In this document: one piece after another, positions 1 through 64,000 of the stretch
How the letters are laid out: each line of letters opens with the position of its first letter
Position numbering within the stretch: the stretch's first letter is position 1
Origin: Dehalococcoidia bacterium
GTDB lineage: Bacteria; Chloroflexota; Dehalococcoidia; Lucifugimonadales; UBA3495
Reading direction: 5' to 3'
Length of the DNA: 64,000 nt
Assembly (NCBI GenBank): GCA_965215425.1
Contig: OZ244064.1
Coordinates: forward strand, 2,362,319-2,426,318
Made by a program: the position numbers and the translations under genes
Notes under the pieces: model-generated
What the model was told of the DNA's origin: nothing
Database searches by the model: none
Seen by the model: the letters and a program-made list of their open reading frames with translations, nothing else

Positions 1-991
1 GAACCCGCTCCTGAAAAAGCCCGACCCGCATCACCTCCACCATATCCTCGGTCATGTTGTCCGAACCCAGGCCGATGGCGCAGCCGGCGGCCTGCAACTC
101 CCTCACCGGGGCGGCGGCGCCCCGCCGGGCGGCGATGGCGGCGTTGTTGGCGATGCCCACCCCGGCCCGGCCCAGCAAGGCAATCTCCGAGGGAGTAACG
201 TAGCGGCAATGGGCGGCTACCAACCGCGGCCCCAGCAGCTCATTGGCGTAGAGGTAGTGGGTCGGGGGCACGCCCCGGGTTCGCAGCACCGCTTCCACTT
301 CCACCCGGCTTTGGGACAGGTGTATGGTGTAGCCCACGCCGTAGTCCTCGGCCAGTTCCCGCGTCTGCCGCAGCAGAGCCGGCGAGCAGGTTTCCGGCGC
401 ATGGGGCGCCAGAAAGCAGGCAACCCGGCCGGCGTCAAAGTTGTGCCACCGGGCCACCAGGTCGGCGCTTCGCTGTAATCCCTCCTCCCGGCGGGCCGCC
501 TCGAACTCATAGCCGCCTTCCCTCAACCGGGTCGGGTTGGCGTCGCTGATGTTTTCCGCCAGCGCCAGCCGCAAGCCGGTATCGGCCAGGGTCTGGGCAT
601 AACCGGCGACGCCTTCGGCGATTTCCAGCAGGCAGGTGGCGCCGCTGCGGATGGCTTCCAGTGCGCCCAGGGTTGCCATAACCTGCCGTTCCGCAACGGT
701 CAGTAACGAGCGGGCCGAAACCGGGAACCGCAGGGTAGTGGGAAACCCGAAGTCTTCCAAAATGCCCCGGTCGGCGGTCGCCAGCAGATGGGTATGGCAG
801 TTAATCAGCCCGGGAAAGACGGCCTTGCCCCGCCCGTTGACTACCTCGGCATTGGGGAATTGGGCCGCTATTTCGCCGGATGCGCCCAGGGCGGCGATGG
901 CCCTGTCGCGCACCGCCAGGGCCGCATCGTAAAGTATAGTGCGGGCCGGGTCGCCGGTTACGATGGTTGTATTGGTAATTACCGTGTCCAT
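1..991 (-). CDS. amidohydrolase-superfamily metal hydrolase (deaminase/chlorohydrolase-like); C-terminus lies outside the window
   Basis: Own translation of the minus strand from ATG (complement of 989-991): MDTVITNTTIVTGDPARTILYDAALAVRDRAIAAL...GKAVFPGLINCHTHLL. It has the HxH metal motif and the frame stays open to position 1. It is absent from the ORF track because it runs off the window edge. Confidence 0.75.
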   Translation of the reverse strand, partial: MDTVITNTTIVTGDPARTILYDAALAVRDRAIAALGASGEIAAQFPNAEVVNGRGKAVFPGLINCHTHLLATADRGILEDFGFPTTLRFPVSARSLLTVAERQVMATLGALEAIRSGATCLLEIAEGVAGYAQTLADTGLRLALAENISDANPTRLREGGYEFEAARREEGLQRSADLVARWHNFDAGRVACFLAPHAPETCSPALLRQTRELAEDYGVGYTIHLSQSRVEVEAVLRTRGVPPTHYLYANELLGPRLVAAHCRYVTPSEIALLGRAGVGIANNAAIAARRGAAAPVRELQAAGCAIGLGSDNMTEDMVEVMRVGLFQERV

Positions 992-1135
992 ATGTGGCAA
1001 TCCCCCATTTAAGGCTTAAGGCTGACACCGGACCGGCGGTGGTGTAGGATGGGGTGGCGCAGGATTGAAGGTAAAGTCGGCCAATGCCCGGCAGCCCCGG
1101 AATCGCAGATTGTAGATTGGTATTGTGGATTCAGT

Positions 1136-1993
1136 ATGGATTATCGGATGAAACGCGCCCTTATCATACGCCATTCCGCCGCAGAAACGTTAGGCGGGAA
1201 CTTTACCGCCCTGCTGGAAGGGCAGGGATTTCAGTTGCTTGCCCTTGACGTCTTTGCGTCGGCGCCGGACTATGACCGTTTCCTGGCCCCGGAGTTGTCG
1301 GAAGTCAGCTTGATAATCGCCTTGGGCGGCCCGCTGTCGGCCAACGATGATTTTCTGGCGCTGCGCCGGGAGCGAGCTTACCTGCAAGCCGCCGTCGCCC
1401 AGGGGACGCCGGTATTCGCCGTCTGCCTGGGGGCGCAGCTGCTGGCCGTTGCCCTGGGTGGGGTGGTGGAGCCGACGGGAGGTTACCAGTTCGGCCTGCG
1501 CCGGCTCTCCGTTACTGCCGCCGGGGATGCCGATAGGGTATTTGGTCGAATTAGCGTGCCGCTGGCGCCCACCCTGCACGGCGACCACTTTTCCATTCCG
1601 GACGGTGCGGTGAAGCTGGCTGAGGGATATATGCTGTGCCGGGATGGGGGCTACCGGAAAATAAATATGGCCTTTCGCTACGGCAATTCCTACGGTTTTC
1701 AGTTTGAGCCGCAATTGACGCTGGACGAATTGCGGGTCTGGAATCGGGAACTGCTTGACGACTATAAATTGATGGGGGAAGAGTTCGACCCGGTGGAAGA
1801 GGCGGCCCGCAACCTGCGGGAGTTTTCCAGGTATGCGCCCCAACACGAAGCTCAAATGCGGGAGCTGCTGCGGGCCTTTCTGGAAAACGCCGGTCTGCTG
1901 GCCGCTGCTGCGGCCGGGGCCGACCTTCCGCTCCCGGACGACCCGCAATCGGCTGGCGGGGCGAGCCGGAACCCGGTGAACCCGGTCGAGTAA
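1136..1993 (+). CDS. class I glutamine amidotransferase-like protein
   Basis: ORF 1049..1993. The motif VFAVCLGAQLLAVALGG contains the nucleophile Cys of the GATase1 elbow. The internal ATG at 1136 (MDYRMKRALIIRH) is the likely start. Confidence 0.7.
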   Translation: MDYRMKRALIIRHSAAETLGGNFTALLEGQGFQLLALDVFASAPDYDRFLAPELSEVSLIIALGGPLSANDDFLALRRERAYLQAAVAQGTPVFAVCLGAQLLAVALGGVVEPTGGYQFGLRRLSVTAAGDADRVFGRISVPLAPTLHGDHFSIPDGAVKLAEGYMLCRDGGYRKINMAFRYGNSYGFQFEPQLTLDELRVWNRELLDDYKLMGEEFDPVEEAARNLREFSRYAPQHEAQMRELLRAFLENAGLLAAAAAGADLPLPDDPQSAGGASRNPVNPVE

Positions 1994-2075
1994 GCCACAT
2001 CCTTAATAATAGAAATGGACTCAGTAGACTCGGAACGCAACCCAATTAACTCGGCGGATGCTTCGGCAAACCGGA

Positions 2076-2903
2076 CTACCTTTCTTTAGCCAGGTTGGTT
2101 ACCAGGTTATAGGAAAACCAGCCGTCTCCGGTGATAAATATCTGGGGCCGGGCGTTGGCGGCGTCCCGGACGAGGCTGAACCCGTCGGAGGTAGCGTCAA
2201 AAGAAACGATCCTGGAATAGGGAACGCGGAAACTCTTTTCCGTTCCCTTGAAATAAACATGCTTGTCGGTAATGCCCACCGTGCCGGTATCAACGCGTTC
2301 CGTTACATTATGCTCGATGCTTTCGCTCCGGAAGGACCGGGGCGAGTAATAAACTCCCCGCATAACCCGAACGCCGACGCCGGAGGACGAGCCTTGCCGT
2401 ATCCGTCGGGTGCGTCTTTCGTAGTAGCCAACGTTGAAAAAGGTCCAGACCGGCTTTTCCGACTTCTGAAAATTGAAGGGCGGGTTATCGGTCCGGTGCG
2501 GATCATCGGGCAATTTGCCTTCGCACACCTCCCGCAAAACCGCGCCCCGGGTCAGCCGGTCTAAAGCCAGGGTGCCGACGCCCCGTTCCAGGTGGAAACG
2601 GCGGGCATAATCCCGCAAACTTTCCTCCTCTTCCCGGGTCAGCAGACCATCCTCAAGGGACATAGCCACGGCCCGTTTCAACCCCTCGAACATGGTGGCC
2701 CGGACCATCGCCGGCGGCACAAAGTTGGCGCTGGCGATCTGGAACAATTCCTGCGGCAGGTTGTCGGACGTATTCCTTCCCGTCGCCGCCGCAATGGTCC
2801 GTGCGACCATCGCCCGCCGGCCCGAATTGTATCGTTTGGCGCACTCTGAATGAGCGCCCCGCAGAAAGCCGGCCGTTTCCCCGCAATGCCTGCAATCGCC
2901 CAT
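2076..2903 (-). CDS. hypothetical protein with an N-terminal Cys-rich (CxxC...C) segment and a possible PH/GRAM-like C-terminal half
   Basis: 275-aa ORF with coding-like composition (MGDCRHCGETAGFLRGAHSEC...). I recognise no specific family. Confidence 0.55.
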   Translation of the reverse strand: MGDCRHCGETAGFLRGAHSECAKRYNSGRRAMVARTIAAATGRNTSDNLPQELFQIASANFVPPAMVRATMFEGLKRAVAMSLEDGLLTREEEESLRDYARRFHLERGVGTLALDRLTRGAVLREVCEGKLPDDPHRTDNPPFNFQKSEKPVWTFFNVGYYERRTRRIRQGSSSGVGVRVMRGVYYSPRSFRSESIEHNVTERVDTGTVGITDKHVYFKGTEKSFRVPYSRIVSFDATSDGFSLVRDAANARPQIFITGDGWFSYNLVTNLAKER

Positions 2904-3000
2904 GGCTCAGCTCCTGATTCAGTCGTCTATGGGTAGTCCGGGCAGCAATGCAGCCACCGGTAATTATAGAATTGCCGGGAGGTTTATTGCAATTGCGGCC

Positions 3001-3010
3001 GGCGCCGCGG
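3001..3010. repeat. left copy of the 10-bp target-site duplication GGCGCCGCGG flanking the IS
   Basis: An identical 10-mer occurs at 3001-3010 and 4207-4216, directly abutting the two inverted repeats. Confidence 0.8.
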
Positions 3011-4206
3011 CAGGGTCTTTCTATTCTCAAGGGCAGGCCAGTCCGAGGAGGCGGAGGGCCTGTCCGGGCAGCCAGCCGGTCTGCCGCAGCGCCGCGGCGA
3101 CGTTCTTGACGCCATTCAACCGCAGCAGGCACAGCGTTGCGTTGCGCAGCACCGCCATCACTTCCGGCGCCGCCCCCTTGCGCACCTGGCTGGCGTCCTC
3201 ACCCAAGGTTACGTCCCGGACGTAGTGCAGGCGATTTTCAATCTCCCAATGCCCCCGCACATAGCGCCGCTGCGCCGCTGGCCCCATCTCCCGGCCCAGG
3301 CTGGTGACGGCGTAGCGTGTCTCCGTGGTGGTCTGTCCCTTTTGCTCCACTCGCCGCCGCACTTCGCAGACTGGCCGCACCCCCGGCCAGTCCAGACATT
3401 CCTTCAGGTATTCGTTCAGGGCCTCCGTGGTCCGCAGTTGCCGCCTTTCAAGGCGGTCCCCATGCCGTCCCTGCTGCCGGGCCTTCCGGTACTTCGCGCC
3501 CCAGACCGGCCGGGCAAAGGCCAAGGCAATGGCCTCATACAGTTCCGGTTGGTTCTTCTTCACAATGACCAGGTAGTCTCCCCCGGCCTCCAGCGCCTGT
3601 TGGCAGTAGTCCCGCTGACAATACAAGGCGTCCCCGGTAATCAGATTACCGGCCACCGGCAGCAGTTCCGCCGTCAGTTGCCGGGCCGTTGTCAGTTCCC
3701 CCTGTCCTGTCCTGACCCCCCTTTTGCCCCACCGTCAGGCCGGAACCGTGGGCATGGCCGGCCACCAGGCGCATCCCGGGCAGTTCCTCCCCGTGAATCC
3801 CGCGCAATGCCTTGCCATCCACCGCAATGGCAACCCGCCCCCCAGCATCCCGGGCCAGATATTGCCGGCTCCATCGGGCCACCGCCTGTTCAAAGGCGGC
3901 CACGTCCAGCCCGCGAAACACCCGGTGCAGGCACGATACCGCCGGCGTTTTGGGATGGGTGAATCCCAGGGCGGCCACCGTGGCCCCATCCTGACAGCGC
4001 CCCCACTGGTGAATGGCGTAGAGGCTGCGGGCTCCCGAGAGCATGGCGCATACGGCCAGGGTGAGAATGGCCGGCAAGGGGTGGCGGCGTCCGCTGCGGG
4101 CTCGAAAATCCGGCACGGCGGCAAAAGCCGCTTGCAAACTTCGACCTGCTTCCAGCGTATCCATACCCCGGATTATATTCATCCCCCAGAGAATAGAAAG
4201 ACCCTG
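3011..4206 (-). mobile_element. ISAs1-family insertion sequence (1196 bp)
   Basis: Perfect 18-bp terminal inverted repeats: CAGGGTCTTTCTATTCTC at 3011-3028 and its reverse complement at 4189-4206. The element is flanked by a 10-bp direct repeat and encloses an ISAs1-type transposase. Confidence 0.85.
3027..4182 (-). pseudogene. ISAs1-family DDE transposase split into two overlapping frames
   Basis: ORF 3646..4287 carries the N-terminal domain (FAAVPDFRARSGRRHPLPAILTLAVCAMLSGARSLYAIHQWG). ORF 3027..3656 carries the C-terminal domain (ITGDALYCQ...RGHWEIENRLHYVRDVTLGEDAS). The C-terminal frame is open from 3733, so the frames overlap across an A4G6 run (plus-strand C6T4 at 3715-3724). The start must lie inside the IS, probably the ATG at 4180-4182. 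Confidence 0.8.
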
Positions 4207-4216
4207 GGCGCCGCGG
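4207..4216. repeat. right copy of the 10-bp target-site duplication GGCGCCGCGG
   Basis: See 3001-3010. Confidence 0.8.
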
Positions 4217-4303
4217 CCCCCGCCTTTGGCTATACCGCCTGGCTGGGTTATTGGGTTATAATGGGGCGGCGCCAGAGCCGGGCGCATTGCCGGGAGGGGA
4301 GCA

Positions 4304-5440
4304 ATGAGCGCTATTTACCTGGACTATAATGCCACTACGCCGATTGACCCGGAGGTGGCCGAGGCGATGCTGCCTTATGTCCATGCCTATTTTGGCAACC
4401 CCTCCAGCGGCCACTCCTTTGGCTTGGCGGCCCGGCAAGGGGTTGACCGGGCGCGCCGGCAAGTAGCCGGGCTGCTGGGCTGCGCCGAGGCGGACCTGAT
4501 CTTTACCAGCGGCGGCACCGAGGCCAACAACCATGCCATCAAGGGAGTCGCCGCCGCTTATCGCGACCGGGGCAACCACATCATCACCTCTACGGTGGAG
4601 CACCCGGCGGTAACCGAAGTTTGCCGCTACCTGGAAGGGCGGGGCTGCCGGATTACCTGGCTGCCGGTGGACCAGTACGGGCTGGTGGAGCCGCTCCAGG
4701 TAGAGCGGGTCATCACCCCTCAAACTCTGCTGGTTACCATAATGCACGCCAACAACGAAGTTGGCTCCGTCGAGCCCATCGCCGAAATCGCCGAAATCGC
4801 CCACCGTTACGGTGCCCTGATGCATACCGACGCCGCCCAATCGGTCGGCAAAATACCAGTTCGGGTGGACGAGTTAGGCGTGGACTTGCTGTCCATTGCC
4901 GGCCACAAGCTCTATGCTCCCAAGGGCATCGGCGCCCTTTACATCCGCCCCGGCGTCCGATTGGAAAAGCTGATGCACGGGGCCAACCACGAGATGAACC
5001 GCCGGGCCGGCACCGAGAACGTCATTGAGCTGGTGGGGCTGGGCGCTGCCTGCGAACTGATTGAACGGAACCTGTCCGGCTATGTCCGCCAGATGCGGGA
5101 AATGCGCGACCGGTTGGAGTCGGGTTTGCTGGACTCCGGGATGGACTTACGGGTGAACGGCCACCGGAAAAAGCGGCTGCCCAACACCTCCAGCGTCAGT
5201 TTCAAGGGTCTGGAGGCCGACCGTATCCTGGGTGGACTGGAGCTGGTAGCCGCCTCTGCGGGGGCCGCTTGCCACAGCGACCGGGTAGAGGTGTCTCCCG
5301 TACTGGCGGCGATGAACGTTCCGTTGGAATACGCCATGGGAACCCTGCGGTTTTCCACCGGCCGGCACACTGCCACTGCGGAAATAGACCAGGCCCTGGC
5401 GGAGATAAGAAAGGTTGTCCGCCAACTGGCGAAACCCTGA
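4304..5440 (+). CDS. cysteine desulfurase (NifS/IscS class, PLP-dependent)
   Basis: MSAIYLDYNATTPIDPEV...FTSGGTEANNHAIKG...SIAGHKLYAPKGIGALYIR (PLP-lysine motif). RBS GGAGGGGAG lies upstream of the ATG. Confidence 0.9.
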   Translation: MSAIYLDYNATTPIDPEVAEAMLPYVHAYFGNPSSGHSFGLAARQGVDRARRQVAGLLGCAEADLIFTSGGTEANNHAIKGVAAAYRDRGNHIITSTVEHPAVTEVCRYLEGRGCRITWLPVDQYGLVEPLQVERVITPQTLLVTIMHANNEVGSVEPIAEIAEIAHRYGALMHTDAAQSVGKIPVRVDELGVDLLSIAGHKLYAPKGIGALYIRPGVRLEKLMHGANHEMNRRAGTENVIELVGLGAACELIERNLSGYVRQMREMRDRLESGLLDSGMDLRVNGHRKKRLPNTSSVSFKGLEADRILGGLELVAASAGAACHSDRVEVSPVLAAMNVPLEYAMGTLRFSTGRHTATAEIDQALAEIRKVVRQLAKP

Positions 5441-5548
5441 CCCGGAGCGCAAAAACCTCGGCGCCTCGGTGCTTCGGTGTATCGATACACCGCTGCGTCT
5501 CCCGGTGAAAAACCCTCGCCCATAAAAAAACCTGTAGGAGAGGAAAAT

Positions 5549-6907
5549 ATGACCACACTGCCCAACCCGGGCGCTTTGGACCCGGAAGCCCTGGCCGGTT
5601 TCCGAGCAGATTTTGAGTCCCAACCGGCCTACCGCCTGATGCAGAACGTAGTTACCCAGCACGATGTGAACGACGTGGCCCTGAATCGGAGCATCGTTAC
5701 CGAGGCCACCCATTCCTTTTCCACCGCTCTGGATGACTGGAGCGTAACCAACCAGGCCCGTTCCGGTCGTTGTTGGATGTTCGCCGGCCTCAACCTGTTC
5801 CGAGCGGAAACCCGTAACCTGCTGAACGTCAAGGAGTTTGAGTTCAGCCAGAACTACGTGATGTTCTGGGACAAGATGGAGCGGGCTAACTACATTCTGG
5901 AAGCGGTGATGGAGACTGCCGACCGGCCGGTGGACGACCGCGTGGTAGCGTGGCTGCTGCACCAACCCCTGGGCGATGGCGGCCAGTGGGATATGTTCAT
6001 CAGCTTGGTCCGCAAGCACGGCGTTGTTCCCAAGACGGTGATGCCCGAAACGGAAAGCTCCGGCAATTCGGCCCGGATGAACGCCAGCCTGAATTACCAG
6101 GTGCGCCAGGGCGCGCGTAACATCCGTCGCCAGTACGCTGCGGAGTCTGGCCTGGAGGCGATGCGGCGAGCCAAGCAAGAAACCCTGCAAGCGGTGTACC
6201 GGATTCTCTGCATCCACCTGGGCAACCCGCCGGACAGCTTTGATTGGCAGTGGAAGGACAAGGACGGAGACTTTCACCGGGATGGGACAATGACGCCGCT
6301 GGAGTTCGCCGAGAAGTATATCGCCACGCCTATGGAGGAGTATGTCTGCCTGGTTCACGACCCCCGGCCGGACAACCCCCCGGGCCGCACCTATACCGTC
6401 CAGTACCTGGGCAACGTGGTGGACGGGACGCGCATCAAGTACCTCAACGTGGATATCGAGCTGATGAAGGACGTTACCATGCGGATGCTGCTGGACGGTC
6501 AGCCGGTCTGGATGGGCTGCGACACCGGCAAGCAGATGCATCGGGACCAGGGCTTGTGGGACGCCGACTTGTTCGACTACGCCGGCGTCTATGGCGCCGG
6601 ATTTGACCTGGACAAGGCGGAACGGTTGGAGTACCGTCAGACGGCGATGACCCACGCCATGCTCTTTACCGGCGTGGACGTGGTGGACGGCCAACCCCGG
6701 CGCTGGCGGGTGGAAAACAGTTGGAATGACAAGGTGGGCGACAAGGGCTTTTTCCTGATGAACGACTCCTGGTTCGCCGAGTATATGTTCGAAATAGCCG
6801 CCCCCAAAAGCTATCTACCCGAGGAGTTACAGGCGGCCCTGGACCTGGAACCGGTAGCGCTGCCGCCGTGGGATCCGATGGGGAGTTTGGCGGGTAGCAG
6901 GAGTTAG
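5549..6907 (+). CDS. pepC: aminopeptidase C / bleomycin-hydrolase-type cysteine peptidase (C1B)
   Basis: NQARSGRCWMFAGLN active-site Cys motif. Start chosen at ATG 5549 (MTTLPNPG), preceded by GGAGAGG. Confidence 0.8.
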   Translation: MTTLPNPGALDPEALAGFRADFESQPAYRLMQNVVTQHDVNDVALNRSIVTEATHSFSTALDDWSVTNQARSGRCWMFAGLNLFRAETRNLLNVKEFEFSQNYVMFWDKMERANYILEAVMETADRPVDDRVVAWLLHQPLGDGGQWDMFISLVRKHGVVPKTVMPETESSGNSARMNASLNYQVRQGARNIRRQYAAESGLEAMRRAKQETLQAVYRILCIHLGNPPDSFDWQWKDKDGDFHRDGTMTPLEFAEKYIATPMEEYVCLVHDPRPDNPPGRTYTVQYLGNVVDGTRIKYLNVDIELMKDVTMRMLLDGQPVWMGCDTGKQMHRDQGLWDADLFDYAGVYGAGFDLDKAERLEYRQTAMTHAMLFTGVDVVDGQPRRWRVENSWNDKVGDKGFFLMNDSWFAEYMFEIAAPKSYLPEELQAALDLEPVALPPWDPMGSLAGSRS

Positions 6908-6974
6908 CTAGGAAGTCATTCACGCCTGAGAGCCAATGTAATATCCCGCCCGCCAGTCCTTTACATAACCCTAA

Positions 6975-7003
6975 TTGACACTCTATCTCCCGCGTAGTAA
7001 TCT
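6975..7003 (+). promoter_or_regulatory. candidate sigma70-type promoter for the dienelactone hydrolase gene
   Basis: TTGACA (6975-6980), 17-nt spacer, TAATCT (6998-7003). Confidence 0.35.
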
Positions 7004-7078
7004 GCTACCAAGCGCCGGGGCTGGAACTTGACGGGCCCGGCGGAGTTACGACACAATGTTGCTTTGGAGGGAAAACTT

Positions 7079-7864
7079 ATGCCTTATGAAGGTTTGATTG
7101 CCGAAACGGTGAACATTCGAGGCCACAACGGCGACCTGATTGACGCTTATCTGGCCCGCCCCCTGGGTTCCGGCCCCTTCCCCGGCGTGGTGATGATCCA
7201 CCATATGCCCGGCTGGGATGAGGCCACCAAGGAGATGGCGCGCAAGCTGGCCCACAACGGGATTGTCTGCATCTCCCCCAACCTCCACTTTCGGGAGGGT
7301 CAAGGCGACCCGACGGCCAACAGCGCCAGTGTCCGGGAGGCCGGCGGGATGCCCGACGACCGCACCCTGGGCGACGTGGCCGGGGCGCGGGACTATCTGC
7401 GCACCTTGCCCTACCACAATGACAAGGTGGGGGTCATCGGCTTCTGCTCCGGCGGACGCCAAACCTACCTGGTGGCCTGTCGTCTGGAAGGGATTGACGC
7501 GGCGGTGAACTGCTGGGGCGGCGGGGTAACCACGGTGCCGGAGGGAGAACTGGAACGCTCCCGGCAGCCGGTAGCCCCGGTGGACTACACCGCCAGCCTG
7601 AACTGTCCGCTGCTGGGCCTGTTCGGCAACGAGGACGCCCGCCCCTCGCCCCAGGATGTTAACGACCTGGAAGCCGCTCTGAAGGAGCACGGCAAGGAGT
7701 ACGAGTTCTTCCGCTACGACAACGCCGGCCACGGCTTCTTCGCCGTTGACCGCCCCAGCTATCGCCAGGAAGCTGCCGTGGATGGCTGGAAGCAGGTCCT
7801 CCGCTTCTACAACACCCACCTGGCCGCCGAAGCGCGGGAAATGGCCGGCGTGGCGGACGACTAA
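7079..7864 (+). CDS. dienelactone hydrolase family protein
   Basis: PFPGVVMIHHMPGWDE...GVIGFCSGGRQ nucleophile motif. ATG 7079 is preceded by GGAGGG. Confidence 0.8.
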   Translation: MPYEGLIAETVNIRGHNGDLIDAYLARPLGSGPFPGVVMIHHMPGWDEATKEMARKLAHNGIVCISPNLHFREGQGDPTANSASVREAGGMPDDRTLGDVAGARDYLRTLPYHNDKVGVIGFCSGGRQTYLVACRLEGIDAAVNCWGGGVTTVPEGELERSRQPVAPVDYTASLNCPLLGLFGNEDARPSPQDVNDLEAALKEHGKEYEFFRYDNAGHGFFAVDRPSYRQEAAVDGWKQVLRFYNTHLAAEAREMAGVADD

Positions 7865-7918
7865 CCTCGGTCTAAACCGGCGACTGCTGACCTGGTAAGG
7901 GGCCGTAGCCGGAATTCC

Positions 7919-7968
7919 GTCAACAAAGCCGCCCCGGGACGTTTCCGTCCCGGGGCGGCTTTGTTGAC
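7919..7968. terminator. perfect 22-bp-stem hairpin between convergent genes (bidirectional terminator candidate; no clear U-tract)
   Basis: GTCAACAAAGCCGCCCCGGGAC, 6-nt loop gtttcc, then GTCCCGGGGCGGCTTTGTTGAC. Confidence 0.5.
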
Positions 7969-7989
7969 GCTGGATAACCAGGGGTGTAA

Positions 7990-9876
7990 CTAACCGGCGT
8001 GCTCTTGCCAACCCCAGGGATTACGGGCGAGGGCTTGGTGGGTCCGGGCCTTTTCCAGCTTCTTGAAAAACTTATCAAGCAGCTGCGTTTGTCGGATAGC
8101 CCGTTTTTGTTCTTCAGTTTGCCAGGAGTGACTGGTGATAACCTTGTACTCTTTGGCAACGGATTGGTCCGCTTCTTGTTCTACACCGACTCGCCCCAGC
8201 CGGTCGATGACCAGTCGCAGCTTGTGGTTAACCAACCGCGTATTGATCGAAGGGTTTTCTTCCGTATCCCGGTATTCTTTCCCCACCGGTTGACGCTCTG
8301 CCTCCTCATTGTCCGGGTTGGTAGTTTTTAATAAAACGCCTTCGGGAGTGGTAACGGTCAACTCGTACCGCGTATCGCTGTGCGGATCATCCGGTTCTTC
8401 CCGCAAGGAATCCCGGGACTTAAAGTTTCCAAAAGGCTGTCGCGGGGAAGGCGCCAGGGGGGAATAAGGTTCGTAATGCACTTTCTCCCCGGTTTGCAGG
8501 TCCTCGAGGGTAATCCGCACCGGTAAGCGGTTAACATACAGAGGGCTATATTCACCGCTATAAGCATAGCAAGCCCCGGCGCTGATGGCGGTCAACTCCG
8601 GGTCGGGGATTTCCGGTGGAATCAGCTCGGCCGTCGGGATTACCCTGGTGTCTCCGAATCTATTTTGGATCTCAGCCAGGAAAACCGGTGATTTGGTAGG
8701 CCCGCCACACAGGATAATGCCGTCGATATCCCCGGCCATATCAGCCCAGTTCAGTTGCCAGACGAACTTTACGTCGCGGGTTTCCGGATTGCGCTGAATA
8801 ACTTCTCCAGAGGGAACATCAGTCCGTTCCCAAAGCCATTCAAAATGCTCCCGGAGATAACTCTCTTCGTTGGGAGCAGCTTCAAGCTCTTTCAGGGCAT
8901 TCTCAATTACTTCCGGTGGAACATCATCCCAATTCCGGCGCCAAATGTATTTTGCGCCGATGTAGGCGTCTCGCATGGCGCTCAGGGTCTTGGTGATGAA
9001 CTGACCTTCTTTGACCGCCCTTTTGTAATCCTCCCAAGAGAGGGTTTTACCGCCGGGCAGATTCTGCGGGGTTGAGGGGCCGACCACTTCCTTTGCCAGA
9101 CGCAGCAAATTGGGATTGCCGGTATGCTCCAAATAGCCGGCCAGCAGGTGGTCAATGTCGGAACCACCGATGACGGGGTTGCCGTCGGCGCCGTAGATAA
9201 TCATTTGCCTGGCGCCGACCTGGCACAAGGCACAGTCAAAGGAACCGCCCCCCAAGTCATAAACCATGTAGGAACTAACCGGCTTGTCGGTATCCGGCTT
9301 TAGGGCTCCCAGTTCGTGCGCCAGGGCCAGGAGCAACAGGGGCTCTTCCACAATTCGGCTGACCTCACCTTTTCCGGCTCCTCCCAGGTCAGTAATGACT
9401 TGGGCCAGTTCGGAGCGATAGGTTAGTCCGGCGTGAACCGGACAGCCCGCGCGCCACTCGAACCCTGGCTCCAACTCGGCCCGGCGAAAGGCCTCCTGCA
9501 ACATCAGGGACAACAGGTCTTTGACCGGGAACTCCTGGCCCCAAATTTGGATGCAGCGGGAATCCCGGTTCCACCAGGAAGGCCACCCCGTTTCGCGGAC
9601 TTCCAGGTGCCACCGAACAAAGGGGTCGTGGGCCAGGGCAAAGCGCTTGACGTTGCGGACGACTACCTGATTGGAGTTATCTTCCAGATTATCCGCGTCC
9701 TCGCCAACGATGGTTTCCACCTCTCCGCCGGGTTGACGACGAAAGGCCACCACTGTCGGCATGGTGTAGGCGTCCCCCTGCCCGATGGTCAGCGGTTGAG
9801 GCAGCTGACCGGACTCAGGGTCCCAGGTGGAAACCCGCAGGTTGGTGGTTCCCAGGTCTATGCCGACTACTTGCAT
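7990..9876 (-). CDS. atypical Hsp70/DnaK-family ATPase with a non-canonical C-terminal region
   Basis: Actin-fold/Hsp70 motifs are present: VGIDLGTTNLRV (phosphate-1), VYDLGGGSFDCAL (phosphate-2) and IILCGGPTKSPVF (adenosine). The C-terminal ~230 aa do not resemble a canonical DnaK substrate-binding domain or lid. RBS GGAGGG lies 6 nt upstream, inside the preceding gene. Confidence 0.8.
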   Translation of the reverse strand: MQVVGIDLGTTNLRVSTWDPESGQLPQPLTIGQGDAYTMPTVVAFRRQPGGEVETIVGEDADNLEDNSNQVVVRNVKRFALAHDPFVRWHLEVRETGWPSWWNRDSRCIQIWGQEFPVKDLLSLMLQEAFRRAELEPGFEWRAGCPVHAGLTYRSELAQVITDLGGAGKGEVSRIVEEPLLLLALAHELGALKPDTDKPVSSYMVYDLGGGSFDCALCQVGARQMIIYGADGNPVIGGSDIDHLLAGYLEHTGNPNLLRLAKEVVGPSTPQNLPGGKTLSWEDYKRAVKEGQFITKTLSAMRDAYIGAKYIWRRNWDDVPPEVIENALKELEAAPNEESYLREHFEWLWERTDVPSGEVIQRNPETRDVKFVWQLNWADMAGDIDGIILCGGPTKSPVFLAEIQNRFGDTRVIPTAELIPPEIPDPELTAISAGACYAYSGEYSPLYVNRLPVRITLEDLQTGEKVHYEPYSPLAPSPRQPFGNFKSRDSLREEPDDPHSDTRYELTVTTPEGVLLKTTNPDNEEAERQPVGKEYRDTEENPSINTRLVNHKLRLVIDRLGRVGVEQEADQSVAKEYKVITSHSWQTEEQKRAIRQTQLLDKFFKKLEKARTHQALARNPWGWQEHAG

Positions 9877-11780
9877 TGTTGTCCCTCCGGTTGATGTTTG
9901 ACCCGAGCTTTGAGCAACACCAGATTTCCGGTTTTTGTTCCGGGGATACGGGCCCCGGGGACTATAACCCGGACTAGGGTTCCTTTCGCCAAGGCTCCTT
10001 TCGGTGGATTTTCCGGTGGCTCGTGCAGGTCCGGGTCATACGCTACGAGTTCGTCTTCTTTGCCGTAAAACTCCGCTTCCCCGGCCTGAAGCGCAAGTTT
10101 AAGCCCGGCCTCAACGTCGCGTAACAAGCTATCCGGGTCGGCTCCATTCGCGCGCAGGGTCTTCAGGGTTTCGGACATAGCGAACAGCATATCCCGCCTT
10201 ATCTCCAGCCGGGATTCCTCGCGCTTGGCGGCGATTTCATTCCGCAATCCTTGCACCAGCCGCTCCAGTTCTCCCTTCCGGGCAGTGGAATTCGCCAGCC
10301 GACTCTCGTATTCTTCTCGCTGCTGCGCCAGCGCCAACTCGTCTTGCCGCTGCAAACCCTCAATGTGGCGGTGGGCTACCGTCAAAAGTTGGGCGATAAG
10401 AGGGTTATGCCCCGCAGCTGGAGGCTGTTCTATTGCGTCGTGATAAGCGGCGGATACTTCAGAGGTTAGGTTGTCTTCGCCTTCCGATAGCAACAGGGCC
10501 GCGGTTACCAACACATTCAGCCGCTCCGGCGCAGCGGCGTCCTTCCCCGTATATTGGCTGGATATGAACGCAATCAGGCCCGTGTCCGCTTTGGAGTTGT
10601 CCCCTAATGCCGTTCGCAGGGTGAGCTGCCTTAGCGACGAATGGCGCTCCGCTCGCAGCCAGGACAAGGCCCGGTTCAAAAGGGAGTTCCGGTTGGGGTA
10701 GGGCGGAGTTGCAAAGGCAGAAGCAGCCAGGTCGCCCCACAGGATGGCGCGCTGCGCGGCGTCAAGGTGCGCGGGCAGCATACGGAGCAGTTCTTCCGCC
10801 GCGGAACGGTCGCTTTTGATACTTTCCCACAAGCTGGCGGCAAAATCCTGCCGCCAGCGGGGATCCAGACTTGCCAGCCGGCTGACCTCAGCCAGGAGAG
10901 TCGCTATTCTTTCTCGTTGCTGGATGGCGTGCATCAGTTGCGCTATAACTTGGGGCGATTGGCGGGCTGACGTGCCAGCAGGTTGCTGCCCCAGGCAGGT
11001 CTGACGACGCTGGTAGGCTTTCGTCGCTAATTCCAGCCACTGGTCTCTGGCTTTGGGGGTAAGTCGGGACGCGGCCAGGGATTCGGCGGCGCCGGCCAGC
11101 AGGCGGGCCATCGTCCGTTCAATGATTTCTTCCGGGCAGTTCTCCACCAGCGCGGCCAATCCGTCGGGTGGCGTCGTGCCAGGGAGGGGGGTATCCTCTT
11201 TGGCCCAAAGCCACTTAATCCACGCCGGCAAAGCCTGGGTAGCGCCGGGGCGTGAACTGCTTTCCCTTTCCGATTTTGGCTTGCTCTTGCTGGCTGGTCG
11301 AGGCTTGGCCCGCGGCAGTGGCTCAATCGGGATGTCGGCGATTTCCGATATGATAGCGATGGGTTTGGCCGGCTCTATGTGAAAGTAGCCAGAATCCTTT
11401 GCCACCGGTCTGACCCGATCCCACCAGGTTTTCCAGGTTACGTCTCTTACAATCCGACCTTCCAGACATTTCTGCAAATCGCCGGACTTTCCGCTCCCGC
11501 CCAAATCGGCCAGGGTGGCGCCGATAAGTCGCAGGGGGCCGTCATCAACCCAGGAAAGCACTTGGTCAGGATTGTTGTAGAAGGAGGCTTCAAGACCTTC
11601 TTTCGGTAGCGTATCAAGGGAGGCCATTGCCGTTGCTTTGCTAAGGGTTACCGGCGCGTCCGGATTGGACAGGTAATGCAGTACTACCTGGGTTCCTTCC
11701 GGTTCAACGTCAACAATTCGCCCTACACCGTTTTCCTGGTGTTTAACGAAAGTGTCCGGGCTTATTTCGTTTAATTTCAT
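9867..11780 (-). CDS. large multidomain protein: CarD/TRCF-RID-like N-terminus (tentative), helical repeats, coiled coil, and a GrpE-like C-terminal domain
   Basis: The C-terminus FYGKEDELVAYDPDLHEPP...GTLVRVIVPGARI...GNLVLLKARVK follows the GrpE beta-domain pattern (G..FDP..HEA...V..GY...vlR.A.V.V) and comes after a long coiled coil. The N-terminus is FVKHQENGVGRIVDVEPEGTQVVLHY...WKTWWDRVR. Its stop overlaps the Hsp70 ATG (ATGCAAGTAG). Confidence 0.7.
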   Translation of the reverse strand: MKLNEISPDTFVKHQENGVGRIVDVEPEGTQVVLHYLSNPDAPVTLSKATAMASLDTLPKEGLEASFYNNPDQVLSWVDDGPLRLIGATLADLGGSGKSGDLQKCLEGRIVRDVTWKTWWDRVRPVAKDSGYFHIEPAKPIAIISEIADIPIEPLPRAKPRPASKSKPKSERESSSRPGATQALPAWIKWLWAKEDTPLPGTTPPDGLAALVENCPEEIIERTMARLLAGAAESLAASRLTPKARDQWLELATKAYQRRQTCLGQQPAGTSARQSPQVIAQLMHAIQQRERIATLLAEVSRLASLDPRWRQDFAASLWESIKSDRSAAEELLRMLPAHLDAAQRAILWGDLAASAFATPPYPNRNSLLNRALSWLRAERHSSLRQLTLRTALGDNSKADTGLIAFISSQYTGKDAAAPERLNVLVTAALLLSEGEDNLTSEVSAAYHDAIEQPPAAGHNPLIAQLLTVAHRHIEGLQRQDELALAQQREEYESRLANSTARKGELERLVQGLRNEIAAKREESRLEIRRDMLFAMSETLKTLRANGADPDSLLRDVEAGLKLALQAGEAEFYGKEDELVAYDPDLHEPPENPPKGALAKGTLVRVIVPGARIPGTKTGNLVLLKARVKHQPEGQQCK

Positions 11781-11812
11781 CGGATTCCTGAAACAGTTTG
11801 GCTAGGCTCTAG

Positions 11813-11842
11813 ATTATATTACCTGCGCTTACTTCAGGGCAA
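11813..11842 (-). promoter_or_regulatory. candidate promoter of the GrpE-like/Hsp70-like operon
   Basis: On the minus strand: TTGCCC, 18 nt, TATAAT, about 30 nt upstream of the ATG at 11780. Confidence 0.5.
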
Positions 11843-11886
11843 GAATACCGTCGCAATTTGCAGCAGACTTGACCCGCCAAAGGCAG

Positions 11887-11916
11887 TTGACAACCCCCTT
11901 TTCCTTGTGCTAGCTT
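11887..11916 (+). promoter_or_regulatory. candidate promoter of the T-box/ilvB transcript
   Basis: TTGACA (11887-11892), 18-nt spacer ending in TGC (extended -10), TAGCTT (11911-11916). Confidence 0.5.
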
Positions 11917-12222
11917 TCAGGGGTAAAGGCTTTGATGGAGACGAGTAGGCAAGGCGCGGCGCTCAAGCGAGCCTGGTATGGTGGGAGCAGGTGCGCCAAC
12001 CTGGTTGAAAATCCCTCCGGAGCTGCCTGCCCAACAGCCTGATGGCCCGGTTCTCTGACTTGAACCGGTCGAATAGCGCTCAGTAAGCCCGGCCGAGGTT
12101 CGTCGCTCGTTATCCCTGACGGGGCATGATAGTGCCTGCTAAGAGAGGTCCGGTTCGCCGGATAAATAGGGTGGTACCGCGGGAACATTCAAGTCCCGTC
12201 CCTATGGGGGACGGGTCTTTTT
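11917..12222 (+). promoter_or_regulatory. T-box leader (tRNA-sensing transcription attenuator)
   Basis: Stem I K-turn/AGTA elements (TTGATGGAGACGAGTAGG), an AGCGA bulge, the canonical T-box sequence AAATAGGGTGGTACCGCGGGAAC (12164-12186) and an overlapping terminator. Confidence 0.8.
12195..12222 (+). terminator. T-box intrinsic terminator
   Basis: CCCGTCCC, loop tatgg, GGGACGGG, tc, then TTTTT. Confidence 0.8.
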
Positions 12223-12290
12223 ATTTGGCCCACGGGCAGCCTTCCCGATACCTTTCTCGGCGGGAGAAGGCTGATGTATTGGAGGCTGCT

Positions 12291-13991
12291 TTGAAACTCA
12301 AAGGTTCGGAAATCATCTGCGAAAGTCTGCTCCAGGAAGGAGTGGACGTACTTTTCGGGCATCCCGGCGGGGCGATTCTGCCTTTCTACGATGCGCTTTG
12401 GGGCTATCCGCAACTGCGCCATATCCTGGTGCGCCACGAGCAGTCGGCCTCCCATGCCGCCGACGGCTACTCCCGGGTTACCGGCAAGGTGGGCGTCTGC
12501 GTCGCCACCTCCGGCCCGGGGGCGACCAACCTGGTTACCGGGTTGATGAGCGCCAAGGCCGACTCGGTTCCGATGGTGGCTATTACTGGACAAGTGGCCC
12601 GCCCGGTCCTCGGCTCCGAGGCATTCCAGGAATGTGACATCTGTTCCATCGCCTCGGTCTGTACCAAACGCACTTACCTGGTTATGTCCGCCGCCGACCT
12701 GGCCCCGACGCTCCGGGAGGCTTTCCAAATCGCCCAGGAAGGACGCCCCGGCCCGGTGCTGGTTGACGTGCCCCGGGACGTACAGCTGGAACTGGCCGAG
12801 TTCGAATACCCGGCGGTGGCGCCGCCCGCGCCGGAACCTTTAGCGGCGGAAACCGCGGAACAGCTGGAGCGGGCCGCCCGGCTGATTAACGAAGCGGAGC
12901 GCCCGGTGCTCATCGCCGGCCACGGCATTCTGGCTTCCCACGCCTGGAATGAGTTGATGGAGTTGGCGGAAAGCACCGGAATACCCGTCATCAATACGCT
13001 GTTGGGCCTCAGCAGCTTTCCCCGAAACCATCCCCTGAGTTTGGGAATGTTGGGGATGCATGGAATGTACTGGTCGAATATAGTAGTGGACCAGGCCGAC
13101 CTGGTAGTGGGGCTGGGTATGCGCTTTGATGACCGGGTAACCGGCAAGGCCTCCACTTTTGCGCCGCACGCTCGCATTATTCACCTGGACATCGAACCGA
13201 GCCAGGTAGGCCGGAACGTTCCGGTGGAAGTTCCCCTGGTGGGAGACGCCAAGTCGGTATTGCAAGGGCTGATTCCCCTGGTGGCGCGGAAAGAACGGCC
13301 CGAATGGATGGCCTATATTGAGGACTTGAAGGAGCGGCATCCCTCGTTGGCGATTCCTAATACGGATTCCCTGCTGGTCCAGCACGTTATGTCGGAAATG
13401 AACGAGTTGCTTCAGGAGAACCCGGAGACGGTGGTGGTTACCGGCGTCGGGCAGCACCAGATGTGGGCGGCTCAGTTCCTTTTCTTCAACGGCTTCAATA
13501 CCTTTGTCTCCTCCGGCGGTCTGGGGGCGATGGGGTTCGAGCTGCCCGCTGCGCTGGGCGCCCAGGTAGGTCAGCCGGGAGCGCCGGTCTGGAGTATTGC
13601 CGGGGATGGCGGCATCCAGATGACCTCCCAGGAATTGGCTACGGTGGCCCACGAGAACCTGCCGGTCAAGATTGCCTTGATTAACAACGGTTACCTGGGT
13701 ATGGTGCGCCAGTGGCAGGAGATGTTCTTCGAAAATCACCTGAAAGAGGTGCCTATTCCCGGGCCGGAGTTCGTGAAGTTGGCCCATGCCTATGGTATCC
13801 CGGCGATGCGGGTCGCCCATCAGGAAGATGTTATGCCGGCCCTGCGCCAGGCCCAAGCCCACGCTGGCCCTTACCTGATCGAGTTCGTGGTGGACCCGTC
13901 GGTGAACTTGTACCCCATGGTGCCCCCCGGCGGCTCGCTGGGAGATACGATGGAAGACCCCTTGACGGCGGGCCGCCAGGGCCCGGCCTGA
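12291..13991 (+). CDS. ilvB: acetolactate synthase large subunit (biosynthetic type, ThDP-dependent)
   Basis: GSEIICESLLQEGVDVLFGHPGGAILPFYDAL...IAGDGGIQMTSQELAT...NNGYLGMVRQWQ. The ORF-track start at 12126 lies inside the T-box. I chose TTG 12291 (MKLKGSE) after GGAGG; TTG 12279 is an alternative. Confidence 0.85.
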   Translation: MKLKGSEIICESLLQEGVDVLFGHPGGAILPFYDALWGYPQLRHILVRHEQSASHAADGYSRVTGKVGVCVATSGPGATNLVTGLMSAKADSVPMVAITGQVARPVLGSEAFQECDICSIASVCTKRTYLVMSAADLAPTLREAFQIAQEGRPGPVLVDVPRDVQLELAEFEYPAVAPPAPEPLAAETAEQLERAARLINEAERPVLIAGHGILASHAWNELMELAESTGIPVINTLLGLSSFPRNHPLSLGMLGMHGMYWSNIVVDQADLVVGLGMRFDDRVTGKASTFAPHARIIHLDIEPSQVGRNVPVEVPLVGDAKSVLQGLIPLVARKERPEWMAYIEDLKERHPSLAIPNTDSLLVQHVMSEMNELLQENPETVVVTGVGQHQMWAAQFLFFNGFNTFVSSGGLGAMGFELPAALGAQVGQPGAPVWSIAGDGGIQMTSQELATVAHENLPVKIALINNGYLGMVRQWQEMFFENHLKEVPIPGPEFVKLAHAYGIPAMRVAHQEDVMPALRQAQAHAGPYLIEFVVDPSVNLYPMVPPGGSLGDTMEDPLTAGRQGPA

Positions 13992-14105
13992 CCCGTAAAG
14001 CCGCGGGGCTTTTTATTTCTGCGGCGCCCGCCCTGAACCGTCGGGTAATGCAGGCCCGACGGCAGGTTCGGGGTGAGGGGATAAACCGAGACCGGAGAGG
14101 AAGTT

Positions 14106-14510
14106 TTGGAAGAAGTAACTATCCAGGAAGCATCGCGGCGGCTCAACGTATCTCAAGACATCATCCGCCGCTGCATAAGGGAGGGAAAGCTGCAAGCTCG
14201 GCGGCGAACCGGCGGCGAAGGACGGGCTTGGGTGGTGGAACTTCCCGAAGCCGGGTGGCTGGATGACGCCAAGACCCACATCAACCGCCTGGCGCAGCAG
14301 TTGACACCCTGGTGGTGGCCCAATTCCCGTCAGGCCGGCGAGGTGCATTACGTGGATAGTCTGGGGATTGAGGAGGTGGAGCCGTTGTTCCTCTGCGGCA
14401 TCACCGCCCCGGACATCTGGCCGGCGGTAGGCCACTCCCGGGAACAGCGTTGCCCGGTTTGTCTGCAAGAGGTACAGCGCCGGGGATTTCCCCTGGAAAC
14501 GCGGGAATGA
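14106..14510 (+). CDS. helix-turn-helix (excisionase/MerR-like HTH_17) DNA-binding protein with a C-terminal CxxC
   Basis: TTG start. TIQEASRRLNVSQDIIRRCIREGKLQA is a typical HTH; the C-terminal half has QRCPVCLQ. Confidence 0.55.
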   Translation: MEEVTIQEASRRLNVSQDIIRRCIREGKLQARRRTGGEGRAWVVELPEAGWLDDAKTHINRLAQQLTPWWWPNSRQAGEVHYVDSLGIEEVEPLFLCGITAPDIWPAVGHSREQRCPVCLQEVQRRGFPLETRE

Positions 14511-14563
14511 GGGAACCCTCTCCGCCCGTCCTCCGGCTTGGCCTCCGTGGTTACCCGGAAACG

Positions 14564-14587
14564 GCTCCCGGCATTCCCGCCGGGAGC
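14564..14587. terminator. 9-bp-stem hairpin between convergent genes (weak terminator candidate)
   Basis: GCTCCCGGC, loop attccc, GCCGGGAGC, followed by tta. Confidence 0.3.
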
Positions 14588-14746
14588 TTATGGTCGGAAT
14601 GATACCCTGAACGCAGCGGCGAAGCTGAAATCCTCGCTGCAAGAAAGGAAACTCTCAGGCCATTGGGAGGGTTCAGCCTCCGCTGCTGTGCCTGGAATGA
14701 CCTTCCTGACCGCCAACGCCGCCCGACCGATTGCGCATTGTCCGCT

Positions 14747-15373
14747 TCAGCTAACCTGGTAAACCCAGACCTGGTGCAGGACTTCCGGTTCTCCCTTGGG
14801 CAGCGGCTGATAAGGTTCGGTAACCTCCACCAGCTTCCACTGCCCCGCCGATTCCAGGGCCTCCTGCTTCTCTTTGAAGCCGTTCTCCTGGTAGGTATCG
14901 GTCCGCAGGCTGAAGACTATGTGCCCCCCGGGTTTGGTGACCCGTACCAACTCATCGATGGAGCCGGCCGGGGCATGGCCCTGGGTGAAGACGCCGACGA
15001 TCACCGTAGCGTCGAACTGGTCGGTGTCGTAGTCCAGTCGCTCTCCCATAACCATCTGGTCGAAGGCTTGATAGACGTTCTTCTTGCGGGCCACCTCCAG
15101 CATCCCTTGAGACAAATCCATCGCCGTCATATTCCGGTAACCCAGGTCGTGCAGGCACTGTCCCACCAGTCCGGTGCCGGCGCCGGCGTCCAGGATGCTG
15201 GCCTCTTGGGGCACGTGCCTGGCAAAGACGTCTGAAGTGCGCTGGGGCGAAATCCAGCCGAAGTCGACGTCCAAGTCGGCGTCGTATTCCTCGGCCCACT
15301 GGTCGTAGCGCTCCTCCAATTCCTGCTCGTTTTGAGAGGAATATACCCACTGCACGCGGTTTTGCTCAGTCAT
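14747..15373 (-). CDS. class I SAM-dependent methyltransferase (small, ~208 aa)
   Basis: SAM motif I ILDAGAGTGLVG, followed by MDLSQGML and VTKPGGHIVFS. Confidence 0.8.
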   Translation of the reverse strand: MTEQNRVQWVYSSQNEQELEERYDQWAEEYDADLDVDFGWISPQRTSDVFARHVPQEASILDAGAGTGLVGQCLHDLGYRNMTAMDLSQGMLEVARKKNVYQAFDQMVMGERLDYDTDQFDATVIVGVFTQGHAPAGSIDELVRVTKPGGHIVFSLRTDTYQENGFKEKQEALESAGQWKLVEVTEPYQPLPKGEPEVLHQVWVYQVS

Positions 15374-15457
15374 AGTTAACCCCTGACTCCGGCGAATAGT
15401 TACCGGTGAATGTTTTACCGGCCGGATACCGGCGACCCGTTTCAGGCTTGCTTTCCG

Positions 15458-16276
15458 CTACTTCCGGCAAACGAACAGCGCCCAGCCGACCTCTTTACGG
15501 TCAACGGAGAGCGCGGTTTCCCGGTAAGCCTCGGCCAGATAGGCGAACCGCTCCTGGTGTTCCGCATTGCCCCGGGCGGCGGCGGCGCTCAGCATCTCAT
15601 AACTGGTCTTGAGGTGGGAGGAAATATCTTCCGCTTCAAGAACCTGGAACCCGGTCGCTTTCAGGGCCTCTTGGTAAGACGCAAAGCTGAAGTCGGTGTC
15701 GTAAAGCAGGCGCTCGTAAACGAACTTTTGGGCCTTCTCGCCGATCTTCGGCTGAGGCTTGGTCAGATCGTCAAAGACGAAAATCCCGCCGGGTTCCAGC
15801 ACCCGGTAAACCTCTTGGAGTACCTTTACCTTGTCCGGCACGTGATAGATAGTGGCCTGGCTCCAGGCGTGGGTAAAGGTTTCCGTCGCGAAGGGCAAAT
15901 CGGTGGCCGAGCCTTTCTCGAAGGCCACTTTTTCCCGGATCTCGGCCGGCTGTTCTTCCAGGGAGTCAATGGCGTTGGCAATTCGCACGCCGCTCAAGTC
16001 CACCCCGGTAACGTGGCAGCCGATGGCCTGGCAGAGGGCAACGGCGGTGGTGCCGCTGCCGCAGCCCACGTCCAGCACTCGGGAAGCGGCGTTCAGTTTA
16101 CCCCGGCGGCGCATCACGGTGTTCAGGTTGGCGCCGGCCTCCAGAAAGGTCATATTAGCCCCGTCCTCGAACAAACCCCAATGAACACTGCCGTCCTTGT
16201 CCCAAAGGGCGCGGTAAACCGCATCCTCGTGGTCGTAGTATTCTTCGGTTTGGGCTTCGCTAAACTTTAACGGCAT
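15458..16276 (-). CDS. SAM-dependent N-methyltransferase of the sarcosine/dimethylglycine N-methyltransferase (SDMT) type
   Basis: Collinear with my recollection of cyanobacterial SDMT: EEYYD...VHWGLF, VLDVGCGSGTTA, DLPFATETFTHAWSQATIYH, VLEPGGIFVFDD, and a terminal GWALFVCRK. Its ATG lies inside the panD 3' end (17-nt overlap). Confidence 0.7.
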   Translation of the reverse strand: MPLKFSEAQTEEYYDHEDAVYRALWDKDGSVHWGLFEDGANMTFLEAGANLNTVMRRRGKLNAASRVLDVGCGSGTTAVALCQAIGCHVTGVDLSGVRIANAIDSLEEQPAEIREKVAFEKGSATDLPFATETFTHAWSQATIYHVPDKVKVLQEVYRVLEPGGIFVFDDLTKPQPKIGEKAQKFVYERLLYDTDFSFASYQEALKATGFQVLEAEDISSHLKTSYEMLSAAAARGNAEHQERFAYLAEAYRETALSVDRKEVGWALFVCRK

Positions 16277-16628
16277 TTTCCACTCCGGACAGGTACTCGA
16301 CGAATTCGTTGCGGTGGTTGACCAGGATAGCCCGGGGTTCTACCGGCGCATCGGTAACCTCAAAAGACATAATGATTACCTTGTTCCCCGGGTCGGTCAG
16401 CTTGGCCGCCGCGCCCTGGACGGAGACGATGCCGCTGCCCCGGGCGCCGGAGATGGCGTAGGTCTCGAACCGGTTCCCGTTGTCGATATCGCAGACCAGC
16501 ACCTTTTCGTGCTCCCAAATGTCCGCCCGGTCCATCAGGTTTTGGTCGATTACGATGCTGCCGATGTAGTCCTCATCGCAGTTGGTAACCGTGGCTCGGT
16601 GAATCTTGGACCGCATGAGTATTCGCAT
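16260..16628 (-). CDS. panD: aspartate 1-decarboxylase (pyruvoyl-dependent)
   Basis: MRILMRSKIHRATVTNCDEDYIGSIVID contains the Gly-Ser self-cleavage site, and the length is typical. Confidence 0.9.
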   Translation of the reverse strand: MRILMRSKIHRATVTNCDEDYIGSIVIDQNLMDRADIWEHEKVLVCDIDNGNRFETYAISGARGSGIVSVQGAAAKLTDPGNKVIIMSFEVTDAPVEPRAILVNHRNEFVEYLSGVENAVKV

Positions 16629-17350
16629 ATACTTGCCTCCTTTGTTCGCTAGTGTTCGCTAGTTTACCTGGATTTATGGGGCTGAACGGCACCGAAACGT
16701 GCAGCACATCACGCCAGCGGTTGGGGTGAGTCGTTTCTCGTCAAAAACGAGCCTGGTTTGTCGGACGCCGGCCCCGCCGGTTTGCCGACCGGGAAGGTCG
16801 GAGAAGCGGGTAGCAGGCCAGTCCGAGAGACTCTTAATGTGGAACGTGGCAGAAGCTAAGGCTCGCAGGGGAGTTGGCGGCAGGGCAGGGAAGCAGTGTT
16901 CCCGGTATAGTTGGAGGAGTCACTATAGTAGTAACCGAGCCAGGAAATGCCACTGGAAGCTCTGTGGCGCTCCAGCTGACTAGACTCCGGTTCAACCGTC
17001 GCTTTCCGTGATAAACTTACACGCATCCTCCGTTACCTCCTTGTCGGTTAGGGTTAGGGTGCGTTAATTCAGGATGGTATCGGCATTCCGCAGGGTTGTC
17101 AAACAAATCAATGCACTGATTCCATCGCATAATGCCTGAATATGTCCGTGTTAGTTTAGCATTGAGGATAATTATTCTGTATTACGTCATTATTTCCCAA
17201 TAATATGTCTGATTACCTGTAATACATTCAGATGAGGATGGGATTTCTATGGCAGAGACGCGGAGTTGTGTAGAGAACCGCAGCGGGTGGATCCCTACGG
17301 TGTAACTCCCGGTTTAGGTCGCTGCGGTGAATAAAAAGTGAGGACGGCTT

Positions 17351-18910
17351 ATGTTTGACTTGTTAATCCAGGGCGGTCGAATCATTGACGGCACCGGGCG
17401 AACCTGGTTCCGCGGCAGCGTGGGCGTAACCGGGGATACTATTACCGTGCTGCGCGGGGATACCGTGGCGGTGCCGGCGGCCCGGGTGCTTGACATCGAC
17501 AATGCGATGCTCTGCCCCGGCTTTATCGATATGCACTCCCACTCAGACTTGATGCTGTTGTCCGAACCCAGACACGAGGCCAAGCTGCGCCAGGGGGTAA
17601 CCACCGACGCCCTGGGGATGGACGGCTTGTCCTACGCCCCCACCTCGCCGGCCCGGTTGGAGGAACTGCTCACCTACCTGGCGGCAGTCAACGGGACGCC
17701 GCCGCCGGGGGTGCGCTGGGGCAGCGTCAAGGAGTTTCTCGACCTGCTGGACGGGAGGGTGGCCTGCAATGTGGTCTATTTCGTGCCCCACGCTGCCATA
17801 CGGGTGGAAGCGATGGGCTGGGCCGACCGGTTGCCCAATGCGGCGGAGTTGGCCCGGATGCAGGAATTGGCCCGCCAGGGTATGCGGGAGGGCGCCTTTG
17901 GGTTCGCCACCGGGCTGACCTACCCGCCGGGGGCCTACAGCGATACCGGCGAGCTGGTGGCGGTCAGCGAAGCCATCCGGGATTTGGGCGGTTTCTATAT
18001 GACCCACGCCCGCTACAGCCTGGGCGACCGGCTCCTGGACCCTTTCCGGGAGGCCATCAACATCGGCCAGCGCAGCGGAGTACCAGTGCATATTTCCCAC
18101 TACCACAATCCGGTGAACGGTATGGGGGAGCGGATGACGGCCCTGGTGGACGAAGGCCGCAACGCCGGCATTGACGTAACCTACGATCAGTATCCTTACG
18201 CCGCCGCCAGCACCGTTCTACACTCGCTTTTACCCTACTGGGTGCACGCCGGCGGGCCGGCCGCCCTGTACCGGCGAATCCAGGACCGCCGCATCCGAGA
18301 CGAAATGGGGGATTCGGTGGAACCCCAATGGGGGCTGACCCTGGACCACTATATCTTTAGCCACATCGGCTCGGCTAAAAACAAGGAATGGGAGGGGCGT
18401 TCTCTGGTGGACCTGGCGCGGCACCAGGGGAAAAAGATGGTTGACGCCATCTGCGACCTGCTCCTTGAGGAAAACCTGGACGTGGCCTTTGTGGCCCGCA
18501 CCGGCAACCCGGACAACATCCGCACGATCGCCCGGCACCCGGCCCAGATGGTCGGCTCCGACGGGTTGCTGACCGGCGGCCAGCCCAACCCCCGAACTTA
18601 TGGCACCTTTCCCTATGTCCTGGGCCAATTCGTCCGGGAGGAGGGTCTGCTACGGTTGGAGGAGGCGGTGCGAAAGATGACCGCCATCCCGGCCCAGCGG
18701 CTGGGTCTCCCGGACCGGGGCATCATCCGGGACGGCATGAAGGCCGACCTGGTGGTCTTTGACCCGGAGCGGGTGGCGGCCAGGGCCACCTTTGAGCAGC
18801 CCAAGCAATACCCGGAGGGTATCGACTACGTGATAGTCAACGGCCAGGTGGTTATTGACCAGGCGGTTCACACCGGCGCCCTGCCGGGCCGGGCCTTGCG
18901 CTCCCAATAG
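17351..18910 (+). CDS. N-acyl-D-amino-acid deacylase (D-aminoacylase) family amidohydrolase
   Basis: MFDLLIQGGRIIDGTG...CPGFIDMHSHSDL...YMTHARY... and a typical length. Confidence 0.8.
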   Translation: MFDLLIQGGRIIDGTGRTWFRGSVGVTGDTITVLRGDTVAVPAARVLDIDNAMLCPGFIDMHSHSDLMLLSEPRHEAKLRQGVTTDALGMDGLSYAPTSPARLEELLTYLAAVNGTPPPGVRWGSVKEFLDLLDGRVACNVVYFVPHAAIRVEAMGWADRLPNAAELARMQELARQGMREGAFGFATGLTYPPGAYSDTGELVAVSEAIRDLGGFYMTHARYSLGDRLLDPFREAINIGQRSGVPVHISHYHNPVNGMGERMTALVDEGRNAGIDVTYDQYPYAAASTVLHSLLPYWVHAGGPAALYRRIQDRRIRDEMGDSVEPQWGLTLDHYIFSHIGSAKNKEWEGRSLVDLARHQGKKMVDAICDLLLEENLDVAFVARTGNPDNIRTIARHPAQMVGSDGLLTGGQPNPRTYGTFPYVLGQFVREEGLLRLEEAVRKMTAIPAQRLGLPDRGIIRDGMKADLVVFDPERVAARATFEQPKQYPEGIDYVIVNGQVVIDQAVHTGALPGRALRSQ

Positions 18911-19150
18911 GTTCCCAATAGGTATGGAGGCTTGGCCCACGGGAGACTGCCCCAAAACGGGTGGCTTGCGCTCCCAATAGGTTCCCAATAGGCACGGAGG
19001 CCTGGCCCACGGGAGACTGCCCCAAAAACGGGTGGCTTGCGCTCCCAATAGGTTCCCAATAGGTACGGAGGCTTGGCCCACGGGAGACTGCCCAAAACGG
19101 GTGGCTTGCGCTCCCAATAGGTTCCCAATAGGCACGGAGGCCCGGCCACC
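18895..19150. repeat. tandem repeat of ~70 bp, about 3.6 copies
   Basis: Units start at 18895, 18965, 19036 and 19105 (lengths 70, 71 and 69, then a partial unit): CTTGCGCTCCCAATAGGTTCCCAATAGG-yAyGGAGGCyTGGCCCACGGGAGACTGCCCCAAAACGGGTGG. The first unit contains the stop codon of the D-aminoacylase gene. Confidence 0.9.
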
Positions 19151-19228
19151 GCGACGCAGGGGTGGAGCCTCGGTGAACCGCTGCGTCGCGCTGCGCTCGC
19201 TGCTTCGCGGTGGTGAAAAAACCGCGGA

Positions 19229-20002
19229 CTAACGGCCCTTCCAGACTGGGGAGCGCTTTTCAGCAAAAGCCCGGACGCCCTCCTGAGCATCCTCGGTTTG
19301 CAGCACCTCGTCCCGCTTGTTCTGGGCGAAGGCCACCCGTTCCTCCAGCCCCATTTCCGCTCCCTTGATGGAGGCTTCCTTGATGGCGGCCAGGGACAGG
19401 GGGGCGTTGGCCGTTATCTGCTGCGCCATCGCCTCGGCCCGGGGCATTACCTCTTCCGGCGCTACCACGTAGTTGACCAGCATCAACTCCAGGGCCTTCG
19501 GCGCGTCCACGAACTCGCCGGTGAACAGGAACTCGAAGGCGATGTTTCGCGGCACCACCTGGGAGAGCAGCGCCGGCCCGCTGACTGAGGAGATGCCCCG
19601 CTTGGCCTGGGGCCAGCCGAAGCGGGCTTCGGTGGAGGCGATGCGGATGTCGCTGCCCAGCGCGATACCGCAGCCCTGGGCCAGGCAGATGCCGTTGATC
19701 GCGGAGATGATGGGCTTCCAGATTTTCGACTGCTCCACGTAGAGGTCGCCGGTGCTGGGGCCTTCGTTGGCCCGGTCGTTGGCCATGGCTACCAGGTCGT
19801 GGCCGGTGGAAAAGGCCCGGCCCCGGCCGGTAACGATGGCGCAGCGCACTTCCGGGTTGTTCTTTACGTCCTGAAAAGCGTCCCACAAGAGCTGCCGCAT
19901 GGCCGGGTCAATGGCGTTCAGTTTTTCCGGGCGGTTCAGGGTGATATAGGCGATGCCGTCCTTGATTTCGTATAGCGCTTCAGGCTCAGTCTGGGCGGTC
20001 AA
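19229..20002 (-). CDS. enoyl-CoA hydratase/isomerase (crotonase) family protein
   Basis: IAYITLNRPEKLNAI...VTGRGRAFSTGHDL. TTG start with AAGGAGG 7 nt upstream. Confidence 0.85.
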   Translation of the reverse strand: MTAQTEPEALYEIKDGIAYITLNRPEKLNAIDPAMRQLLWDAFQDVKNNPEVRCAIVTGRGRAFSTGHDLVAMANDRANEGPSTGDLYVEQSKIWKPIISAINGICLAQGCGIALGSDIRIASTEARFGWPQAKRGISSVSGPALLSQVVPRNIAFEFLFTGEFVDAPKALELMLVNYVVAPEEVMPRAEAMAQQITANAPLSLAAIKEASIKGAEMGLEERVAFAQNKRDEVLQTEDAQEGVRAFAEKRSPVWKGR

Positions 20003-20014
20003 GGTGGTTCCTCC

Positions 20015-21817
20015 TTAAAGGGAAATAGGTGATTTGCAAGCTATCCGGTTGGCGTGGGGCCAAACCTGTATTGCCACTTGGCAAAGGCGCCTGGCGCGCT
20101 GCTCAATCGCTGCTTCATCCCACACTGCTGGAGCCTCTTCCAGCAGGGTTTTATTGAGAAATAGGACGGTATGGGCGTTGAGGGTCTGGCGCTTTTCGGT
20201 CCACGGCGCGTTGGAAAGAGTGGAGTTAAGGGGGGTATTCACCAGGGTCAGGTTGCCGATGGAGTGGACGATGCGGTTGCGATTGTCCACCGACCGAGGT
20301 TCAGCTGCCACGCCGGCGGGGATGGGCCAACGCCCTTGCCAACTCTGGGGCATTATGTGTTCAATGGTCAGGCCGCGAGGAACGGACTGGGTTTCCGCCT
20401 TGTTGGTTCGGAGTTCCGCTTCGATGGCTTCAAGAACCATTCTCAGGCGCCCCCGGGTTATCGAGTGGTACAGCGGTGAGTTCAAGAATACATTCTCCAC
20501 TTGCTGGTCATCTGGCCAAATCCGGTTGGAGGCCGTTTGTCCCCCAAGGAAGTCAATTACAAAGTCGCCGGCTTGCTCGAAGCTCCCCATTTGCAGCCTC
20601 GCAATTAGTTCCATGAAAAGACGGTTGGTTCCCTGAGAAGTTGATCGGCACAACATACGACGTACCGAGAAGCTTTCCAAAGCCGTCAATGCTTTGGTTA
20701 ATTGGTCCTGCGGTACACTATTGGAACGCAGCCAGAGTAGAACCGGAGTAAGGACGCCCAGGTCCAGGACCTTCCAGCGGTAATGGAAGTCAGCCATTTC
20801 GGGGTAAGAGTTTTCTTCCAGCTTGCGATAAACTCGGCTTACCTTGCGTATGTCCTGGGCAACGGCGACTATTGACTCGTTCTCTCTGCGGCTAACATAT
20901 TCCCGGAACTCGGCAAAAACCCGGTTGGTGTTGACTTCTCCCGAAGTTCTGAGAACCAGCCAGTAGTTCAGAAATGACTCGATGCGAGGGCGGGTAAGAC
21001 GTCCCTGACGAACATCCTCATTCCACCAATTATCCGTGAAATCCCACAAGCAACTGGTATCACCCGTAAACCCGGCTCTTTCCGACTCATAGAGGACCAT
21101 GTTTTTGACTAAATCGGACTGCAACAGAGGGGTGCCCCGTGCATTGAGGGTCTCAAAGATGATGTGGGGTTCGTCTGCTTCAGCCAAGTCAAGAACGACT
21201 AATTCCAGTCTCCGGGCCAGGGCTTCTTCCAGTGCGTCCGCTCGTTTTTCCCTCTCCTGAAGGCCGGCGTCCAGCCATTGCTGCACTTGCGTCTTGAAGA
21301 AATCGTGGCACTGAACAATCAATGAATCCGAAGCTTCTTCGCTTTCCAGATCGTTTCGCATTGCCTGGCGAAATGCTTCCTGGTCGCCGGTGGTGGGCCA
21401 AACCTTGAATTCGTTATCCGAGTTGTCGCCACGATATGCTTCATAATTGGATACTAACAGGGAAAGCCGTTGGGCCGCCGCTTGGGAACGGGGTTCTTCC
21501 CGTATTCCTAGCTGTTCTTGCGTCGCATCCAGGAGCAACTGGAGCGTTGTCAACCTTTGCTGTCCATCCACTACGATGCGTCGGTCGAGTCCGTCGGAAG
21601 TGACCGTGCTTTGCTCTTGAAGCACTACCGCTCCCATAAAATGTTTGGTGTTGTCCGGTGGAGCGTCAAGCAGACCTTCCGCCGTGTTCTGAACATCTTG
21701 CCAAAGAGATTCCCATTGGTCTTCTTCGTTCCAGATGTAGCGTCGCTGAAATTCGGGAATCTCGTAACGGGCCTGCTTTTGGAACAGGTTCTGCAAATTC
21801 AGTATCTCGACTTTCAT
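20015..21817 (-). CDS. GmrSD-like type IV restriction enzyme (DUF262 ParB-like NTPase plus DUF1524 HNH-like nuclease)
   Basis: N-terminal YEIPEFQRRYIW...VVDGQQRLTTLQLLL (DUF262). C-terminal TIEHIMPQSW...VHSIGNLTLVNTPLNSTLSN (DUF1524). The gene is visibly AT-richer than its neighbours. Confidence 0.8.
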   Translation of the reverse strand: MKVEILNLQNLFQKQARYEIPEFQRRYIWNEEDQWESLWQDVQNTAEGLLDAPPDNTKHFMGAVVLQEQSTVTSDGLDRRIVVDGQQRLTTLQLLLDATQEQLGIREEPRSQAAAQRLSLLVSNYEAYRGDNSDNEFKVWPTTGDQEAFRQAMRNDLESEEASDSLIVQCHDFFKTQVQQWLDAGLQEREKRADALEEALARRLELVVLDLAEADEPHIIFETLNARGTPLLQSDLVKNMVLYESERAGFTGDTSCLWDFTDNWWNEDVRQGRLTRPRIESFLNYWLVLRTSGEVNTNRVFAEFREYVSRRENESIVAVAQDIRKVSRVYRKLEENSYPEMADFHYRWKVLDLGVLTPVLLWLRSNSVPQDQLTKALTALESFSVRRMLCRSTSQGTNRLFMELIARLQMGSFEQAGDFVIDFLGGQTASNRIWPDDQQVENVFLNSPLYHSITRGRLRMVLEAIEAELRTNKAETQSVPRGLTIEHIMPQSWQGRWPIPAGVAAEPRSVDNRNRIVHSIGNLTLVNTPLNSTLSNAPWTEKRQTLNAHTVLFLNKTLLEEAPAVWDEAAIEQRARRLCQVAIQVWPHANRIACKSPISL

Positions 21818-21886
21818 CCATTATTCTCCAGTGGACGTGGCGCTGGTTCAAGCCGCGCCAGCATAGATGACGTGGCAAATATGTCT

Positions 21887-23161
21887 CTAAATAATCCGCG
21901 ACCCGGTAGGTTTGGTTCCAATAACTCCCGATTCCTCCAGTCCGTCTATTTCTCCGTCGCTCAGCCCCAGCAGTTCCCGGTATATCTGCCGGTTGTGCTG
22001 GCCCAGGGTGGGCGCCGGCCAGTGTACCCGGCCGGGAGTGGCGGACATCCGCCAGGCAAAGCCCTGATACCATTTCGGGCCGGCCTGGGGGTGGTCAACG
22101 TAGTTGAAGGCGCCCCGGTCGGCGTAGTGTTCATTCTCCAGCAAATCCGGCCCCCGCAGTACCGGGCCGGCGGGCACCCCCGCGTCCTGGAGCTGGCGGG
22201 TGATGTCCCACATATCCCGTTTTGCCGTCCATTCCCCGATGATCCGGTCCAGTTCCGACCGGCTTTCCAGGCGGGCGGCGTTAGTGGCGTAGTTGGCGCT
22301 ATGGGCCAGTTCCGGCCGGCCAATGGCTTGAGCCAGCTGCCGCCACTGCGCATCGGTGGTAACGGCGATGGTAACCCAGCGGTCGGCGCCGGCGCAGGGA
22401 TAGGCGTTATGGGGCGCGAACCAGGGGGATTGGTTGCCCAGCCGTTCCGGTTCCCGTCCGGTAATCTGGTAGGCCAGGGCCTCGCCGCCGATGAGGGATA
22501 CCGCCGATTCCTGCTGGGATACGTCCACGAACATTCCCCGGCCGGTGCGCCGGCGGTAGCGCAGGGCGGCCAGCAGCACCCCGGCGGCGTGGGAGCCGGT
22601 GATGGGGTCGCCGTGGTTGATGCCCGACTTCATCGGCCCGTCGTTGACATAACCGGTCATATGGGCCATTCCGGAAAGCTGCTCTTGACCAATGCCGTAG
22701 GCCACGTAGTTCTGCCACGGCCCGCTGTTGCCAAAGGCCGGCATGGAGGCGTAAATCAGGTCGGGGCGGAACCGGCGCAGGGTTTCGTAGGTGTAGCCCA
22801 GGCGGGCCAGGCTGCCCTGCCGGAAGTTTTCAATCAGGGCGTCGCTGATCGATACCAGCCGTTCAAAGACCCGGCGTCCTGGTTCCTCGGTCAGTTCCAG
22901 GGTGATGCCGTACTTGCTCATGTGGAGGCAGTTAAACCAGCCGTTGCGGTTCCAGGGTTCCGCTCCCGGGTCCGAGTCCGGGTAGGCGGCGATACCCGGC
23001 GCCGGGTTTACCGGCCCCCGGTGGGAGTCGTACACCCGCCGGGATTCCAGCTTGATTACCTCGGCGCCCATATCGGCCAGCAGCTTGGTGCAGTAAGGCC
23101 CGGCCCAGATGCGGGAGAGGTCAAGGATACGGAAATTCTTCAGCGGCTGTGCCTTGCTCAA
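21887..23161 (-). CDS. CaiB/BaiF family III CoA-transferase
   Basis: FRILDLSRIWAGPYCTKLLADMGAEVIKLE. TTG start directly abuts the upstream stop, with GAAGGAG upstream. Confidence 0.85.
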   Translation of the reverse strand: MSKAQPLKNFRILDLSRIWAGPYCTKLLADMGAEVIKLESRRVYDSHRGPVNPAPGIAAYPDSDPGAEPWNRNGWFNCLHMSKYGITLELTEEPGRRVFERLVSISDALIENFRQGSLARLGYTYETLRRFRPDLIYASMPAFGNSGPWQNYVAYGIGQEQLSGMAHMTGYVNDGPMKSGINHGDPITGSHAAGVLLAALRYRRRTGRGMFVDVSQQESAVSLIGGEALAYQITGREPERLGNQSPWFAPHNAYPCAGADRWVTIAVTTDAQWRQLAQAIGRPELAHSANYATNAARLESRSELDRIIGEWTAKRDMWDITRQLQDAGVPAGPVLRGPDLLENEHYADRGAFNYVDHPQAGPKWYQGFAWRMSATPGRVHWPAPTLGQHNRQIYRELLGLSDGEIDGLEESGVIGTKPTGSRII

Positions 23162-24439
23162 CTAAATGACTCCTTCGGCGTGGAGACCTTCCACTTCGGC
23201 GGCGGAATAACCCAGACCGCCCAGGATTTCCAGGCAATGCTCGGCCAGCAGGGGGGCGCGGCGGTAAACCCAGGCGTCCCAGCCGCCGGTATTCGGGCTG
23301 GCCGCCTTTGGGTCGCCGGTATCCGGGCTGCCGGTATTCGGGCTGGCAGTATTCGGGCCGCCGGTATCCGGGCGGATGGGCGGGCCGGGGTACTGGAAGG
23401 CTTCGGCCACCGGATGCTCCAGGCGGACAAAGTAGTCCCGGGCCGTCAACTGCTCCATCTCCAGGATGTCCCGCATTTCGGCGACGAAGGAAAAGCCCAG
23501 GCCATGTTCCTGTCCGGCCTTGAAAATATCCACCTTGTCGTGTTCCAGCAGCCAGGGCAGCATCAGGGCGTCCACCTCGTCGGCGTGGAGCAAGCGGCCC
23601 TGGCGGGAGGCAAAGCGAGGGTCGGCCAGTTCCCCGGTTTCCATAATTTTGGCTACTTCCGGCCAGTTCTGGTCCGGGCCGGCGATGATGCCCACGAACC
23701 CGTCCTGGCAGGGGTAGATGCCCCAGGCGGCGCGGCCGTAGCCCCGGTTGCCCACCCGGGTAAACTCCTGCCCGGAGTAGCTGTATTGCATCAGGGCATT
23801 TTCCAGCACGTTGGTGGCGTACTCGGCGATAGCCAGGTCAATATGTTGCCCCTGGCCGGTGTCCTCGGCGTAGAGCAGGGCGGTCATAGTGGCGACAAAG
23901 GCGTTCTGGCCGGCGCCCAGTTGGGCCAGGGGCGCGCCCTCCTTGAGGGGGGGCTGCTCCGGCTCCCCGGTAATGTTCATCAGACCGCCGGCGGCGTACA
24001 GGTTGATTTCAGAGGCCTTCCAGTCCCGGTAGGGGCCGGTCTGTCCGTAGTTGGAGATGGAGGTCAGCACTAGGGCCGGGTTTTCCCGCCGCAGGGTATC
24101 GTAGTCCAGCCCCAGCCTTGCCATCACGCCGGGGGCGAAGTTCTCCACCAGAATATCGGCGGAACGGGTCAGTTGCCGGATTATTTCCCGTCCCTTGTCG
24201 GATTTCAGGTCCAGCGTCAGGCTCTTTTTTGAGGTGTTCAGGTAGAGGAACCAGGCGCCGCTCTCGCCGGGATGCCGGGGATTGGCAAAGGGCGGGAAGT
24301 AGCGCAGGGGATCGCCGCTGCCGGGCCGCTCCACCTTGATTACCTCGGCCCCCAGGGTAGCCAGCAGCTTGGTGCAGTAGGGGCCGGCAAAGTAATGGGT
24401 CAGGTCAAGAACCTTGACCCCCTCCAGCAGTCCGGGCAT
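23162..24439 (-). CDS. CaiB/BaiF family III CoA-transferase carrying a C-terminal SPNTG-type repeat insertion
   Basis: MPGLLEGVKVLDLTHYFAGPYCTKLLATLGAEVIKVE. I chose ATG 24439 rather than the ORF-track start at 24562, whose extra 41 aa translate a duplicated leader. Confidence 0.8.
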   Translation of the reverse strand: MPGLLEGVKVLDLTHYFAGPYCTKLLATLGAEVIKVERPGSGDPLRYFPPFANPRHPGESGAWFLYLNTSKKSLTLDLKSDKGREIIRQLTRSADILVENFAPGVMARLGLDYDTLRRENPALVLTSISNYGQTGPYRDWKASEINLYAAGGLMNITGEPEQPPLKEGAPLAQLGAGQNAFVATMTALLYAEDTGQGQHIDLAIAEYATNVLENALMQYSYSGQEFTRVGNRGYGRAAWGIYPCQDGFVGIIAGPDQNWPEVAKIMETGELADPRFASRQGRLLHADEVDALMLPWLLEHDKVDIFKAGQEHGLGFSFVAEMRDILEMEQLTARDYFVRLEHPVAEAFQYPGPPIRPDTGGPNTASPNTGSPDTGDPKAASPNTGGWDAWVYRRAPLLAEHCLEILGGLGYSAAEVEGLHAEGVI

Positions 24440-24771
24440 TGGGTCGTCTCCTGTAGTTCCGGGAAATTGCAAGGGAGATCGCCTGTGTGTAGCCCAGGGT
24501 GCGTCGTCTCCGGTGGTTCCGGGAAACTGGCGTTGGGCCCAGGTCAAGGTGTATTGTTGCATTGGCCGGGGGGAAATGCAAGGTAGAGCGGTTCACGGCA
24601 GCGACGCCGGGGCCCGGGGTTTCGTCGAGATTGGCCTTCCCGCTGCGTTACCGGTGTCGCGGCGGCAAAAATACGCCAGTACGCCGTGGTTTGGGGCCCC
24701 CTGCCGATACCAAGGCGTCTCGCTACAGAGAATAGTATTAAGGGCGGGTAGGCTGACTCCCCTGCCGGTTA

Positions 24772-25482
24772 CTAGGGCCCCTCCCAGCGGCAAGGAGGCA
24801 AATCGTCGTATTGGTCAATATCTACCTGAACGGAGCTGCTGGGCCCTTCAATTCGGGCGCTCATCGATTCTTCGCGAGCCTCACTGTCGCGGCGGGTAGG
24901 GCGGACTTCCTGCCCGTTGTGGATGGCGAGAAACACGGCGTTGGCGATCTCCTCGGCGGTGCTGGCGCTATCGTCCAGTTCTTTACGGTAGAGGTCCAGG
25001 TCAAAGGACACCAAAGAGGGCAGTTCGGCAACCAGGGCATCCGTAAAGGCGAGGTCATCCCATTGTCCGCATAAATCGTAGAACCGAAGGTCCAGTGCTA
25101 TCACGTTGACCAGACCGGCAAAGTCGCTGGGCCTTAACAGTGTAGCGGTGGGCGCCGCTTCGAAAGACAGCTGTTCGATCCGGAATAACTCCGGATGCGT
25201 GGCCAGGGTGCATTGACCGAGATCCAGGGTGTCCAGAAGGTCTTTCTGAAGCGCCGGGAACCGGTGGCAAATGTTGGAGAGCTCGGTCAGCGGTGGCGAT
25301 TCCGGAGAGGTGCTTGCATTGGTCCGTCGTCGTTGCGCTGCGGTTTGATCCTCCCGCGATTCCTGCTCCTGGGCTGGCGACTCGCTGACTTCCGCTGTCG
25401 GGTTGACGTCCACGGTAGTGGAAATGCCATTGCAGGCCAGGGTCAGGACGGTCAGGATAATCAGGGGGATGATGATTTTCAA
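24772..25482 (-). CDS. predicted lipoprotein, function unknown (leucine-rich C-terminal region)
   Basis: TTG 25482 preceded by AAGGAGAG gives MKIIIPLIILTVLTLAC (signal peptide plus lipobox Cys). Confidence 0.55.
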   Translation of the reverse strand: MKIIIPLIILTVLTLACNGISTTVDVNPTAEVSESPAQEQESREDQTAAQRRRTNASTSPESPPLTELSNICHRFPALQKDLLDTLDLGQCTLATHPELFRIEQLSFEAAPTATLLRPSDFAGLVNVIALDLRFYDLCGQWDDLAFTDALVAELPSLVSFDLDLYRKELDDSASTAEEIANAVFLAIHNGQEVRPTRRDSEAREESMSARIEGPSSSVQVDIDQYDDLPPCRWEGP

Positions 25483-25532
25483 GAGACTCTCCTTGTTGCT
25501 CCAGTCCGATGGCAAAGGGTGGCGTTGGGGCG

Positions 25533-26120
25533 TTAAAAGGCGAGGGAACTGACGGCAGCTTTGCGCTGATGGTGATGCTGAAGGTTCGCTATGCCGCCGG
25601 AGTCGTAAAATAGCGGGTGGGAGGCGTCGATCACCAGGTCGGGGATGGTCGGGGACGAGGACAAGGCGTAACCCAGGAACTTTTGCCCCCGCCGGTTCCT
25701 GAATCGCTTAACCGGAAAGAAGCGGGGATTATTCCGCAGGCAAGCCCGGAACTGGTGCAGGTTAAGAATCAGCCAATGGGACAGACGGGTTTCGTCGAAA
25801 CTGGCGATACCCACAAAGTAGGCATCGACGTAATCCGTGCTGGTGATTACCTTATATTCCTTGCCTTCGGACAAGGTAATTTGGGGCCAGAAAAGAAGGG
25901 CTTCGGCGCGGCGCACCCTTACCGATATGTTCAGGTTCCGGGCCTGCAAGACCAGGTCGGTGGCGTACTGCTGGTCCTGCGCTTCGTTGGCATAGCTGAT
26001 TTTATAGCTGTCATTCAGGAGCGGCCCGAAGAGCCTTTGCTTATCGATGCGGTGCAGGACCGTTTCCACCAGAGGCATCATTTTCTCGGAAAATTCCTTC
26101 TCCTCAAAATAGGCGGCCAT
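25533..26120 (-). CDS. hypothetical protein, possibly PD-(D/E)xK-nuclease-like
   Basis: 195-aa ORF. QQYATDLVLQARNLNISVRVRR resembles a D...(E/Q)xK/R nuclease core. This is weak, by eye only. Confidence 0.45.
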   Translation of the reverse strand: MAAYFEEKEFSEKMMPLVETVLHRIDKQRLFGPLLNDSYKISYANEAQDQQYATDLVLQARNLNISVRVRRAEALLFWPQITLSEGKEYKVITSTDYVDAYFVGIASFDETRLSHWLILNLHQFRACLRNNPRFFPVKRFRNRRGQKFLGYALSSSPTIPDLVIDASHPLFYDSGGIANLQHHHQRKAAVSSLAF

Positions 26121-26174
26121 CGGTTATTTCCCTCCTTTCAGGCTAAGTAGCAGGAACCCGGTTCAGCCACCCGG

Positions 26175-26417
26175 CTACTCGGCGAACGTGCCGCATACGT
26201 CATCTACCCCGGCTTTCTCAAAGGCCAGCCGGACGGCGGTGCGCTGGACCAGGTTCAGGTCGCCGCTGGCCTGTTCCTTGATCTTTTCAATGACTGCTGG
26301 CGGGACGTTTTGGTCTTCCAGCGCCTTCAGGCACTCGCCGGGGATGGCGCTGGTGTTGCAGGCGATGCTACTGATACTGATGGCGGCTATGGCCAGGACG
26401 GCGGTTAGCTGCTTCAT
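26175..26417 (-). CDS. small predicted lipoprotein (80 aa)
   Basis: MKQLTAVLAIAAISISSIAC signal peptide and lipobox. Confidence 0.5.
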   Translation of the reverse strand: MKQLTAVLAIAAISISSIACNTSAIPGECLKALEDQNVPPAVIEKIKEQASGDLNLVQRTAVRLAFEKAGVDDVCGTFAE

Positions 26418-26479
26418 CGGTTCGTTATTCCTCCACTCCGGTTTGGTCCGTTCAATTCGTACCGCCTGGAAGCCGCACT

Positions 26480-26866
26480 CTAACCCTGTGGCCCCGGAGC
26501 CGCATCCAGCAACTTCTTCAGGTCCTCTTTCGCCTTTCTTATTTCCGACACCTTGGCGGCGATGGTGTTGAAAAGGTTCTGGCGGGACTTGATGCCCTCG
26601 GTTATGAGAAATGCCGCCGCCTCGGAACGGCTGCCGACCACCTCCGCTTCCACCAGTTCATCCAGCCGGGCCAGGCTGTCCTTGTCCACCCGCACCATCA
26701 CCACGTTGTCCCGGGTCTGGCGGTCGCTCGCGGTTTTGCTGCGGATGTTGCCGATAGTTTCCATCACACTGCCGGCGGCGACTTCCGCCGTTTCGGTTAC
26801 CAGACTGGCCGCCTCGCGCCCCAAGTCGATCGCCCGTTCCCGCCGGCCCTTATCTTGCTTAGCCAT
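26480..26866 (-). CDS. ribbon-helix-helix (CopG-like) domain protein
   Basis: VVMVRVDKDSLARLDELVEAEVVGSRSEAAAFLITEGI follows the RHH pattern. Confidence 0.55.
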   Translation of the reverse strand: MAKQDKGRRERAIDLGREAASLVTETAEVAAGSVMETIGNIRSKTASDRQTRDNVVMVRVDKDSLARLDELVEAEVVGSRSEAAAFLITEGIKSRQNLFNTIAAKVSEIRKAKEDLKKLLDAAPGPQG

Positions 26867-26959
26867 TGCTCACCTCGGAAAAACGTATTTCTCTTACAGA
26901 TTACAGGTAATATAATAGATGTATTACATCATGTCAACCCGGTTTAAGGAGGATTTGGT

Positions 26960-27407
26960 ATGACCAGCAGGCGCCGCAGCCGGCGGATAGTTGTTATGGA
27001 TTTCCAGAACCTGGGGGTGGCGGCAACGGCGGTTCCGGCAAAGGACCGCCGTATCAGGGAGCAGGTTGACCGGATGGCCCCTGAGATAGCTCCCGATACT
27101 GGGCACAGTTTGTTCAAAGCCTTTTGCCGCCCTGAATCAAAGCGCTGCAATAACCGAACTGGGTAGGTTGGGCTGGAGAACCAAAACTGACCGGGCTAAT
27201 CTGGATTCAGCCATCGTCCAGCAGTGCAAGAGCTATTGCGGACAGGACCCAGGTAACACCGTCCTGGTAATTTGCAGCAAAGACGGCGATTTTGTCAGCT
27301 TGGTGGAGGAGCTGCGGGATTGGGGCGTGATGGTTTGCGTAATGGGGCCACGGGATGCCAGCGAGCAACTGAAAAGAGTCGCCGGAAGTAATTGGAGGAG
27401 GTTATAG
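26960..27407 (+). pseudogene. NYN/LabA-like (PIN-related) domain gene interrupted by a frameshift
   Basis: ORF 26960..27166 (RRIVVMDFQNLG...) and ORF 27168..27407 (...NLDSAIVQ...VLVICSKDGDFVSLVEELRDWGVMVCVMG) are collinear halves of a NYN domain. The second frame is open from 27090 and reads ...FAALNQSAAITELGRLGWRTKT. Confidence 0.65.
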
Positions 27408-27422
27408 CCGGGGCGGGGGCAA

Positions 27423-30400
27423 TCACTCCCCCGCCATCTCCCGCTCCAACCGCTCAATATCCCCCTCGCTCAGGTTGAAGTATCGGGCATCCGGGTGGTG
27501 GAATACCAGGGCGGATACCGAACCCTCCGGGTCCATCATATAGCCCTCGGTCAGTTCCACGCCGATGTGGGAGGTTACGTCCAGCAGGCGGAAAAGCTGC
27601 TGCTGGTCCTCCAGGCGGGGGCAGGCCGGGTAGCCGAAGGAGTAGCGGCGGCCCCGGTAGCGGGTGCGGAACAGCTCCTGGTAGGTGATGCCTTGCGGGT
27701 CGCCAAAACCCCACATCTGGCGTAGCTGCTGGTGCAGCAGTTCGGCAAAGGCTTCGGCGGATTCCAGGGCCAGGACCTGCAATATGTGGGAGTTGAGGAA
27801 CTCGCCCCGGTCTTTCCACTCCTCGGCCAGGGCGCGCACCCCCGGCCCGACGCTGGTGGCGAACATCGCCACGTAGTCCGGGCGCTCGGCCCCAACCGGC
27901 CGGGCGTAGTCGGCCAGGCACAGTCCCTCCCGCTGGGACTGGCGGCCAAAGTAGAAACGCTCCAGCTCCGTCGCCCCGTCCGGCCCGTAAATCAGCAGGT
28001 TTTGCCCGTCGGAGTGGCAGGGAAAGAACTTGAACACGGCATTGGCTTGAATGTCCGGCCGGGCCAGCATAATATCCTCTACCCGCCGCACCGACTCCCG
28101 CAATTCCAGCGCGGCTGTCTCCTCCCGCTCCAGGGCCTCGGCAAAGCGTCCCTGGTAGCCCAGGTGCCGGACATAGAGCATTTGGGGGTTGATGTAGGGG
28201 AAAATCCCGGCCAGGTCATAGTCCCGGACCACGTGCAGCCGTAGATCCGGCGGATGCGGTATGTCAAAGTCGTGGCGAACCCGGGCCGGGGACACCGGGG
28301 CCGGCTCGCCGCCGGTATCCGCCCTTTCCCGGGCCTGGACCTCCCGCAGCAGTTCGTCGGTCTCGGTTTCGATACTGGCGGACAGCTTTTGCCGTTCGTC
28401 GGCGTCCTGCAAGGTGTTCGCCAGGGCCAGCCCACTCATGGCGTCCTGGGCGTAGGCCACCAGGCCGGCGTACTCCGGGGCGATGCGCAGCCGGGTAAAG
28501 CGGTTGGACAGGGCGGCGCCGCCGACCAGGATGGGCGAGTTGACGCCGGCCTGGCGGAAGTCCCGCACCGTTTCCACCATCATCTGCGCCGACTTGACCA
28601 ACAGGCCGGACAGTCCGACGATGTCCGGGTCGTGTTCCTGGCAAGCGTCAATCAGGTCCTGGGGCGGCACCTTGATGCCCAGGTTGATGACCTGGTAGCC
28701 GTTGTTGGACAGGATGATGTCCACCAGGTTTTTGCCGATGTCGTGAACGTCTCCCTTGACCGTCGCCAGGATTACCTTGCCCTTGGTGGCGGCGTCGGCC
28801 CGATCCATGTGGGGTTCCAGGTGCGCCACGGCGAACTTCATCGCCTCCGCCGATTGCAACACTTCGGCGACGATAAGTTGGTTGGCGTTGAACTGGCGGC
28901 CCACCTCGTCCATACCGGCCATCAACGGCCCGTTGATAACCTCCAGGGGCGCCCGACCGGCCAAAGCCTCATCCAGATCCTCGGCCAGCCCTTCCTTGCT
29001 TCCCTCGATGATTGCCAGGGCCAAACGTTCATCCAGGGGCAGGCTGCGCCGCTCCTCGGCGGTGGCCCGGGGGGCCTTGTCCCGGAAATGGGCGGCAAAG
29101 GCGGCTACCGGGTCCTCGCCCAGGTTCCAGATCAGGTCTTCCGACAGCTTGCGCTCCTCTTCCGGTATGGAGCTGTAGCGTTGCATCATCTCCGAGTTGA
29201 CGATCGCCAGGTCCAGGCCGGCCTGGACGCAGTGATAGAGAAAAACCGAGTTGAACACTTCTCGGCCGGCCGGGGGCAAGCCGAAGGAAACGTTGGAGAT
29301 GCCCAGGACGGTCTTGGTGTTGGGTAGCGCCGCTTTAATCAGGCGCACTCCCTCGATGGTTTCGGCGGCGGAGCCGATGTAGTTGACGTCGCCGGTGCCG
29401 GCCGGAAATACCAGGGGATCAAAGATAATATCTTCTTCCGGGATGCCGTACTTTTCCGTCAGCAGTTGGTGGGAACGGAGGGCGATTTCCAGCTTGCGCT
29501 CCCGGGTGATGGCCTGGGCCTGCTCCGGGTCATCGTCGATGCAGCCCACCACCAGGGCGGCGCCGTAGGCCCGGGCCAGGGGCGTTACCGCCTGGAACCG
29601 GGCCTCGCCGTCCTCCAGGTTGACCGAGTTGATGATGGACTTGCCTTGCAGCCGTTTCAGCGCTTCCCGGATGACCTGCGCATCGGTGGAGTCAATCATT
29701 ATGGGGCTTTTGACCTTTCGGGTCAGCAGGTCCAGGAAAGTGATGATGTCGGCCAGTTCGTCCCGATCCGGGTCTTGCAGGCAAACGTCCAGTACGTGGG
29801 CGCCGTTGCGAACCTGGTGGCGGCCAATCTCGGCGGCCTCCTCGAAGGAACCCCGGCTGATGAGGCGGCGAAAGCGGCGGCTGCCCAGGACGTTGGTGCG
29901 TTCCCCCACGATGGCCGGGCGAGTGTCCTGGTCAACTACCAGGGCCTCGATACCGGAAACTCGGGTTTCCCGTTGGCTGACCGGCTCCCGGGGCAGAACG
30001 CCGGCGGCCCGCTTCGCCAGCAGCCGGATATGCTCCGGACCGGTGCCGCAGCAGCCGCCGGCTATGTTGAGCCAGCCCGATTCCATAAACCGGCCGACGG
30101 CGTTCGCCAGCATTTCCGGGGTTTCGTTATACTTCCCGTCCTCGTCGGGCAACCCGGCGTTGGGCAGGCAGGCCACGGGAAAGTGGGACAGGCCGGCCAG
30201 AGTGCGGACGTGGTCGGTCATAAACTCCGGCCCGGTGGCGCAGTTGAAGCCGAGCCACAGCAGGTCCCGGTGGGCCAGGGAGGTATAAAAGGCTTCGGCG
30301 TCCTGCCCGGCCAGCAGCGTCCCCATGGGTTCGATAGTGCCTTGCACTGCCACCGGCACCGCCCGGCCCAGCTCGGCCAGGGCCTGGTCGATGCCGATAA

Positions 30401-30932
30401 GCCCGGCTTTCAGGTTGGTGGTGTCCTGGGTGGTTTCCAGCAGCAGCAGGTCGGCGCCGCCCTCCACCAGGCCCAGAGCCTGCTCCTGGTAGGCGGCGGA
30501 TAGTTCGTCAAAGGTTATGCCACCGGTAACTGAGATGGTCTTGGTGGTTGGTCCCATAGACCCGGCGACGAACCGGGGACGTTCCGGCGTAGCGGCGGCA
30601 TCGGCGGCCAGCCGGGCCAGCCGGGCCGCTTCCCGGTTAATGCGGCGAGCATCCGAGGCCAGGTTATACTCCGCCAGCACCACCGAAGTAGCGCCAAAAG
30701 TGTTGGTTTCGATGATGTCGGCCCCGGCGTCCAGAAAGGCCCGGTGGATGCCGGCGATAGCCTCGGGCCGAGTCAGGTTCAGGTACTCGTTACAACCCTC
30801 GTACTCCGCGCCGCCGAAGTCTTCCGGCCCCAACTCCAAGGCCTGGATGAAGGTCCCCATCGCCCCGTCCATTACCAGAATCCGCTCGCGGAGCAACGAT
30901 TTCAACTGATTAACCCGGCTGTCAGTGGTCAT
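27423..30932 (-). CDS. metH: cobalamin-dependent methionine synthase
   Basis: 1169 aa with Hcy-binding, pterin-binding, B12-binding (GDVHDIGKN) and AdoMet-activation domains in the canonical order. Confidence 0.95.
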   Translation of the reverse strand: MTTDSRVNQLKSLLRERILVMDGAMGTFIQALELGPEDFGGAEYEGCNEYLNLTRPEAIAGIHRAFLDAGADIIETNTFGATSVVLAEYNLASDARRINREAARLARLAADAAATPERPRFVAGSMGPTTKTISVTGGITFDELSAAYQEQALGLVEGGADLLLLETTQDTTNLKAGLIGIDQALAELGRAVPVAVQGTIEPMGTLLAGQDAEAFYTSLAHRDLLWLGFNCATGPEFMTDHVRTLAGLSHFPVACLPNAGLPDEDGKYNETPEMLANAVGRFMESGWLNIAGGCCGTGPEHIRLLAKRAAGVLPREPVSQRETRVSGIEALVVDQDTRPAIVGERTNVLGSRRFRRLISRGSFEEAAEIGRHQVRNGAHVLDVCLQDPDRDELADIITFLDLLTRKVKSPIMIDSTDAQVIREALKRLQGKSIINSVNLEDGEARFQAVTPLARAYGAALVVGCIDDDPEQAQAITRERKLEIALRSHQLLTEKYGIPEEDIIFDPLVFPAGTGDVNYIGSAAETIEGVRLIKAALPNTKTVLGISNVSFGLPPAGREVFNSVFLYHCVQAGLDLAIVNSEMMQRYSSIPEEERKLSEDLIWNLGEDPVAAFAAHFRDKAPRATAEERRSLPLDERLALAIIEGSKEGLAEDLDEALAGRAPLEVINGPLMAGMDEVGRQFNANQLIVAEVLQSAEAMKFAVAHLEPHMDRADAATKGKVILATVKGDVHDIGKNLVDIILSNNGYQVINLGIKVPPQDLIDACQEHDPDIVGLSGLLVKSAQMMVETVRDFRQAGVNSPILVGGAALSNRFTRLRIAPEYAGLVAYAQDAMSGLALANTLQDADERQKLSASIETETDELLREVQARERADTGGEPAPVSPARVRHDFDIPHPPDLRLHVVRDYDLAGIFPYINPQMLYVRHLGYQGRFAEALEREETAALELRESVRRVEDIMLARPDIQANAVFKFFPCHSDGQNLLIYGPDGATELERFYFGRQSQREGLCLADYARPVGAERPDYVAMFATSVGPGVRALAEEWKDRGEFLNSHILQVLALESAEAFAELLHQQLRQMWGFGDPQGITYQELFRTRYRGRRYSFGYPACPRLEDQQQLFRLLDVTSHIGVELTEGYMMDPEGSVSALVFHHPDARYFNLSEGDIERLEREMAGE

Positions 30933-30966
30933 AACTCATACCCATTACCCCCGGAAATTGCTCTTC

Positions 30967-30996
30967 AGCCTACCCGGTAGGGGGCGGCGGTGTCAA
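30967..30996 (-). promoter_or_regulatory. candidate metH promoter
   Basis: Minus strand: TTGACA (complement of 30991-30996), 18 nt, TAGGCT (complement of 30967-30972). Confidence 0.3.
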
Positions 30997-31076
30997 GCGG
31001 CGTACGGGCGCTACCGAGCGCCGGCGCCCGTACGCCTGGTTAAATCCGCAACTGGTGCAACGCCAATTGGTAATTC

Positions 31077-33692
31077 CTACGCGGTCGTTCCGAACCGCTC
31101 CGCCAACTCCGCCCGGTTCAGTTCCAGCCACTTTGCGTTCAGCCGGATGCGTTCCAGGGACTGGCGGATGGTGCGCTCGGCGGCTGGGGCCGGGTGTTCC
31201 TGGAAGAAGGTCTCCACCTCGGTCAGCTTGGCGGCGTCCACGAAGTTGCTGCAAATGGAGACCAGGCGCATCAGCCCGAAACCGCCATCGCCATAGCGCC
31301 GGTCGAACTCGCCCCAGTTGTCCTGGACGAACTGCCAGGCCGGCTGCCGCCCCAGCAGATTGGCGGCCACGGCGGTTATCACGGTGATCGTGTCCTGGGA
31401 GCGCACCGCATCGGTCAGGGAACGCTGCAGGGTCTCCTGCAATAGCTCCGGCTGGGTAAAGCGGGCCAGGGCAATAAGCAGTCGTATTTTCTCCTCCTGC
31501 AAGTCCGTCGCCCGCTCCAAATCCCACAGCCGTTCGTAGGTTTCGGCATCGCCGTTCTGGGCGGCTAGGCTGAATACCAGCCCCCGCAGGTCGGGGCGCA
31601 GAGTGGCGGGGTCTTTGCGGTAAGCGTCGAACCGTTCGGTGGCCTGGGTCAGAAACTCGGAGTCTCCGTAGCTGCCGACCTGGCTCAACACCGTGCTGCG
31701 GAGCAGGGCGTCCAGGTGTCCCTCGCCGCTCCGGGCCTCCCAGCCGATGCGCCGGGCCGCCGGGCCGAACAGGGCGCGGGCAAAGGCGCGGTAGTTTTCG
31801 TGGCAAGGCTCGTCCGCTACCAGCAATTCAATGTCCCGCAAGTTGCTGGCCAGGTCGCTCCACACCGAGGCGTCATCCTCGTTTTCGTAGGCCCCGGCCA
31901 GGTCAAGGAACTGGTTGACCGGCAGCAGGCCGGCCCTGGAGAGGGCGTAGGCGTCGTTCTGGATGCCCAGCCGGTCAGTGGCCGGCAGGGTCAGCGCGTT
32001 GATGGCCGGAATCAGCCGCTGCCAGTCCTCCGGGGAGTAATTTACCCGGAAGAATCCGGTTTGCTGCGGGTTGACCTTGAACCAGCCCCCGTCCCCGGCC
32101 GGCCGGGGCAGGCGCAGTCGGGCTTGGGGCCCATCCATTACCAGCGGTTCGGACGCCGGGCCGCCGTCGTCGCTTTGGGCGACCCCTACCGGCACCTGCC
32201 ATACCATCCCTTCCGGCTCCGCCTCGCCCAGCAGATGGTCATAGACGAACCGCTCCTGGGAAAGCGCCACTTCCAGGTGGTCGGCGGTCTGTTGAGTTTC
32301 CACTTGCAGCACCGGGTAGCCCATCTGCCCGGTCCAGGTGTTCATAATGGCGGTTACCGGCTGTTGAGAGGCTTGTTCCAGGGCGGCCCACAGGTGTTCG
32401 GTGCGGGCGTTGGCGTACTGGTTGGCGCTGAGGTACTGGTGCAGGCCCTGGCGAAAAACCTCCGGGGTCAGGAATTGTTCCAGCATTCGGATGACCGATG
32501 CGCCCTTGCTGTAGCTGATGGCGTCGAAAAGCTGGCTTATTTCCGCCGGGTCTTTCACTTCCTGCTCGATGGGATGGGAGTTCTTGAGACCGTCCAGGCT
32601 CAACGCCCGGTTGGTATCCATATTCACGAACTGAGTCCACATTTGCCAATCCGGGAAGGCCCAGTCGGTGGCCTTGGTGCCCATCCAGGAGGCGAAACTT
32701 TCGTTCAGCCACAGGTCGTCCCACCATTCCATGGTAACCAGGTCGCCGAACCACATATGGGCCATTTCGTGGGCCACTACCTCGGCCACCCGCTGCCGGG
32801 TGCCGGCCGAGGAGTTTTCCGGGTCCACCAGCAGTGCCGTTTCCCGGTAGGTGATGGCGCCCCAGTTTTCCATCGCGCCGGCGGCAAAGTCCGGTATGGC
32901 GATGTGGTCCAGCTTTTCCAGGGGATAGGGTATGCCGAAGTAATCGTTGAAGAAGGACAGCATCCGCGCCGAGGTTTCCAGGGCGAAACGGCCCTGCTCC
33001 TCCTTGCCCCGGGTGGTCCAGACCCCCACCCGGGTGTTATTGACCGCCTCCTGCTCGATGGAGGTCAGGTCGCCGACGACGAAGGCCAGCAGGTAGGTGG
33101 ACATTACGGGGGTTTGGGCGAACATTACCGACTTGTAGCCGGCATCCAGCCCGGCCTGGTCGATTGCCGGCGTGTTGGAGACGGCTACCATATTTGCCGG
33201 GATGTTCAGGGTCAACTGAAAGGTGGCTTTACAGGCGGGTTCGTCCCAGCAAGGGAAGGCCCGGCGGGCATCGGTGGCCTCAAACTGGGTGGTGGCCAGG
33301 TAGCTGACCTCCCCCTCCGGGTTGACGTACTGGCTCCGGTAAAAACCCCGCAGTTTGTCGTTAAGCGCGCCGGTAAAGCGCAAATCCAGTTGAGCTTCCC
33401 CCGGGCTGATCGAGTCGGCGAAAGACAGGGTCGCCGTCTCCCGCTCCGAGTTCAGGGTTATCGACGCCGCGCCCGCGCTGCGTCCGTCTTTGATCAAAGT
33501 GGCCGAGTGGATTTGCAGTTCGTCGGCGTTAAGTATGATCTCGGAAGTGGCCTCGGCAATCTCGATGTTAATGATTTCCAGGCCGTCGAAGGTGAACTTT
33601 TCCAGGTCCGGCTGCAAGGTAATCTGGTAGTGGCTGGGGCGGACGTTGGCGGGCAATACAACAGTGTCGCTGGCGGGCATACTGGCGGGCAT
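31077..33692 (-). CDS. pepN: aminopeptidase N (M1 zinc metallopeptidase)
   Basis: GAMENWG exopeptidase motif and HEMAHMWFGDLVTMEWWDDLWLNESFA (HExxH-18-E). Confidence 0.9.
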   Translation of the reverse strand: MPASMPASDTVVLPANVRPSHYQITLQPDLEKFTFDGLEIINIEIAEATSEIILNADELQIHSATLIKDGRSAGAASITLNSERETATLSFADSISPGEAQLDLRFTGALNDKLRGFYRSQYVNPEGEVSYLATTQFEATDARRAFPCWDEPACKATFQLTLNIPANMVAVSNTPAIDQAGLDAGYKSVMFAQTPVMSTYLLAFVVGDLTSIEQEAVNNTRVGVWTTRGKEEQGRFALETSARMLSFFNDYFGIPYPLEKLDHIAIPDFAAGAMENWGAITYRETALLVDPENSSAGTRQRVAEVVAHEMAHMWFGDLVTMEWWDDLWLNESFASWMGTKATDWAFPDWQMWTQFVNMDTNRALSLDGLKNSHPIEQEVKDPAEISQLFDAISYSKGASVIRMLEQFLTPEVFRQGLHQYLSANQYANARTEHLWAALEQASQQPVTAIMNTWTGQMGYPVLQVETQQTADHLEVALSQERFVYDHLLGEAEPEGMVWQVPVGVAQSDDGGPASEPLVMDGPQARLRLPRPAGDGGWFKVNPQQTGFFRVNYSPEDWQRLIPAINALTLPATDRLGIQNDAYALSRAGLLPVNQFLDLAGAYENEDDASVWSDLASNLRDIELLVADEPCHENYRAFARALFGPAARRIGWEARSGEGHLDALLRSTVLSQVGSYGDSEFLTQATERFDAYRKDPATLRPDLRGLVFSLAAQNGDAETYERLWDLERATDLQEEKIRLLIALARFTQPELLQETLQRSLTDAVRSQDTITVITAVAANLLGRQPAWQFVQDNWGEFDRRYGDGGFGLMRLVSICSNFVDAAKLTEVETFFQEHPAPAAERTIRQSLERIRLNAKWLELNRAELAERFGTTA

Positions 33693-33935
33693 AGCAGGGG
33701 CCTCCGTGTCTTGATTTCAGGCTGCAAGGTTGCGCCGAAAGGGCGCCAAGTTTCGGTATCGGCGAGGGCAGTTTAGCATAAGGGGGTAGTTTAGCATAAA
33801 AGGAAAAGACAGAGATAGCGCAAATCCGCCGGCTCCCCGGCCGGGGGTGCGATGACTGAACGATGACCGGATGACTGGTGGCGAGCTACCCGGTCTGGGA
33901 GTTGAAGGTACGCAAGGCGGTTTTGCGCTGTTGTA

Positions 33936-33944
33936 TGCTATAAT
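33936..33944 (+). promoter_or_regulatory. candidate extended -10 promoter upstream of leuC
   Basis: TGCTATAAT (TATAAT at 33939-33944); no good -35. Confidence 0.35.
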
Positions 33945-34027
33945 AACCCGGGTTTGGCCGCCTCCGCCGGTTGGCAGGAATTACCCCGGGGATGGTGGTC
34001 TGGTTATCTTTGCTAAAGAGGTTGGAT

Positions 34028-35428
34028 ATGCCGCCAAAGACCATGTTCGAAAAAATCTGGGAGGCCCACGTGGTTCACGAGGAACCGGGCCAACCCTCCA
34101 TTCTCTACATTGACCTGCATCTGATTCACGAGGTAACTACTCCCCAGGCCTTTGAGGGCCTGCGCCTGGCCGGGCGGGGGGTGCGCCGGCCCGATTTGAC
34201 CATCGCCACCGCGGACCACAACACGCCGACCTGGGACCTGTCTTTGCCGATCACCGACGAGGTTTCCAGGCGGCAGCTGGACGCGCTGACCGATAACACC
34301 CGGGACTTTGGCATCACCCTCTATGACCGCTACAGCCCTTACCAGGGCATTGTCCACATCATCGGCCCGGATTTGGGTTATACCCTGCCCGGCAAGACGG
34401 TGGTGTGCGGCGACAGCCATACCTCTACCCACGGCGCCCTGGGCTGCTTTGCCCTGGGCATCGGCACCTCCGAGGTGGAGCACGTGCTGGCAACCCAGAC
34501 CCTGCGCCAGTTCAGGCCCCAAACGATGGAGGTGCGGGTCAACGGGCAGCTGTCCCGGGGAGTGGCGGCCAAGGACGTTATCCTGGGCATCATCGGCCGG
34601 ATTGGCGTCAACGGCGGCGTCGGCCACGTCATTGAATATACCGGCGAGGTCATTCGCTCCCTTTCGATGGACGGGCGGATGACGGTCTGTAATATGAGCA
34701 TCGAGGGCGGCGCCCGGGCCGGAATGATTGCTCCGGACGAGACCACTTTTGAGTATGTCAAGGGGCGACAATTCGCTCCTAAAGGCGCAGAACTGGAAGC
34801 GGCAGTAGAGGAGTGGCGCAAGCTGCCCACCGACCCGGGCGCCGCCTTTGACCGCTTGGTGGAGATCGACGGCGCTGAGCTGGAACCCTTTGTTACCTGG
34901 GGCACCAACCCCGGCATGGTGGCGAAGATTACCGACCGGGTTCCCGACCCGGCCTCCTTTACCGAGCCGGCCCAGCGGGAGGCCGCCGAGCGGGCTCTGA
35001 CCTATATGGGGCTGGAACCCGACACGCCGATTCAGGACGTGAAAATCGACCGGGTGTTTATTGGCGCCTGTACCAACGCCCGGCTGGAAGACCTGAGGGC
35101 CGCCGCCGCGGTAGTAAAGGGACGCCAGGTTCATTCGGATGTTTACGCGATGGTGGTTCCCGGCTCGGCCCTGGTTAAAAAGCAGGCCGAGGCGGAGGGG
35201 TTGGACGCCATTTTCAAGGACGCCGGCTTGGACTGGCGGGTGGCCGGCTGTTCGATGTGCCTGGGGATGAACCCGGACATTCTGGAACCGGGCCAGCGCT
35301 GCGCCTCCACTTCCAACCGCAACTTTGAGGGCCGCCAGGGCAAGGGCGGGCGAACTCACCTGGTCAGCCCCCCCATGGCGGCGGCGGCGGCCATCACTGG
35401 GCACTTTGTCGATATACGGGAATGGTAG
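34028..35428 (+). CDS. leuC: 3-isopropylmalate dehydratase large subunit
   Basis: [16 protein letters not shown]...[17 protein letters not shown]...[11 protein letters not shown]...[10 protein letters not shown]...CSMCLGMN Fe-S ligand motifs. Confidence 0.9.
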
Positions 35429-35586
35429 TTCCTTCGGTTAGCGTCATCCAATTTCGGGTAACCTGTGGTTTAACCGCTTTGCTTTACCGCCTTGTTTGGT
35501 TACGTGTGGTCGGTGGGAAGGCAAGCGTAAATTAGAGGGTTGGGAAGAAATGGCCGGCCCTATATCTCGTTACCGGAGATAGATTT

Positions 35587-36300
35587 GTGGAACCCTCTAC
35601 TGAATTGACCGGGGTGGCGCGCCGGGATAGGGACCGGGATATGACATTGACCCCGGAAACGGGTGGCTCCGAAATGGGTGGTTCCCGGCTTGCCCGGCCG
35701 CTGGCGCTGGATCTCAACTCTTTGGAGTTGACCGACCGGCAACTCATAAAAATAAGCGCCGACAATGACAACCTGCGCTTTGAGCTAACCGCGAAAGGGG
35801 AGCTGGTCATAATGCCGCCGACGGGCGATCCCGGAGGATGGAAGGAAAACGAACTGGCTTTTCAGGTAACGCTATGGACTAAGCAATCCGGGACTGGAAT
35901 CGCCTTCGGTGCCGCGGCCGGCTTCCGGTTGCCTAACGGCGCCGTTCGCGCCCCCGACGTTTCCTGGGTTCTCCGGGAGAAGTGGGAGGCCTGGCAAGCA
36001 AGTCAGCTTGAACGGGATGCTGACGATGCTGACAATGAAGCCAGAAACTCCTTTCCGAATATCTGCCCCGACTTCGTACTGGAATTGCGTTCAGGTTCAG
36101 ATGTCTTGAGCGACCTCCAGCGCAAGCTGGAAGAGTATATGGAAAACGGGGCGCGGCTGGGCTGGCTCATTGACCCGATTGACCAGCGGGTACACATCTA
36201 CCGGCCGGGGGAACCGGTTGAGGCGCTGGAAAACCCGGCAACGGTGTCGGGGGAGACGGTATTGCCGGGATTTGAATTGGACCTCCGGGAAATTTGGTGA
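35587..36300 (+). CDS. Uma2-family (DUF820) putative endonuclease
   Basis: [15 protein letters not shown]...RAPDVSWV...[13 protein letters not shown]...[18 protein letters not shown]...VHIY follows the Uma2 pattern. GTG 35587 is preceded by GGAGA; ATG 35641 is an alternative start. Confidence 0.75.
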
Positions 36301-36313
36301 ACGAGAGGAGATT

Positions 36314-36907
36314 ATGGAACCCTTTGTGAAATTGACCGGGGTAGCTGCCCCGATTGACCGAGTGAACATCGACACCGACGCTATTATCCCGGCGGTGCAC
36401 CTGAAGCGTATCGAGCGCACCGGCTACGGCGAGTTTCTCTTTTCCAGTTGGCGTTTTAATGAGGACGGCAGTCCCAAGGCCGACTTTGTGCTGAACCGGC
36501 CCAGCTATGCCAACGCCAATATCCTGGTAGCCGGGCGTAACTTCGGCTGCGGTTCCTCCCGGGAACATGCTCCCTGGGCCTTGAACGACTATGGTATCCG
36601 GTGTGTCATCGCCCCCAGCTTTGCCGACATCTTCTTCAACAACTGCTTCCAGAATGGCCTGCTGCCCATCGTCCTGTCCGAGGAGCAGGTGCGGCGGATA
36701 ATGGACCGGATTACGGAGAACCCGGGTATGCAGTTAAACGTTGATCTGGAGGCCCGGCGCATTTGGGACGAGGGCGAGGAAATCGTCGTGGAGTTCGACG
36801 TTGATCCCTTCCGTCGCTACTGCCTGCTCAATGGCCTGGACGACATCGGCCTGACCCTACAGCAGGAGGATAAAATCGCCGCCTACGAGGCCGTAAGGGG
36901 TAGGTAA
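36314..36907 (+). CDS. leuD: 3-isopropylmalate dehydratase small subunit
   Basis: [26 protein letters not shown]...[20 protein letters not shown] 36314 follows GAGAGGAG. Confidence 0.9.
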
Positions 36908-37010
36908 AGCCCGTTACTCTCGGCGTCTCCGGGTCGGGAAGTTCTTTTCACCGAGAGCTGACGGGGAATACCGGGGGCTGTCGGTCATTTATAATTCAGG
37001 GGGTATGTAA

Positions 37011-38657
37011 TTGAATACGATTGAGGCAATATCCGAAATCTTGAAACGGGAAGGGGTGGAGTATCTCAGTTGTTTTCCCACCACCCCGGTAATTGAAGCG
37101 GCGGCCGCCGCCGGGATTCGCCCTATTGTTTGTCGTCAGGAGCGGGTGGGCGTAGGCATCGCCGACGGCTATAGCCGGGTTACCGACGGGGAGCGGCCCG
37201 GCGTGTTCGCCATGCAGTACGGTCCCGGCGCGGAGAACGCCTACCCCGGCGTCGCCACCGCCTACTCCGATTCTACTCCCATTCTGCTCTTGCCCCTGGG
37301 CGAGCCGCGGGAACGCCAGGGGATAATCCCTCACTTCAATTCGGTGGCTAATTATGGCGGCGTTACCAAGTATATTGAGCAGATTAACACCCCTTCCCGC
37401 ACCGCCCAGGTGCTGCGCCGGGCCTTTGCCGGGCTGCGCCAGGGGCGAGTCGGCCCGGTGATGGTGGAGATTCCTTCCGACGTGGCGCTGGAAGAAGTGG
37501 ATGAATCGGCCTTTTACTGGAGCCAAAGAGTTCGCCGGCTGGCCTCCCAGGGAAATCCTTCCGACGTTGCGGCGGCGGCCCGCGTCCTGTGCGACGCCCG
37601 CTACCCGGTGATTCACGCCGGGCAGGGCGTCCTGTACGCCCAGGCGTACGACGAACTGGTTGAACTGGCGGAACTGCTCCAGGCGCCGGTAATGAGCACC
37701 CTGCTGGGCAAGAGCGCCTTCCCCGAAACGCATCCTCTGGCTTTGGGCAGCGGCTCCGGCGTAATGTCCGGCCCGGTTTATCACTTTGTCCGCCGTTCGG
37801 ACGTGATATTTGGTATCGGGTGCAGCTTCACCAGGCACGGTATGTCCATGAATATCCCGCCCGGCAAGACCCTTATCCATGCCACCAACGACCCGCGGGA
37901 CGTGAACAAGGACTACGACGTGGATTATCCCATCGTCGGGGATGCCAAGCTGGTGCTTCGCCAGATGATTGAAGCCTGCCGGGAAATAGTCGGCGACCAT
38001 CGGCCGGCTGATGGAGCTACCGCCCATGAAATCCAGTCGGAACGGGATACCTGGTTGAATCAGTGGGCCCACAAGCTCAATGACCAGAGCGCCCCGATAA
38101 ATCCCTACCGGGTAATTTGGGATTTTATGCAAACCGTGCCGCCCAGCGAAGCCATCGTAACCCACGACTCGGGCAGTCCCCGGGATCAGTTGATGCCCTT
38201 CTACCGCACCGAAGGCCCGCGCAGCTACCTGGGCTGGGGAAAGTCCCATGGGCTGGGCACCGGTCTGGGATTGGTAATGGGCGCCAAGCTGGCCAAACCG
38301 GAGAAGGTTTGCGTTAACTTTATGGGCGACGCCGCCTTTGGCATGACCGGCCTGGACTTTGAGACGGCGGCCCGCTGCGGCATACCCATCATCACCGTGG
38401 TGCTGAACAACTCCACCATGGCGGTGGAAACCGGCGCCATGGCTACTTCCCACGCCCTCTATGGCACCCGGGACCTGGGCGGCAACTATGCCGATATGGG
38501 CCGGGCGATGGGCGGCTATGCGGAACGTATCGAGACGCCATCGGAAATCGCTCCGGCCTTCCGACGGGCGCGGCAGCAAACCGAGGAGGGCCGGGCGGTA
38601 TTGCTGGAGTTCATCACCAGCGCCGAGATTGAAACCTCCCACAAGCGGGCCTTTTAG
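37011..38657 (+). CDS. thiamine-diphosphate-dependent enzyme (acetolactate synthase/benzoylformate decarboxylase-like paralog)
   Basis: EGVEYLSCFPTTPVIEAA...GPGAENAYPGVATAYSDSTPILLL...FMGDAAFGMTGLDFETA...NNSTM. TTG start. Confidence 0.75.
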   Translation: MNTIEAISEILKREGVEYLSCFPTTPVIEAAAAAGIRPIVCRQERVGVGIADGYSRVTDGERPGVFAMQYGPGAENAYPGVATAYSDSTPILLLPLGEPRERQGIIPHFNSVANYGGVTKYIEQINTPSRTAQVLRRAFAGLRQGRVGPVMVEIPSDVALEEVDESAFYWSQRVRRLASQGNPSDVAAAARVLCDARYPVIHAGQGVLYAQAYDELVELAELLQAPVMSTLLGKSAFPETHPLALGSGSGVMSGPVYHFVRRSDVIFGIGCSFTRHGMSMNIPPGKTLIHATNDPRDVNKDYDVDYPIVGDAKLVLRQMIEACREIVGDHRPADGATAHEIQSERDTWLNQWAHKLNDQSAPINPYRVIWDFMQTVPPSEAIVTHDSGSPRDQLMPFYRTEGPRSYLGWGKSHGLGTGLGLVMGAKLAKPEKVCVNFMGDAAFGMTGLDFETAARCGIPIITVVLNNSTMAVETGAMATSHALYGTRDLGGNYADMGRAMGGYAERIETPSEIAPAFRRARQQTEEGRAVLLEFITSAEIETSHKRAF

Positions 38658-38670
38658 AAGATCGGCCGGT

Positions 38671-38707
38671 CCCTTGCCGACAGATTACTGCCGGCAAGGG
38701 GTTTTTC
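38671..38707 (+). terminator. intrinsic terminator
   Basis: CCCTTGCCG, 12-nt loop, CGGCAAGGG, g, then TTTTT. Confidence 0.7.
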
Positions 38708-38816
38708 CCCTCGGAGCACACCGAGCCTCACGGCGGGAATCTACCCGCTGCGAAGCTCCTCCTTCGCTGTCTCTCCGAGTGAAGCCTAATCTCACCGCAG
38801 TCAGGAGGAAGAGAAA

Positions 38817-39179
38817 ATGCCGCTACAGTCCCGATACCTGTTTATTGCCAGCATGGACGTGGCGCCGGAACGGGAGGCCCGGTTCAACGAGGTTTACAAT
38901 ACGGAACACTGTCCGCTGCTGTCTCAGGTTCCCGGCGTGATTTCCGTGGCCCGCTTTGAGACCCAGGAATTGGTGGTGGCCATGGGTGGCGAGACCCGCC
39001 GGATTGTGATAGAGAACGAGCCCCGGCACCATGCCTTTTACGAATTGGAATCCCCGGAGGTATTGACCGGCCCGGGCTGGAGCGAGGCGGTGGACGCCGG
39101 GAGTTGGCCGGAGCAGGTGCGCCCCTATACCCGCAACCGGCGACACACCCTGCTCAAGCTGACTTACCCGGAACCGTAA
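38817..39179 (+). CDS. hypothetical protein, possibly EthD/DUF4286-like dimeric alpha/beta-barrel
   Basis: 120-aa ORF (YLFIASMDVAPEREARFNEVYNTEHCPLLSQVPGVISVARFE). Confidence 0.5.
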   Translation: MPLQSRYLFIASMDVAPEREARFNEVYNTEHCPLLSQVPGVISVARFETQELVVAMGGETRRIVIENEPRHHAFYELESPEVLTGPGWSEAVDAGSWPEQVRPYTRNRRHTLLKLTYPEP

Positions 39180-39263
39180 GGGCGGGGCGCCGAGACCAGT
39201 GGCCCTGGCGGCGACCGTCTTCAGGACTTACCCGGAACCGTAAGGGCAGGGTTCACGAAGCAT

Positions 39264-39316
39264 CCCCGGAGCTTCACCGAGCGGGGCTTCCCTCGGTGAA
39301 GCTCCGGGGTTTTATT
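39264..39316. terminator. strong bidirectional intrinsic terminator
   Basis: 18-bp stem CCCCGGAGCTTCACCGAG / CTCGGTGAAGCTCCGGGG followed by TTTTATT, between convergent genes. Confidence 0.8.
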
Positions 39317-39348
39317 GCGTTCCCGGGGTCTCCCGCCGGCCAGCAGCC

Positions 39349-39687
39349 TTAACCCGCCAACGGCACGGTGGCCGTAACACAAGGCACGTCGCCGTAGGTC
39401 GCCGTAGTGTGGCCCTGGCCGGTGGTGTCGGCTACCAGGCGAGCGTCGCCGGGGCCGAAAACGTGCTTGGAGCCGTCGCCCAGTCCAATTTCCAACTGGC
39501 CGGACAGGATGATGACGTACTGGGCGCGGGGCGCCGGATGCCAGTCCTGGAACCGGCCCACCGGAGCCTCCCGGAAGGTGATGGCGCTGGCCGCCTGCCC
39601 CTCGGTCCATTCCGGGGTCTGGGCCAGGTCAATAGTTTCTATGTGGGTCTGTCCGTCGTCGCCGGTGTACATTCGGTAAGTTCCCAT
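39349..39687 (-). CDS. cupin-domain protein
   Basis: 112 aa; the DWHPAPRAQYVIILSGQLEIGLGDG...GPGD pattern is cupin-like. Confidence 0.6.
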   Translation of the reverse strand: MGTYRMYTGDDGQTHIETIDLAQTPEWTEGQAASAITFREAPVGRFQDWHPAPRAQYVIILSGQLEIGLGDGSKHVFGPGDARLVADTTGQGHTTATYGDVPCVTATVPLAG

Positions 39688-39718
39688 GTCGCGCCTCCTT
39701 CAGCTTTAGCGTTCAGCG

Positions 39719-40690
39719 TTAAATACTCATTACCACCTTGATTATGCCATCTTGCCGGCCTTCGTACAGCTCGAAAGCCCGCTGCACCTCGGCAAAGGGC
39801 AGGCGATGGGTTACCATCTGGCCGGGATCGCACCAGCCCCTTTGCTTCAGATCCACCATTGTCCGGATGGGCGCCATCGGGTCGATAAGCCGGCCGCCAG
39901 TGGTGGGGATCAGGGTGGGCTGTCGTTCCATCAATAGCTCATGCTCCACCGGAATAAACTCGTCGCCCTGGATGCCGAAAACCATCACCTTGCCAAACCG
40001 GCACACCAGCCGGAGGGCGGTATTGAAGCTGTCCGGGTAGCCGGCCGCCTCTACTACCACGTCGGCGCCCCGTCCCCCGGTCAACTCCTCCACTGCCTCA
40101 ACCACATTGTCCCGGTCCGGGTTGATGGCGTGGGTGGCGCCCATTCGCTTGGACCAGTCCAGCCGGTAATCTACCGGGTCGATCCCGATGACCCGCTGCG
40201 CTCCCAGCTTGGCCGTAAGCATTGTAAAGGATAGGCCGATAACTCCCTGCCCTACGATTACCACGTCCTTGCCCAGCAGGCTGCCCATCTGCTGCACCGA
40301 GTAAAGGACGGTGCCGGAGGGTTGGCACAGCACCCACTCGGAAAGGTCGCCCGCATCGGGCAAGGCGCACATCAGTTCGGGGCCGGAGGTGATGTACTCC
40401 ACCAGTCCGCCCGAGTCGCTACCCCGGCCCGGGTAGATGATGACCCGCTGGCCCTCCCGGAACTCCTGGCAACGGCTTTCCACCACCACGCCGGCGCATT
40501 CGTGGCAGGGGGCGCCCAGCCGGCCGGGATAGTGTTCCTCCGGGAAAAGTTGGCTATATTCGTGCCGAATGTCGCTGCCGCAGACCGAGAGTTTCTCCAG
40601 TCGAATCAGGCACTGCCCATCCGCTGGTGTTGGAACCTCTGCATCCACGATTTCAAACTGTCTGGGGCCGACGAGTCTGGCGGCTTTCAT
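39719..40690 (-). CDS. zinc-dependent alcohol dehydrogenase (MDR family, threonine/sorbitol dehydrogenase-like)
   Basis: LSVCGSDIRHEY...PCHECAGVV...VIVGQGVIGL. Confidence 0.8.
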   Translation of the reverse strand: MKAARLVGPRQFEIVDAEVPTPADGQCLIRLEKLSVCGSDIRHEYSQLFPEEHYPGRLGAPCHECAGVVVESRCQEFREGQRVIIYPGRGSDSGGLVEYITSGPELMCALPDAGDLSEWVLCQPSGTVLYSVQQMGSLLGKDVVIVGQGVIGLSFTMLTAKLGAQRVIGIDPVDYRLDWSKRMGATHAINPDRDNVVEAVEELTGGRGADVVVEAAGYPDSFNTALRLVCRFGKVMVFGIQGDEFIPVEHELLMERQPTLIPTTGGRLIDPMAPIRTMVDLKQRGWCDPGQMVTHRLPFAEVQRAFELYEGRQDGIIKVVMSI

Positions 40691-40796
40691 TTATCAATAT
40701 CCTCCGGTGTGTATCCTGGCGGGTGTATCCATGGACGCCCGGGTAGCTACGCTTGGCTCGGGCAGAGACCCGGCAGAGACGCATAGGCAGCGGAAA

Positions 40797-41762
40797 CTAG
40801 CCCTGAGTCTGCTCAATCCGCAACGCCCAGGGCTTGAGGATAGCGTACAGGGTGTCGTTTATGGGCGTGGGGACTCCCGCTTGCCGCGCCATTCGGATAG
40901 CCGTGCCGGTCAGTCCCTCCAACTCCACCGGGCGGCCTTCCAGGAAGTCCTTGCCCAGGGAGGACATTCCCGTGGCCGGGAAATTGTCCAGGGAGGTCAT
41001 GGCCCAATCCAGGGAATCTTCCATGATGGGCGCGCCCCAGGCCCGGCCCACGGCCAGTATCTCCTCGATGGCGCCCTGGATGATTGCCCGGGTTTCCGGG
41101 ATGGCGCGCATTTCTCCGAAAACCGAGTTGCTGGCCGCCCCTACCGCCGCCGACCCGGCCAGGTAGGAGAACTTCTTCCACAACATTCCGGGCATATTTT
41201 CCTCCAACTCCACCCGCCAGCCGGCTTCCTGAAAGACCGTCAACAGCCGTTGGCATCTTTGGGTGGTACCGGGGATGGTACCGGGGGTAGTACCGGAGGC
41301 GCTACCGGGTTCCAGTTCGCCAAAGGATGCCCGGCCGGGGCCGCCTTGGGTGATTACCCCCGGCTCCTTGACCCGGCCTTCCAGGTAGCAGGAGCCAATC
41401 AGCACCCGTTCTTTGCCAAAGGCGTTCGCCAACTGCTGCCCGTTGTCGATGCCGTTTTGCAGGGTCAGCACCAGGGAGTCCGGCCCCAGCATTGGCCGGG
41501 TGGCTTCGATCGCCGCCGGGTTGTGGTACATCTTGACGGTGAACAGCACCAGTTCTTGCTCCCCGGCCTCGGTGGTGTCGGCCACGGCGTTGCCGGACAC
41601 GGTAAAGGCGCCGTCATTGCTGCTCTCCACCCGCAGCCCCCGCTCCCGGATCGCCTCCAAATGGGCGCCGCGGGCCACGAAGGTAACATTATGCCCGGCC
41701 CGGGCCAGCAAGCCGCCAAAGTAGCCGCCGACGCCCCCGGTTCCCATTACCGCAATTTTCAT
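40797..41762 (-). CDS. panE: 2-dehydropantoate 2-reductase (ketopantoate reductase, ApbA/PanE family)
   Basis: MKIAVMGTGGVGGYFGGLLARAGHNVTFVARG...LFTVKMY...LQNG. Contains a GTTPGTIPGTT insertion. Confidence 0.7.
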   Translation of the reverse strand: MKIAVMGTGGVGGYFGGLLARAGHNVTFVARGAHLEAIRERGLRVESSNDGAFTVSGNAVADTTEAGEQELVLFTVKMYHNPAAIEATRPMLGPDSLVLTLQNGIDNGQQLANAFGKERVLIGSCYLEGRVKEPGVITQGGPGRASFGELEPGSASGTTPGTIPGTTQRCQRLLTVFQEAGWRVELEENMPGMLWKKFSYLAGSAAVGAASNSVFGEMRAIPETRAIIQGAIEEILAVGRAWGAPIMEDSLDWAMTSLDNFPATGMSSLGKDFLEGRPVELEGLTGTAIRMARQAGVPTPINDTLYAILKPWALRIEQTQG

Positions 41763-41813
41763 CGCCTCACCCTCGGCCGAACCCCGGTTAATTCCGCGAG
41801 TTCATTCCTCAAC

Positions 41814-43406
41814 TCATTTCTCAATAGGATAACCATACTCCTCCCGCAAGTCCCGCTTCATTACCTTGCCCATAACGTTGCGGGGCAGCTGGTCGATGAA
41901 GACCACCGAGCGGGGACGCTTGAAACCGGCCAGGCGCTGGGAGCAGTGTTCAATCAGGTCTGCGGCCAAGTCGGCGGCGCAGACCTGTGCTGTGCCGGGT
42001 TCCTGGCCGGGTTCCTGGCGCAGTACCACCAGGGCGCGCACCTCCTCGCCCCATTCCAGGTCCGGCACGCCGATAATGGCGGCGTCCGCCACTTGGGAAT
42101 GAGCCAGCAGCGCCTGTTCCACTTCCTCCGGGGAAATCATTTCCCCGCCGCGCTTGATGAAGTCCCGGGCCCGTCCGGCCAGGTAAATGTAGCCGTCTTC
42201 GTCCTGGTAGGCCAGGTCGCCGGTGTAAACCCAGCCGGCGCGGATGGTATCGCCGGTGGCCTCCTGTTGCTGCCAGTAGCCCTTCATCATCCGGGAACCC
42301 CGGGCCACGATTTCGCCCACCGCTCCCGTAACCACCGGGTTGCCCGCCTCGTCCACGATCATCACTTCCACATCCGCCAGGGGTTTGCCGATGGAAGAGA
42401 GGCGGCGCAGCTTGGTTTCCACCACTTCCGGAGGGCCGTCCAGCACGTGGTCTTCCGGGGGCAGCATAGTGATGGTGGAAGCGGTTTCCGTCTGGCCGAA
42501 GGCATTGATGAACCGGACGCCGGGAAACTCGGCAATGGCCTGGCGGATTACCGGCAAGGGCATTGGGGCGGCCCCGTAGGTGATGACTTTCAGGGAGGAA
42601 AGGTCGAATCGGCGAAAGTCGGGGTGGTCCAGCAGCCGTTTTAACATAGTCGGCACCAGCATGGCCCGGTTGGCCCGGCAGTCTTGGGCCAGGGTAAGCC
42701 ACTCCAGCGGGTCGAACTGGCGCATTATCGCCAGCGTGCGCCCCCCGTAGATCGCCGCCAGCGCCGCCTGCAAACCGGCGATGTGGTAGAGCGGCACGGT
42801 CAGCAGGTTAGTTTCCGCCACCTCCGGGTCCGCCGGCGCAACGGTGGACAGCAGGTAAGAGGCAAAGCTGTCGTGGGTTAACTGCACGCCTTTAGGCGCG
42901 CTGGTGGTGCCGGAGGTGAACATAATCACGGTGGTATCGTTATCCTCTCCTTCGGGGAAGTGCCGTTCATCCGGCGGCGCCTGTAGCAAGGCGTCGTAGG
43001 TGTGTTGTCCCGCCAGGGCGGGACCGTCCAGGGTAACTACTTGTCCCGGCGAAAGCCATTCCACTCCCCGGATCAGGGGCAGATAGCGTTCCCCGATGAA
43101 CAACAGTCCGGGTTGGGCGATTTCCAGCATCTGCGCCAGTTCGCCGGCCCTGGCGCGGAAGTTTAGCGGAACATAAATGGCGTCCAACAGCGCGGCGGCG
43201 AAATAAATCTCGATACCCTGGTGGCAGTTGACCTGCATCGTGGCTACCCGGTCGCCAGGACTTACTCCCAGGTCGGCCAGGGCATTGGCCAGCCGGTTTA
43301 CCCGCTCCTGCAACTGGGCAAAGGTAAACTGCTGGCCCTCAAACAGCACCGCCGGGCGGTCGGGAACAAGGGCCCCGGCGATGACCAGAAACTCGGTAGT
43401 GTTCAT
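41814..43406 (-). CDS. AMP-dependent acyl-CoA synthetase/ligase
   Basis: IMFTSGTTSAPKGV (AMP-binding motif), YGQTE-like FGQTET, GWVYTGDLAY, GKVMKRDLR. I chose ATG 43406 (MNTTEF) after GGAGA. Confidence 0.85.
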   Translation of the reverse strand: MNTTEFLVIAGALVPDRPAVLFEGQQFTFAQLQERVNRLANALADLGVSPGDRVATMQVNCHQGIEIYFAAALLDAIYVPLNFRARAGELAQMLEIAQPGLLFIGERYLPLIRGVEWLSPGQVVTLDGPALAGQHTYDALLQAPPDERHFPEGEDNDTTVIMFTSGTTSAPKGVQLTHDSFASYLLSTVAPADPEVAETNLLTVPLYHIAGLQAALAAIYGGRTLAIMRQFDPLEWLTLAQDCRANRAMLVPTMLKRLLDHPDFRRFDLSSLKVITYGAAPMPLPVIRQAIAEFPGVRFINAFGQTETASTITMLPPEDHVLDGPPEVVETKLRRLSSIGKPLADVEVMIVDEAGNPVVTGAVGEIVARGSRMMKGYWQQQEATGDTIRAGWVYTGDLAYQDEDGYIYLAGRARDFIKRGGEMISPEEVEQALLAHSQVADAAIIGVPDLEWGEEVRALVVLRQEPGQEPGTAQVCAADLAADLIEHCSQRLAGFKRPRSVVFIDQLPRNVMGKVMKRDLREEYGYPIEK

Positions 43407-43627
43407 CAGGTCTCCATTTTTCCTCACCCCAGCCCCGCTCCCCGGCAGAGCGGCCGGGATGAGAGTCCGATGCGAGAGCGAGGCACGGTGGAAGATTCCC
43501 GCTCGATATTAGCCGCAGTTCCGTAACGGCTGCAACGGCTGCTTCAATTTGCCGCCGGCGCGAGGGTCAGCCGGGACGGAATTGACAGTGATAGCGGAGC
43601 CGATGCAATTTGCCGCCGGCGCGCAGA

Positions 43628-44350
43628 TCAGCCGCGGCCCAGGGCAACCCGGGCCAGCCGCTGCTCCAGCTCCAGCCCCTGTCGCAGGTTCAAATCCAAC
43701 CCGCCGCGCAAGGCTGACTTGACGGCGGGAATTACCGGGCCGGATTGGTTGACTAGGTTACAGGCCAGTCTCCAGGCCGCACCCAAAAGCTCGGCCCGGG
43801 GCGTTATCCGGGTGATCAGCCCCAACTCCAATGCTTCCGCCGCTCCGATGCGGCGGCCGGTCAGCAGCAAGTCCAAGGCGACGGAGGCATTGCGGTTTCG
43901 GGGCAGGGTCTGGCTGCCGCCGGCGGCTGGTATCATTCCCAAATGCACCTCAGGCATAGCGAAAATCGCATCATTGGCGGCGATGCGCAAGTCGCTGAGC
44001 AGGGCAATTTCCAGCCCGGAACCGATACAATAACCCTGTATCGCCGTAACTACGGGCTGGGTCAGGTTGTTCAATTGGCCCCACACGTCCCGCTGCCACC
44101 GGACCCGGCGGGCAATGATCTGGGACGGGGCTGTGCCAAACTCGCTCAAGTCCGCCCCGGCGCAGAAAGCCCGGCCCTCACCGGTGATGAGCAGCGCGCC
44201 TGCTTCGGCGTCGGCCTGCACTGCCGCCAGCGCCTCGGCAAAATCGTCGCGCATCTGCACATTATAAGCGTTCAAGGCGTGGGGCCGGTTCAGCGCAACA
44301 TGGGCCACCCCGCATCGCTTCTCGAAAAGCAGGGTTGCGTAAGCAGGCAT
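43628..44350 (-). CDS. enoyl-CoA hydratase/isomerase family protein
   Basis: VAHVALNRPHALNAY...ITGEGRAFCAGADL. Confidence 0.8.
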   Translation of the reverse strand: MPAYATLLFEKRCGVAHVALNRPHALNAYNVQMRDDFAEALAAVQADAEAGALLITGEGRAFCAGADLSEFGTAPSQIIARRVRWQRDVWGQLNNLTQPVVTAIQGYCIGSGLEIALLSDLRIAANDAIFAMPEVHLGMIPAAGGSQTLPRNRNASVALDLLLTGRRIGAAEALELGLITRITPRAELLGAAWRLACNLVNQSGPVIPAVKSALRGGLDLNLRQGLELEQRLARVALGRG

Positions 44351-44373
44351 CAGTCCCTCATCCGTTCCAGCCC

Positions 44374-44928
44374 TCAGTCCTTCCAGTCGGCTAGGGGCAT
44401 CGCCCGCCGGTATAGCTCTTCCAGGTCCACCTCGCTGTAGCGGATCCCCACGTTTTCCAGAACGTGGGCGTCGCTGACCTCTACCGTCATCAGGGAATTG
44501 GCCTCCGCCACCTCCCGCACCTGGGCCTTGCGGATATGCCAGTTGTGAAGGTGGTTATCAATCTCAATGGCGTGGATGTTATCTTCAATGACGATGTTGG
44601 GAGAATAATAGCCGGGGTGGCAATAGATGCGGAATACTCCGCCGCCAGGCAGGAACAACTCGCTCACCTGGTATTCGTCAAAGGGACTATGCGGCGGGCG
44701 AATTTCAATCTCCCAACCGGGAATGATAATGACTTCGCCGGGGAAATGCTGCTCTACCAGGTCCCGAAGCTCGGCGCCCCATTCCCGGTTGTGGTGGTCG
44801 GTTATGGCGATGCCGTCAATACCCCGGGCCCTGATCTGTCCAATAACCTGCTCGGCAATGGAGAGCGATGGGGGTTGGAAGTTAAAGGCTTCCCAGACGT
44901 GTGTATGTAGATCTAGCTTGACTTTCAA
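44374..44928 (-). CDS. PHP-domain metal-dependent phosphoesterase
   Basis: MKVKLDLHTHVWEAF...GIAITDHHN... matches the His-rich PHP motifs. Confidence 0.6.
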   Translation of the reverse strand: MKVKLDLHTHVWEAFNFQPPSLSIAEQVIGQIRARGIDGIAITDHHNREWGAELRDLVEQHFPGEVIIIPGWEIEIRPPHSPFDEYQVSELFLPGGGVFRIYCHPGYYSPNIVIEDNIHAIEIDNHLHNWHIRKAQVREVAEANSLMTVEVSDAHVLENVGIRYSEVDLEELYRRAMPLADWKD

Positions 44929-45025
44929 CGGTACGTTTCCTTTGACCGCCGCGCCCCGGCTCCTTTCCCGGAGCGAGGGGTGAAGGGGCGGTCTCTCTTA
45001 AGTGTAGAGGGTTGGGCGGGAGGCG

Positions 45026-45817
45026 CTAACTCCCGCTAAACCGGGGAGGGCGGCGCTCCTGGAAAGAGGCGATGCCCTCGGCCCGGTCTGCGGTGCTTTG
45101 CAGTATAACGCTCAGGTCAGCCTCCAGCCGCAGTCCCTGGGTTAGCGACAGTTCCATTCCCTGGCTGACGGCCTCTTTGGCATACCGCGCGGCGACCGGC
45201 CCGCCGGCCAGGATAACCGCGGCCAGTTGCGCAGTTTCTTCCGCCAGTCGCTCCGCCGCCACTACCCGGTTTACCAGGCCAAGACGCAGCGCGGTGGCAG
45301 CGTCCACCTGCCGGCCGGTCAGCGCCAGGTCCAGGGCCCAGGCCGGGCCGATAAGACGGGGCAGGCGTTGGGTGCCGCCGTCCCAGGGGAAGGAAGGCCG
45401 GTCCGGTTCCGCCAGCCCGAAACGGGCTTGGGCCGCCGCGAGGCGCAGGTCTCCGGCCAGGGCCAGTTCCAACCCGTGGCCGATGGCGTCGCCGTTCAGC
45501 GCTACCAGCGCCGGTATGGTCAGGTCGGCCAGGGCGTCGGCTACCCGGAGGTTGGCGAGGCCGGCGCGCCAGCGCTCCGCCGGCGACTCATTCCCGCCTT
45601 CGCCCGGGCTTTTTTCTAACGACTGGCGGCCTACGGAAAAGCAGTCTCCAGAACCGGTAACCACCACCAGGCGGGCGTCCTCGTCTTCGCCGATCCGCCG
45701 GCAAGCATCGCGGAACTCCTCGGCCAACCCCGCGTCAATCCGGTTGTTGACCTCCGGTCGGGCCAGAGTAATAGTGGCCGTCTGAGAAGTTGCGGCCGCC
45801 GCCGGTAGGTATGTGAT
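45026..45817 (-). CDS. enoyl-CoA hydratase/isomerase family protein (start unresolved)
   Basis: TATITLARPEVNNRIDAGL...VVTGSGDCFSVG...ADRAEGIASFQERRPPRF. There is no in-frame ATG, GTG or TTG between the crotonase core and the groES promoter; the upper boundary is a guess. Confidence 0.6.
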   Translation of the reverse strand: MTYLPAAAATSQTATITLARPEVNNRIDAGLAEEFRDACRRIGEDEDARLVVVTGSGDCFSVGRQSLEKSPGEGGNESPAERWRAGLANLRVADALADLTIPALVALNGDAIGHGLELALAGDLRLAAAQARFGLAEPDRPSFPWDGGTQRLPRLIGPAWALDLALTGRQVDAATALRLGLVNRVVAAERLAEETAQLAAVILAGGPVAARYAKEAVSQGMELSLTQGLRLEADLSVILQSTADRAEGIASFQERRPPRFSGS

Positions 45818-45908
45818 GTACCGGTAAAGAATGGCGATTATCCTGTACGGAAAATGAACTACGGAAAATGGACGCCGGCTGGCTAAATAGTAAGTGGCGG
45901 GCAGTCTC

Positions 45909-45937
45909 TTGACAAGTGCTTGTGCCTTTATTAGGAT
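45909..45937 (+). promoter_or_regulatory. groESL promoter
   Basis: TTGACA (45909-45914), 17 nt, TAGGAT (45932-45937), immediately followed by CIRCE. Confidence 0.65.
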
Positions 45938-45940
45938 GAA

Positions 45941-45967
45941 TTGGCACCCTCCTGGCGAGAGTGCTAG
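45941..45967 (+). promoter_or_regulatory. CIRCE operator (HrcA binding site)
   Basis: TTGGCACCC-N9-GAGTGCTAG versus the consensus TTAGCACTC-N9-GAGTGCTAA. Confidence 0.8.
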
Positions 45968-46009
45968 TTTGGTGTGTAAAATACAGAAGACCAGGAAAGG
46001 AGGAAATAA

Positions 46010-46309
46010 GTGGTAACCAAGACTACATTTGCTCCGCTGGGAGAGCGGATAATCATCAAACCCATCGAACAGGAGCAGACCACGCGTGGCGGGATTTACC
46101 TGCCGGATACCGCCAAGGAAAAGCCCCAGGAAGGCGAAGTTATCGCCGTTGGTCCCGGCCGGGCTACGGATGATGGCAGCCGGATTCCGATGGAATTGAG
46201 CGTGGGCGACCGTGTCATCTACTCCAAGTTCGCCGGCACCGAGTACAAGGACGGGGAAGACGAGTACCTGATTATGCGGGAGAGCGACGTTCTGGCCAAG
46301 ATTTCCTGA
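46010..46309 (+). CDS. groES: co-chaperonin GroES
   Basis: GTG start after [50 protein letters not shown]. Confidence 0.95.
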
Positions 46310-46411
46310 GCCGCCCCGGCTCGCCCGAACAAGCCTGTCCCGCGGCCCGCTGCTTAAGGGCAGCCGACCCAGGAAAGCTAAACAGTATAGATTCACATCA
46401 GGAGGATTAGG

Positions 46412-48031
46412 ATGCCCCCAAAGAAAATGGCTTACTCGGAAGAGGCTCGAAAGACTCTTCGTGTAGGCATAGACACCCTGGCCGAGTCCGTCAAGGTTAC
46501 CCTGGGGCCCAGGGGCCGCAACGTGGTTCTGGACAAGAAGTTTGGCCCACCCCTGGTTTGCAGCGACGGCGTCACCATTGCCAAGGAAATTGAACTCCCC
46601 GACGCCTTCGAGAACATGGGCGCCCAGCTGCTCAAAGAGGCCGCTACCAAGACTAACGATGCCGCCGGCGACGGCACCACCACCTCTATCGTGCTGGCCC
46701 AGAGCTTGATCAACGAAGGGTTCAAGAACGTTACCGCCGGCAGCAACCCCATGGCCATCAAACGCGGCATTGAGCAGGCCGTAGCTTCCGTGGTCGAGGA
46801 GTTGCGTACGATGGCCCAGACCGTGGAAACCCGGGACCGCATCAGCCAGGTTGCCAGCCTCTCCGCCCATGAAGAAGCCATCGGCGAGACCATTGCCGAG
46901 GCCATGGAAAAAGTGGGCAAGGACGGCGTGATCACGGTGGAAGAGTCCAAGGGTCTTTCGGACGAGATTGAATACGTCGAGGGGATGCAGGTTGACCGTG
47001 GTTACATCTCGCCCTACTTCATCACCAACTCGGACCGGATGGAAGCGGTGATCGAAGATGCTTCCCTAATCATCACCGATAAAAAGGTCTCCGCCGTTGC
47101 CGAATTGCTCCCGGCCCTGGAAAAGCTGCTGCAAATTGGCAAAAAGAACGTAGTAGTCATCGCTGAGGATGTGGACGGGGAAGCGCTGGCTACCCTGGTG
47201 GTGAACAAGCTGCGGGGCACCCTGAACATCCTGGCGGTCAAGGCCCCCGGTTTTGGCGACCGGCGCAAGGCCATGCTGGAAGACATCGCCATCCTGACCG
47301 GCGGTACGGTAATCAGCGAGGAAACCGGTCGCAAGCTGGATGCAGCGGTTATCGAGGACTTCGGTCAGGCCCGCCGGGTGAGCTCCACCAAGGACGAGAC
47401 CACCATCGTGGAGGGTCGCGGTTCCGAGTCGGACATCCAGGCCCGCATCAACCAGATTAAGACCCAGATTGAAGAGACCACTTCCGAGTTCGACCGGGAA
47501 AAGCTGCAAGAGCGCATGGCCAAGCTCTCCGGTGGCGTGGCCGTGATCAAGGTCGGCGCCGCCACTGAGATTGAGTTGAAGGAACGCAAGGCCCGGGTCG
47601 AAGACGCCCTTTCCGCCACCCGTTCCGCCGTGGAAGAGGGCATCGTCCCCGGGGGTGGCGTTGCCTTGGTCCGCGCCCAGCGGGCCCTGGATAGCGTTGG
47701 CGGCCTGACCGATGATGAGACCATTGGCGTCAACATCATCCGCCGTTCCCTGGAACAGCCCTTGAAGCTCATCGTGGAAAACGCCGGCTCCGAAGGTGCC
47801 GTGGTGTTGAACCAGGTCAAACAGCAGGCCGACGACTACGGTTATGACGCCGACATCGGGGAGTACGGCCCGATGATGGAGCGCGGTATCGTTGACCCGG
47901 TAAAGGTTACCCGCTATGCGTTGCAGAACGCCGCCAGCGTCGCCGCTATGGTGCTGACCACCGAGTCCATGATTACCGAGATTCCCGAAGATAAGGCCGC
48001 CGCGCCCGCTATGCCACCGATGGACTATTAG
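46412..48031 (+). CDS. groEL: chaperonin GroEL
   Basis: [33 protein letters not shown]...AAGDGTTTS... Confidence 0.95.
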
Positions 48032-48068
48032 CCGGGTAAGGCGCCTGCCCACAACCCCGAACCTGGTT

Positions 48069-48100
48069 ACCGCCCCGAGCAATCGGGGCGGTTTCTTTTT
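48069..48100 (+). terminator. intrinsic terminator after groEL
   Basis: ACCGCCCCGA, loop gcaa, TCGGGGCGGT, then TTCTTTTT. Confidence 0.85.
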
Positions 48101-48255
48101 CCAGGCGACGAACAAACGCGTATAGCATTGTCTCTAATCGCGGCGCAACTCCGCTCCGCGGCATCGCTGCGGCAAAACCGATTCCTGGAATGACGTTCGC
48201 CCGGATTGCTGGTAAAATAACCCAAAAATTCGGGGAAAATCGGGGAGAAGGTGTC

Positions 48256-48939
48256 TTGGCCCAGGAAAAGGTGTACGCATCGCCGGAAACTGCGCTGGCC
48301 GACGTCTTTGAAGGGGCGGTAATCCTGGTATCCGGGTTTGCCGGTTGCGGGGTTCCCGTCCGGCTGCTCCGGGGCTTGGCGGATTGCGGCGTCGGTGAGC
48401 TTACCTGTATCTTTTCCCATGACGTTCCGTCCGGCGCGGCGACCGCCCTGACCGGCGTTGCTCAACTGGTAGCCAATGGACAGATCCGCCGGCTCATTTC
48501 ACCGCTGCCCTTTGTTCCCGGCGCTGGTGGAGTTGTCGCAGAACGCTGGCAGGCCGGTGCATTGGAAATAGAGGTCGTTCCCCAGGGAATCCTGGCAGAG
48601 CGGCTGCGGGCCGGCGGCGCCGGGCTGGGTGGTGTTTTCCTGCCTACCGGCGTAGGCACCCGATTTGAAATAGGTCGGGAGAAGCGCTCCTTTCCCGGGG
48701 GGGAGGCCTTGCTGGAGCCGCCGCTGCAGGCCGACTTTGCGCTGCTGAAGGCGGCGGTAGCCGACACCCTGGGCAGCGTGGTTTACCAGGGAACCGGTCG
48801 CAATTGGGCGCCGGTTATGGCAATGGCGGCTCGCATAACCATCGCCGAGGCGGATCGGATAGTGGCGCCGGGCGGCCTGGACCCGGAGGCGATAATCACC
48901 CCGGGCATTTTTGTTAACCGTATTGTAGCTGCCGCCTGA
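48256..48939 (+). CDS. family I CoA-transferase subunit A (3-oxoacid/glutaconate type), copy 1
   Basis: VILVSGFAGCGVP...VPQGILAERLRAGGAGLGG...TLGSVVYQGTGRNW. TTG 48256 follows GGAGAAGG. Confidence 0.75.
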   Translation: MAQEKVYASPETALADVFEGAVILVSGFAGCGVPVRLLRGLADCGVGELTCIFSHDVPSGAATALTGVAQLVANGQIRRLISPLPFVPGAGGVVAERWQAGALEIEVVPQGILAERLRAGGAGLGGVFLPTGVGTRFEIGREKRSFPGGEALLEPPLQADFALLKAAVADTLGSVVYQGTGRNWAPVMAMAARITIAEADRIVAPGGLDPEAIITPGIFVNRIVAAA

Positions 48940-48983
48940 CCCGTTTGGTCGGGGCGCGGTGAATTAAGGGGAACAGAAGGACT

Positions 48984-50513
48984 ATGCCGGAAAGACTGGA
49001 TGAACTGGCAATGGCCCGCCGGGTTGCTGCGGAACTGCGGCCGGGTCAGGTGGTTGCCTTGGGGACGGGGTTACCCGGACGGGTGCCCGCCGCAATGCCC
49101 CATGGGGCGCCGGTGCAGTTTTTGTCCGAAAGCGGCGCCCTGGGTTATGCAAGTCCGAGCGGTGCAAGCAGGATAGCCCGCGCTGGTGGGTTCTCAGCCG
49201 AAAGCGGCGCCCCGGGTTATGCAAGTTCTGGGGAGCCGGACCTTCAGGAAAGGGGGGCATTGGTAGATTCCGACGGCAGCCCGGCGGCATTAAGCCCCGG
49301 CGCTTCCCTGCTCGGCCTGGTTGACCTGGCCGGGATGCTGCGCGGCGGTCAGGTGGATGTTGCGGTAGTTCAGCCGGCGCAGGTCAGCGCCAGGGGCGAT
49401 TTCATCAGCTGGACTACGGCGGCAACGCCGGGAGTTTTCGCCCCCGGCGCCGCAGTGGATTTGGCGACGGGCGCGCAAAGGGTGATTGCCATGTTGCCTC
49501 ATACCGGCTCCGGTGGAACCCAGGGGACCCGTAACGAAACCCGCAATGGTGGAACCCGCAACCTGGTCGCCGATTCCTCACCCCTGGTCGATGGCCGGAG
49601 TTGCGTAAATCTTATCGTAACGGACGTGGCGGCGCTCCGTGTTACGGAGCAGGGTCTGGAACTGGCCGAGGTGGCTCCAGGCTGGACGGCTGACGACGTA
49701 GCCGCCATAACTGACGCTCCACTGGCCCTGGCGCCGGATCTACGGGAAATGACTCTGGCCTGGAATGATACCCTCCCAACTCCGGCCAGCAAGGTTTACT
49801 CCGACGGCCCGGCGGCGATCCGCGACTTGCCCGAGGGCGCAACGGTGATGATTGATGGTTTTGGCGGCCCCGGCGGTATGGCGCATTACCTGCTGGTATC
49901 CCTGCGGAATCGGGGAACCGGCAACCTGACGATCATCAGCAACACGGCCGGCATCGCCCGCTCGGTCAATTTTGGCACTCCGCCGGGCCGGCTGGCTATT
50001 GACCATTCCATCCTGATTGACAACCGGCAGGTAGCCAAGGCTATTGCCACCTATCCCGTTTCTCCCTCCGCATCCCGCCCCAGTTCCTTTGAGCTGGCCT
50101 ACCGTCGCGGGGAGGTGGAGTTGGAATTGGTGCCGCAAGGGACTCTGGCGGAGCGGCTGCGGGCCGGCGGCGCCGGTATCGCCGCCTTCTACACCCCCAC
50201 CGGGGTGGGCACCCTGATTGCCGAGGGCAAGGAGACCCGAACCATCGACGGCAAAGAGTATATCCTGGAGGAGGGCCTGCGGGCCGATTTTTGCCTGATA
50301 CGGGGATATAAGGCGGATACGCTGGGCAACGTGGTTTACAAGGGAACCTCCCGTAATTTCAATGCAGTGATGGCCCCGGCCGCCCGGGTCACTGTGGTAG
50401 AGGTTGACCAAATTGTGGCGCCGGGCGAGCTGGACCCGGAGTTGATTGTTACCCCCGGCATCTACGTTGACCGGATAGTTAAGCGGCCGGAAGGCTTTTC
50501 CCCTTACGAATAG
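48984..50513 (+). CDS. fused CoA-transferase: subunit-B-like N-terminal half plus subunit-A-like C-terminal half
   Basis: The N-terminal half parallels the downstream B gene (RRVAAELRPGQVVALGTGLP...SESG...VSARGDF...NLIVTDVAALRV...VAPGW). The C-terminal half parallels the upstream A gene (VMIDGFGGPGG...VPQGTLAERLRAGGAGIAAFYTPTGVGT...TLGNVVYKGTSRNFN). Confidence 0.75.
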   Translation: MPERLDELAMARRVAAELRPGQVVALGTGLPGRVPAAMPHGAPVQFLSESGALGYASPSGASRIARAGGFSAESGAPGYASSGEPDLQERGALVDSDGSPAALSPGASLLGLVDLAGMLRGGQVDVAVVQPAQVSARGDFISWTTAATPGVFAPGAAVDLATGAQRVIAMLPHTGSGGTQGTRNETRNGGTRNLVADSSPLVDGRSCVNLIVTDVAALRVTEQGLELAEVAPGWTADDVAAITDAPLALAPDLREMTLAWNDTLPTPASKVYSDGPAAIRDLPEGATVMIDGFGGPGGMAHYLLVSLRNRGTGNLTIISNTAGIARSVNFGTPPGRLAIDHSILIDNRQVAKAIATYPVSPSASRPSSFELAYRRGEVELELVPQGTLAERLRAGGAGIAAFYTPTGVGTLIAEGKETRTIDGKEYILEEGLRADFCLIRGYKADTLGNVVYKGTSRNFNAVMAPAARVTVVEVDQIVAPGELDPELIVTPGIYVDRIVKRPEGFSPYE

Positions 50514-50550
50514 GCGGCCTCCGGCAAGCCGGAGGAGAAAGGCAGTATAT

Positions 50551-51222
50551 ATGGTTGCGGAAAAGGAACGGCTGGAGCGGGAAGTGGTTGCTATGCGGGT
50601 GGCTAAAGAACTGCCCGATGGCGGCTACGTCAACCTGGGCATCGGCATACCAACCCTGGTTTCCAACTTTATCGCTGCTGAGAGCGTTATCTTTTACCAC
50701 AGCGAGAGCGGGGTGCTGAACTGCGGCCCCCTGGCCGAGGAGGAAGCGCAGGACATTGATCTGATTAACGCCGGCGGCCAGTTTCTGCAACAGGTTCCCG
50801 GCATGGCTTTTTTCAACACGGTGGACGGCTTTGCCATGATTCGGGGCGGCCACGTGGATATTACCGTCCTGGGCGCCCACCAGGTTTCGGCCCGGGGCGA
50901 CCTGGCGAACTGGATGCTGCCGGAGCGGGGCGTCGGCAACATTGGCGGGGCGATGGACCTGGCCGCCGGCGCCAGGCGGGTCATCGTGGCGATGGAGCAT
51001 ACCGACCGGCAGAACCGTCCCAAGATTGTGGCGGACTGCGCCTATCCCATCACCGGCAAAGGCTGCGTCTCCCTGATCGTTACCGACCTGGCGGTTATGG
51101 AACCAACCCCGGAGGGTCTGGTCCTGAAAGAGGTGGCGCCGGGCTGGTCTGCGGAAGAGGTTCAGGAACTAACCGGCGCCCAATTGATTATTTCGCCGGA
51201 CCTGAAGGAGTATGAGCTTTAG
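50551..51222 (+). CDS. family I CoA-transferase subunit B, copy 2
   Basis: YVNLGIGIPTLV...HSESGVL...VSARGDLANW...GGAMDL...SLIVTDLAVM. Confidence 0.8.
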   Translation: MVAEKERLEREVVAMRVAKELPDGGYVNLGIGIPTLVSNFIAAESVIFYHSESGVLNCGPLAEEEAQDIDLINAGGQFLQQVPGMAFFNTVDGFAMIRGGHVDITVLGAHQVSARGDLANWMLPERGVGNIGGAMDLAAGARRVIVAMEHTDRQNRPKIVADCAYPITGKGCVSLIVTDLAVMEPTPEGLVLKEVAPGWSAEEVQELTGAQLIISPDLKEYEL

Positions 51223-51426
51223 TCTGAAGCCCTATTCCTGTCCCTGGCGGCGCAATCCTCCTGGCCGGCCGGCCCCGCCGCTCCGGTTTGGCGGTTTCGT
51301 TTATTTAGTATTCAGTAGCTCAGATGCGCACAGTCCTATCGGGCTAAACCCTATTTCAAGCGGAACCGGTTTGACTTACCGCCTGCTCCGTGCTAAAGTT
51401 TCTCCATCAGCTGAATAGGAAATGTT

Positions 51427-51530
51427 CTGGCGGGAGCTTGGGCAAGCCAGGCTGAGAGGGTAGCCGAGAGTCGCTACCGACCGTCTGTACCTGATCCGGG
51501 TAATGCCGGCGCAGGGACAAGACGCCGGAC
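51427..51530 (+). promoter_or_regulatory. TPP (THI-box) riboswitch
   Basis: GGCGGGAGC...GCTGAGAGGG...ACCTGATCCGGGTAATGCCGGCGCAGGGA matches the THI element core. Confidence 0.85.
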
Positions 51531-51535
51531 TTCGT

Positions 51536-51575
51536 GCAACCGCCAGGTAAACCGATGGTGGTTGCCTTTTATTTT
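51536..51575 (+). terminator. riboswitch-controlled intrinsic terminator
   Basis: GCAACCGCCA, 10-nt loop, TGGTGGTTGC, then CTTTTATTTT. Confidence 0.75.
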
Positions 51576-51598
51576 GGGCAGGAAAAGGAGCAGCAGCG

Positions 51599-52390
51599 AT
51601 GTCGGATGACTTGGTAATCGGGGGAAAGCACTTCAACTCTCGTCTGATTGTTGGCACCGGACGATACCGCACCAACGAGGACATGGTGGAGGCAATCGCG
51701 GCCTCCGGCACTGAGATGGTCACCGTGGCGATTCGACGCCTCAATCTGGAAGACCCGACGGAAAAGACCATCCTCGACTATATTGACTGGACCCGCTATA
51801 ACATCCTGCCCAACACCGCCGGCTGCGCCACGGTGGAGGAGGCTCTGTTCGTGGCCCGACTGGGGCGGGAGGTAGCCAGGACCGACTTTGTAAAGCTGGA
51901 AGTCATCCCCGACCCCAAGTACCTTTTCCCGGATCCGGCGGCTACCCTGGAAGCGGCGAAACTTCTGGTTGCCGAAGGGTTTGTCGTTCTGCCCTACATC
52001 CACGCCGACCCGGTGCTGGCGCGGCGGCTGGAGGAGGCCGGGTGCGCCACCGTAATGCCCCTGGGTTCCGCCATCGGCTCGGGGCAGGGGATCCATACGG
52101 TGGAAGAGGTGCGCATTATTATCGAGCAGGCCAACGTGCCGGTGGTGGTGGACGCCGGCCTGGCGGTTCCCTCCGACGCTGCCAAGGCGCTGGAAATGGG
52201 AGCCGCGGCGGTGCTGGTAAATACGGCCATTGCCCAGGCCGCGGAGCCGGCGCTGATGGCCGATGCTTTCCGGCTGGGCGTCGCGGCGGGGCGCAAGGCT
52301 TACCTGTCCGGTAGAATACCGGTGCGGGCCTACGCCGCCGCCAGCAGTCCCACCGCCGACGTGCCGCAACCGGCCGCGGCCCGTAGTTAG
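51599..52390 (+). CDS. thiG: thiazole synthase
   Basis: [16 protein letters not shown]...ILPNTAGC...KLEVIPD...[14 protein letters not shown]. Confidence 0.95.
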
Positions 52391-52393
52391 GCC

Positions 52394-53023
52394 ATGCTGG
52401 GCCGGTTGCCTGTCCCCTGTCTATGCCTGGTGACGGACCGGCGGGTTGGCGCTGAAGCTACGCTGGTTTCCAGGGTCGCCGAGGCGGTGGCCGGCGGGGT
52501 TGACCTGGTTCAGCTCCGGGAAAGGGACTTGCCCGGCGGCCAGTTGCTGACGTTGGCCGCTGCCCTGCGGGATGCTATTGGCGAGGCCGCGCTGTTGGTA
52601 GTGAATGAGCGGGTGGACGTAGCCGCCGCCTTGCCCGCCGGCGGGGTACAGTTGGGCGAGGAGGCGATACCGGTGTCCGCCGCCCGCCAAATCCTGGGAG
52701 CGGATGCCTTAATCGGGCGCTCCGTTCATTCGGTAGCCGGGGCCGTAGCGGCGGCGCAAGCCGGGGCCGACTTTCTGGTGGCCGGCACGATGTACGCCAG
52801 CCGCTCCCATTTGGGGGAGGAGCCGGCCGGGCCGGAGTTGATCCGACGGATTGTCTCCCAAGTCGCCCGACCAGTCATTGGAATCGGAGGAATTAACGTC
52901 GAAAATGCCCCGGCAGTGCTGTCCGCCGGAGCCGTCGGGGTGGCGGTTGTCACCGGCATTCTGGCCGACCCTTGTCCCGGAGAGGCGGCCCGCCGGCTGA
53001 AAGACGCAATCCGCCAGTCCTGA
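52394..53023 (+). CDS. thiE: thiamine-phosphate synthase
   Basis: LCLVTDRR...VDLVQLRERDL...VNERVDVA...IGRSVHS...IGIGGIN. Confidence 0.85.
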   Translation: MLGRLPVPCLCLVTDRRVGAEATLVSRVAEAVAGGVDLVQLRERDLPGGQLLTLAAALRDAIGEAALLVVNERVDVAAALPAGGVQLGEEAIPVSAARQILGADALIGRSVHSVAGAVAAAQAGADFLVAGTMYASRSHLGEEPAGPELIRRIVSQVARPVIGIGGINVENAPAVLSAGAVGVAVVTGILADPCPGEAARRLKDAIRQS

Positions 53024-53068
53024 GCCGGTTTAAGGACGAAAGTGGGGTTGCCGGGAGGTGTTGCTGCA

Positions 53069-53272
53069 ATGATTAACCTGATGGTGAACGGTAAAGCCAG
53101 GGAGGTGGCTGAGGCAACTAACCTGGAGTCTTATCTGAAATCTTTCGGCCTGAACCTGCAATTTGTGGCCGTCGGGTATAACGGCGAAGTCATCAAGAAA
53201 GAAGCCTTCTCCCAGGTAGTGCTCCGGGATGGAGACAGTCTGGAGATTGTCCGGCCGGTGGGTGGCGGGTGA
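53069..53272 (+). CDS. thiS: sulfur-carrier protein ThiS
   Basis: MINLMVNGKAREV...VAVGYNGEVI...LEIVRPVGGG ends in Gly-Gly. ATG 53069 follows GGGAGG. Confidence 0.85.
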   Translation: MINLMVNGKAREVAEATNLESYLKSFGLNLQFVAVGYNGEVIKKEAFSQVVLRDGDSLEIVRPVGGG

Positions 53273-53505
53273 GTTTCTCCCCGGAAAGCCTGGATCCCCT
53301 GTTGCTTTCCCTGCTGCGGACCAACCGGGAGCAGGTGGCGGGCTGGATTCGGGACGAGCCGGGTAGTTGGGGCTTTCTGGCCGGGAAGGCCGTTGTGGCC
53401 TGCCGGGAACAGGCGGGCCGTCCGTTAACCGACCCGGAAAGACGCTTGGTCTGGCATCGCCTCTGGCAGCTGTTGTCCCAACTCAGGGAACAAACTATCG
53501 AGTAG
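53269..53505 (+). CDS. small GatB/YqeY-domain-like protein
   Basis: GTG overlaps the thiS stop. NREQVAGWIRDEPGSWGFLAGKAVVACREQAGRPL resembles the YqeY/GatB C-terminal pattern (by eye). Confidence 0.45.
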   Translation: MSFSPESLDPLLLSLLRTNREQVAGWIRDEPGSWGFLAGKAVVACREQAGRPLTDPERRLVWHRLWQLLSQLREQTIE

Positions 53506-53538
53506 TCCGGAGCAGCAGGTTTGGGGGCGGCGCAGCGG

Positions 53539-53562
53539 GGGCGATGCCAGCATCGCCCTTTT
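53539..53562 (+). terminator. intrinsic terminator ending the thi operon
   Basis: GGGCGATG, loop ccag, CATCGCCC, then TTTT. Confidence 0.7.
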
Positions 53563-53599
53563 CCGGTCTCCTGGCATATCCTTATCGGGTAGGCAAAGC

Positions 53600-54784
53600 A
53601 TGCTTACATCTGCGACCAGAATCTGGCATGACCTGCATTTCCGCCACACCGAGCCGGAGAGTCATCCGAAGATGTGGCGGCCTTTTATGGAGATTGACCC
53701 TTTCAATCCCGGCAATAAGATGACCGGTTACATCCAGATTGTTGGCGGCGACGAGTACGGAGCGTTGGCAATTACCCACCTGAACGACCGGCCGGCGCCC
53801 CAGTTTATCAAGGTTACGCCCAAAGCCGCCTACCCTTTTCACAAGGACGGCTCCTGGGTGCTGTACCAGGCACAGGACGTTCAAGCCTACCTGAAACTGG
53901 ACGGCACTAACGTTTGCCAGTACGGGTATCAGGATGCTGATGGCCGGTCCTTCACTACTTTCAAGCTGCGGACCCGGCCCTTTATGTCTCCCTACTTCCA
54001 TAACCTGTTGGAACGGGCGCTGGAACGCTATCCGGTGGTGCGCCGGCGCCAATTGCAGCCCGGTCAGGCAGTGGCTTACGAACTTTATGGCTACGAAAAT
54101 CGGATGCTGATTCGCTATGCGGAGCCTATTGACCTGGCCCTGCTCTTTGGCCGGGATGAGCCGGGCGATATTGTGGCGCCGCAGGACAACCATCCCTTGT
54201 TTGCAGCGCTGGACTGTCCGGTAGCCGAGCGCCGTCCCATCAGCCGGAGCCACGATCTGTCCGAAGCCTACCGGCAAAGACAGCAGGAAATAAGCTCCCG
54301 CCTGATCCGGCTGGAGGCGGATTACTTTGAGGGCGAGGAAGGGGAGATGCTCTATGTCCGGTTCCCCGACGGGGCGCGGGAGCAGCCGGGAGGCTTTACC
54401 CGGCTCATCAAGTTGAAGCCGCCGGAGATTGAGGAAATCCACTGGGCCAGTGACCACGTGCCTCGGGAGGAAGCGATCGCGGTGGCCCGCAACGTTTTTG
54501 AGGTGTCCGACACCCCCGAGGTAACCGACATGGTGCAATTGCTGGCCGAGGAGTGGAGCGACGACCAGATCGCCCGGTCAATGGATACGATAGAGCGGGC
54601 GCTGGAGGAAGCCAGGGAACGCCGGGCCTTCCAGGAGCAGGTGCTGGCGGTCTATGCCCGACGGCATACCCCCGACGCCTTCCGGTCGGACCGGGCCGGG
54701 GTAATGCGGGAAATGAGCCAACATTTCCCCAAGGCATTGATGTCCAAGGTCTATTCCGTGCTGGTGGAACGGGGGTTTGGCTAA
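53600..54784 (+). CDS. ATP-dependent RNA-ligase-like nucleotidyltransferase
   Basis: Motif I AYLKLDGTN (KxDG), motif IV-like EGEEGEMLYV, motif V-like RLIKLKP. The start is uncertain (ATG 53600, 53672, 53687 or 53720). Confidence 0.6.
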   Translation: MLTSATRIWHDLHFRHTEPESHPKMWRPFMEIDPFNPGNKMTGYIQIVGGDEYGALAITHLNDRPAPQFIKVTPKAAYPFHKDGSWVLYQAQDVQAYLKLDGTNVCQYGYQDADGRSFTTFKLRTRPFMSPYFHNLLERALERYPVVRRRQLQPGQAVAYELYGYENRMLIRYAEPIDLALLFGRDEPGDIVAPQDNHPLFAALDCPVAERRPISRSHDLSEAYRQRQQEISSRLIRLEADYFEGEEGEMLYVRFPDGAREQPGGFTRLIKLKPPEIEEIHWASDHVPREEAIAVARNVFEVSDTPEVTDMVQLLAEEWSDDQIARSMDTIERALEEARERRAFQEQVLAVYARRHTPDAFRSDRAGVMREMSQHFPKALMSKVYSVLVERGFG

Positions 54785-55034
54785 TTTCAGGTTTTTGGCC
54801 GGTTGTTGGCTATCCCGCTACTCCCGGGCCTGAGCGGGTCGAAGATGGGGGATTGGGACGGTCAACCGGCCAGCGTTAGCCGTTTTCTTTCCCTTGGTGG
54901 CAAAGCCCTCAGTGGCGGGTGATTCGACCGGTTCGCCCCGGTCCATCCGCGCCCGGTGGCGGAGAGTACTGGTGCTACCCGTCCTGGTATTGTGCGGCTC
55001 GGGTCCATTCGCGCCCGGTGGCGGATAGACCCGA

Positions 55035-56168
55035 TTACCCCACTACCGCCACTTCCACCGAGTTGACCGGCGGCAGGTACTCTACCAGCAGTCGCCAGCT
55101 ATCGCCGTCGTCTCGGCTGTAGAAAATCTGGCCGTTGGTAGTTCCCAGGTAAATCCCCGCCGGCTCCAGAGTGTCGACGGCCATACCCTCCCGGAGGGCG
55201 TGGAGGTAAGCGTTTTGCTGGGGCAGGCCCCGGGTTAACGATTCCCAGGTCCGACCGCCGTCGCGACTCCGGAACACCCGGAACCTGGCTTCGGTAACGT
55301 AACGCAAGCCGCCCCCCACATCGTCCCCCAATGCCGCGTCCTCGGGCAGCACGTAGATGGTGTCCGGGTCTTGGGGATGCAGTCCCAGGACAAAGCCAAA
55401 GCGGGAAGGCAGACCCTCGGTGATGTCCTGCCAGTCGGCGCCGCCGTTGTCGCTGCGATAGACCCCGCAGTGATTCTGTTGGTAGAGCAAATCGGGCCGG
55501 GCCGGGTGGGCCAGCAGCTTGTGAACACATTGGCCCCATTCTGGGTAACGATTGCCGGGGTCATAGTCGGCGCGTACTCCCTTATTGGTGGGCTGCCAGC
55601 TTTCCCCGGCATCTTCGCTGCGGAAAACGCCCACGGCGGAGATGCCTACCCACATCCGATTGGCCCGGTAACGGTCGGGGGCGATGCTGTGCAGGCACAA
55701 GCCGCCCAATCCCGGTTGCCAGTGTTCCCGGGTAGAGTGGCCGGACAGTCCGACCAGTTCCCGCCAGGTATCTCCGTCATCTTCGGACTTAAAGAGGGCC
55801 GCCGGTTCCACGCCGGCGTAGAGGGTTGCCGGCTCGGTAGCCCGCCCCGGCTCGATATGCCACAGGCGGTTGACCGTCCGGCCCCCGTCGCCGGCAAAAC
55901 GGGGCTGCTCCCGGGCCGTTTCCCAGGAATGGCCCAAGTCCCGGCTGAACTCGACTTGCGGCCCAAACCACATACTGTTGACGGCGGCGAAAATCCGGCC
56001 CCCGTTGCGGCCATCGTAAGTCAAGTGAAAGACATCGCTGCCGGGACTGTAGGGGCCATAAAGCTGCCAGTCCTGGCGGGCCCGGTCGGTGTGCAAGACA
56101 AAGGCGCCTTTGCGCGTGCCGGCCAGCAACAGCACGTCGCCCCGGCGCGCCGGGATTCCCTGGTGCAT
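55035..56168 (-). CDS. BNR/Asp-box repeat beta-propeller protein (sialidase/Ycf48-like fold)
   Basis: Repeated SxDxGxTW-type boxes: SRDLGHSW, SEDDGDTW, SEDAGESW, SDNGGADW, SRDGGRTW, SRDDGDSW. Confidence 0.75.
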   Translation of the reverse strand: MHQGIPARRGDVLLLAGTRKGAFVLHTDRARQDWQLYGPYSPGSDVFHLTYDGRNGGRIFAAVNSMWFGPQVEFSRDLGHSWETAREQPRFAGDGGRTVNRLWHIEPGRATEPATLYAGVEPAALFKSEDDGDTWRELVGLSGHSTREHWQPGLGGLCLHSIAPDRYRANRMWVGISAVGVFRSEDAGESWQPTNKGVRADYDPGNRYPEWGQCVHKLLAHPARPDLLYQQNHCGVYRSDNGGADWQDITEGLPSRFGFVLGLHPQDPDTIYVLPEDAALGDDVGGGLRYVTEARFRVFRSRDGGRTWESLTRGLPQQNAYLHALREGMAVDTLEPAGIYLGTTNGQIFYSRDDGDSWRLLVEYLPPVNSVEVAVVG

Positions 56169-56231
56169 CAGGCAACCTCCCTAGTTGTCGATGGGTAGTT
56201 GTTGATGGGTCTAACCCCATCATTCTAACCA

Positions 56232-57197
56232 CTAGGGAATCAGGATTACCTTGCCTTGGGAGCCACGATTTGACAGATGTTCGTGGGCTTTGGCCGCCTC
56301 GGACATGGGCAGCACCCGGTCCACCACCAACCGGACCTTCCCCTGGGCCAGCAGAGGAAACAACTCGGCCATCGCCGCCGGGTGGTCCAGCCGGCCCAGG
56401 GGCGACCGGCCCATGCTGAACCCGATGACGGTACGGTTGGCGGCGAAGATGTCGGCTCCAGCCAGAGACGCCGCCGTTCCGGAGGCGTTGCCGAAGGAAA
56501 TCAGCTTGCCGTAAGAGGCTACGCAGCGGACGCTCTTTTCCAGCACCGGGCCGCCGACGCACTCCAGGACCAACTCTACCCCATTGCCGCCGGTAAGCTG
56601 GCGCACCTCTTCCTCAAAATCCTGAGCCAGGTAGTTGATCGTTTCGTCGGCGCCCAGGGAGCGGGTCAAATCCAGCTTTTCCGGCGAGGAGGCAGTGGTA
56701 ATGACGCGGGCGCCCCAGGCTTTAGCCAGTTGTATCGCCACCGTGCCTACGCCGGAGGCGCCGGCCTGAATCAACACCGTGTCCCCCGGTTGTAGCTGTC
56801 CCCGGGTCCGCAACAGGTGGTAGGCGGTCAGGAAGACGATGGGCATTCCCCCGGCTTGCACCGGGTCAATGGTCTCCGGGTAAGGGAAAACGTAGTTGGC
56901 GTTTACCGCCACGTATTCCGCGTTGCCCTGTGGCCCCATGGCCATCACTCGCTGGCCCACGGCGATGCCGGTTACTCCCTCGCCCAACTCAGTTACGGTG
57001 CCGGCGGCCTCCAGTCCCAGGGTGGAGGGCAGGTCGGGGCCGGGATAATTGCCCTGCCGTCGCATGATGTCGGCGTAGTTGACGCCGGAGGAATCCACTT
57101 TGATCAACACTTGCCCGGGCCGGGGCGCCGGCTCGGGTACGTCGGCCCACTGCAATACGTCCAGACCACCGAATTCTTCAATTCTTACCGCTTTCAT
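56232..57197 (-). CDS. NADPH:quinone oxidoreductase (zeta-crystallin-type MDR)
   Basis: MKAVRIEEFGG...VLIKVDSSGVNYADIMRRQGNYP...QAGASGVGTVAIQLAK. Confidence 0.8.
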   Translation of the reverse strand: MKAVRIEEFGGLDVLQWADVPEPAPRPGQVLIKVDSSGVNYADIMRRQGNYPGPDLPSTLGLEAAGTVTELGEGVTGIAVGQRVMAMGPQGNAEYVAVNANYVFPYPETIDPVQAGGMPIVFLTAYHLLRTRGQLQPGDTVLIQAGASGVGTVAIQLAKAWGARVITTASSPEKLDLTRSLGADETINYLAQDFEEEVRQLTGGNGVELVLECVGGPVLEKSVRCVASYGKLISFGNASGTAASLAGADIFAANRTVIGFSMGRSPLGRLDHPAAMAELFPLLAQGKVRLVVDRVLPMSEAAKAHEHLSNRGSQGKVILIP

Positions 57198-57297
57198 CTC
57201 TTCTCTCCGTTGCCGGCTCGCCGGCGCCGGGCCGGAATCAAGGCGGGCCGGCTCGGGGTTTACTGGTCAATTCCTGAAGGTTGCGCTGAAGGAAGCA

Positions 57298-58284
57298 TCA
57301 GGTTTGACTGCGTCGTTGGGGGGCCGTCAAGACCTCCGGGTTAATCACCCGCACCGGTTCGCCGGCGGCGTAGGCGCGGATGTCCTCGATGGCTCCGGTA
57401 TAGAAGGCCCGGTAGCCCTCCTCGGTTACATAGCCCAGGTGGGGAGCAATTAGCGTATTTTCCAGTTCCAGGAAGGGGTGGCCCGGGGGTAGCGGCTCTA
57501 CGTCAAAGGTGTCCAGGGCCGCCCCGGCGATGGTTTTCCGGCGGAGGGCGTCAACCAGCGCGGCCTCGTCCACGATGGGGCCGCGGGAGATGTTTACCAG
57601 GTAGGCAGTGGGCTGCATCAGCGCTAACTCCCGTTCTCCCACCAGACCCCGGGTGCGTTCGCTGAGGCGCAGGTGCACCGAGGCAATGTCCGAGTCTCGG
57701 AACAGGGTATCCTTGTCCACCAGCGTGGCCTGGCATTCGGCAGCGCGCTCGGCAGTTAAGTTCTGGCTCCAGGCAATTACCTTCATGTCGAAAGCGTTGC
57801 CCACCCGGGCCATCCGGCCGCCGATGTGGCCTAACCCAATCAGGCCCAGGGTCTTACCCTTCAGCCCCACCCCCAGGGTAGTTTGCCAGTGGCCCTCCCG
57901 GGTCAGCCGGTCTTCCCGGGGTATTTTCCGCAGCAGACCGATGATCAGGCCCCAGGTCAGTTCGGTAGGGCCTTCCCCGGCGCCGCCGGTGCCGCAGACC
58001 AGGATGCCCAGGTCGGTGGCTGCCGCCACGTCGAAGGAAGCATTTCGGCCCCCGGTGGTTATCAGCAGGCGCAGTTCCGGCAGTTGGGACAGCAGGGAGT
58101 GGGGAAAGGGAGTACGCTCCCGCATCCCGATGACTGCCTGAAAGTCCTTCAGCCGCTCCACCAGACTTCCCACCTCAGCCAGGTGGTCGGAGAAAACCTC
58201 CATTTCCGAGCCTGGAGGCAGCGCCGACCAGTCGGCCATTTGCCGGGCCACACCCTGGTAGTCATCCAAAACCGCTATCTTCAT
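57298..58284 (-). CDS. D-isomer-specific 2-hydroxyacid dehydrogenase family protein
   Basis: GLIGLGHIGGRMA (NAD motif)...NISRGPIVDE...HLGYVT. Confidence 0.8.
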   Translation of the reverse strand: MKIAVLDDYQGVARQMADWSALPPGSEMEVFSDHLAEVGSLVERLKDFQAVIGMRERTPFPHSLLSQLPELRLLITTGGRNASFDVAAATDLGILVCGTGGAGEGPTELTWGLIIGLLRKIPREDRLTREGHWQTTLGVGLKGKTLGLIGLGHIGGRMARVGNAFDMKVIAWSQNLTAERAAECQATLVDKDTLFRDSDIASVHLRLSERTRGLVGERELALMQPTAYLVNISRGPIVDEAALVDALRRKTIAGAALDTFDVEPLPPGHPFLELENTLIAPHLGYVTEEGYRAFYTGAIEDIRAYAAGEPVRVINPEVLTAPQRRSQT

Positions 58285-58308
58285 TGGGAAAGCTCCGGTT
58301 AAATGAGG

Positions 58309-59358
58309 CTATTTGAAGGCCGGGGCAACGTCCCTGGCCAGGATTTCCATGCTGCGCATTACCCGGTCGGGCGAAATAAGCCCGCCGGGGTTAAGCTCGG
58401 CGATGATGCTTTTGAGTCCCAGTTCCTCGTCCAGTTCGGTTATCCGTTCGATCAGCCCCGGGGCCGAGCCAAAAGCGACTTTGGTTTTCAGCATCTTCTC
58501 GAAGGTCAGGTTGGCCAAACGGTCGCCCCGGCCCCGGCGCAGTTCCGTGGCTTCGGTGCCGGCGCTCCCCGCCGACTCCCGGTACATGGCGCTCATCCGG
58601 TCAAAGTAGGCGCGGATGCTTTCGTCAGGTTCTTCCAAGGCCGCTTTTTCGGTCTCGCCGGCATACACCGGAATACGCAGTGAGACGTCGCCGTCGCCGG
58701 GATGGCCGGCCTCGCGCCAGGCTTTGCGATACTCCTTGAGGTTGACTTGCAGGTCGGGTACATCCATCCCCCGCAGTCCCACGAATAGGGGCATACCGCG
58801 CTGCCCCATGCGGGGAAAGGTCTCCTCGGTAGTAGCGGCGACCCGCAGGGGCGGGTGGGGCAAGCTGTAAGGTTGGGGAGCTACGCTGGCATTATCGAAG
58901 TGGAAGTATTCGCCGTGATAGGAAAAGGTCTCGCCTTTCCAGGCGTCCAGGATAATTTCCAGGGCCTCCTCGAAACGCCCCCGGCTTTCTCCATAGGGTA
59001 TGCCGTAGATGTCATAGGAGCGGGGAAAGGCGCTGCGACCAATGCCGAAGTCGAACCGCCCCTCGGCAATTTGGTCCACCGTCGCTACTTCTTCGGCGAT
59101 GCGCAGCGGGTTGTTCAGGGGCAGTACCGATACCGCCATCCCTACTCGCAGCCGCCGGGTTCGGCTAGCAATGGAACTGGCAATGACCGCCGGGGCGGAC
59201 AGGACGGAACGGGTCGGGGCGAAGTGAATCTCGGCCAGCCAGGCTTCGTCCAGCCCCCACTTCTCGGCGGCGTCCACCAGGCTGAACCCTTCCTGAAAGG
59301 CGGCGGACTGGCTGGCGCCCTCCCGCCGCTCAAACTGCATAAAGATCCCGAAATCCAT
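58309..59358 (-). CDS. LLM-class (luciferase-like) flavin-dependent oxidoreductase
   Basis: MDFGIFMQF...AWLAEIHF...RLRVGMAVSVLPLNNPLRIAEEVATVDQIAEGRFDFGIGRS. Confidence 0.8.
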   Translation of the reverse strand: MDFGIFMQFERREGASQSAAFQEGFSLVDAAEKWGLDEAWLAEIHFAPTRSVLSAPAVIASSIASRTRRLRVGMAVSVLPLNNPLRIAEEVATVDQIAEGRFDFGIGRSAFPRSYDIYGIPYGESRGRFEEALEIILDAWKGETFSYHGEYFHFDNASVAPQPYSLPHPPLRVAATTEETFPRMGQRGMPLFVGLRGMDVPDLQVNLKEYRKAWREAGHPGDGDVSLRIPVYAGETEKAALEEPDESIRAYFDRMSAMYRESAGSAGTEATELRRGRGDRLANLTFEKMLKTKVAFGSAPGLIERITELDEELGLKSIIAELNPGGLISPDRVMRSMEILARDVAPAFK

Positions 59359-59618
59359 AGTTTCCTCCCGCCGGCGCGGAATGAATTGCCGTCGAATGTA
59401 TTTGACCGGGCCGGCCCCTTGGCTTGCCCCTGAGCCGGGCGCAAAACCGCCCGGGGCAGAAAATAGCCGAGGGCCGAAAAACCCAGCGCTGGATTAGAGT
59501 CTGGGTCGGGGTCGAGGAAGGGCAGGCGCTTCGGATACCAGTTAAGCACATACCGGCTAGAGGGTCAAGCTGAACTCCAACCCGCCGGAGCGCCAGCGCA
59601 ACGGACTTGGGGCGGGGG

Positions 59619-59653
59619 TAAAAAGGCGAGCCATCCGATAAGGATGGCTCGCC
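59619..59653 (-). terminator. intrinsic terminator downstream of the SBP gene
   Basis: Minus strand: GGCGAGCCATCC, loop ttatc, GGATGGCTCGCC, then TTTTT. Confidence 0.8.
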
Positions 59654-59685
59654 GGGGACGTTGGCTAACCGAAAGGACGAAAGGA

Positions 59686-61611
59686 CTACTTCCCGCCGGG
59701 GACACCGGTTGTTTGGCCGCTGTAGCCAGTGTCGTCCTTGTGGGCCGGGTCAATCCACATATGCGCCCAGCGCAGGTGGCTGGAAGTAGGTCCGGGGAAG
59801 TGGGAGTAGCCCCGCACTTCGGGCCAGAAGGCGACCGCCTCTTCCTCCCAGAAAACCGGCCAGTTCCAGTATTGGGACATCAAGTGCAGTTGGAGTTTAT
59901 GGCCCAGTTCCTTGCGGTCGGCCGGTTCGGTGAGTTGACTCAGTTCCTGGAACATTGCCTCCGCCGTTGCGTCGCAATCAGTTCCGGGGGTCTGGAAATT
60001 GAACAGGCTGTCGCAACGGTGGTAATGGCCCAATCCCAGGTAGGGGTCATCGACGCCGGCTACGCCGCCGGTAGAGCCCATAAAGTCTCCCCAGTCGCCG
60101 GCCTGGCGGGACTTGCGGTAGGCGACGGTTTCGACCGTGTCGAAATCGGTCTTGATTCCCAGCAGACGCAACTGCTCCTGCATAAAGGTGGCGCGGCCAA
60201 CCCGCTGGGCGTCGCTTTCTACAGTCAAGACGTAGGTCTTGTCGAAATCGAAGTTTTCTTCCTTCAGGATTTGGATGGCTTCGGCTCGCTGGGCTTCCAT
60301 ATCTGCCGGTTGACACCAGCCGGGGACGCCACAAGCGTCGGCTTCGGACAGGGCCCAGGGGCTTCCCGGCGGCATCAGACCCAACCCGATGGAACCGTAG
60401 CCGGCCAGGGAAACGGCGATGCCGGTTTTCCGGTCCATACCCATGGCGATGGCCTGGCGGATCCGCACGTTGTCCAGGGGCGGCTTGCGGGTGTTCAGCC
60501 ACAGGTTTTCGCTGCTCCGCGTGGCCCGGATTACGGTTTGGATTTGATCGTGGGACACGTACTGGTCGTATTGACCAAAATTGCGTACCCAGTGCCAATC
60601 GGTTTGGTGGGCCAGCATAGAGGCCTGTTGCGCGGATTCATCAAGGATGCCAAAGATGACCAGGTTATCCACATAGGGCAGCCCTTCGATGTGGTAGTTG
60701 GGGTTCCGCTCAAAATCCTGCTCATCAAAGCCTACGGACTGACCCTCGGCCCAGATGAAGGGGCCGGTTCCCACCGAGACGTCCTGAAACATGGCATCCT
60801 CCCCGCCGGCCAGGAACCATTCCTTGTTGAATATCATCGCGGCGGGGTTGCCGAAGCTGAGCAGCGGAACGGCAGAGGGTGCGGTAAACCGGAATTTCAA
60901 CGTGGATTCGTCCGCGCATTCCAGCAGGTTCAAGTCCACGTCGCTGAGCCGGTTCTTCATGTAAGAGCCGGTAATCCCCTCCTCGGTGATCATTATTTCG
61001 TAGCTATACCGGGCATCCTCACAGGTGAAGGCGGCCCCATTGTGCCACTGCACGCCATCCCGAAGGTAAAAGGTTACGCCCTGAAGGTCGTCATCGACGC
61101 TCCAGCCGTAGGCCAGGCCCGGGATGAATGGAGCGGAGGAATCATAGGGGTTGTCTTGAATCAAACCGTCGTGCGTCGGCACCCGGTATCGGATGGCGGC
61201 GCCGGTGCGGGCGCCCCAGGCATTGGCGTGCTCCAGCGGGTCTTCGTAGTTAATGCGCAGGGTGCCGCCATACACCGGTTGGCCGTAAAAGTCGGTGGCC
61301 GGTTTCCAATAGGACTCGAAGCTGGGGGCTTGCTGCGGCCCGGCTACTGATTCCGCCGCCGGCGCCAGGGCCTCCTGGGCCACGGTGGTTGGCGTGGCGA
61401 CCGGCTGTTCCGCCGGCGCGGCCGGTTGTTGGGCCGGCGCGGCCGGTTCCTGGGCCGGCGCGGCCGGTTGTTGGGCCGGCGCCGCCTCGGGTTGCGCTGC
61501 CGGCGCTTCCGCCGGCGCCTCGGCCGACCCGCAGGCGACCAGGAACAGCAGACTTAATACCATTGCGACGTATATAAACCGCCAGGGTTTCCCGGTTCGG
61601 TGCCTTTTCAT
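59686..61611 (-). CDS. ABC transporter substrate-binding lipoprotein (family 5, peptide/opine/nickel type)
   Basis: Signal peptide plus lipobox (LLFLVACGS), an Ala/Pro/Gln-rich linker, and an SBP_bac_5-like body of typical length. Confidence 0.8.
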   Translation of the reverse strand: MKRHRTGKPWRFIYVAMVLSLLFLVACGSAEAPAEAPAAQPEAAPAQQPAAPAQEPAAPAQQPAAPAEQPVATPTTVAQEALAPAAESVAGPQQAPSFESYWKPATDFYGQPVYGGTLRINYEDPLEHANAWGARTGAAIRYRVPTHDGLIQDNPYDSSAPFIPGLAYGWSVDDDLQGVTFYLRDGVQWHNGAAFTCEDARYSYEIMITEEGITGSYMKNRLSDVDLNLLECADESTLKFRFTAPSAVPLLSFGNPAAMIFNKEWFLAGGEDAMFQDVSVGTGPFIWAEGQSVGFDEQDFERNPNYHIEGLPYVDNLVIFGILDESAQQASMLAHQTDWHWVRNFGQYDQYVSHDQIQTVIRATRSSENLWLNTRKPPLDNVRIRQAIAMGMDRKTGIAVSLAGYGSIGLGLMPPGSPWALSEADACGVPGWCQPADMEAQRAEAIQILKEENFDFDKTYVLTVESDAQRVGRATFMQEQLRLLGIKTDFDTVETVAYRKSRQAGDWGDFMGSTGGVAGVDDPYLGLGHYHRCDSLFNFQTPGTDCDATAEAMFQELSQLTEPADRKELGHKLQLHLMSQYWNWPVFWEEEAVAFWPEVRGYSHFPGPTSSHLRWAHMWIDPAHKDDTGYSGQTTGVPGGK

Positions 61612-62184
61612 GGTTAACCCTCCTTTGCGTGTCGCGGGTTAGCAGATTGGATGGCCGGCGCCGGGGGCGAGTACCACTTGGGGTTCGTTGAGAAGATTCG
61701 TTGACCGGCATACCCGGGAGATTGGTTGTCAATGGGCCAATGGGCTGCCAATGGGCCGGGCGGCTTGCCGGGCCGCAGTTATGACGCCACGCCATCCTAG
61801 CTGGGACTGGGGCTGCTCAGGAACGATATTTTCTATGTCTTCACCTCCCTGATGGTTATATGGACAGTTCCGATTATTCGCTCTACTTATATAGATCAAT
61901 AATATAGATATTGGGATGATATATGAACTGATAACGGCATTATAAGTAGCATTTATTGCCGATGTCAAATAGTTATGGATGCATATCAATGGCGTTTCGT
62001 TTGCGCCAGGCTCGCCTTTCCCGGCGACCCCGGCGATTTACACCTTTTCCGGCCAATGCTACTATTAGCCCAACCGGGGCCGGGCGTTGTCCCCTCGCCT
62101 GAAAACTTGCAAAAACCGGTAGTATTAGCCCAGCCGGGGCCGGGCGTGGCGCCACCGCCCATTGCGTTCCGCCGGAGGTTCAGA

Positions 62185-63405
62185 ATGAATTCCAGGGATT
62201 ACGACGTTGTAATAATTGGCGGCGGGATTATCGGGCTTGCCACTGCCATGCAGTTGACCCGCCGGTTTCCCCGGGGTTGCCGGGTGGCAGTGCTGGAGAA
62301 GGAGAAGGAACTGGCTACCCACCAGACCGGACACAACAGCGGGGTGATTCATTCCGGCATTTACTACCGGCCCGGTTCCCAGAAATCCCGGTTCTGCGTG
62401 GGCGGCTCCCGGGCGCTGGTGCGGTTTTGCGAGGAGAACGAGATTGAATTTGAGAAGTGCGGCAAGATTATTGTGGCTACCGACGAATCGGAGCTGCCAC
62501 GCCTGGAGGCGCTTTACGAGCGAGGCGTAGCCAACGGCGTGCCGGGCCTGGAGATGATTGGCCCGGAACGTTTGCGGGAAATTGAACCGTACACTTCGGG
62601 CCGGCGGGCGTTATGGTCGCCGGAAACCGGCATAATTGACTATGTCCGGGTATCGGCGGCCTATGCCGCCAGGTTCCAGGAGTATGGCGGGGATGTTTAC
62701 ACGGAATCGCCGGTGCGTGCCATTAACGGTTTTTCCGGCTCGATGTCCGTCGAAACCACCAGAGGATCGCTGCGGGCCAGGCACGTCATTAACTGTGCCG
62801 GCCTTTACGCCGACCGGGTGGCGGCAATGATGGGCGAGGAAACCGGCGTTCGCATCATCCCGTTCCGCGGCGAGTATTACACTTTGCACCCGGAAAGTCG
62901 GCGCCTGGTTAACGGCTTGATTTACCCGGTGCCGGATCCCCGCTTCCCTTTCCTGGGCGTCCACTACACCCGCAACATTCACGGCCACGTGGAGGCCGGG
63001 CCTAATGCCGTTCTGGCCTTTGCCCGGGAAGGTTACCGCAAGAACGACATTGACTTGGCCGAATCCCTGGGCACCTTTGCGTATCCGGGTTTCTGGAAAA
63101 TGACCGCCAAGCACTGGCGTACCGGCCTGGGGGAAATGCACCGTTCCTACAGCAAACAGGTATTTGTCCGCGACCTCCAGAAGCTGATACCCCAAATCAA
63201 GGAATCGGACCTGGCCCCCGGCGGCGCCGGGGTGCGCGCTCAGGCCGTCTCCGCCACTGGCGCCCTTCTGGACGATTTCGCCATCCTGCGCGGTCAGAGG
63301 GCGATTCATGTTCTGAATGCCCCCTCCCCCGGAGCTACGTCCTCCCTGGCGATCGGCGAGCATATCGCAGACCTGGCCGTAGAATCCTTTGGACTGGCCG
63401 CCTGA
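62185..63405 (+). CDS. lhgO: L-2-hydroxyglutarate oxidase/dehydrogenase (FAD-dependent)
   Basis: YDVVIIGGGIIGLATAMQL...HQTGHNSGVIHSGIYY...IIPFRGEYY...LIYPVPDPRFPFLGVH...GPNAVLAFAREGYRK...GVRAQAV...NAPSPGATSSL is collinear with my recollection of E. coli LhgO. ATG 62185 follows GGAGG. Confidence 0.85.
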   Translation: MNSRDYDVVIIGGGIIGLATAMQLTRRFPRGCRVAVLEKEKELATHQTGHNSGVIHSGIYYRPGSQKSRFCVGGSRALVRFCEENEIEFEKCGKIIVATDESELPRLEALYERGVANGVPGLEMIGPERLREIEPYTSGRRALWSPETGIIDYVRVSAAYAARFQEYGGDVYTESPVRAINGFSGSMSVETTRGSLRARHVINCAGLYADRVAAMMGEETGVRIIPFRGEYYTLHPESRRLVNGLIYPVPDPRFPFLGVHYTRNIHGHVEAGPNAVLAFAREGYRKNDIDLAESLGTFAYPGFWKMTAKHWRTGLGEMHRSYSKQVFVRDLQKLIPQIKESDLAPGGAGVRAQAVSATGALLDDFAILRGQRAIHVLNAPSPGATSSLAIGEHIADLAVESFGLAA

Positions 63406-63450
63406 TCGAGCCTGGTTGGGGAAAGTCGCCCTTCCACCCCTCTGGAGTGG

Positions 63451-63480
63451 TTGCCCGGCGCCCTTTGGGGTAAGTATAAT
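63451..63480 (+). promoter_or_regulatory. candidate promoter for the hotdog-fold gene
   Basis: TTGCCC (63451-63456), 18 nt, TATAAT (63475-63480). Confidence 0.35.
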
Positions 63481-63531
63481 CGGCAAGGGTAATAGAGCCG
63501 GGCGGCGAGAGGCAGAAAAGGGAACACCGGA

Positions 63532-63921
63532 TTGGAACCCTTAACCGGGGCCGAGATGGAATTGGGCAGTTGGAGCCTGACCGGGGAGGCGGTGCGTCGC
63601 TATCTGGAGGCGGTGGGCGACGACTTGGATTTATACCTTCGACAAGGACTGGTTCCTCCTCTGGTCCTGTCTGCCTATGCGTTGGGGGCGTTGCTGGAGA
63701 AGCTCGCCCTGCCGCCGGGGACCATCCACAGCATTCAGGAAATGGACGCAGTGTTGCCGGTATCCATTGGCGAAGACATCACCGGCGCAGCGGTGGTGGA
63801 GCGCCCCCGCCGCCGGGGGGCTTGGCAGTTCACTACCGTGACCTATACTCTGAAAGATAAGATGGGCGCAACGGTGCAGACCGGCAGGACGACGGTGCTG
63901 GTCCCGGCAGGCGACGAGTAG
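63532..63921 (+). CDS. MaoC-like/hotdog-fold dehydratase subunit (N-terminal-type)
   Basis: 129 aa. LTGEAVRRYLEAVGDD...IHSIQEMDAVLPV... is hotdog-like. The start is TTG 63532 or ATG 63556. Confidence 0.55.
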   Translation: MEPLTGAEMELGSWSLTGEAVRRYLEAVGDDLDLYLRQGLVPPLVLSAYALGALLEKLALPPGTIHSIQEMDAVLPVSIGEDITGAAVVERPRRRGAWQFTTVTYTLKDKMGATVQTGRTTVLVPAGDE

Positions 63922-63925
63922 GCGA

Positions 63926-64000
63926 TGCCAACGGCGACCCGGCCGGAGTTGACCCCTTCCCGTCATTCCAGCGAAAGCCGGGAGCCACCCCCGACTCACG
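63926..64000 (+). CDS. possible start of a second (partial) ORF after the hotdog gene
   Basis: An ATG lies 4 nt after the previous stop and the frame is open to the window end. Only 25 low-complexity codons are visible. Confidence 0.2.

What the first reader, a model, noticed from the sequence alone, without database searches (positions are those of the whole stretch)
7990..11842. Stand-alone, translationally coupled Hsp70-like ATPase plus 637-aa GrpE-like/CarD-like partner: candidate undescribed two-gene system
The upstream gene (9867-11780, minus strand) ends in a segment that follows the GrpE beta-domain pattern (FYGKEDELVAYDPDLHEPP...GTLVRVIVPGARI...VLLKARVK). This segment comes after a long coiled coil, as in nucleotide-exchange factors. 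However, the protein is about three times the size of GrpE. Its N-terminus looks like a CarD/TRCF RNAP-interacting SH3-like module (FVKHQENGVGRIVDVEPEGTQVVLHY...WKTWWDRVR), and about 300 aa of helical repeats lie in between.

Its stop overlaps the ATG of the downstream gene (ATGCAAGTAG), and the downstream RBS (GGAGGG) lies inside its coding sequence. The downstream protein keeps all Hsp70 ATPase motifs (GIDLGTTN, DLGGGSFD, CGGPTKSP). Its last ~230 aa do not look like a DnaK substrate-binding domain or lid.

The pair has its own TTGCCC-18-TATAAT promoter and a 22-bp-stem hairpin at its end. It has no adjacent J-protein and no CIRCE element, whereas groESL in the same window has one. It also looks AT-richer than its flanks.

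A dedicated Hsp70/NEF module fused to a possible RNA-polymerase-docking domain could be an RNAP- or nucleoprotein-remodelling system or a conflict system rather than a housekeeping chaperone.
Basis: partly seen in the sequence, partly recalled or inferred. Interest (0 to 1): 0.8.

Follow-up and report, generated by a model that had tools for sequence, protein, structure and literature searches.

The report
Divergent Hsp70 with giant GrpE-like partner
This is a real, conserved two-gene chaperone module: an unusual Hsp70 ATPase plus a very large GrpE-type exchange factor whose front end resembles domains that other proteins use to dock on RNA polymerase. It has not been characterised and may link a chaperone to transcription.

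Summary
The downstream protein has a complete Hsp70 ATPase domain. It also has a family-specific C-terminal domain with no sequence similarity to the DnaK substrate-binding domain.

The upstream 637-aa protein has five parts:
- an optional Tudor-like domain, whose best matches are the RNAP-binding Tudor domains of UvrD/PcrA, CarD/Mfd and RapA
- a winged helix (Pfam HTH_GRAD); Tudor and winged helix together match the "unknown domain" of long GreA proteins
- an optional α-solenoid
- a long coiled coil
- a C-terminal domain that is a remote GrpE homolog (hhalign 86–97% probability, controls ≤1.5%; the top two PDB hits are GrpE)

In 12 of 12 loci examined the two genes are adjacent and translationally coupled. 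They lie among housekeeping genes. I found no J-protein, no CIRCE element, and no defence-system, plasmid or phage signal.

Best reading: a diverged grpE–dnaK-type operon in which the exchange factor has become a targeting scaffold, probably for RNA polymerase or nucleic-acid-bound clients. The defence-system reading is not supported. RNAP docking is inferred, not shown. I rate it a new variant of a known kind, of moderately high interest.

The parts
11813..11842 (-). σ70-type promoter-like site TTGCCC-18-TATAAT for the two-gene operon
   Evidence: By my reading of the sequences, similarly placed -35/-10 pairs occur in L003, L008 and L009. Not significant on its own (1 site found against 1.5 expected).
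9867..11780 (-). Partner gene, 637 aa: multidomain GrpE-family protein
   Evidence: The start matches the N-termini of homologs.
11607..11768 (-). Partner aa 5-58: Tudor-like five-strand β domain. Optional: present in 7 of 12 loci.
   Evidence: AF2 strands 11-58. PDB profile hits to UvrD/PcrA C-terminal Tudor domains, best E 0.01. Pfam CarD_TRCF_RID in 11/24 members, PcrA_UvrD_tudor in 8/24 and RapA Tudor in 2/24, all below threshold.
11346..11603 (-). Partner aa 60-145: winged helix, Pfam PF27167 HTH_GRAD, with a conserved WxxWW helix. Present in all 12 loci.
   Evidence: Precomputed Pfam hit on the window's own protein. SelB winged-helix hits at E 0.005. Together with the Tudor domain it matches long-GreA models PRK14720 and PRK06330. 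Per-locus presence.
11226..11345 (-). Partner aa 146-185: low-complexity linker predicted to be disordered
   Evidence: pLDDT below 50 for aa 158-183.
10428..11225 (-). Partner aa 186-451: α-solenoid (TPR/HEAT-like). Absent from the 344-402-aa orthologs.
   Evidence: Only generic solenoid matches, none significant. No Pfam family.
9870..10403 (-). Partner aa 460-637: 85-residue helix, a second helix and a six-strand β domain. This is the GrpE-homologous module, with a YDPxLH signature.
9867..9888 (-). Coupling junction: GGAGGG Shine-Dalgarno sequence (9888-9883) inside the partner's coding sequence, ATG at 9876-9874, partner TAG at 9869-9867 (10-nt overlap)
   Evidence: Six other loci show an equivalent GGAGG plus a 1-nt stop/start overlap. 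Gaps range from -10 to +10 nt in all 12 loci.
7990..9876 (-). Hsp70-like gene, 628 aa
8566..9876 (-). Hsp70-like aa 1-437: actin-fold ATPase domain. D7, K77, E178, D207 and GGGS209-212 are invariant in the family.
   Evidence: PF00012 at 52 bits against a cut-off of 20.6. DnaK NBD hits in PDB. Family invariants.
7993..8565 (-). Hsp70-like aa 438-628: linker, a family-specific β-rich domain (NRLPxRxTLE, RYELTxT, LRLVIDRLGxVGVE, PPWQT), a 30-residue helix and an NPWGWQEHxG tail
   Evidence: No sequence similarity to the DnaK SBD. Foldseek aligns the full length to two-domain Hsp70 structures.
7918..7969 (.). 24-bp hairpin with a GAAA loop between convergent genes; probable bidirectional intrinsic terminator
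   Evidence: -59.5 kcal/mol, z = -8.8.

Best explanation
The locus is a self-contained, vertically inherited chaperone operon descended from a grpE-dnaK-type gene pair.

**Shown**
- The downstream gene encodes a divergent Hsp70. All invariant NBD positions that I align to DnaK's ATPase residues are kept. After the linker comes a family-specific C-terminal domain.
- The upstream gene encodes a protein whose last ~130 aa are a remote GrpE homolog, preceded by a very long helix.
- The two genes are adjacent and translationally coupled in every locus examined.

**Inferred**
- The partner dimerises through the long helix, as GrpE does.
- Its β domain opens the nucleotide cleft of the adjacent Hsp70, so it acts as that protein's dedicated nucleotide-exchange factor.
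- Its N-terminal modules make it a targeting scaffold as well. These modules are a Tudor-like domain of the type that Mfd, CarD, UvrD/PcrA and RapA use to bind the RNAP β subunit, plus a winged helix. The same two modules occur inside long GreA proteins.
- The scaffold brings the Hsp70 to RNA polymerase or to nucleic-acid-bound complexes, where ATP-driven cycles remodel, release or reactivate them.

The optional α-solenoid would serve as a spacer or an additional binding platform.

My rough sub-probabilities are: Hsp70 plus GrpE-homolog working as a unit, about 0.85; exchange-factor activity, about 0.65; RNAP as the target, about 0.4.
For: **Hsp70 identity**
- PF00012 scores 52 bits against a cut-off of 20.6.
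- DnaK NBD hits in PDB down to E 1e-12.
- D7, K77, E178, D207 and GGGS are invariant in 48 family members.
- The AF2 model has pLDDT 88.5 and pTM 0.89.
- The Foldseek top 50 are all two-domain Hsp70 structures, E about 1e-20.

**GrpE homology**
- A 39-sequence profile has GrpE of M. tuberculosis (E 0.0035) and T. thermophilus (E 0.0079) as its top two PDB hits. The next hit is at E 0.74.
- hhalign gives 86.5% against strict GrpE sequences and 97.2% when the Pfam-validated intermediates are added. Reversed, shuffled and unrelated controls give 1.5% or less.
- The intermediate P0287, found by the profile at E 5e-6, passes the Pfam GrpE gathering score.
- The YDPxLH motif aligns with the GrpE FDPxxH motif.
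- The AF2 topology is long helix, helix, six strands.

**Coupling and synteny**
- In 12 of 12 loci the GrpE-like partner lies immediately upstream of the Hsp70-like gene, with a gap of -10 to +10 nt. An internal Shine-Dalgarno sequence was seen at the six junctions examined.

**RNAP link**
- UvrD/PcrA Tudor hits in PDB.
- CarD_TRCF_RID in 11/24 members, PcrA_UvrD_tudor in 8/24 and RapA Tudor in 2/24.
- The Tudor plus winged-helix module matches long-GreA models in 16-19 of 24 members, with E down to 1.9e-16.
- These Tudor families are experimentally established RNAP-interaction domains (PMC5397179).
Against: - No direct Pfam GrpE or CarD hit reaches the curated threshold.
- The fold-level GrpE test failed. 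Foldseek on the full-length partner model saw only the solenoid, and the C-terminal part of that model has only moderate pLDDT (57-79).
- The Tudor domain is missing in 5 of 12 orthologs, so RNAP docking through it cannot be universal.
- The winged helix could bind DNA, RNA or another protein.
- No J-protein was found nearby. How the ATPase is stimulated is therefore unknown.
- No complex model, expression data or genetics are available.
- Lower GC3 than the neighbours in seven genomes may mean low expression.
Confidence: 0.5

Rival explanations
1. This is a specialised proteostasis paralog with no RNA-polymerase link. The pair would be a second DnaK/GrpE-like system that expands chaperone capacity. 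The partner's N-terminal domains would bind other things, such as nucleoid DNA, RNA, ribosomes or particular client proteins.
For: - dnaK paralogs are most frequent in Chloroflexi, in 54.5% of genomes, and bicistronic grpE-dnaK2 operons are known (PMC11019930).
- The context is housekeeping.
- The Tudor domain is dispensable in 5 of 12 orthologs.
- The winged helix matches the RNA-binding SelB winged-helix domains.
Against: - The Tudor plus winged-helix module is shared specifically with long GreA proteins, which are RNAP factors.
- The only recurrent Tudor matches are to RNAP-binding families.
- The Hsp70-like C-terminal domain is not a recognisable peptide-binding SBD in sequence.
Confidence: 0.3
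2. The GrpE-like end is a static Hsp70-binding anchor or inhibitor rather than an exchange factor. The Hsp70-like ATPase would then act as a nucleotide-gated switch or assembly factor held on the scaffold, not as a cycling chaperone.
For: - The family has diverged strongly from GrpE, with no direct Pfam hit.
- No J-protein was found.
- In the alignment, window E177 and L180 align to the DnaK residues I recall as N170 and T173 of the J-domain contact site. The DnaK residue roles are from memory.
- The high pTM of 0.89 suggests a rigid two-domain Hsp70-like protein.
Against: - The invariant NBD positions that align to DnaK's ATPase residues are kept across the family.
- The GrpE signature motif and topology are kept.
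Confidence: 0.12
3. This is an anti-phage or conflict system built on Hsp70 and GrpE, like the GTPase-centred systems that include Hsp70 and GrpE genes.
For: - Hsp70+GrpE gene pairs occur in GAP1-N2 GTPase conflict systems (PMC7159879).
- The pair's GC3 is lower than that of its neighbours.
- A stand-alone 175-aa relative of the GrpE-like domain lies in a run of about 26 small same-strand ORFs that looks phage-like.
Against: - No PADLOC hits for either protein or for 48 family members.
- No homologs in 72,556 plasmids or 50,697 phages or in IMG/VR.
- No GTPase, effector or defence gene is adjacent.
- The same housekeeping neighbours are kept across diverged genomes.
- The pair was found in each of the eleven related loci examined, most of them on megabase-scale contigs.
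Confidence: 0.05

Closest known systems
Canonical grpE-dnaK operons (e.g. hrcA-grpE-dnaK-dnaJ; M. xanthus MXAN_6672-MXAN_6671 grpE-dnaK2, PMC11019930)
   Same: The gene order is the same, with the exchange factor immediately upstream of the Hsp70. There is a GrpE-homologous C-terminal module and a complete Hsp70 ATPase domain.
   Different: - The partner is about three times the size of GrpE and carries Tudor, winged-helix and solenoid modules.
- Neither protein reaches the curated cut-offs of the DnaK or GrpE models.
- There is no dnaJ and no CIRCE.
- The Hsp70 C-terminal domain is unrecognisable as an SBD in sequence.
Long GreA fusion proteins of Spirochaetes and Chlamydiae (NCBIfam PRK14720, PRK06330)
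   Same: They share the Tudor-like plus winged-helix (HTH_GRAD) module. In total 16-19 of 24 family members hit these models, with E down to 1.9e-16.
   Different: The partner has no Gre cleavage-factor domains. Its module is fused to a GrpE-like domain instead.
RNAP-interaction Tudor domains of Mfd/CarD (PF02559), PcrA/UvrD (PF21196) and RapA
   Same: It is a small five-strand β domain with a V-x-H-x3-G-x-G motif, and these families are its best and only recurrent matches.
   Different: All hits are below the curated thresholds. RNAP binding is untested. The domain is absent in some orthologs.
Eukaryotic BAG-family exchange factors, especially BAG-1M/Hap46 (PMC2672009)
   Same: The logic is the same: an Hsp70 exchange factor whose N-terminal region binds another target (DNA), so that ternary target-NEF-Hsp70 complexes form and influence transcription.
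   Different: The folds are unrelated (BAG three-helix bundle versus GrpE-like), as is the lineage. This is an analogy only.
Hsp70+GrpE modules in GAP1-N2 GTPase conflict systems (PMC7159879)
   Same: An Hsp70 paralog is paired with a GrpE gene outside the heat-shock operon.
   Different: Here there is no GTPase, tubulin, FNIII/DnaJ protein or effector, and the context is housekeeping.

Membership tests
Hsp70 (Pfam PF00012) | Sequence match to the family model above the gathering score | tested here: met
   52 bits against a cut-off of 20.6, but only aa 3-250 align.
Hsp70 (Pfam PF00012) | Conserved nucleotide-binding and catalytic residues of the actin-fold ATPase | tested here: met
   D7, G9, T10, K77, E178, D207, GGGS209-212 and GG391-392 are invariant in 48 members. 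They align to the DnaK motifs.
Hsp70 (Pfam PF00012) | C-terminal β-sandwich substrate-binding domain plus helical lid | tested here: inconclusive
   Against: the profile of aa 438-628 finds no SBD in PDB, and hhalign against a DnaK SBD alignment gives 0.1%. For: Foldseek aligns 655-727 columns to two-domain Hsp70 structures, and no NBD-only structure is in the top 50. The secondary structure is about 9 strands followed by a long helix.
Named bacterial Hsp70 subfamilies in NCBIfam (DnaK, HscA, PRK11678 'molecular chaperone', which I take to be YegD-type) | Whole-protein score above NCBIfam's curated cut-off | tested here: not met
   The best hit is DnaK PRK00290 at 67.8 bits against 648. HscA scores 53 against 709, and PRK11678 scores 15 against 331. 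No HscC model appeared in the output.
GrpE (Pfam PF01025) | Direct match to the family model above the gathering score | tested here: not met
   The window protein has no hit at E ≤ 1. Two of 39 domain members hit at E 0.28.
GrpE (Pfam PF01025) | Remote homology by profile and by intermediate sequences | tested here: met
   The top two PDB hits are GrpE, at 0.0035 and 0.0079. hhalign gives 86.5% and 97.2%, with controls at 1.5% or less. P0287 passes the GrpE gathering score, and P0291 and P0243 match colinearly.
GrpE (Pfam PF01025) | Long dimerisation helix, bundle helices, then a C-terminal β domain with an (F/Y)DPxxH motif | tested here: met
   AF2 secondary structure is H460-544, H549-566 and six strands in 570-629, at pLDDT 57-79. 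YDPDLH aligns with FDPVLH and FDPRYH. A structure-library comparison of this domain alone could not be done.
GrpE (Pfam PF01025) | Dimer that accelerates nucleotide release from its Hsp70 | not testable with these tools
   This needs biochemistry or a complex model.
CarD_TRCF_RID / PcrA_UvrD Tudor (PF02559, PF21196) | Match above the gathering score | tested here: not met
   The window protein scores 13.8 bits against 23 and 11.8 against 23.9.
CarD_TRCF_RID / PcrA_UvrD Tudor (PF02559, PF21196) | Tudor-like five-strand β fold with recurrent family-level similarity | tested here: inconclusive
   Sub-threshold hits in 11/24 and 8/24 members, best E 0.0065 and 8e-4. Six of nine PDB profile hits are UvrD/PcrA Tudor domains, best E 0.01. 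AF2 gives five strands in aa 11-58.
CarD_TRCF_RID / PcrA_UvrD Tudor (PF02559, PF21196) | Binds the RNAP β subunit | not testable with these tools
   This is known for those families (PMC5397179) but untested here.
HTH_GRAD (Pfam PF27167) | Match to the Pfam model | tested here: met
   There is a precomputed Pfam hit on the window's own protein and on partners in L001-L004, L007, L025, L026 and L030. My local Pfam copy lacks this model, so I could not re-run it.
Long GreA transcript-cleavage factors (PRK14720, PRK06330) | Gre coiled-coil and globular domains; whole-protein score above the cut-off | tested here: not met
   Only model positions 309-436 and 137-255 match, scoring 28 bits against 714. 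This is a shared module, not family membership.
Known anti-phage defence systems (PADLOC-DB) | Match to any defence-protein model, or association with mobile elements | tested here: not met
   No hits for either protein or for 48 family members. No plasmid, phage or IMG/VR relatives.
HrcA/CIRCE heat-shock regulon | CIRCE inverted repeat upstream | tested here: not met
   The only CIRCE-like site in the window is at 45941-45967, upstream of groES.

The most novel reading that the evidence does not exclude
The pair is an RNA-polymerase-tethered Hsp70 machine. The dimeric GrpE-like scaffold would dock on the RNAP β subunit through its Tudor and winged-helix module, the same module that long GreA proteins carry. 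It would then use the dedicated Hsp70 to dislodge, disassemble or reactivate stalled or damaged transcription complexes. That would be a chaperone-based counterpart of Mfd, UvrD or GreA, and a bacterial analogue of BAG-type targeting exchange factors.
Probability: 0.3. Interest if true: 0.85.

Novelty: new variant of a known kind. Interest (0 to 1): 0.6.

Why it matters
Bacterial Hsp70 systems are thought to be targeted by J-proteins, with GrpE acting as a plain reset factor. Here the exchange factor has acquired targeting modules and no J-protein is nearby. That arrangement resembles the eukaryotic BAG-type logic, apparently evolved independently in bacteria.

If the Tudor and winged-helix module does bind RNA polymerase, this would be a dedicated chaperone for transcription complexes. 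It would also assign a role to the unexplained extension of the long GreA proteins of spirochaetes and chlamydiae.

The family is sizeable: 248 clusters at 50% identity for the GrpE-like domain alone. I found no paper on it.

Tried and rejected
**Approaches that led nowhere**
- **Foldseek on the full-length partner model.** It returned only non-significant TPR/HEAT-like solenoid matches. It could not test the terminal domains, and I could not crop models.
- **Metagenome-contig scan with the Hsp70 alignment.** It was swamped by the generic GIDLGTTN motif and returned only canonical DnaK, MreB and other Hsp70-like genes. I reused three of the DnaK genes for the SBD profile.
- **Third homolog search, seeded with GrpE.** It gave only enterobacterial GrpE. 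It confirmed that my recalled E. coli sequence is correct but added little diversity.
- **Literature searches.** Searches for GRAD, HTH_GRAD, PF27167, GreA extensions and GrpE+Tudor found nothing on this system.

**Ideas tested and dropped**
- **C-terminal tail docking on the partner's solenoid.** I considered that the NPWGWQEHxG tail of the Hsp70-like protein docks on the solenoid in the way EEVD tails dock on TPR domains. The tail also occurs with the solenoid-less partners of L008 and L009, so I rejected this.
- **Recent horizontal transfer as the cause of low GC.** I rejected this because the same GC3 dip and the same neighbours recur in diverged genomes.
- **Phage origin of the stand-alone GrpE-like P0243 (L027).** This was not confirmed. 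PHROG hits are weak and IMG/VR has no relatives.

Full report
**1.

The window has two overlapping ORFs on the minus strand, 9867-11780 (637 aa) and 7990-9876 (628 aa).

The junction is as described. GGAGGG lies at 9888-9883 inside the upstream coding sequence. The downstream ATG is at 9876-9874 and the upstream TAG at 9869-9867, giving a 10-nt overlap.

A TTGCCC-18-TATAAT site lies at 11842-11813. One such site is no more than chance expects. By my reading of the aligned sequences, similarly placed -35/-10 pairs occur upstream of the orthologous genes in L003, L008 and L009.

The terminal hairpin, 7918-7969, has a 24-bp stem and a GAAA loop, with -59.5 kcal/mol and z = -8.8. It sits between convergent genes.

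The pair has somewhat lower GC (0.57-0.59 against a window mean of 0.617) and clearly lower GC3 (about 0.64 against 0.74-0.81) than its neighbours.

**2. The downstream protein is a true but divergent Hsp70**

- Pfam HSP70 matches aa 3-250 above the gathering score.
- PDB sequence hits are DnaK NBDs.
- NCBIfam DnaK, HscA and PRK11678 (YegD-type) models score roughly ten-fold or more below their cut-offs.
- The family is large. The top 120 database hits are all near-full-length matches (76-100% coverage) at 38-65% identity.

In a 48-sequence alignment, D7, K77, E178, D207, GGGS and GG391-392 are invariant. By my reading these are the counterparts of DnaK D8, K70, E171 and D194. Several C-terminal motifs are also invariant: NRLPxRxTLE, RYELTxT, LRLVIDRLG and PPWQT.

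The AF2 model is confident, with pLDDT 88.5 and pTM 0.89. It shows an NBD up to about aa 437, then about nine strands, then a 30-residue helix.

The top 50 Foldseek hits are all two-domain Hsp70 structures, aligned over 638-727 columns. No NBD-only structure is among them. This suggests an SBD-like fold.

At the sequence level, however, the C-terminal domain shows no relation to the DnaK SBD. A profile search of PDB finds nothing, and hhalign against a DnaK SBD alignment gives 0.1%. That point stays open.

**3. The upstream protein is modular**

An alignment of 12 homologs and an AF2 model with pLDDT 74 give this layout:
- aa 5-58: five β strands
- aa 60-145: a helical domain with a β wing
- aa 158-183: disordered linker
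- aa 186-451: α-solenoid
- aa 460-544: a single 85-residue helix
- aa 549-566: a second helix
- aa 570-629: six short strands

Orthologs of 344-402 aa lack the solenoid, and others lack the first β domain. The winged helix and the C-terminal module are always present.

**4. The C-terminal module is a remote GrpE homolog**

Direct Pfam scans are negative. Four other lines of evidence support homology:
- A 10-sequence profile has GrpE as its top PDB hit, at E 0.037, colinear over the whole domain.
- A 39-sequence profile has GrpE from two phyla as its top two hits (0.0035 and 0.0079). The next hit is at 0.74.
- An exhaustive search of 1.84 billion representatives finds 248 clusters, and the domain is always C-terminal. 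Three of the weaker hits themselves match Pfam GrpE. P0287 scores above the gathering score, and P0291 and P0243 match colinearly.
- hhalign against bona fide GrpE gives 86.5% over 97 columns. The GrpE set was E. coli (sequence verified), Enterobacter, and the two PDB fragments. Adding the Pfam-validated intermediates gives 97.2%. Reversed, column-shuffled and unrelated profiles give 1.5% or less.

The YDPxLH motif aligns with the GrpE FDPxxH motif. A structure-library test of this domain alone could not be made, because Foldseek on the whole model saw only the solenoid.

**5. The N-terminal module points to RNA polymerase, weakly but consistently**

A 24-sequence profile hits the C-terminal Tudor domains of UvrD/PcrA in PDB for aa 6-48 (best E 0.01; six of nine hits). 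It hits SelB winged helices for aa 72-127, at E 0.005.

Member by member, the only recurrent Pfam families are CarD_TRCF_RID (11/24), PcrA_UvrD_tudor (8/24) and RapA Tudor (2/24). All are below threshold. These domains are established RNAP-interaction modules (PMC5397179).

The winged helix is Pfam PF27167, HTH_GRAD. The hit is precomputed on the window's own protein.

The strongest result is that Tudor plus winged helix together match an internal region of the long GreA fusion proteins. PRK14720 is hit by 16/24 members (best E 1.9e-16) and PRK06330 by 19/24 (best E 9e-12). I found no paper on this module or on the pair.

**6. The two genes form a strict unit in a housekeeping context**

I examined twelve loci: the window plus L001, L002, L003, L005-L009, L025, L030 and L031. 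They come from genomes in which the Hsp70-like proteins are about 40-65% identical.

In all twelve, a protein with the GrpE-like end (domain E-values about 1e-44 to 1e-54) lies directly upstream of an Hsp70-like gene carrying the family-specific C-terminal domain. The gap is between -10 and +10 nt.

At the six junctions examined, a GGAGG lies inside the partner's last codons. This probably explains the conserved C-terminal Glu-Val.

The window's neighbours are Aminotran_5, Peptidase_C1_2, DLH and, on the other side, a T-box with a TPP enzyme and a methyltransferase. The same genes flank the pair in L008 and L009, and partly in L003. Elsewhere the neighbours differ (nuo genes, signal peptidase, moaE) but are ordinary. 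No third gene is conserved.

Other negative results:
- No J-domain in the window or in the eleven loci
- No CIRCE near the pair
- No PADLOC hit for the pair or for 48 family members
- No relative of the partner in the plasmid, phage or IMG/VR collections

The only named relatives are a Dehalococcoidia MAG and a Chloroflexota MAG protein. A Chloroflexota origin for the window is likely but not proven.

**7. Interpretation**

The most economical reading is a diverged grpE-dnaK-type operon whose exchange factor has grown into a dimeric scaffold.
- Shown: the domain identities, the coupling and the synteny.
- Inferred: dimerisation through the long helix, nucleotide-exchange activity, and targeting by the N-terminal modules.

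RNAP is the favoured target because of the Tudor family matches and the module shared with GreA proteins. The Tudor domain is optional, though, and the winged helix could bind nucleic acid instead.

The nearest functional analogy is BAG-1M/Hap46, an exchange factor whose N-terminus binds DNA and which forms DNA-NEF-Hsc70 complexes (PMC2672009).

The defence-system reading is not supported. A plain second-DnaK reading remains a serious rival. dnaK paralogs are commonest in Chloroflexi, and grpE-dnaK2 bicistrons are known (PMC11019930).

**8. Verdict**

This is a real, conserved and uncharacterised module. It is a new variant of the Hsp70/GrpE kind rather than a new kind. Interest is moderately high because the exchange factor, not a J-protein, appears to carry the targeting function. 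The shared GreA module also makes an RNAP connection directly testable.

Noticed in passing
window 11923-12206 (+): A T-box leader (RF00230, 99 bits) lies upstream of the TPP-enzyme (acetolactate-synthase-like) gene, with a terminator-like hairpin at 12195-12215. It fills most of the divergent intergenic region next to the pair's promoter. The annotated ORF start at 12126 lies inside the leader, so the true start is probably further downstream. A TTGTCAAC/GTTGACAA element at about 11882-11893 is conserved in L003, L008 and L009. By my reading it is the -35 of this leader's promoter.
   Followed up: partly
window 51420-51534 (+): TPP riboswitch (RF00059, 65.9 bits).
   Followed up: no
window 45941-45967 (+), 46010-46309, 46412-48031: A CIRCE-like inverted repeat (TTGGCACCC-N9-GAGTGCTAG, 3 mismatches) lies just upstream of a 99-aa ORF, presumably groES, and a Cpn60 gene.
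   Followed up: partly
window 7990-11780; L001, L002, L003, L006, L007, L009: In all seven genomes both genes of the pair have lower GC3 (0.59-0.72, once 0.83) than their housekeeping neighbours (0.70-0.89), even though synteny is conserved. This may reflect low expression or selection on codon use. It is unexplained.
   Followed up: partly
window 7993-8025 (-), Hsp70-like aa 618-628: A conserved aromatic tail, NPWGWQEHxG (variants NPFGWQ, PPWEYP), lies at the extreme C-terminus of many family members, after the last helix. It does not co-vary with the presence of the partner's solenoid. Its binding partner is unknown.
   Followed up: partly
window 9870-9890 (-); junctions in L001-L009: The near-invariant Glu-Val near the partner's C-terminus coincides with the GGAGGT Shine-Dalgarno sequence of the downstream gene. 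This looks like a dual coding and translation-initiation constraint.
   Followed up: partly
L027 2025-2552 (P0243), also L028; L029 (P0245): A stand-alone 175-aa protein matches the partner's GrpE-like domain at E 1e-17. It lies in a run of about 26 small same-strand ORFs without Pfam hits, in metagenome samples with the same PANK22-1 name prefix as L003 and L008. This may be a phage or mobile-element copy of the exchange-factor domain. PHROG hits are weak and IMG/VR has none.
   Followed up: partly
protein P0287 (268 aa): This protein appears to carry a hydrophobic N-terminal segment and two tandem copies of a GrpE β-domain-like unit (FDPRKH and FDPVIH). It passes the Pfam GrpE gathering score. 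It may be an unusual membrane-anchored GrpE derivative.
   Followed up: no
window about 8820-8925 (-) and about 8270-8340 (-), Hsp70-like aa about 318-352 and 513-535: There are two insertions relative to most family members. One is a two-helix insert in the ATPase domain shared only with P0016. The other is an acidic loop in the C-terminal domain shared with a few close relatives.
   Followed up: no
L013, L019, L021: A separate family of 504-aa Hsp70-like proteins (MTPIGIDLGTTNIVAAWVD...) lacking the DnaK SBD motif turned up among the metagenome hits. It is unrelated to this finding.
   Followed up: no

What the first reader, a model, noticed from the sequence alone, without database searches (positions are those of the whole stretch)
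14747..16628. panD overlapping an SDMT-type N-methyltransferase plus a second methyltransferase: possible beta-alanine betaine pathway
Aspartate 1-decarboxylase (panD, which makes beta-alanine) ends 17 nt inside the next gene: the ATG of that gene lies within GAAAATGCC of the panD tail. The next gene is collinear with sarcosine/dimethylglycine N-methyltransferases of betaine-producing bacteria, as far as I recall their sequence. A second class I SAM methyltransferase follows 84 nt downstream on the same strand.

No panB or panC is adjacent, and panE sits 24 kb away in an unrelated context. The simplest biochemical reading is stepwise N-methylation of beta-alanine to beta-alanine betaine. That osmolyte pathway is known from plants but, to my knowledge, not established as a bacterial operon.
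Basis: inference. Interest (0 to 1): 0.7.

Follow-up and report, generated by a model that had tools for sequence, protein, structure and literature searches.

The report
Candidate bacterial beta-alanine betaine operon
A marine or sponge-associated Chloroflexi (SAR202) genome carries a widely conserved operon of a small leader peptide gene, aspartate decarboxylase and two methyltransferases that most likely turns aspartate into the osmolyte beta-alanine betaine, whose microbial synthesis genes are not described in the literature I could search.

Summary
On the minus strand, panD (16628..16260) overlaps a 272-aa SAM methyltransferase, MT1 (16276..15458), by 17 nt. A second methyltransferase, MT2 (15373..14747), follows after 84 nt.

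The coupling is conserved:
- 70 of the 80 best related loci have panD>MT1>MT2, and five more have rearranged or duplicated versions.
- MT1 also sits next to panD in a cyanobacterium and in Ca. Entotheonella, with different gene arrangements.
- Four diverged PanD::MT1 fusion proteins exist.

MT1 is only a distant relative of sarcosine/dimethylglycine methyltransferase (99 bits against a cutoff of 550). MT2 is METTL27-like. "SDMT-type" is therefore loose, and the pair is not a glycine betaine pathway orthologue.

New here: a conserved upstream ORF (17026..16856) ends in Pro-Cys-Glu-Pro-stop. It lies 146-328 nt before panD in 77 of 85 loci, varies mainly at synonymous sites, and is followed by a C-rich, G-poor tract. 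This resembles TnaC/SpeFL-type leader-peptide attenuation.

Best reading: a self-contained, regulated operon for N-methylated beta-alanine, probably beta-alanine betaine. The product, the enzyme activities and the regulation are all inferred. I could not test whether the genome has panB, panC or a second panD.

The parts
17074..17102 (-). Sigma-70-like promoter (TTGACA, 17 nt, TACCAT) in front of the leader ORF
   Evidence: The consensus scan found it. The TTGACA hexamer and the TA..AT positions of the -10 hexamer are invariant in the 12-sequence alignment of close relatives. Function is inferred.
16856..17026 (-). Leader ORF (uORF), 56 codons plus TAG: MRVSLSRKATVEPESSQLERHRASSGISWLGYYYSDSSNYTGNTASLPCRQLPCEP*. 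It is preceded by AAGGAGGTAACGGAGG.
   Evidence: Translation and sequence are. In 77 of 85 panD-bearing loci an ORF ending [LVI]-P-C-E-P-stop lies 146-328 nt upstream of panD. Variation in the last four codons is almost entirely synonymous. The stop is TAG in 68 and TAA in 6 of 74 unique leaders. The exact 18-mer from its end occurs essentially only upstream of this operon across 185,579 species genomes. It has no Pfam, NCBIfam or Rfam match.
16629..16855 (-). 227-nt untranslated spacer between the leader ORF stop and panD. The first ~60 nt are C-rich and G-poor (rut-like).
   Evidence: In 74 leaders the first 60 nt after the stop have a mean (C-G)/(C+G) of +0.27, against 0.02 +/- 0.18 for random windows. 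The rest of the spacer has +0.035. In the window the first 60 nt are 40% C and 18% G. The spacer folds no better than shuffled sequence (z = 0.04). panD has its own AAGGAGG Shine-Dalgarno.
16260..16628 (-). panD, pyruvoyl-dependent aspartate 1-decarboxylase (122 aa)
   Evidence: PF02261 scores 131 bits and TIGR00223 scores 114.9 bits against a cutoff of 106. Its best match among solved structures is M. tuberculosis PanD 2c45. The Gly23-Ser24 cleavage site and K8, H10, Y21, R53, T56 and Y57 are invariant in 85 operon PanDs.
15458..16276 (-). MT1, class I SAM methyltransferase (272 aa). It is translationally coupled to panD through a 17-nt overlap. I predict it to be a beta-alanine N-methyltransferase.
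   Evidence: Family assignments are. The AF2 model has pLDDT 87.4, and Foldseek places it in the RebM/MitM/SDMT/PMT fold group. It is linked to panD in three phyla and fused to PanD in four protein clusters. The substrate is inferred.
14747..15373 (-). MT2, class I SAM methyltransferase (208 aa), METTL27-like. I predict it to carry out later N-methylation step(s).
   Evidence: Methyltransf_11 scores 55 bits. The closest solved structure is human METTL27, 7qcb, at 85.8 bits. It accompanies MT1 in 78 of 80 loci and in the cyanobacterial locus, but not in Entotheonella. Its role is inferred.

Best explanation
This is a self-contained four-part operon: promoter, leader ORF, panD, MT1 and MT2. I propose the following.

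- PanD decarboxylates L-aspartate to beta-alanine.
- MT1 is translationally coupled to PanD here and physically fused to it in some lineages. It takes beta-alanine directly and N-methylates it with SAM.
- MT2 completes the methylations. The end product is N,N,N-trimethyl-beta-alanine (beta-alanine betaine), used as a compatible solute by marine and sponge-associated SAR202 Chloroflexota.
- Expression is probably set by the leader peptide. Its conserved basic C-terminus ends in Pro-Cys-Glu-Pro-stop. When the ribosome stalls at termination there, it would cover the adjacent C-rich tract and prevent premature (Rho-type) termination before panD, as in the tnaC and speFL systems.

Shown: the gene identities at family level, the conserved linkage, the fusions, and purifying selection on the leader peptide. 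Inferred: the substrate, the product, the division of labour between MT1 and MT2, the osmolyte role and the whole regulatory mechanism.
For: - Gene families.
- Active site: PanD catalytic and self-cleavage residues are invariant in 85 operon copies.
- Spread: 316 loci in GTDB species genomes encode MT1 relatives.
- Architectures among the best 80 loci: 70 panD>MT1>MT2, 3 panD>MT2>MT1 and 2 panD>MT1>MT1>MT2. The 17-nt overlap is kept in 60.
- Autonomy of the module: flanking genes differ between lineages. Close relatives have amidohydrolase and ALS; distant ones have dnaE, a hydrolase and a transglutaminase-like gene.
- Independent linkages: a cyanobacterial MAG has a divergently transcribed canonical panD (41% identity) next to MT1-MT2. 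Ca. Entotheonella has MT1>panD.
- Fusions: four PanD::MT1 protein clusters (389-394 aa, 62-84% identical, 1-8 member sequences each, different junctions) all keep the Gly-Ser site.
- No other enzyme or transporter gene is consistently linked, so the substrates must be common metabolites.
- Habitat: the hosts are marine water-column and sponge MAGs (record titles).
- Ecology: marine communities make beta-alanine betaine by SAM-derived methylation, and that paper cites only the plant pathway (PMC9321204).
- Leader ORF.
Against: - No biochemical data exist for any member.
- MT1 is no closer to known betaine-forming enzymes than to O-, C- and N-methyltransferases of natural-product pathways, so N-methylation of beta-alanine rests on context and chemistry.
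- I could not determine whether this PanD is the genome's only one and also feeds CoA synthesis.
- Some relatives have MT1-MT2 without panD (L047, L087-L089), or MT1 alone (L049, L074, L093).
- Entotheonella lacks MT2 nearby, so three methylations by two enzymes is not a fixed rule.
- For the leader: there is no homology to known arrest peptides. The C-rich tract is absent in some lineages, for example the L007 group. One leader uses TGA (L068). The presence of Rho in these genomes was not checked.
Confidence: 0.6

Rival explanations
1. The operon makes only a partly methylated beta-alanine (N-methyl- or N,N-dimethyl-beta-alanine), or a beta-alanine derivative that serves as a precursor, signal or methyl store rather than as an osmolyte.
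For: Entotheonella has only MT1 beside panD. Gene content cannot give the number of methyl transfers per enzyme. No osmolyte transporter or osmoregulatory gene is linked.
Against: Two different methyltransferases, and three in L056 and L063, are kept together across wide divergence. This fits a multi-step methylation series. The hosts are marine. The plant enzyme shows that beta-alanine goes through to the betaine (PMC6657504).
Confidence: 0.2
2. MT1 and MT2 are a glycine, sarcosine and dimethylglycine methyltransferase pair making glycine betaine, and panD is a bystander.
For: The best NCBIfam hit of MT1 is the SDMT equivalog, aligned collinearly. Galdieria SDMT 2o57 is a close fold match (TMq 0.83).
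Against: The SDMT score is 99 against a cutoff of 550. MT2 is not GSMT-like but METTL27-like. The PanD::MT1 fusions, the 17-nt translational coupling and the panD linkage in three phyla are unexplained by a glycine pathway.
Confidence: 0.07
3. PanD here is simply the housekeeping enzyme for pantothenate and CoA. The two methyltransferases are functionally unrelated genes that share its transcript.
For: The PanD active site is canonical. No second panD was seen in the window. JGI labels MT1 relatives generically as UbiE-like.
Against: No panB or panC lies in the window. Fusion proteins exist, the gene order is rearranged while the linkage is retained, and the association arose independently with a different panD lineage in a cyanobacterium. 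MT1 scores 64.6 against a cutoff of 158 on the UbiE/MenG model.
Confidence: 0.06
4. The small upstream ORF is not a regulator. It is either a functional small protein or a RiPP-like scaffold peptide whose conserved C-terminus (PCEP) is the substrate of the enzymes.
For: The peptide sequence is under purifying selection at both ends (YSTRPPV... and ...R.R..H.LPCEP). MT1 has weak hits to RiPP N-methyltransferases: daptide MT at 37 bits and CypM at 29 bits.
Against: PanD chemistry needs a free alpha-amino acid. No protease, radical-SAM, PEARL or transporter genes are linked. N-terminal parts and lengths differ widely between lineages. The operon works without the ORF in Entotheonella and the cyanobacterium. 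The RiPP hits are far below their cutoffs.
Confidence: 0.05

Closest known systems
Glycine betaine synthesis by glycine/sarcosine and sarcosine/dimethylglycine N-methyltransferases (GSMT/SDMT; Halorhodospira halochloris, Aphanothece halophytica; NCBIfam NF041675)
   Same: Both methylate an amino acid stepwise with SAM to its betaine, using two adjacent class I methyltransferase genes. MT1 is a distant, collinear homologue of SDMT.
   Different: MT1 scores 99 bits against the cutoff of 550. MT2 is unrelated to GSMT (METTL27-like). A dedicated, translationally coupled or fused aspartate decarboxylase supplies the substrate. The predicted substrate is beta-alanine, not glycine.
Plant beta-alanine betaine pathway (Limonium latifolium beta-alanine N-methyltransferase; Raman and Rathinasabapathi 2003, as described in PMC6657504 and PMC9699165)
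   Same: It has the same predicted chemistry and product: beta-alanine to N-methyl-, N,N-dimethyl- and trimethyl-beta-alanine with SAM.
   Different: The plant uses one trifunctional enzyme. From my own knowledge, it belongs to the plant O-methyltransferase family. MT1 reaches only 21 bits on PF00891, below the cutoff, and MT2 has no hit. The resemblance would therefore be convergent. Plants are not reported to use a PanD.
PanD of the pantothenate/CoA pathway (E. coli, M. tuberculosis)
   Same: It belongs to the same family, with the same self-processing site and catalytic residues.
   Different: It is not linked to panB or panC. Instead it is coupled or fused to a methyltransferase. The SAR202 operon copies carry Gln at the position of E. 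coli Asn72 (82 of 86).
Regulatory leader peptides that arrest the ribosome at termination and block Rho: TnaC (tryptophan) and SpeFL (ornithine). Comparison from my own knowledge.
   Same: Both are short ORFs at the start of the transcript with a conserved C-terminal part. Here the last codon is Pro, as in TnaC, immediately before the stop. A C-rich, G-poor tract starts right after the stop. A long untranslated spacer precedes the first structural gene, which has its own Shine-Dalgarno.
   Different: There is no sequence similarity to any known leader. The ligand, the arrest and Rho dependence are all untested. The stop is TAG or TAA (read by RF1) in all 74 unique leaders analysed, plus one TGA in a locus outside that set (L068).
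Human METTL27 (PDB 7qcb)
   Same: It is the closest solved relative of MT2 (85.8 bits over residues 23-188).
   Different: It is a human protein in a different biological setting, and the PDB entry gives no function I could use. It therefore adds nothing about MT2's substrate.

Membership tests
Aspartate 1-decarboxylase PanD (PF02261 / TIGR00223) | Profile score above the curated cutoff | tested here: met
   PF02261 scores 131.1 bits against a cutoff of 25. TIGR00223 scores 114.9 bits against a cutoff of 106.
Aspartate 1-decarboxylase PanD (PF02261 / TIGR00223) | Gly-Ser self-cleavage site that forms the pyruvoyl group, plus the catalytic Lys9, His11, Tyr22, Arg54, Thr57 and Tyr58 (E. coli numbering) | tested here: met
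   G23-S24, K8, H10, Y21, R53, T56 and Y57 align with E. coli and M. tuberculosis PanD. They are invariant in 85 operon PanDs.
Aspartate 1-decarboxylase PanD (PF02261 / TIGR00223) | Decarboxylation of L-aspartate to beta-alanine | not testable with these tools
   This needs an enzyme assay.
Pantothenate biosynthesis gene set (panB, panC, panD) | panD placed with, or accompanied by, panB and panC | tested here: not met
   No PanB or PanC domain was found in the window ORFs scanned, or among the conserved neighbours in 80 loci. Only PanE/ApbA is present, at 40797..41762. The rest of the genome could not be searched.
Sarcosine/dimethylglycine N-methyltransferase (NCBIfam NF041675, equivalog) | Profile score above the curated cutoff of 550 bits | tested here: not met
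   MT1 scores 99.1 bits and MT2 scores 22.3 bits.
Sarcosine/dimethylglycine N-methyltransferase (NCBIfam NF041675, equivalog) | Same fold and collinear domain layout | tested here: met
   MT1 residues 11-239 align to model positions 13-239 of 278. Foldseek gives TMq 0.83 to Galdieria SDMT 2o57. RebM, AtmM, MitM and PMT match equally well.
Sarcosine/dimethylglycine N-methyltransferase (NCBIfam NF041675, equivalog) | Paired with a glycine/sarcosine N-methyltransferase gene | tested here: not met
   The partner MT2 is METTL27-like with generic Methyltransf_11 hits only.
Plant beta-alanine N-methyltransferase (plant O-methyltransferase family, PF00891) | Membership of the Methyltransf_2 (plant OMT) family | tested here: not met
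   MT1 scores 21.0 bits against a cutoff of 22.3. MT2 has no hit. That BANMT belongs to this family is from my own knowledge.
Two-step SAM-dependent amino-acid betaine pathway (works-like test) | Two or more class I SAM methyltransferase genes co-oriented and conserved together with the gene that supplies the amino acid | tested here: met
   75 of the 80 best loci meet this. Linkage also occurs in two further phyla, and PanD::MT1 fusions exist.
Two-step SAM-dependent amino-acid betaine pathway (works-like test) | Formation of the trimethylated product | not testable with these tools
   This needs expression followed by LC-MS or NMR.
Termination-arrest leader peptides (TnaC / SpeFL type) | A short translated ORF with its own Shine-Dalgarno at the 5' end of the operon transcript | tested here: met
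   A conserved promoter is followed by AAGGAGG..ATG and an ORF of 32-56 codons in most loci. Transcription and translation are inferred.
Termination-arrest leader peptides (TnaC / SpeFL type) | Selection acts on the peptide (not the RNA), strongest at the C-terminus, and a critical last residue lies before the stop | tested here: met
   In 74 unique leaders the last four residues are P 74/74, C 74/74, E 72/74 and P 69/74. Codon changes are synonymous: CCC/CCT/CCA, TGC/TGT, GAG/GAA and CCT/CCA/CCC/CCG.
Termination-arrest leader peptides (TnaC / SpeFL type) | A C-rich, G-poor (rut-like) tract next to the stop codon and a long untranslated spacer | tested here: inconclusive
   The mean C-G skew is +0.27 in the first 60 nt, against 0.02 +/- 0.18 for random windows. 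64% of leaders exceed 0.2, against 14% of random windows. Some lineages lack the tract. This is a composition test, not a test for a rut site.
Termination-arrest leader peptides (TnaC / SpeFL type) | Sequence homology to a described leader peptide | tested here: not met
   There were no NCBIfam or Pfam hits at E <= 10 beyond noise.
Termination-arrest leader peptides (TnaC / SpeFL type) | Ligand-dependent ribosome arrest and Rho-dependent read-through control | not testable with these tools
   This needs toeprinting, reporter assays and Rho inhibition.
Riboswitch or other structured cis-regulatory RNA | A match to an Rfam family, or a fold more stable than shuffled sequence | tested here: not met
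   The leader has no Rfam match in the window or in five related loci. The fold z-score is 0.04.

The most novel reading that the evidence does not exclude
SAR202 Chloroflexota, abundant in the deep ocean and in sponges, make beta-alanine betaine from aspartate with a PanD-methyltransferase module unrelated to the plant enzyme. They switch it on through a previously undescribed class of metabolite- or stress-sensing nascent peptide, the "PCEP" leader. This would name a microbial source and the genes for a marine betaine whose producers are unknown, and would add a new arrest peptide outside the Proteobacteria.
Probability: 0.3. Interest if true: 0.8.

Novelty: new variant of a known kind. Interest (0 to 1): 0.68.

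Why it matters
Beta-alanine betaine is detected in marine microbial communities and is visibly made there by SAM-dependent methylation. The only pathway that paper could cite is the plant one (PMC9321204).

A conserved three-enzyme module would give marine metabolomics and metatranscriptomics a concrete gene marker. It occurs in 316 species-level genomes, mostly SAR202 and sponge symbionts, and also in Entotheonella and a cyanobacterium.

It would also give a directly testable biochemical hypothesis. PanD::MT1 fusions are a rare, clean case of a primary-metabolism decarboxylase recruited into osmolyte synthesis.

The PCEP leader ORF, if it proves to be an arrest peptide, would be a new small-molecule-responsive translation element in a phylum with almost no genetics.

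Tried and rejected
- **Riboswitch or structured leader.** Rfam E-value scans of the window leader and of five related loci found nothing relevant. The spacer folds no better than shuffles. I rejected this in favour of a translated leader ORF because the substitutions are synonymous.
- **Functional hints from neighbours.** Conserved flanking genes differ by lineage and look unrelated: dnaE, an alpha/beta hydrolase, a transglutaminase-like protein, an MGMT-like protein, a molybdopterin-type membrane protein, an amidohydrolase, an enoyl-CoA hydratase and ALS. No transporter was linked.
- **MT1'-MT2 loci without panD (L087-L089).** I looked for a substitute decarboxylase. L089 has only an IS element upstream, which is uninformative.
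- **The P0062 fusion as an assembly error.** The junction in L081 looks like a 1-nt deletion relative to unfused relatives. I rejected the error explanation after finding three more fusion clusters with different junctions and several member sequences each.
- **Intrinsic terminators and promoters around the operon.** Only the promoter before the uORF is conserved. Terminator-like hits are at chance level.
- **Literature.** Nine searches found no bacterial beta-alanine betaine synthesis genes and no link to SAR202, Chloroflexi or sponges. PMC167101 (the Limonium BANMT paper) is not held.
- **Second panD, or panB/panC, elsewhere in the genome.** No tool here searches one whole genome, so this was not done.
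Full report
**Observation.** The three ORFs are as described, all on the minus strand.
- panD is at 16628..16260 (122 aa).
- MT1 is at 16276..15458 (272 aa).
- MT2 is at 15373..14747 (208 aa).

The MT1 ATG sits in GGAGTGGAAAATGCC inside the panD tail, so the overlap is 17 nt counting the stop. MT2 starts 84 nt after the MT1 stop.

PanD passes both curated thresholds: PF02261 at 131 bits, and TIGR00223 at 114.9 bits against a cutoff of 106. It aligns with M. tuberculosis and E. coli PanD, keeping the Gly-Ser self-cleavage site and all catalytic residues. I found no panB or panC in the window ORFs I scanned. A PanE/ApbA gene lies at 40797..41762.

**What the methyltransferases are.**
- The best NCBIfam hit of MT1 is indeed sarcosine/dimethylglycine N-methyltransferase. 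The alignment is collinear, but the score is 99 bits against an equivalog cutoff of 550.
- Among solved structures, MT1 is equally close to MitM, AtmM, RebM, SpnF, a Galdieria putative SDMT and the phosphoethanolamine N-methyltransferases. This holds by sequence and by fold. The AF2 model has pLDDT 87.4, and TM-scores are about 0.8 to all of them.
- MT1 therefore founds its own tight family. It has 1058 database relatives and about 75 invariant positions. It sits within that broad fold group and is not an SDMT orthologue.
- MT2 has only generic Methyltransf_11 hits. Its closest solved relative is human METTL27.
- Neither resembles the plant O-methyltransferase family. By my own knowledge, the Limonium beta-alanine N-methyltransferase belongs to that family.

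**Comparative genomics.** A scan of one genome per species (185,579 species) found 316 loci encoding MT1 relatives. The 80 best are almost all Dehalococcoidia/SAR202 MAGs from seawater and sponges. Their architectures:

| Architecture | Loci |
|---|---|
| panD>MT1>MT2 | 70 |
| panD>MT2>MT1 | 3 |
| panD>MT1>MT1>MT2 | 2 |
| divergent panD next to MT1>MT2 | 1 |
| MT1>MT2 | 2 |
| MT1 alone | 2 |

- The 17-nt overlap is retained in 60 loci.
- The flanking genes are conserved only among close relatives. In more distant lineages they are replaced by dnaE, a hydrolase and a transglutaminase-like gene. The three genes therefore move as a module.
- Outside Chloroflexota, a cyanobacterial MAG has a canonical cyanobacterial-type panD (41% identical) transcribed divergently next to MT1-MT2.
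- Two Ca. Entotheonella genomes have MT1 followed by panD with no MT2 nearby.
- Four protein clusters are in-frame PanD::MT1 fusions of 389-394 aa. They are 62-84% identical to one another, have 1-8 member sequences each, and have different junction sequences. All keep the Gly-Ser site.

Repeated linkage with changing geometry, together with the fusions, is strong evidence that the PanD product is the MT1 substrate.

**Function.** PanD's only known reaction yields beta-alanine. A class I SAM methyltransferase acting on beta-alanine can plausibly only N-methylate it. Two (in some loci three) different methyltransferases kept together fit a methylation series ending in beta-alanine betaine. The known parallels are glycine betaine synthesis by GSMT/SDMT and beta-alanine betaine synthesis by the single plant enzyme (PMC6657504 and PMC9699165).

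No further enzyme or transporter gene is consistently linked. Because MT1 is the enzyme that is coupled, fused and present alone with panD, I infer it acts first and MT2 later. This is inference only.

The marine and sponge habitat fits an osmolyte. Boysen et al. showed that natural marine communities label beta-alanine betaine through SAM-derived methyl groups, and could cite only the plant pathway (PMC9321204). Nine literature searches found no bacterial pathway for this compound.

The 722-nt region upstream of panD contains an invariant TTGACA-17-TAnnAT promoter (window 17102..17074, minus strand). It is followed by a small ORF at 17026..16856, also on the minus strand. This ORF has a strong Shine-Dalgarno and encodes MRVSLSRK...ASLPCRQLPCEP*.
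- An ORF ending [LVI]-Pro-Cys-Glu-Pro-stop lies 146-328 nt upstream of panD in 77 of 85 panD-bearing loci. This includes lineages whose upstream neighbour is dnaE.
- In L047, which lacks panD, the ORF lies directly upstream of MT1.
- N-terminal parts and lengths differ between lineages. Many distant lineages have a 32-36 aa form, M.YYSTRPPV...RNR.RH.LPCEP.
- In 74 unique leaders the last four residues are P 74/74, C 74/74, E 72/74 and P 69/74. The nucleotide changes there are nearly all synonymous. The stop is TAG in 68 and TAA in 6. One further locus uses TGA. This is the signature of selection on a peptide, not on an RNA.
- The exact 18-mer covering the end of the ORF occurs 36 times in the whole genome collection. 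31 of those are in Dehalococcoidia. 26 lie 150-400 nt upstream of the operon, one lies about 1.4 kb upstream of a duplicated operon copy, and four are cut by the locus edge. The five hits in other phyla have no panD nearby.
- The 60 nt after the stop are C-rich and G-poor. The mean skew is +0.27, against 0.02 +/- 0.18 for random windows and 0.035 for the rest of the spacer.
- The spacer is not unusually structured (z = 0.04).
- Nothing matches Rfam, Pfam or NCBIfam.

By analogy with tnaC and speFL (my own knowledge), I read this as a leader peptide. Stalling at termination on Pro-stop would mask an adjacent Rho-loading tract and allow transcription into panD. The ligand or signal is unknown. 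Every mechanistic step here is inferred.

**Rivals.**
- A glycine betaine pathway is unlikely, given the score gap to SDMT, the non-GSMT partner and the PanD fusions.
- A housekeeping panD with hitch-hiking methyltransferases is contradicted by the fusions and by the independent linkages.
- A partly methylated product, or a non-osmolyte role, cannot be excluded.
- A RiPP-like role for the small ORF is unlikely. PanD needs a free amino acid and no peptide-processing genes are linked.

**Limits.**
- There is no biochemistry for any member.
- I could not check whether the genome has panB, panC or a second panD.
- The substrate pocket of the MT1 model could not be inspected.
- The presence of Rho was not checked.

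**Verdict.** It is best described as a new variant of the known SAM-dependent betaine pathways, with an apparently new leader-peptide element. Interest 0.68.

Noticed in passing
window 11923-12206 (+): A T-box leader (RF00230, 99 bits against a gathering score of 93) lies directly upstream of the acetolactate synthase large-subunit gene. The mechanical ORF start at 12126 falls inside the T-box, so the real start must be further downstream. The same element is present in L001 (9809-10085, minus strand).
   Followed up: partly
window 51420-51534 (+): A TPP riboswitch (RF00059, 65.9 bits) lies upstream of thiG (51599-52390) and thiE (52394-53023).
   Followed up: no
window 20015-21817 (-): A GmrSD-type restriction endonuclease (PF03235 plus PF07510) sits in the lowest-GC stretch of the window (53.6% in 20001-22000, against about 62% elsewhere). 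It may have been acquired horizontally.
   Followed up: no
window 18895-19147: A 71-bp tandem repeat, 3.6 copies with 94% matches, lies between the amidohydrolase and enoyl-CoA hydratase genes.
   Followed up: no
window 16416-16418 (-), PanD residue 71: The operon PanDs of SAR202 carry Gln where E. coli and M. tuberculosis PanD have Asn72 (82 of 86 copies). The cyanobacterial and Entotheonella copies linked to MT1 keep Asn. The significance is unknown.
   Followed up: partly
L135 (CBDDBY010000005.1), about 2055-6733: One Dehalococcoidia genome has a tandemly duplicated core, panD-MT1-panD-MT1-MT2. The PCEP leader motif lies about 1.4 kb upstream of the first panD.
   Followed up: no
L090 2884-4293 and L091 4-1324 (Ca. 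Entotheonella): These sponge-symbiont Tectomicrobia carry MT1 (55-56% identical) followed by a canonical panD. They have no MT2 nearby and no PCEP leader ORF. This is a minimal two-gene version of the module.
   Followed up: partly
window 27423-30932 (-): A full-length cobalamin-dependent methionine synthase (MetH) lies 11 kb from the operon. It is relevant to methyl supply, but it is not conserved next to the module in other lineages.
   Followed up: no
window 3027-4287 (-): Two adjacent ORFs carry DDE transposase domains (DDE_Tnp_1 and DDE_Tnp_1_assoc). This is probably a split or frameshifted IS element.
   Followed up: no
window 21887-24562 (-), 43628-46870 (-), 48190-51222 (+): The window holds many paralogous CoA-transferase genes (family III and family I) and several enoyl-CoA hydratase genes. 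It also has an AMP-binding ligase (41814-43427) and a luciferase-like monooxygenase (58309-59358). By my own knowledge, this matches the paralogue expansions described for SAR202.
   Followed up: no
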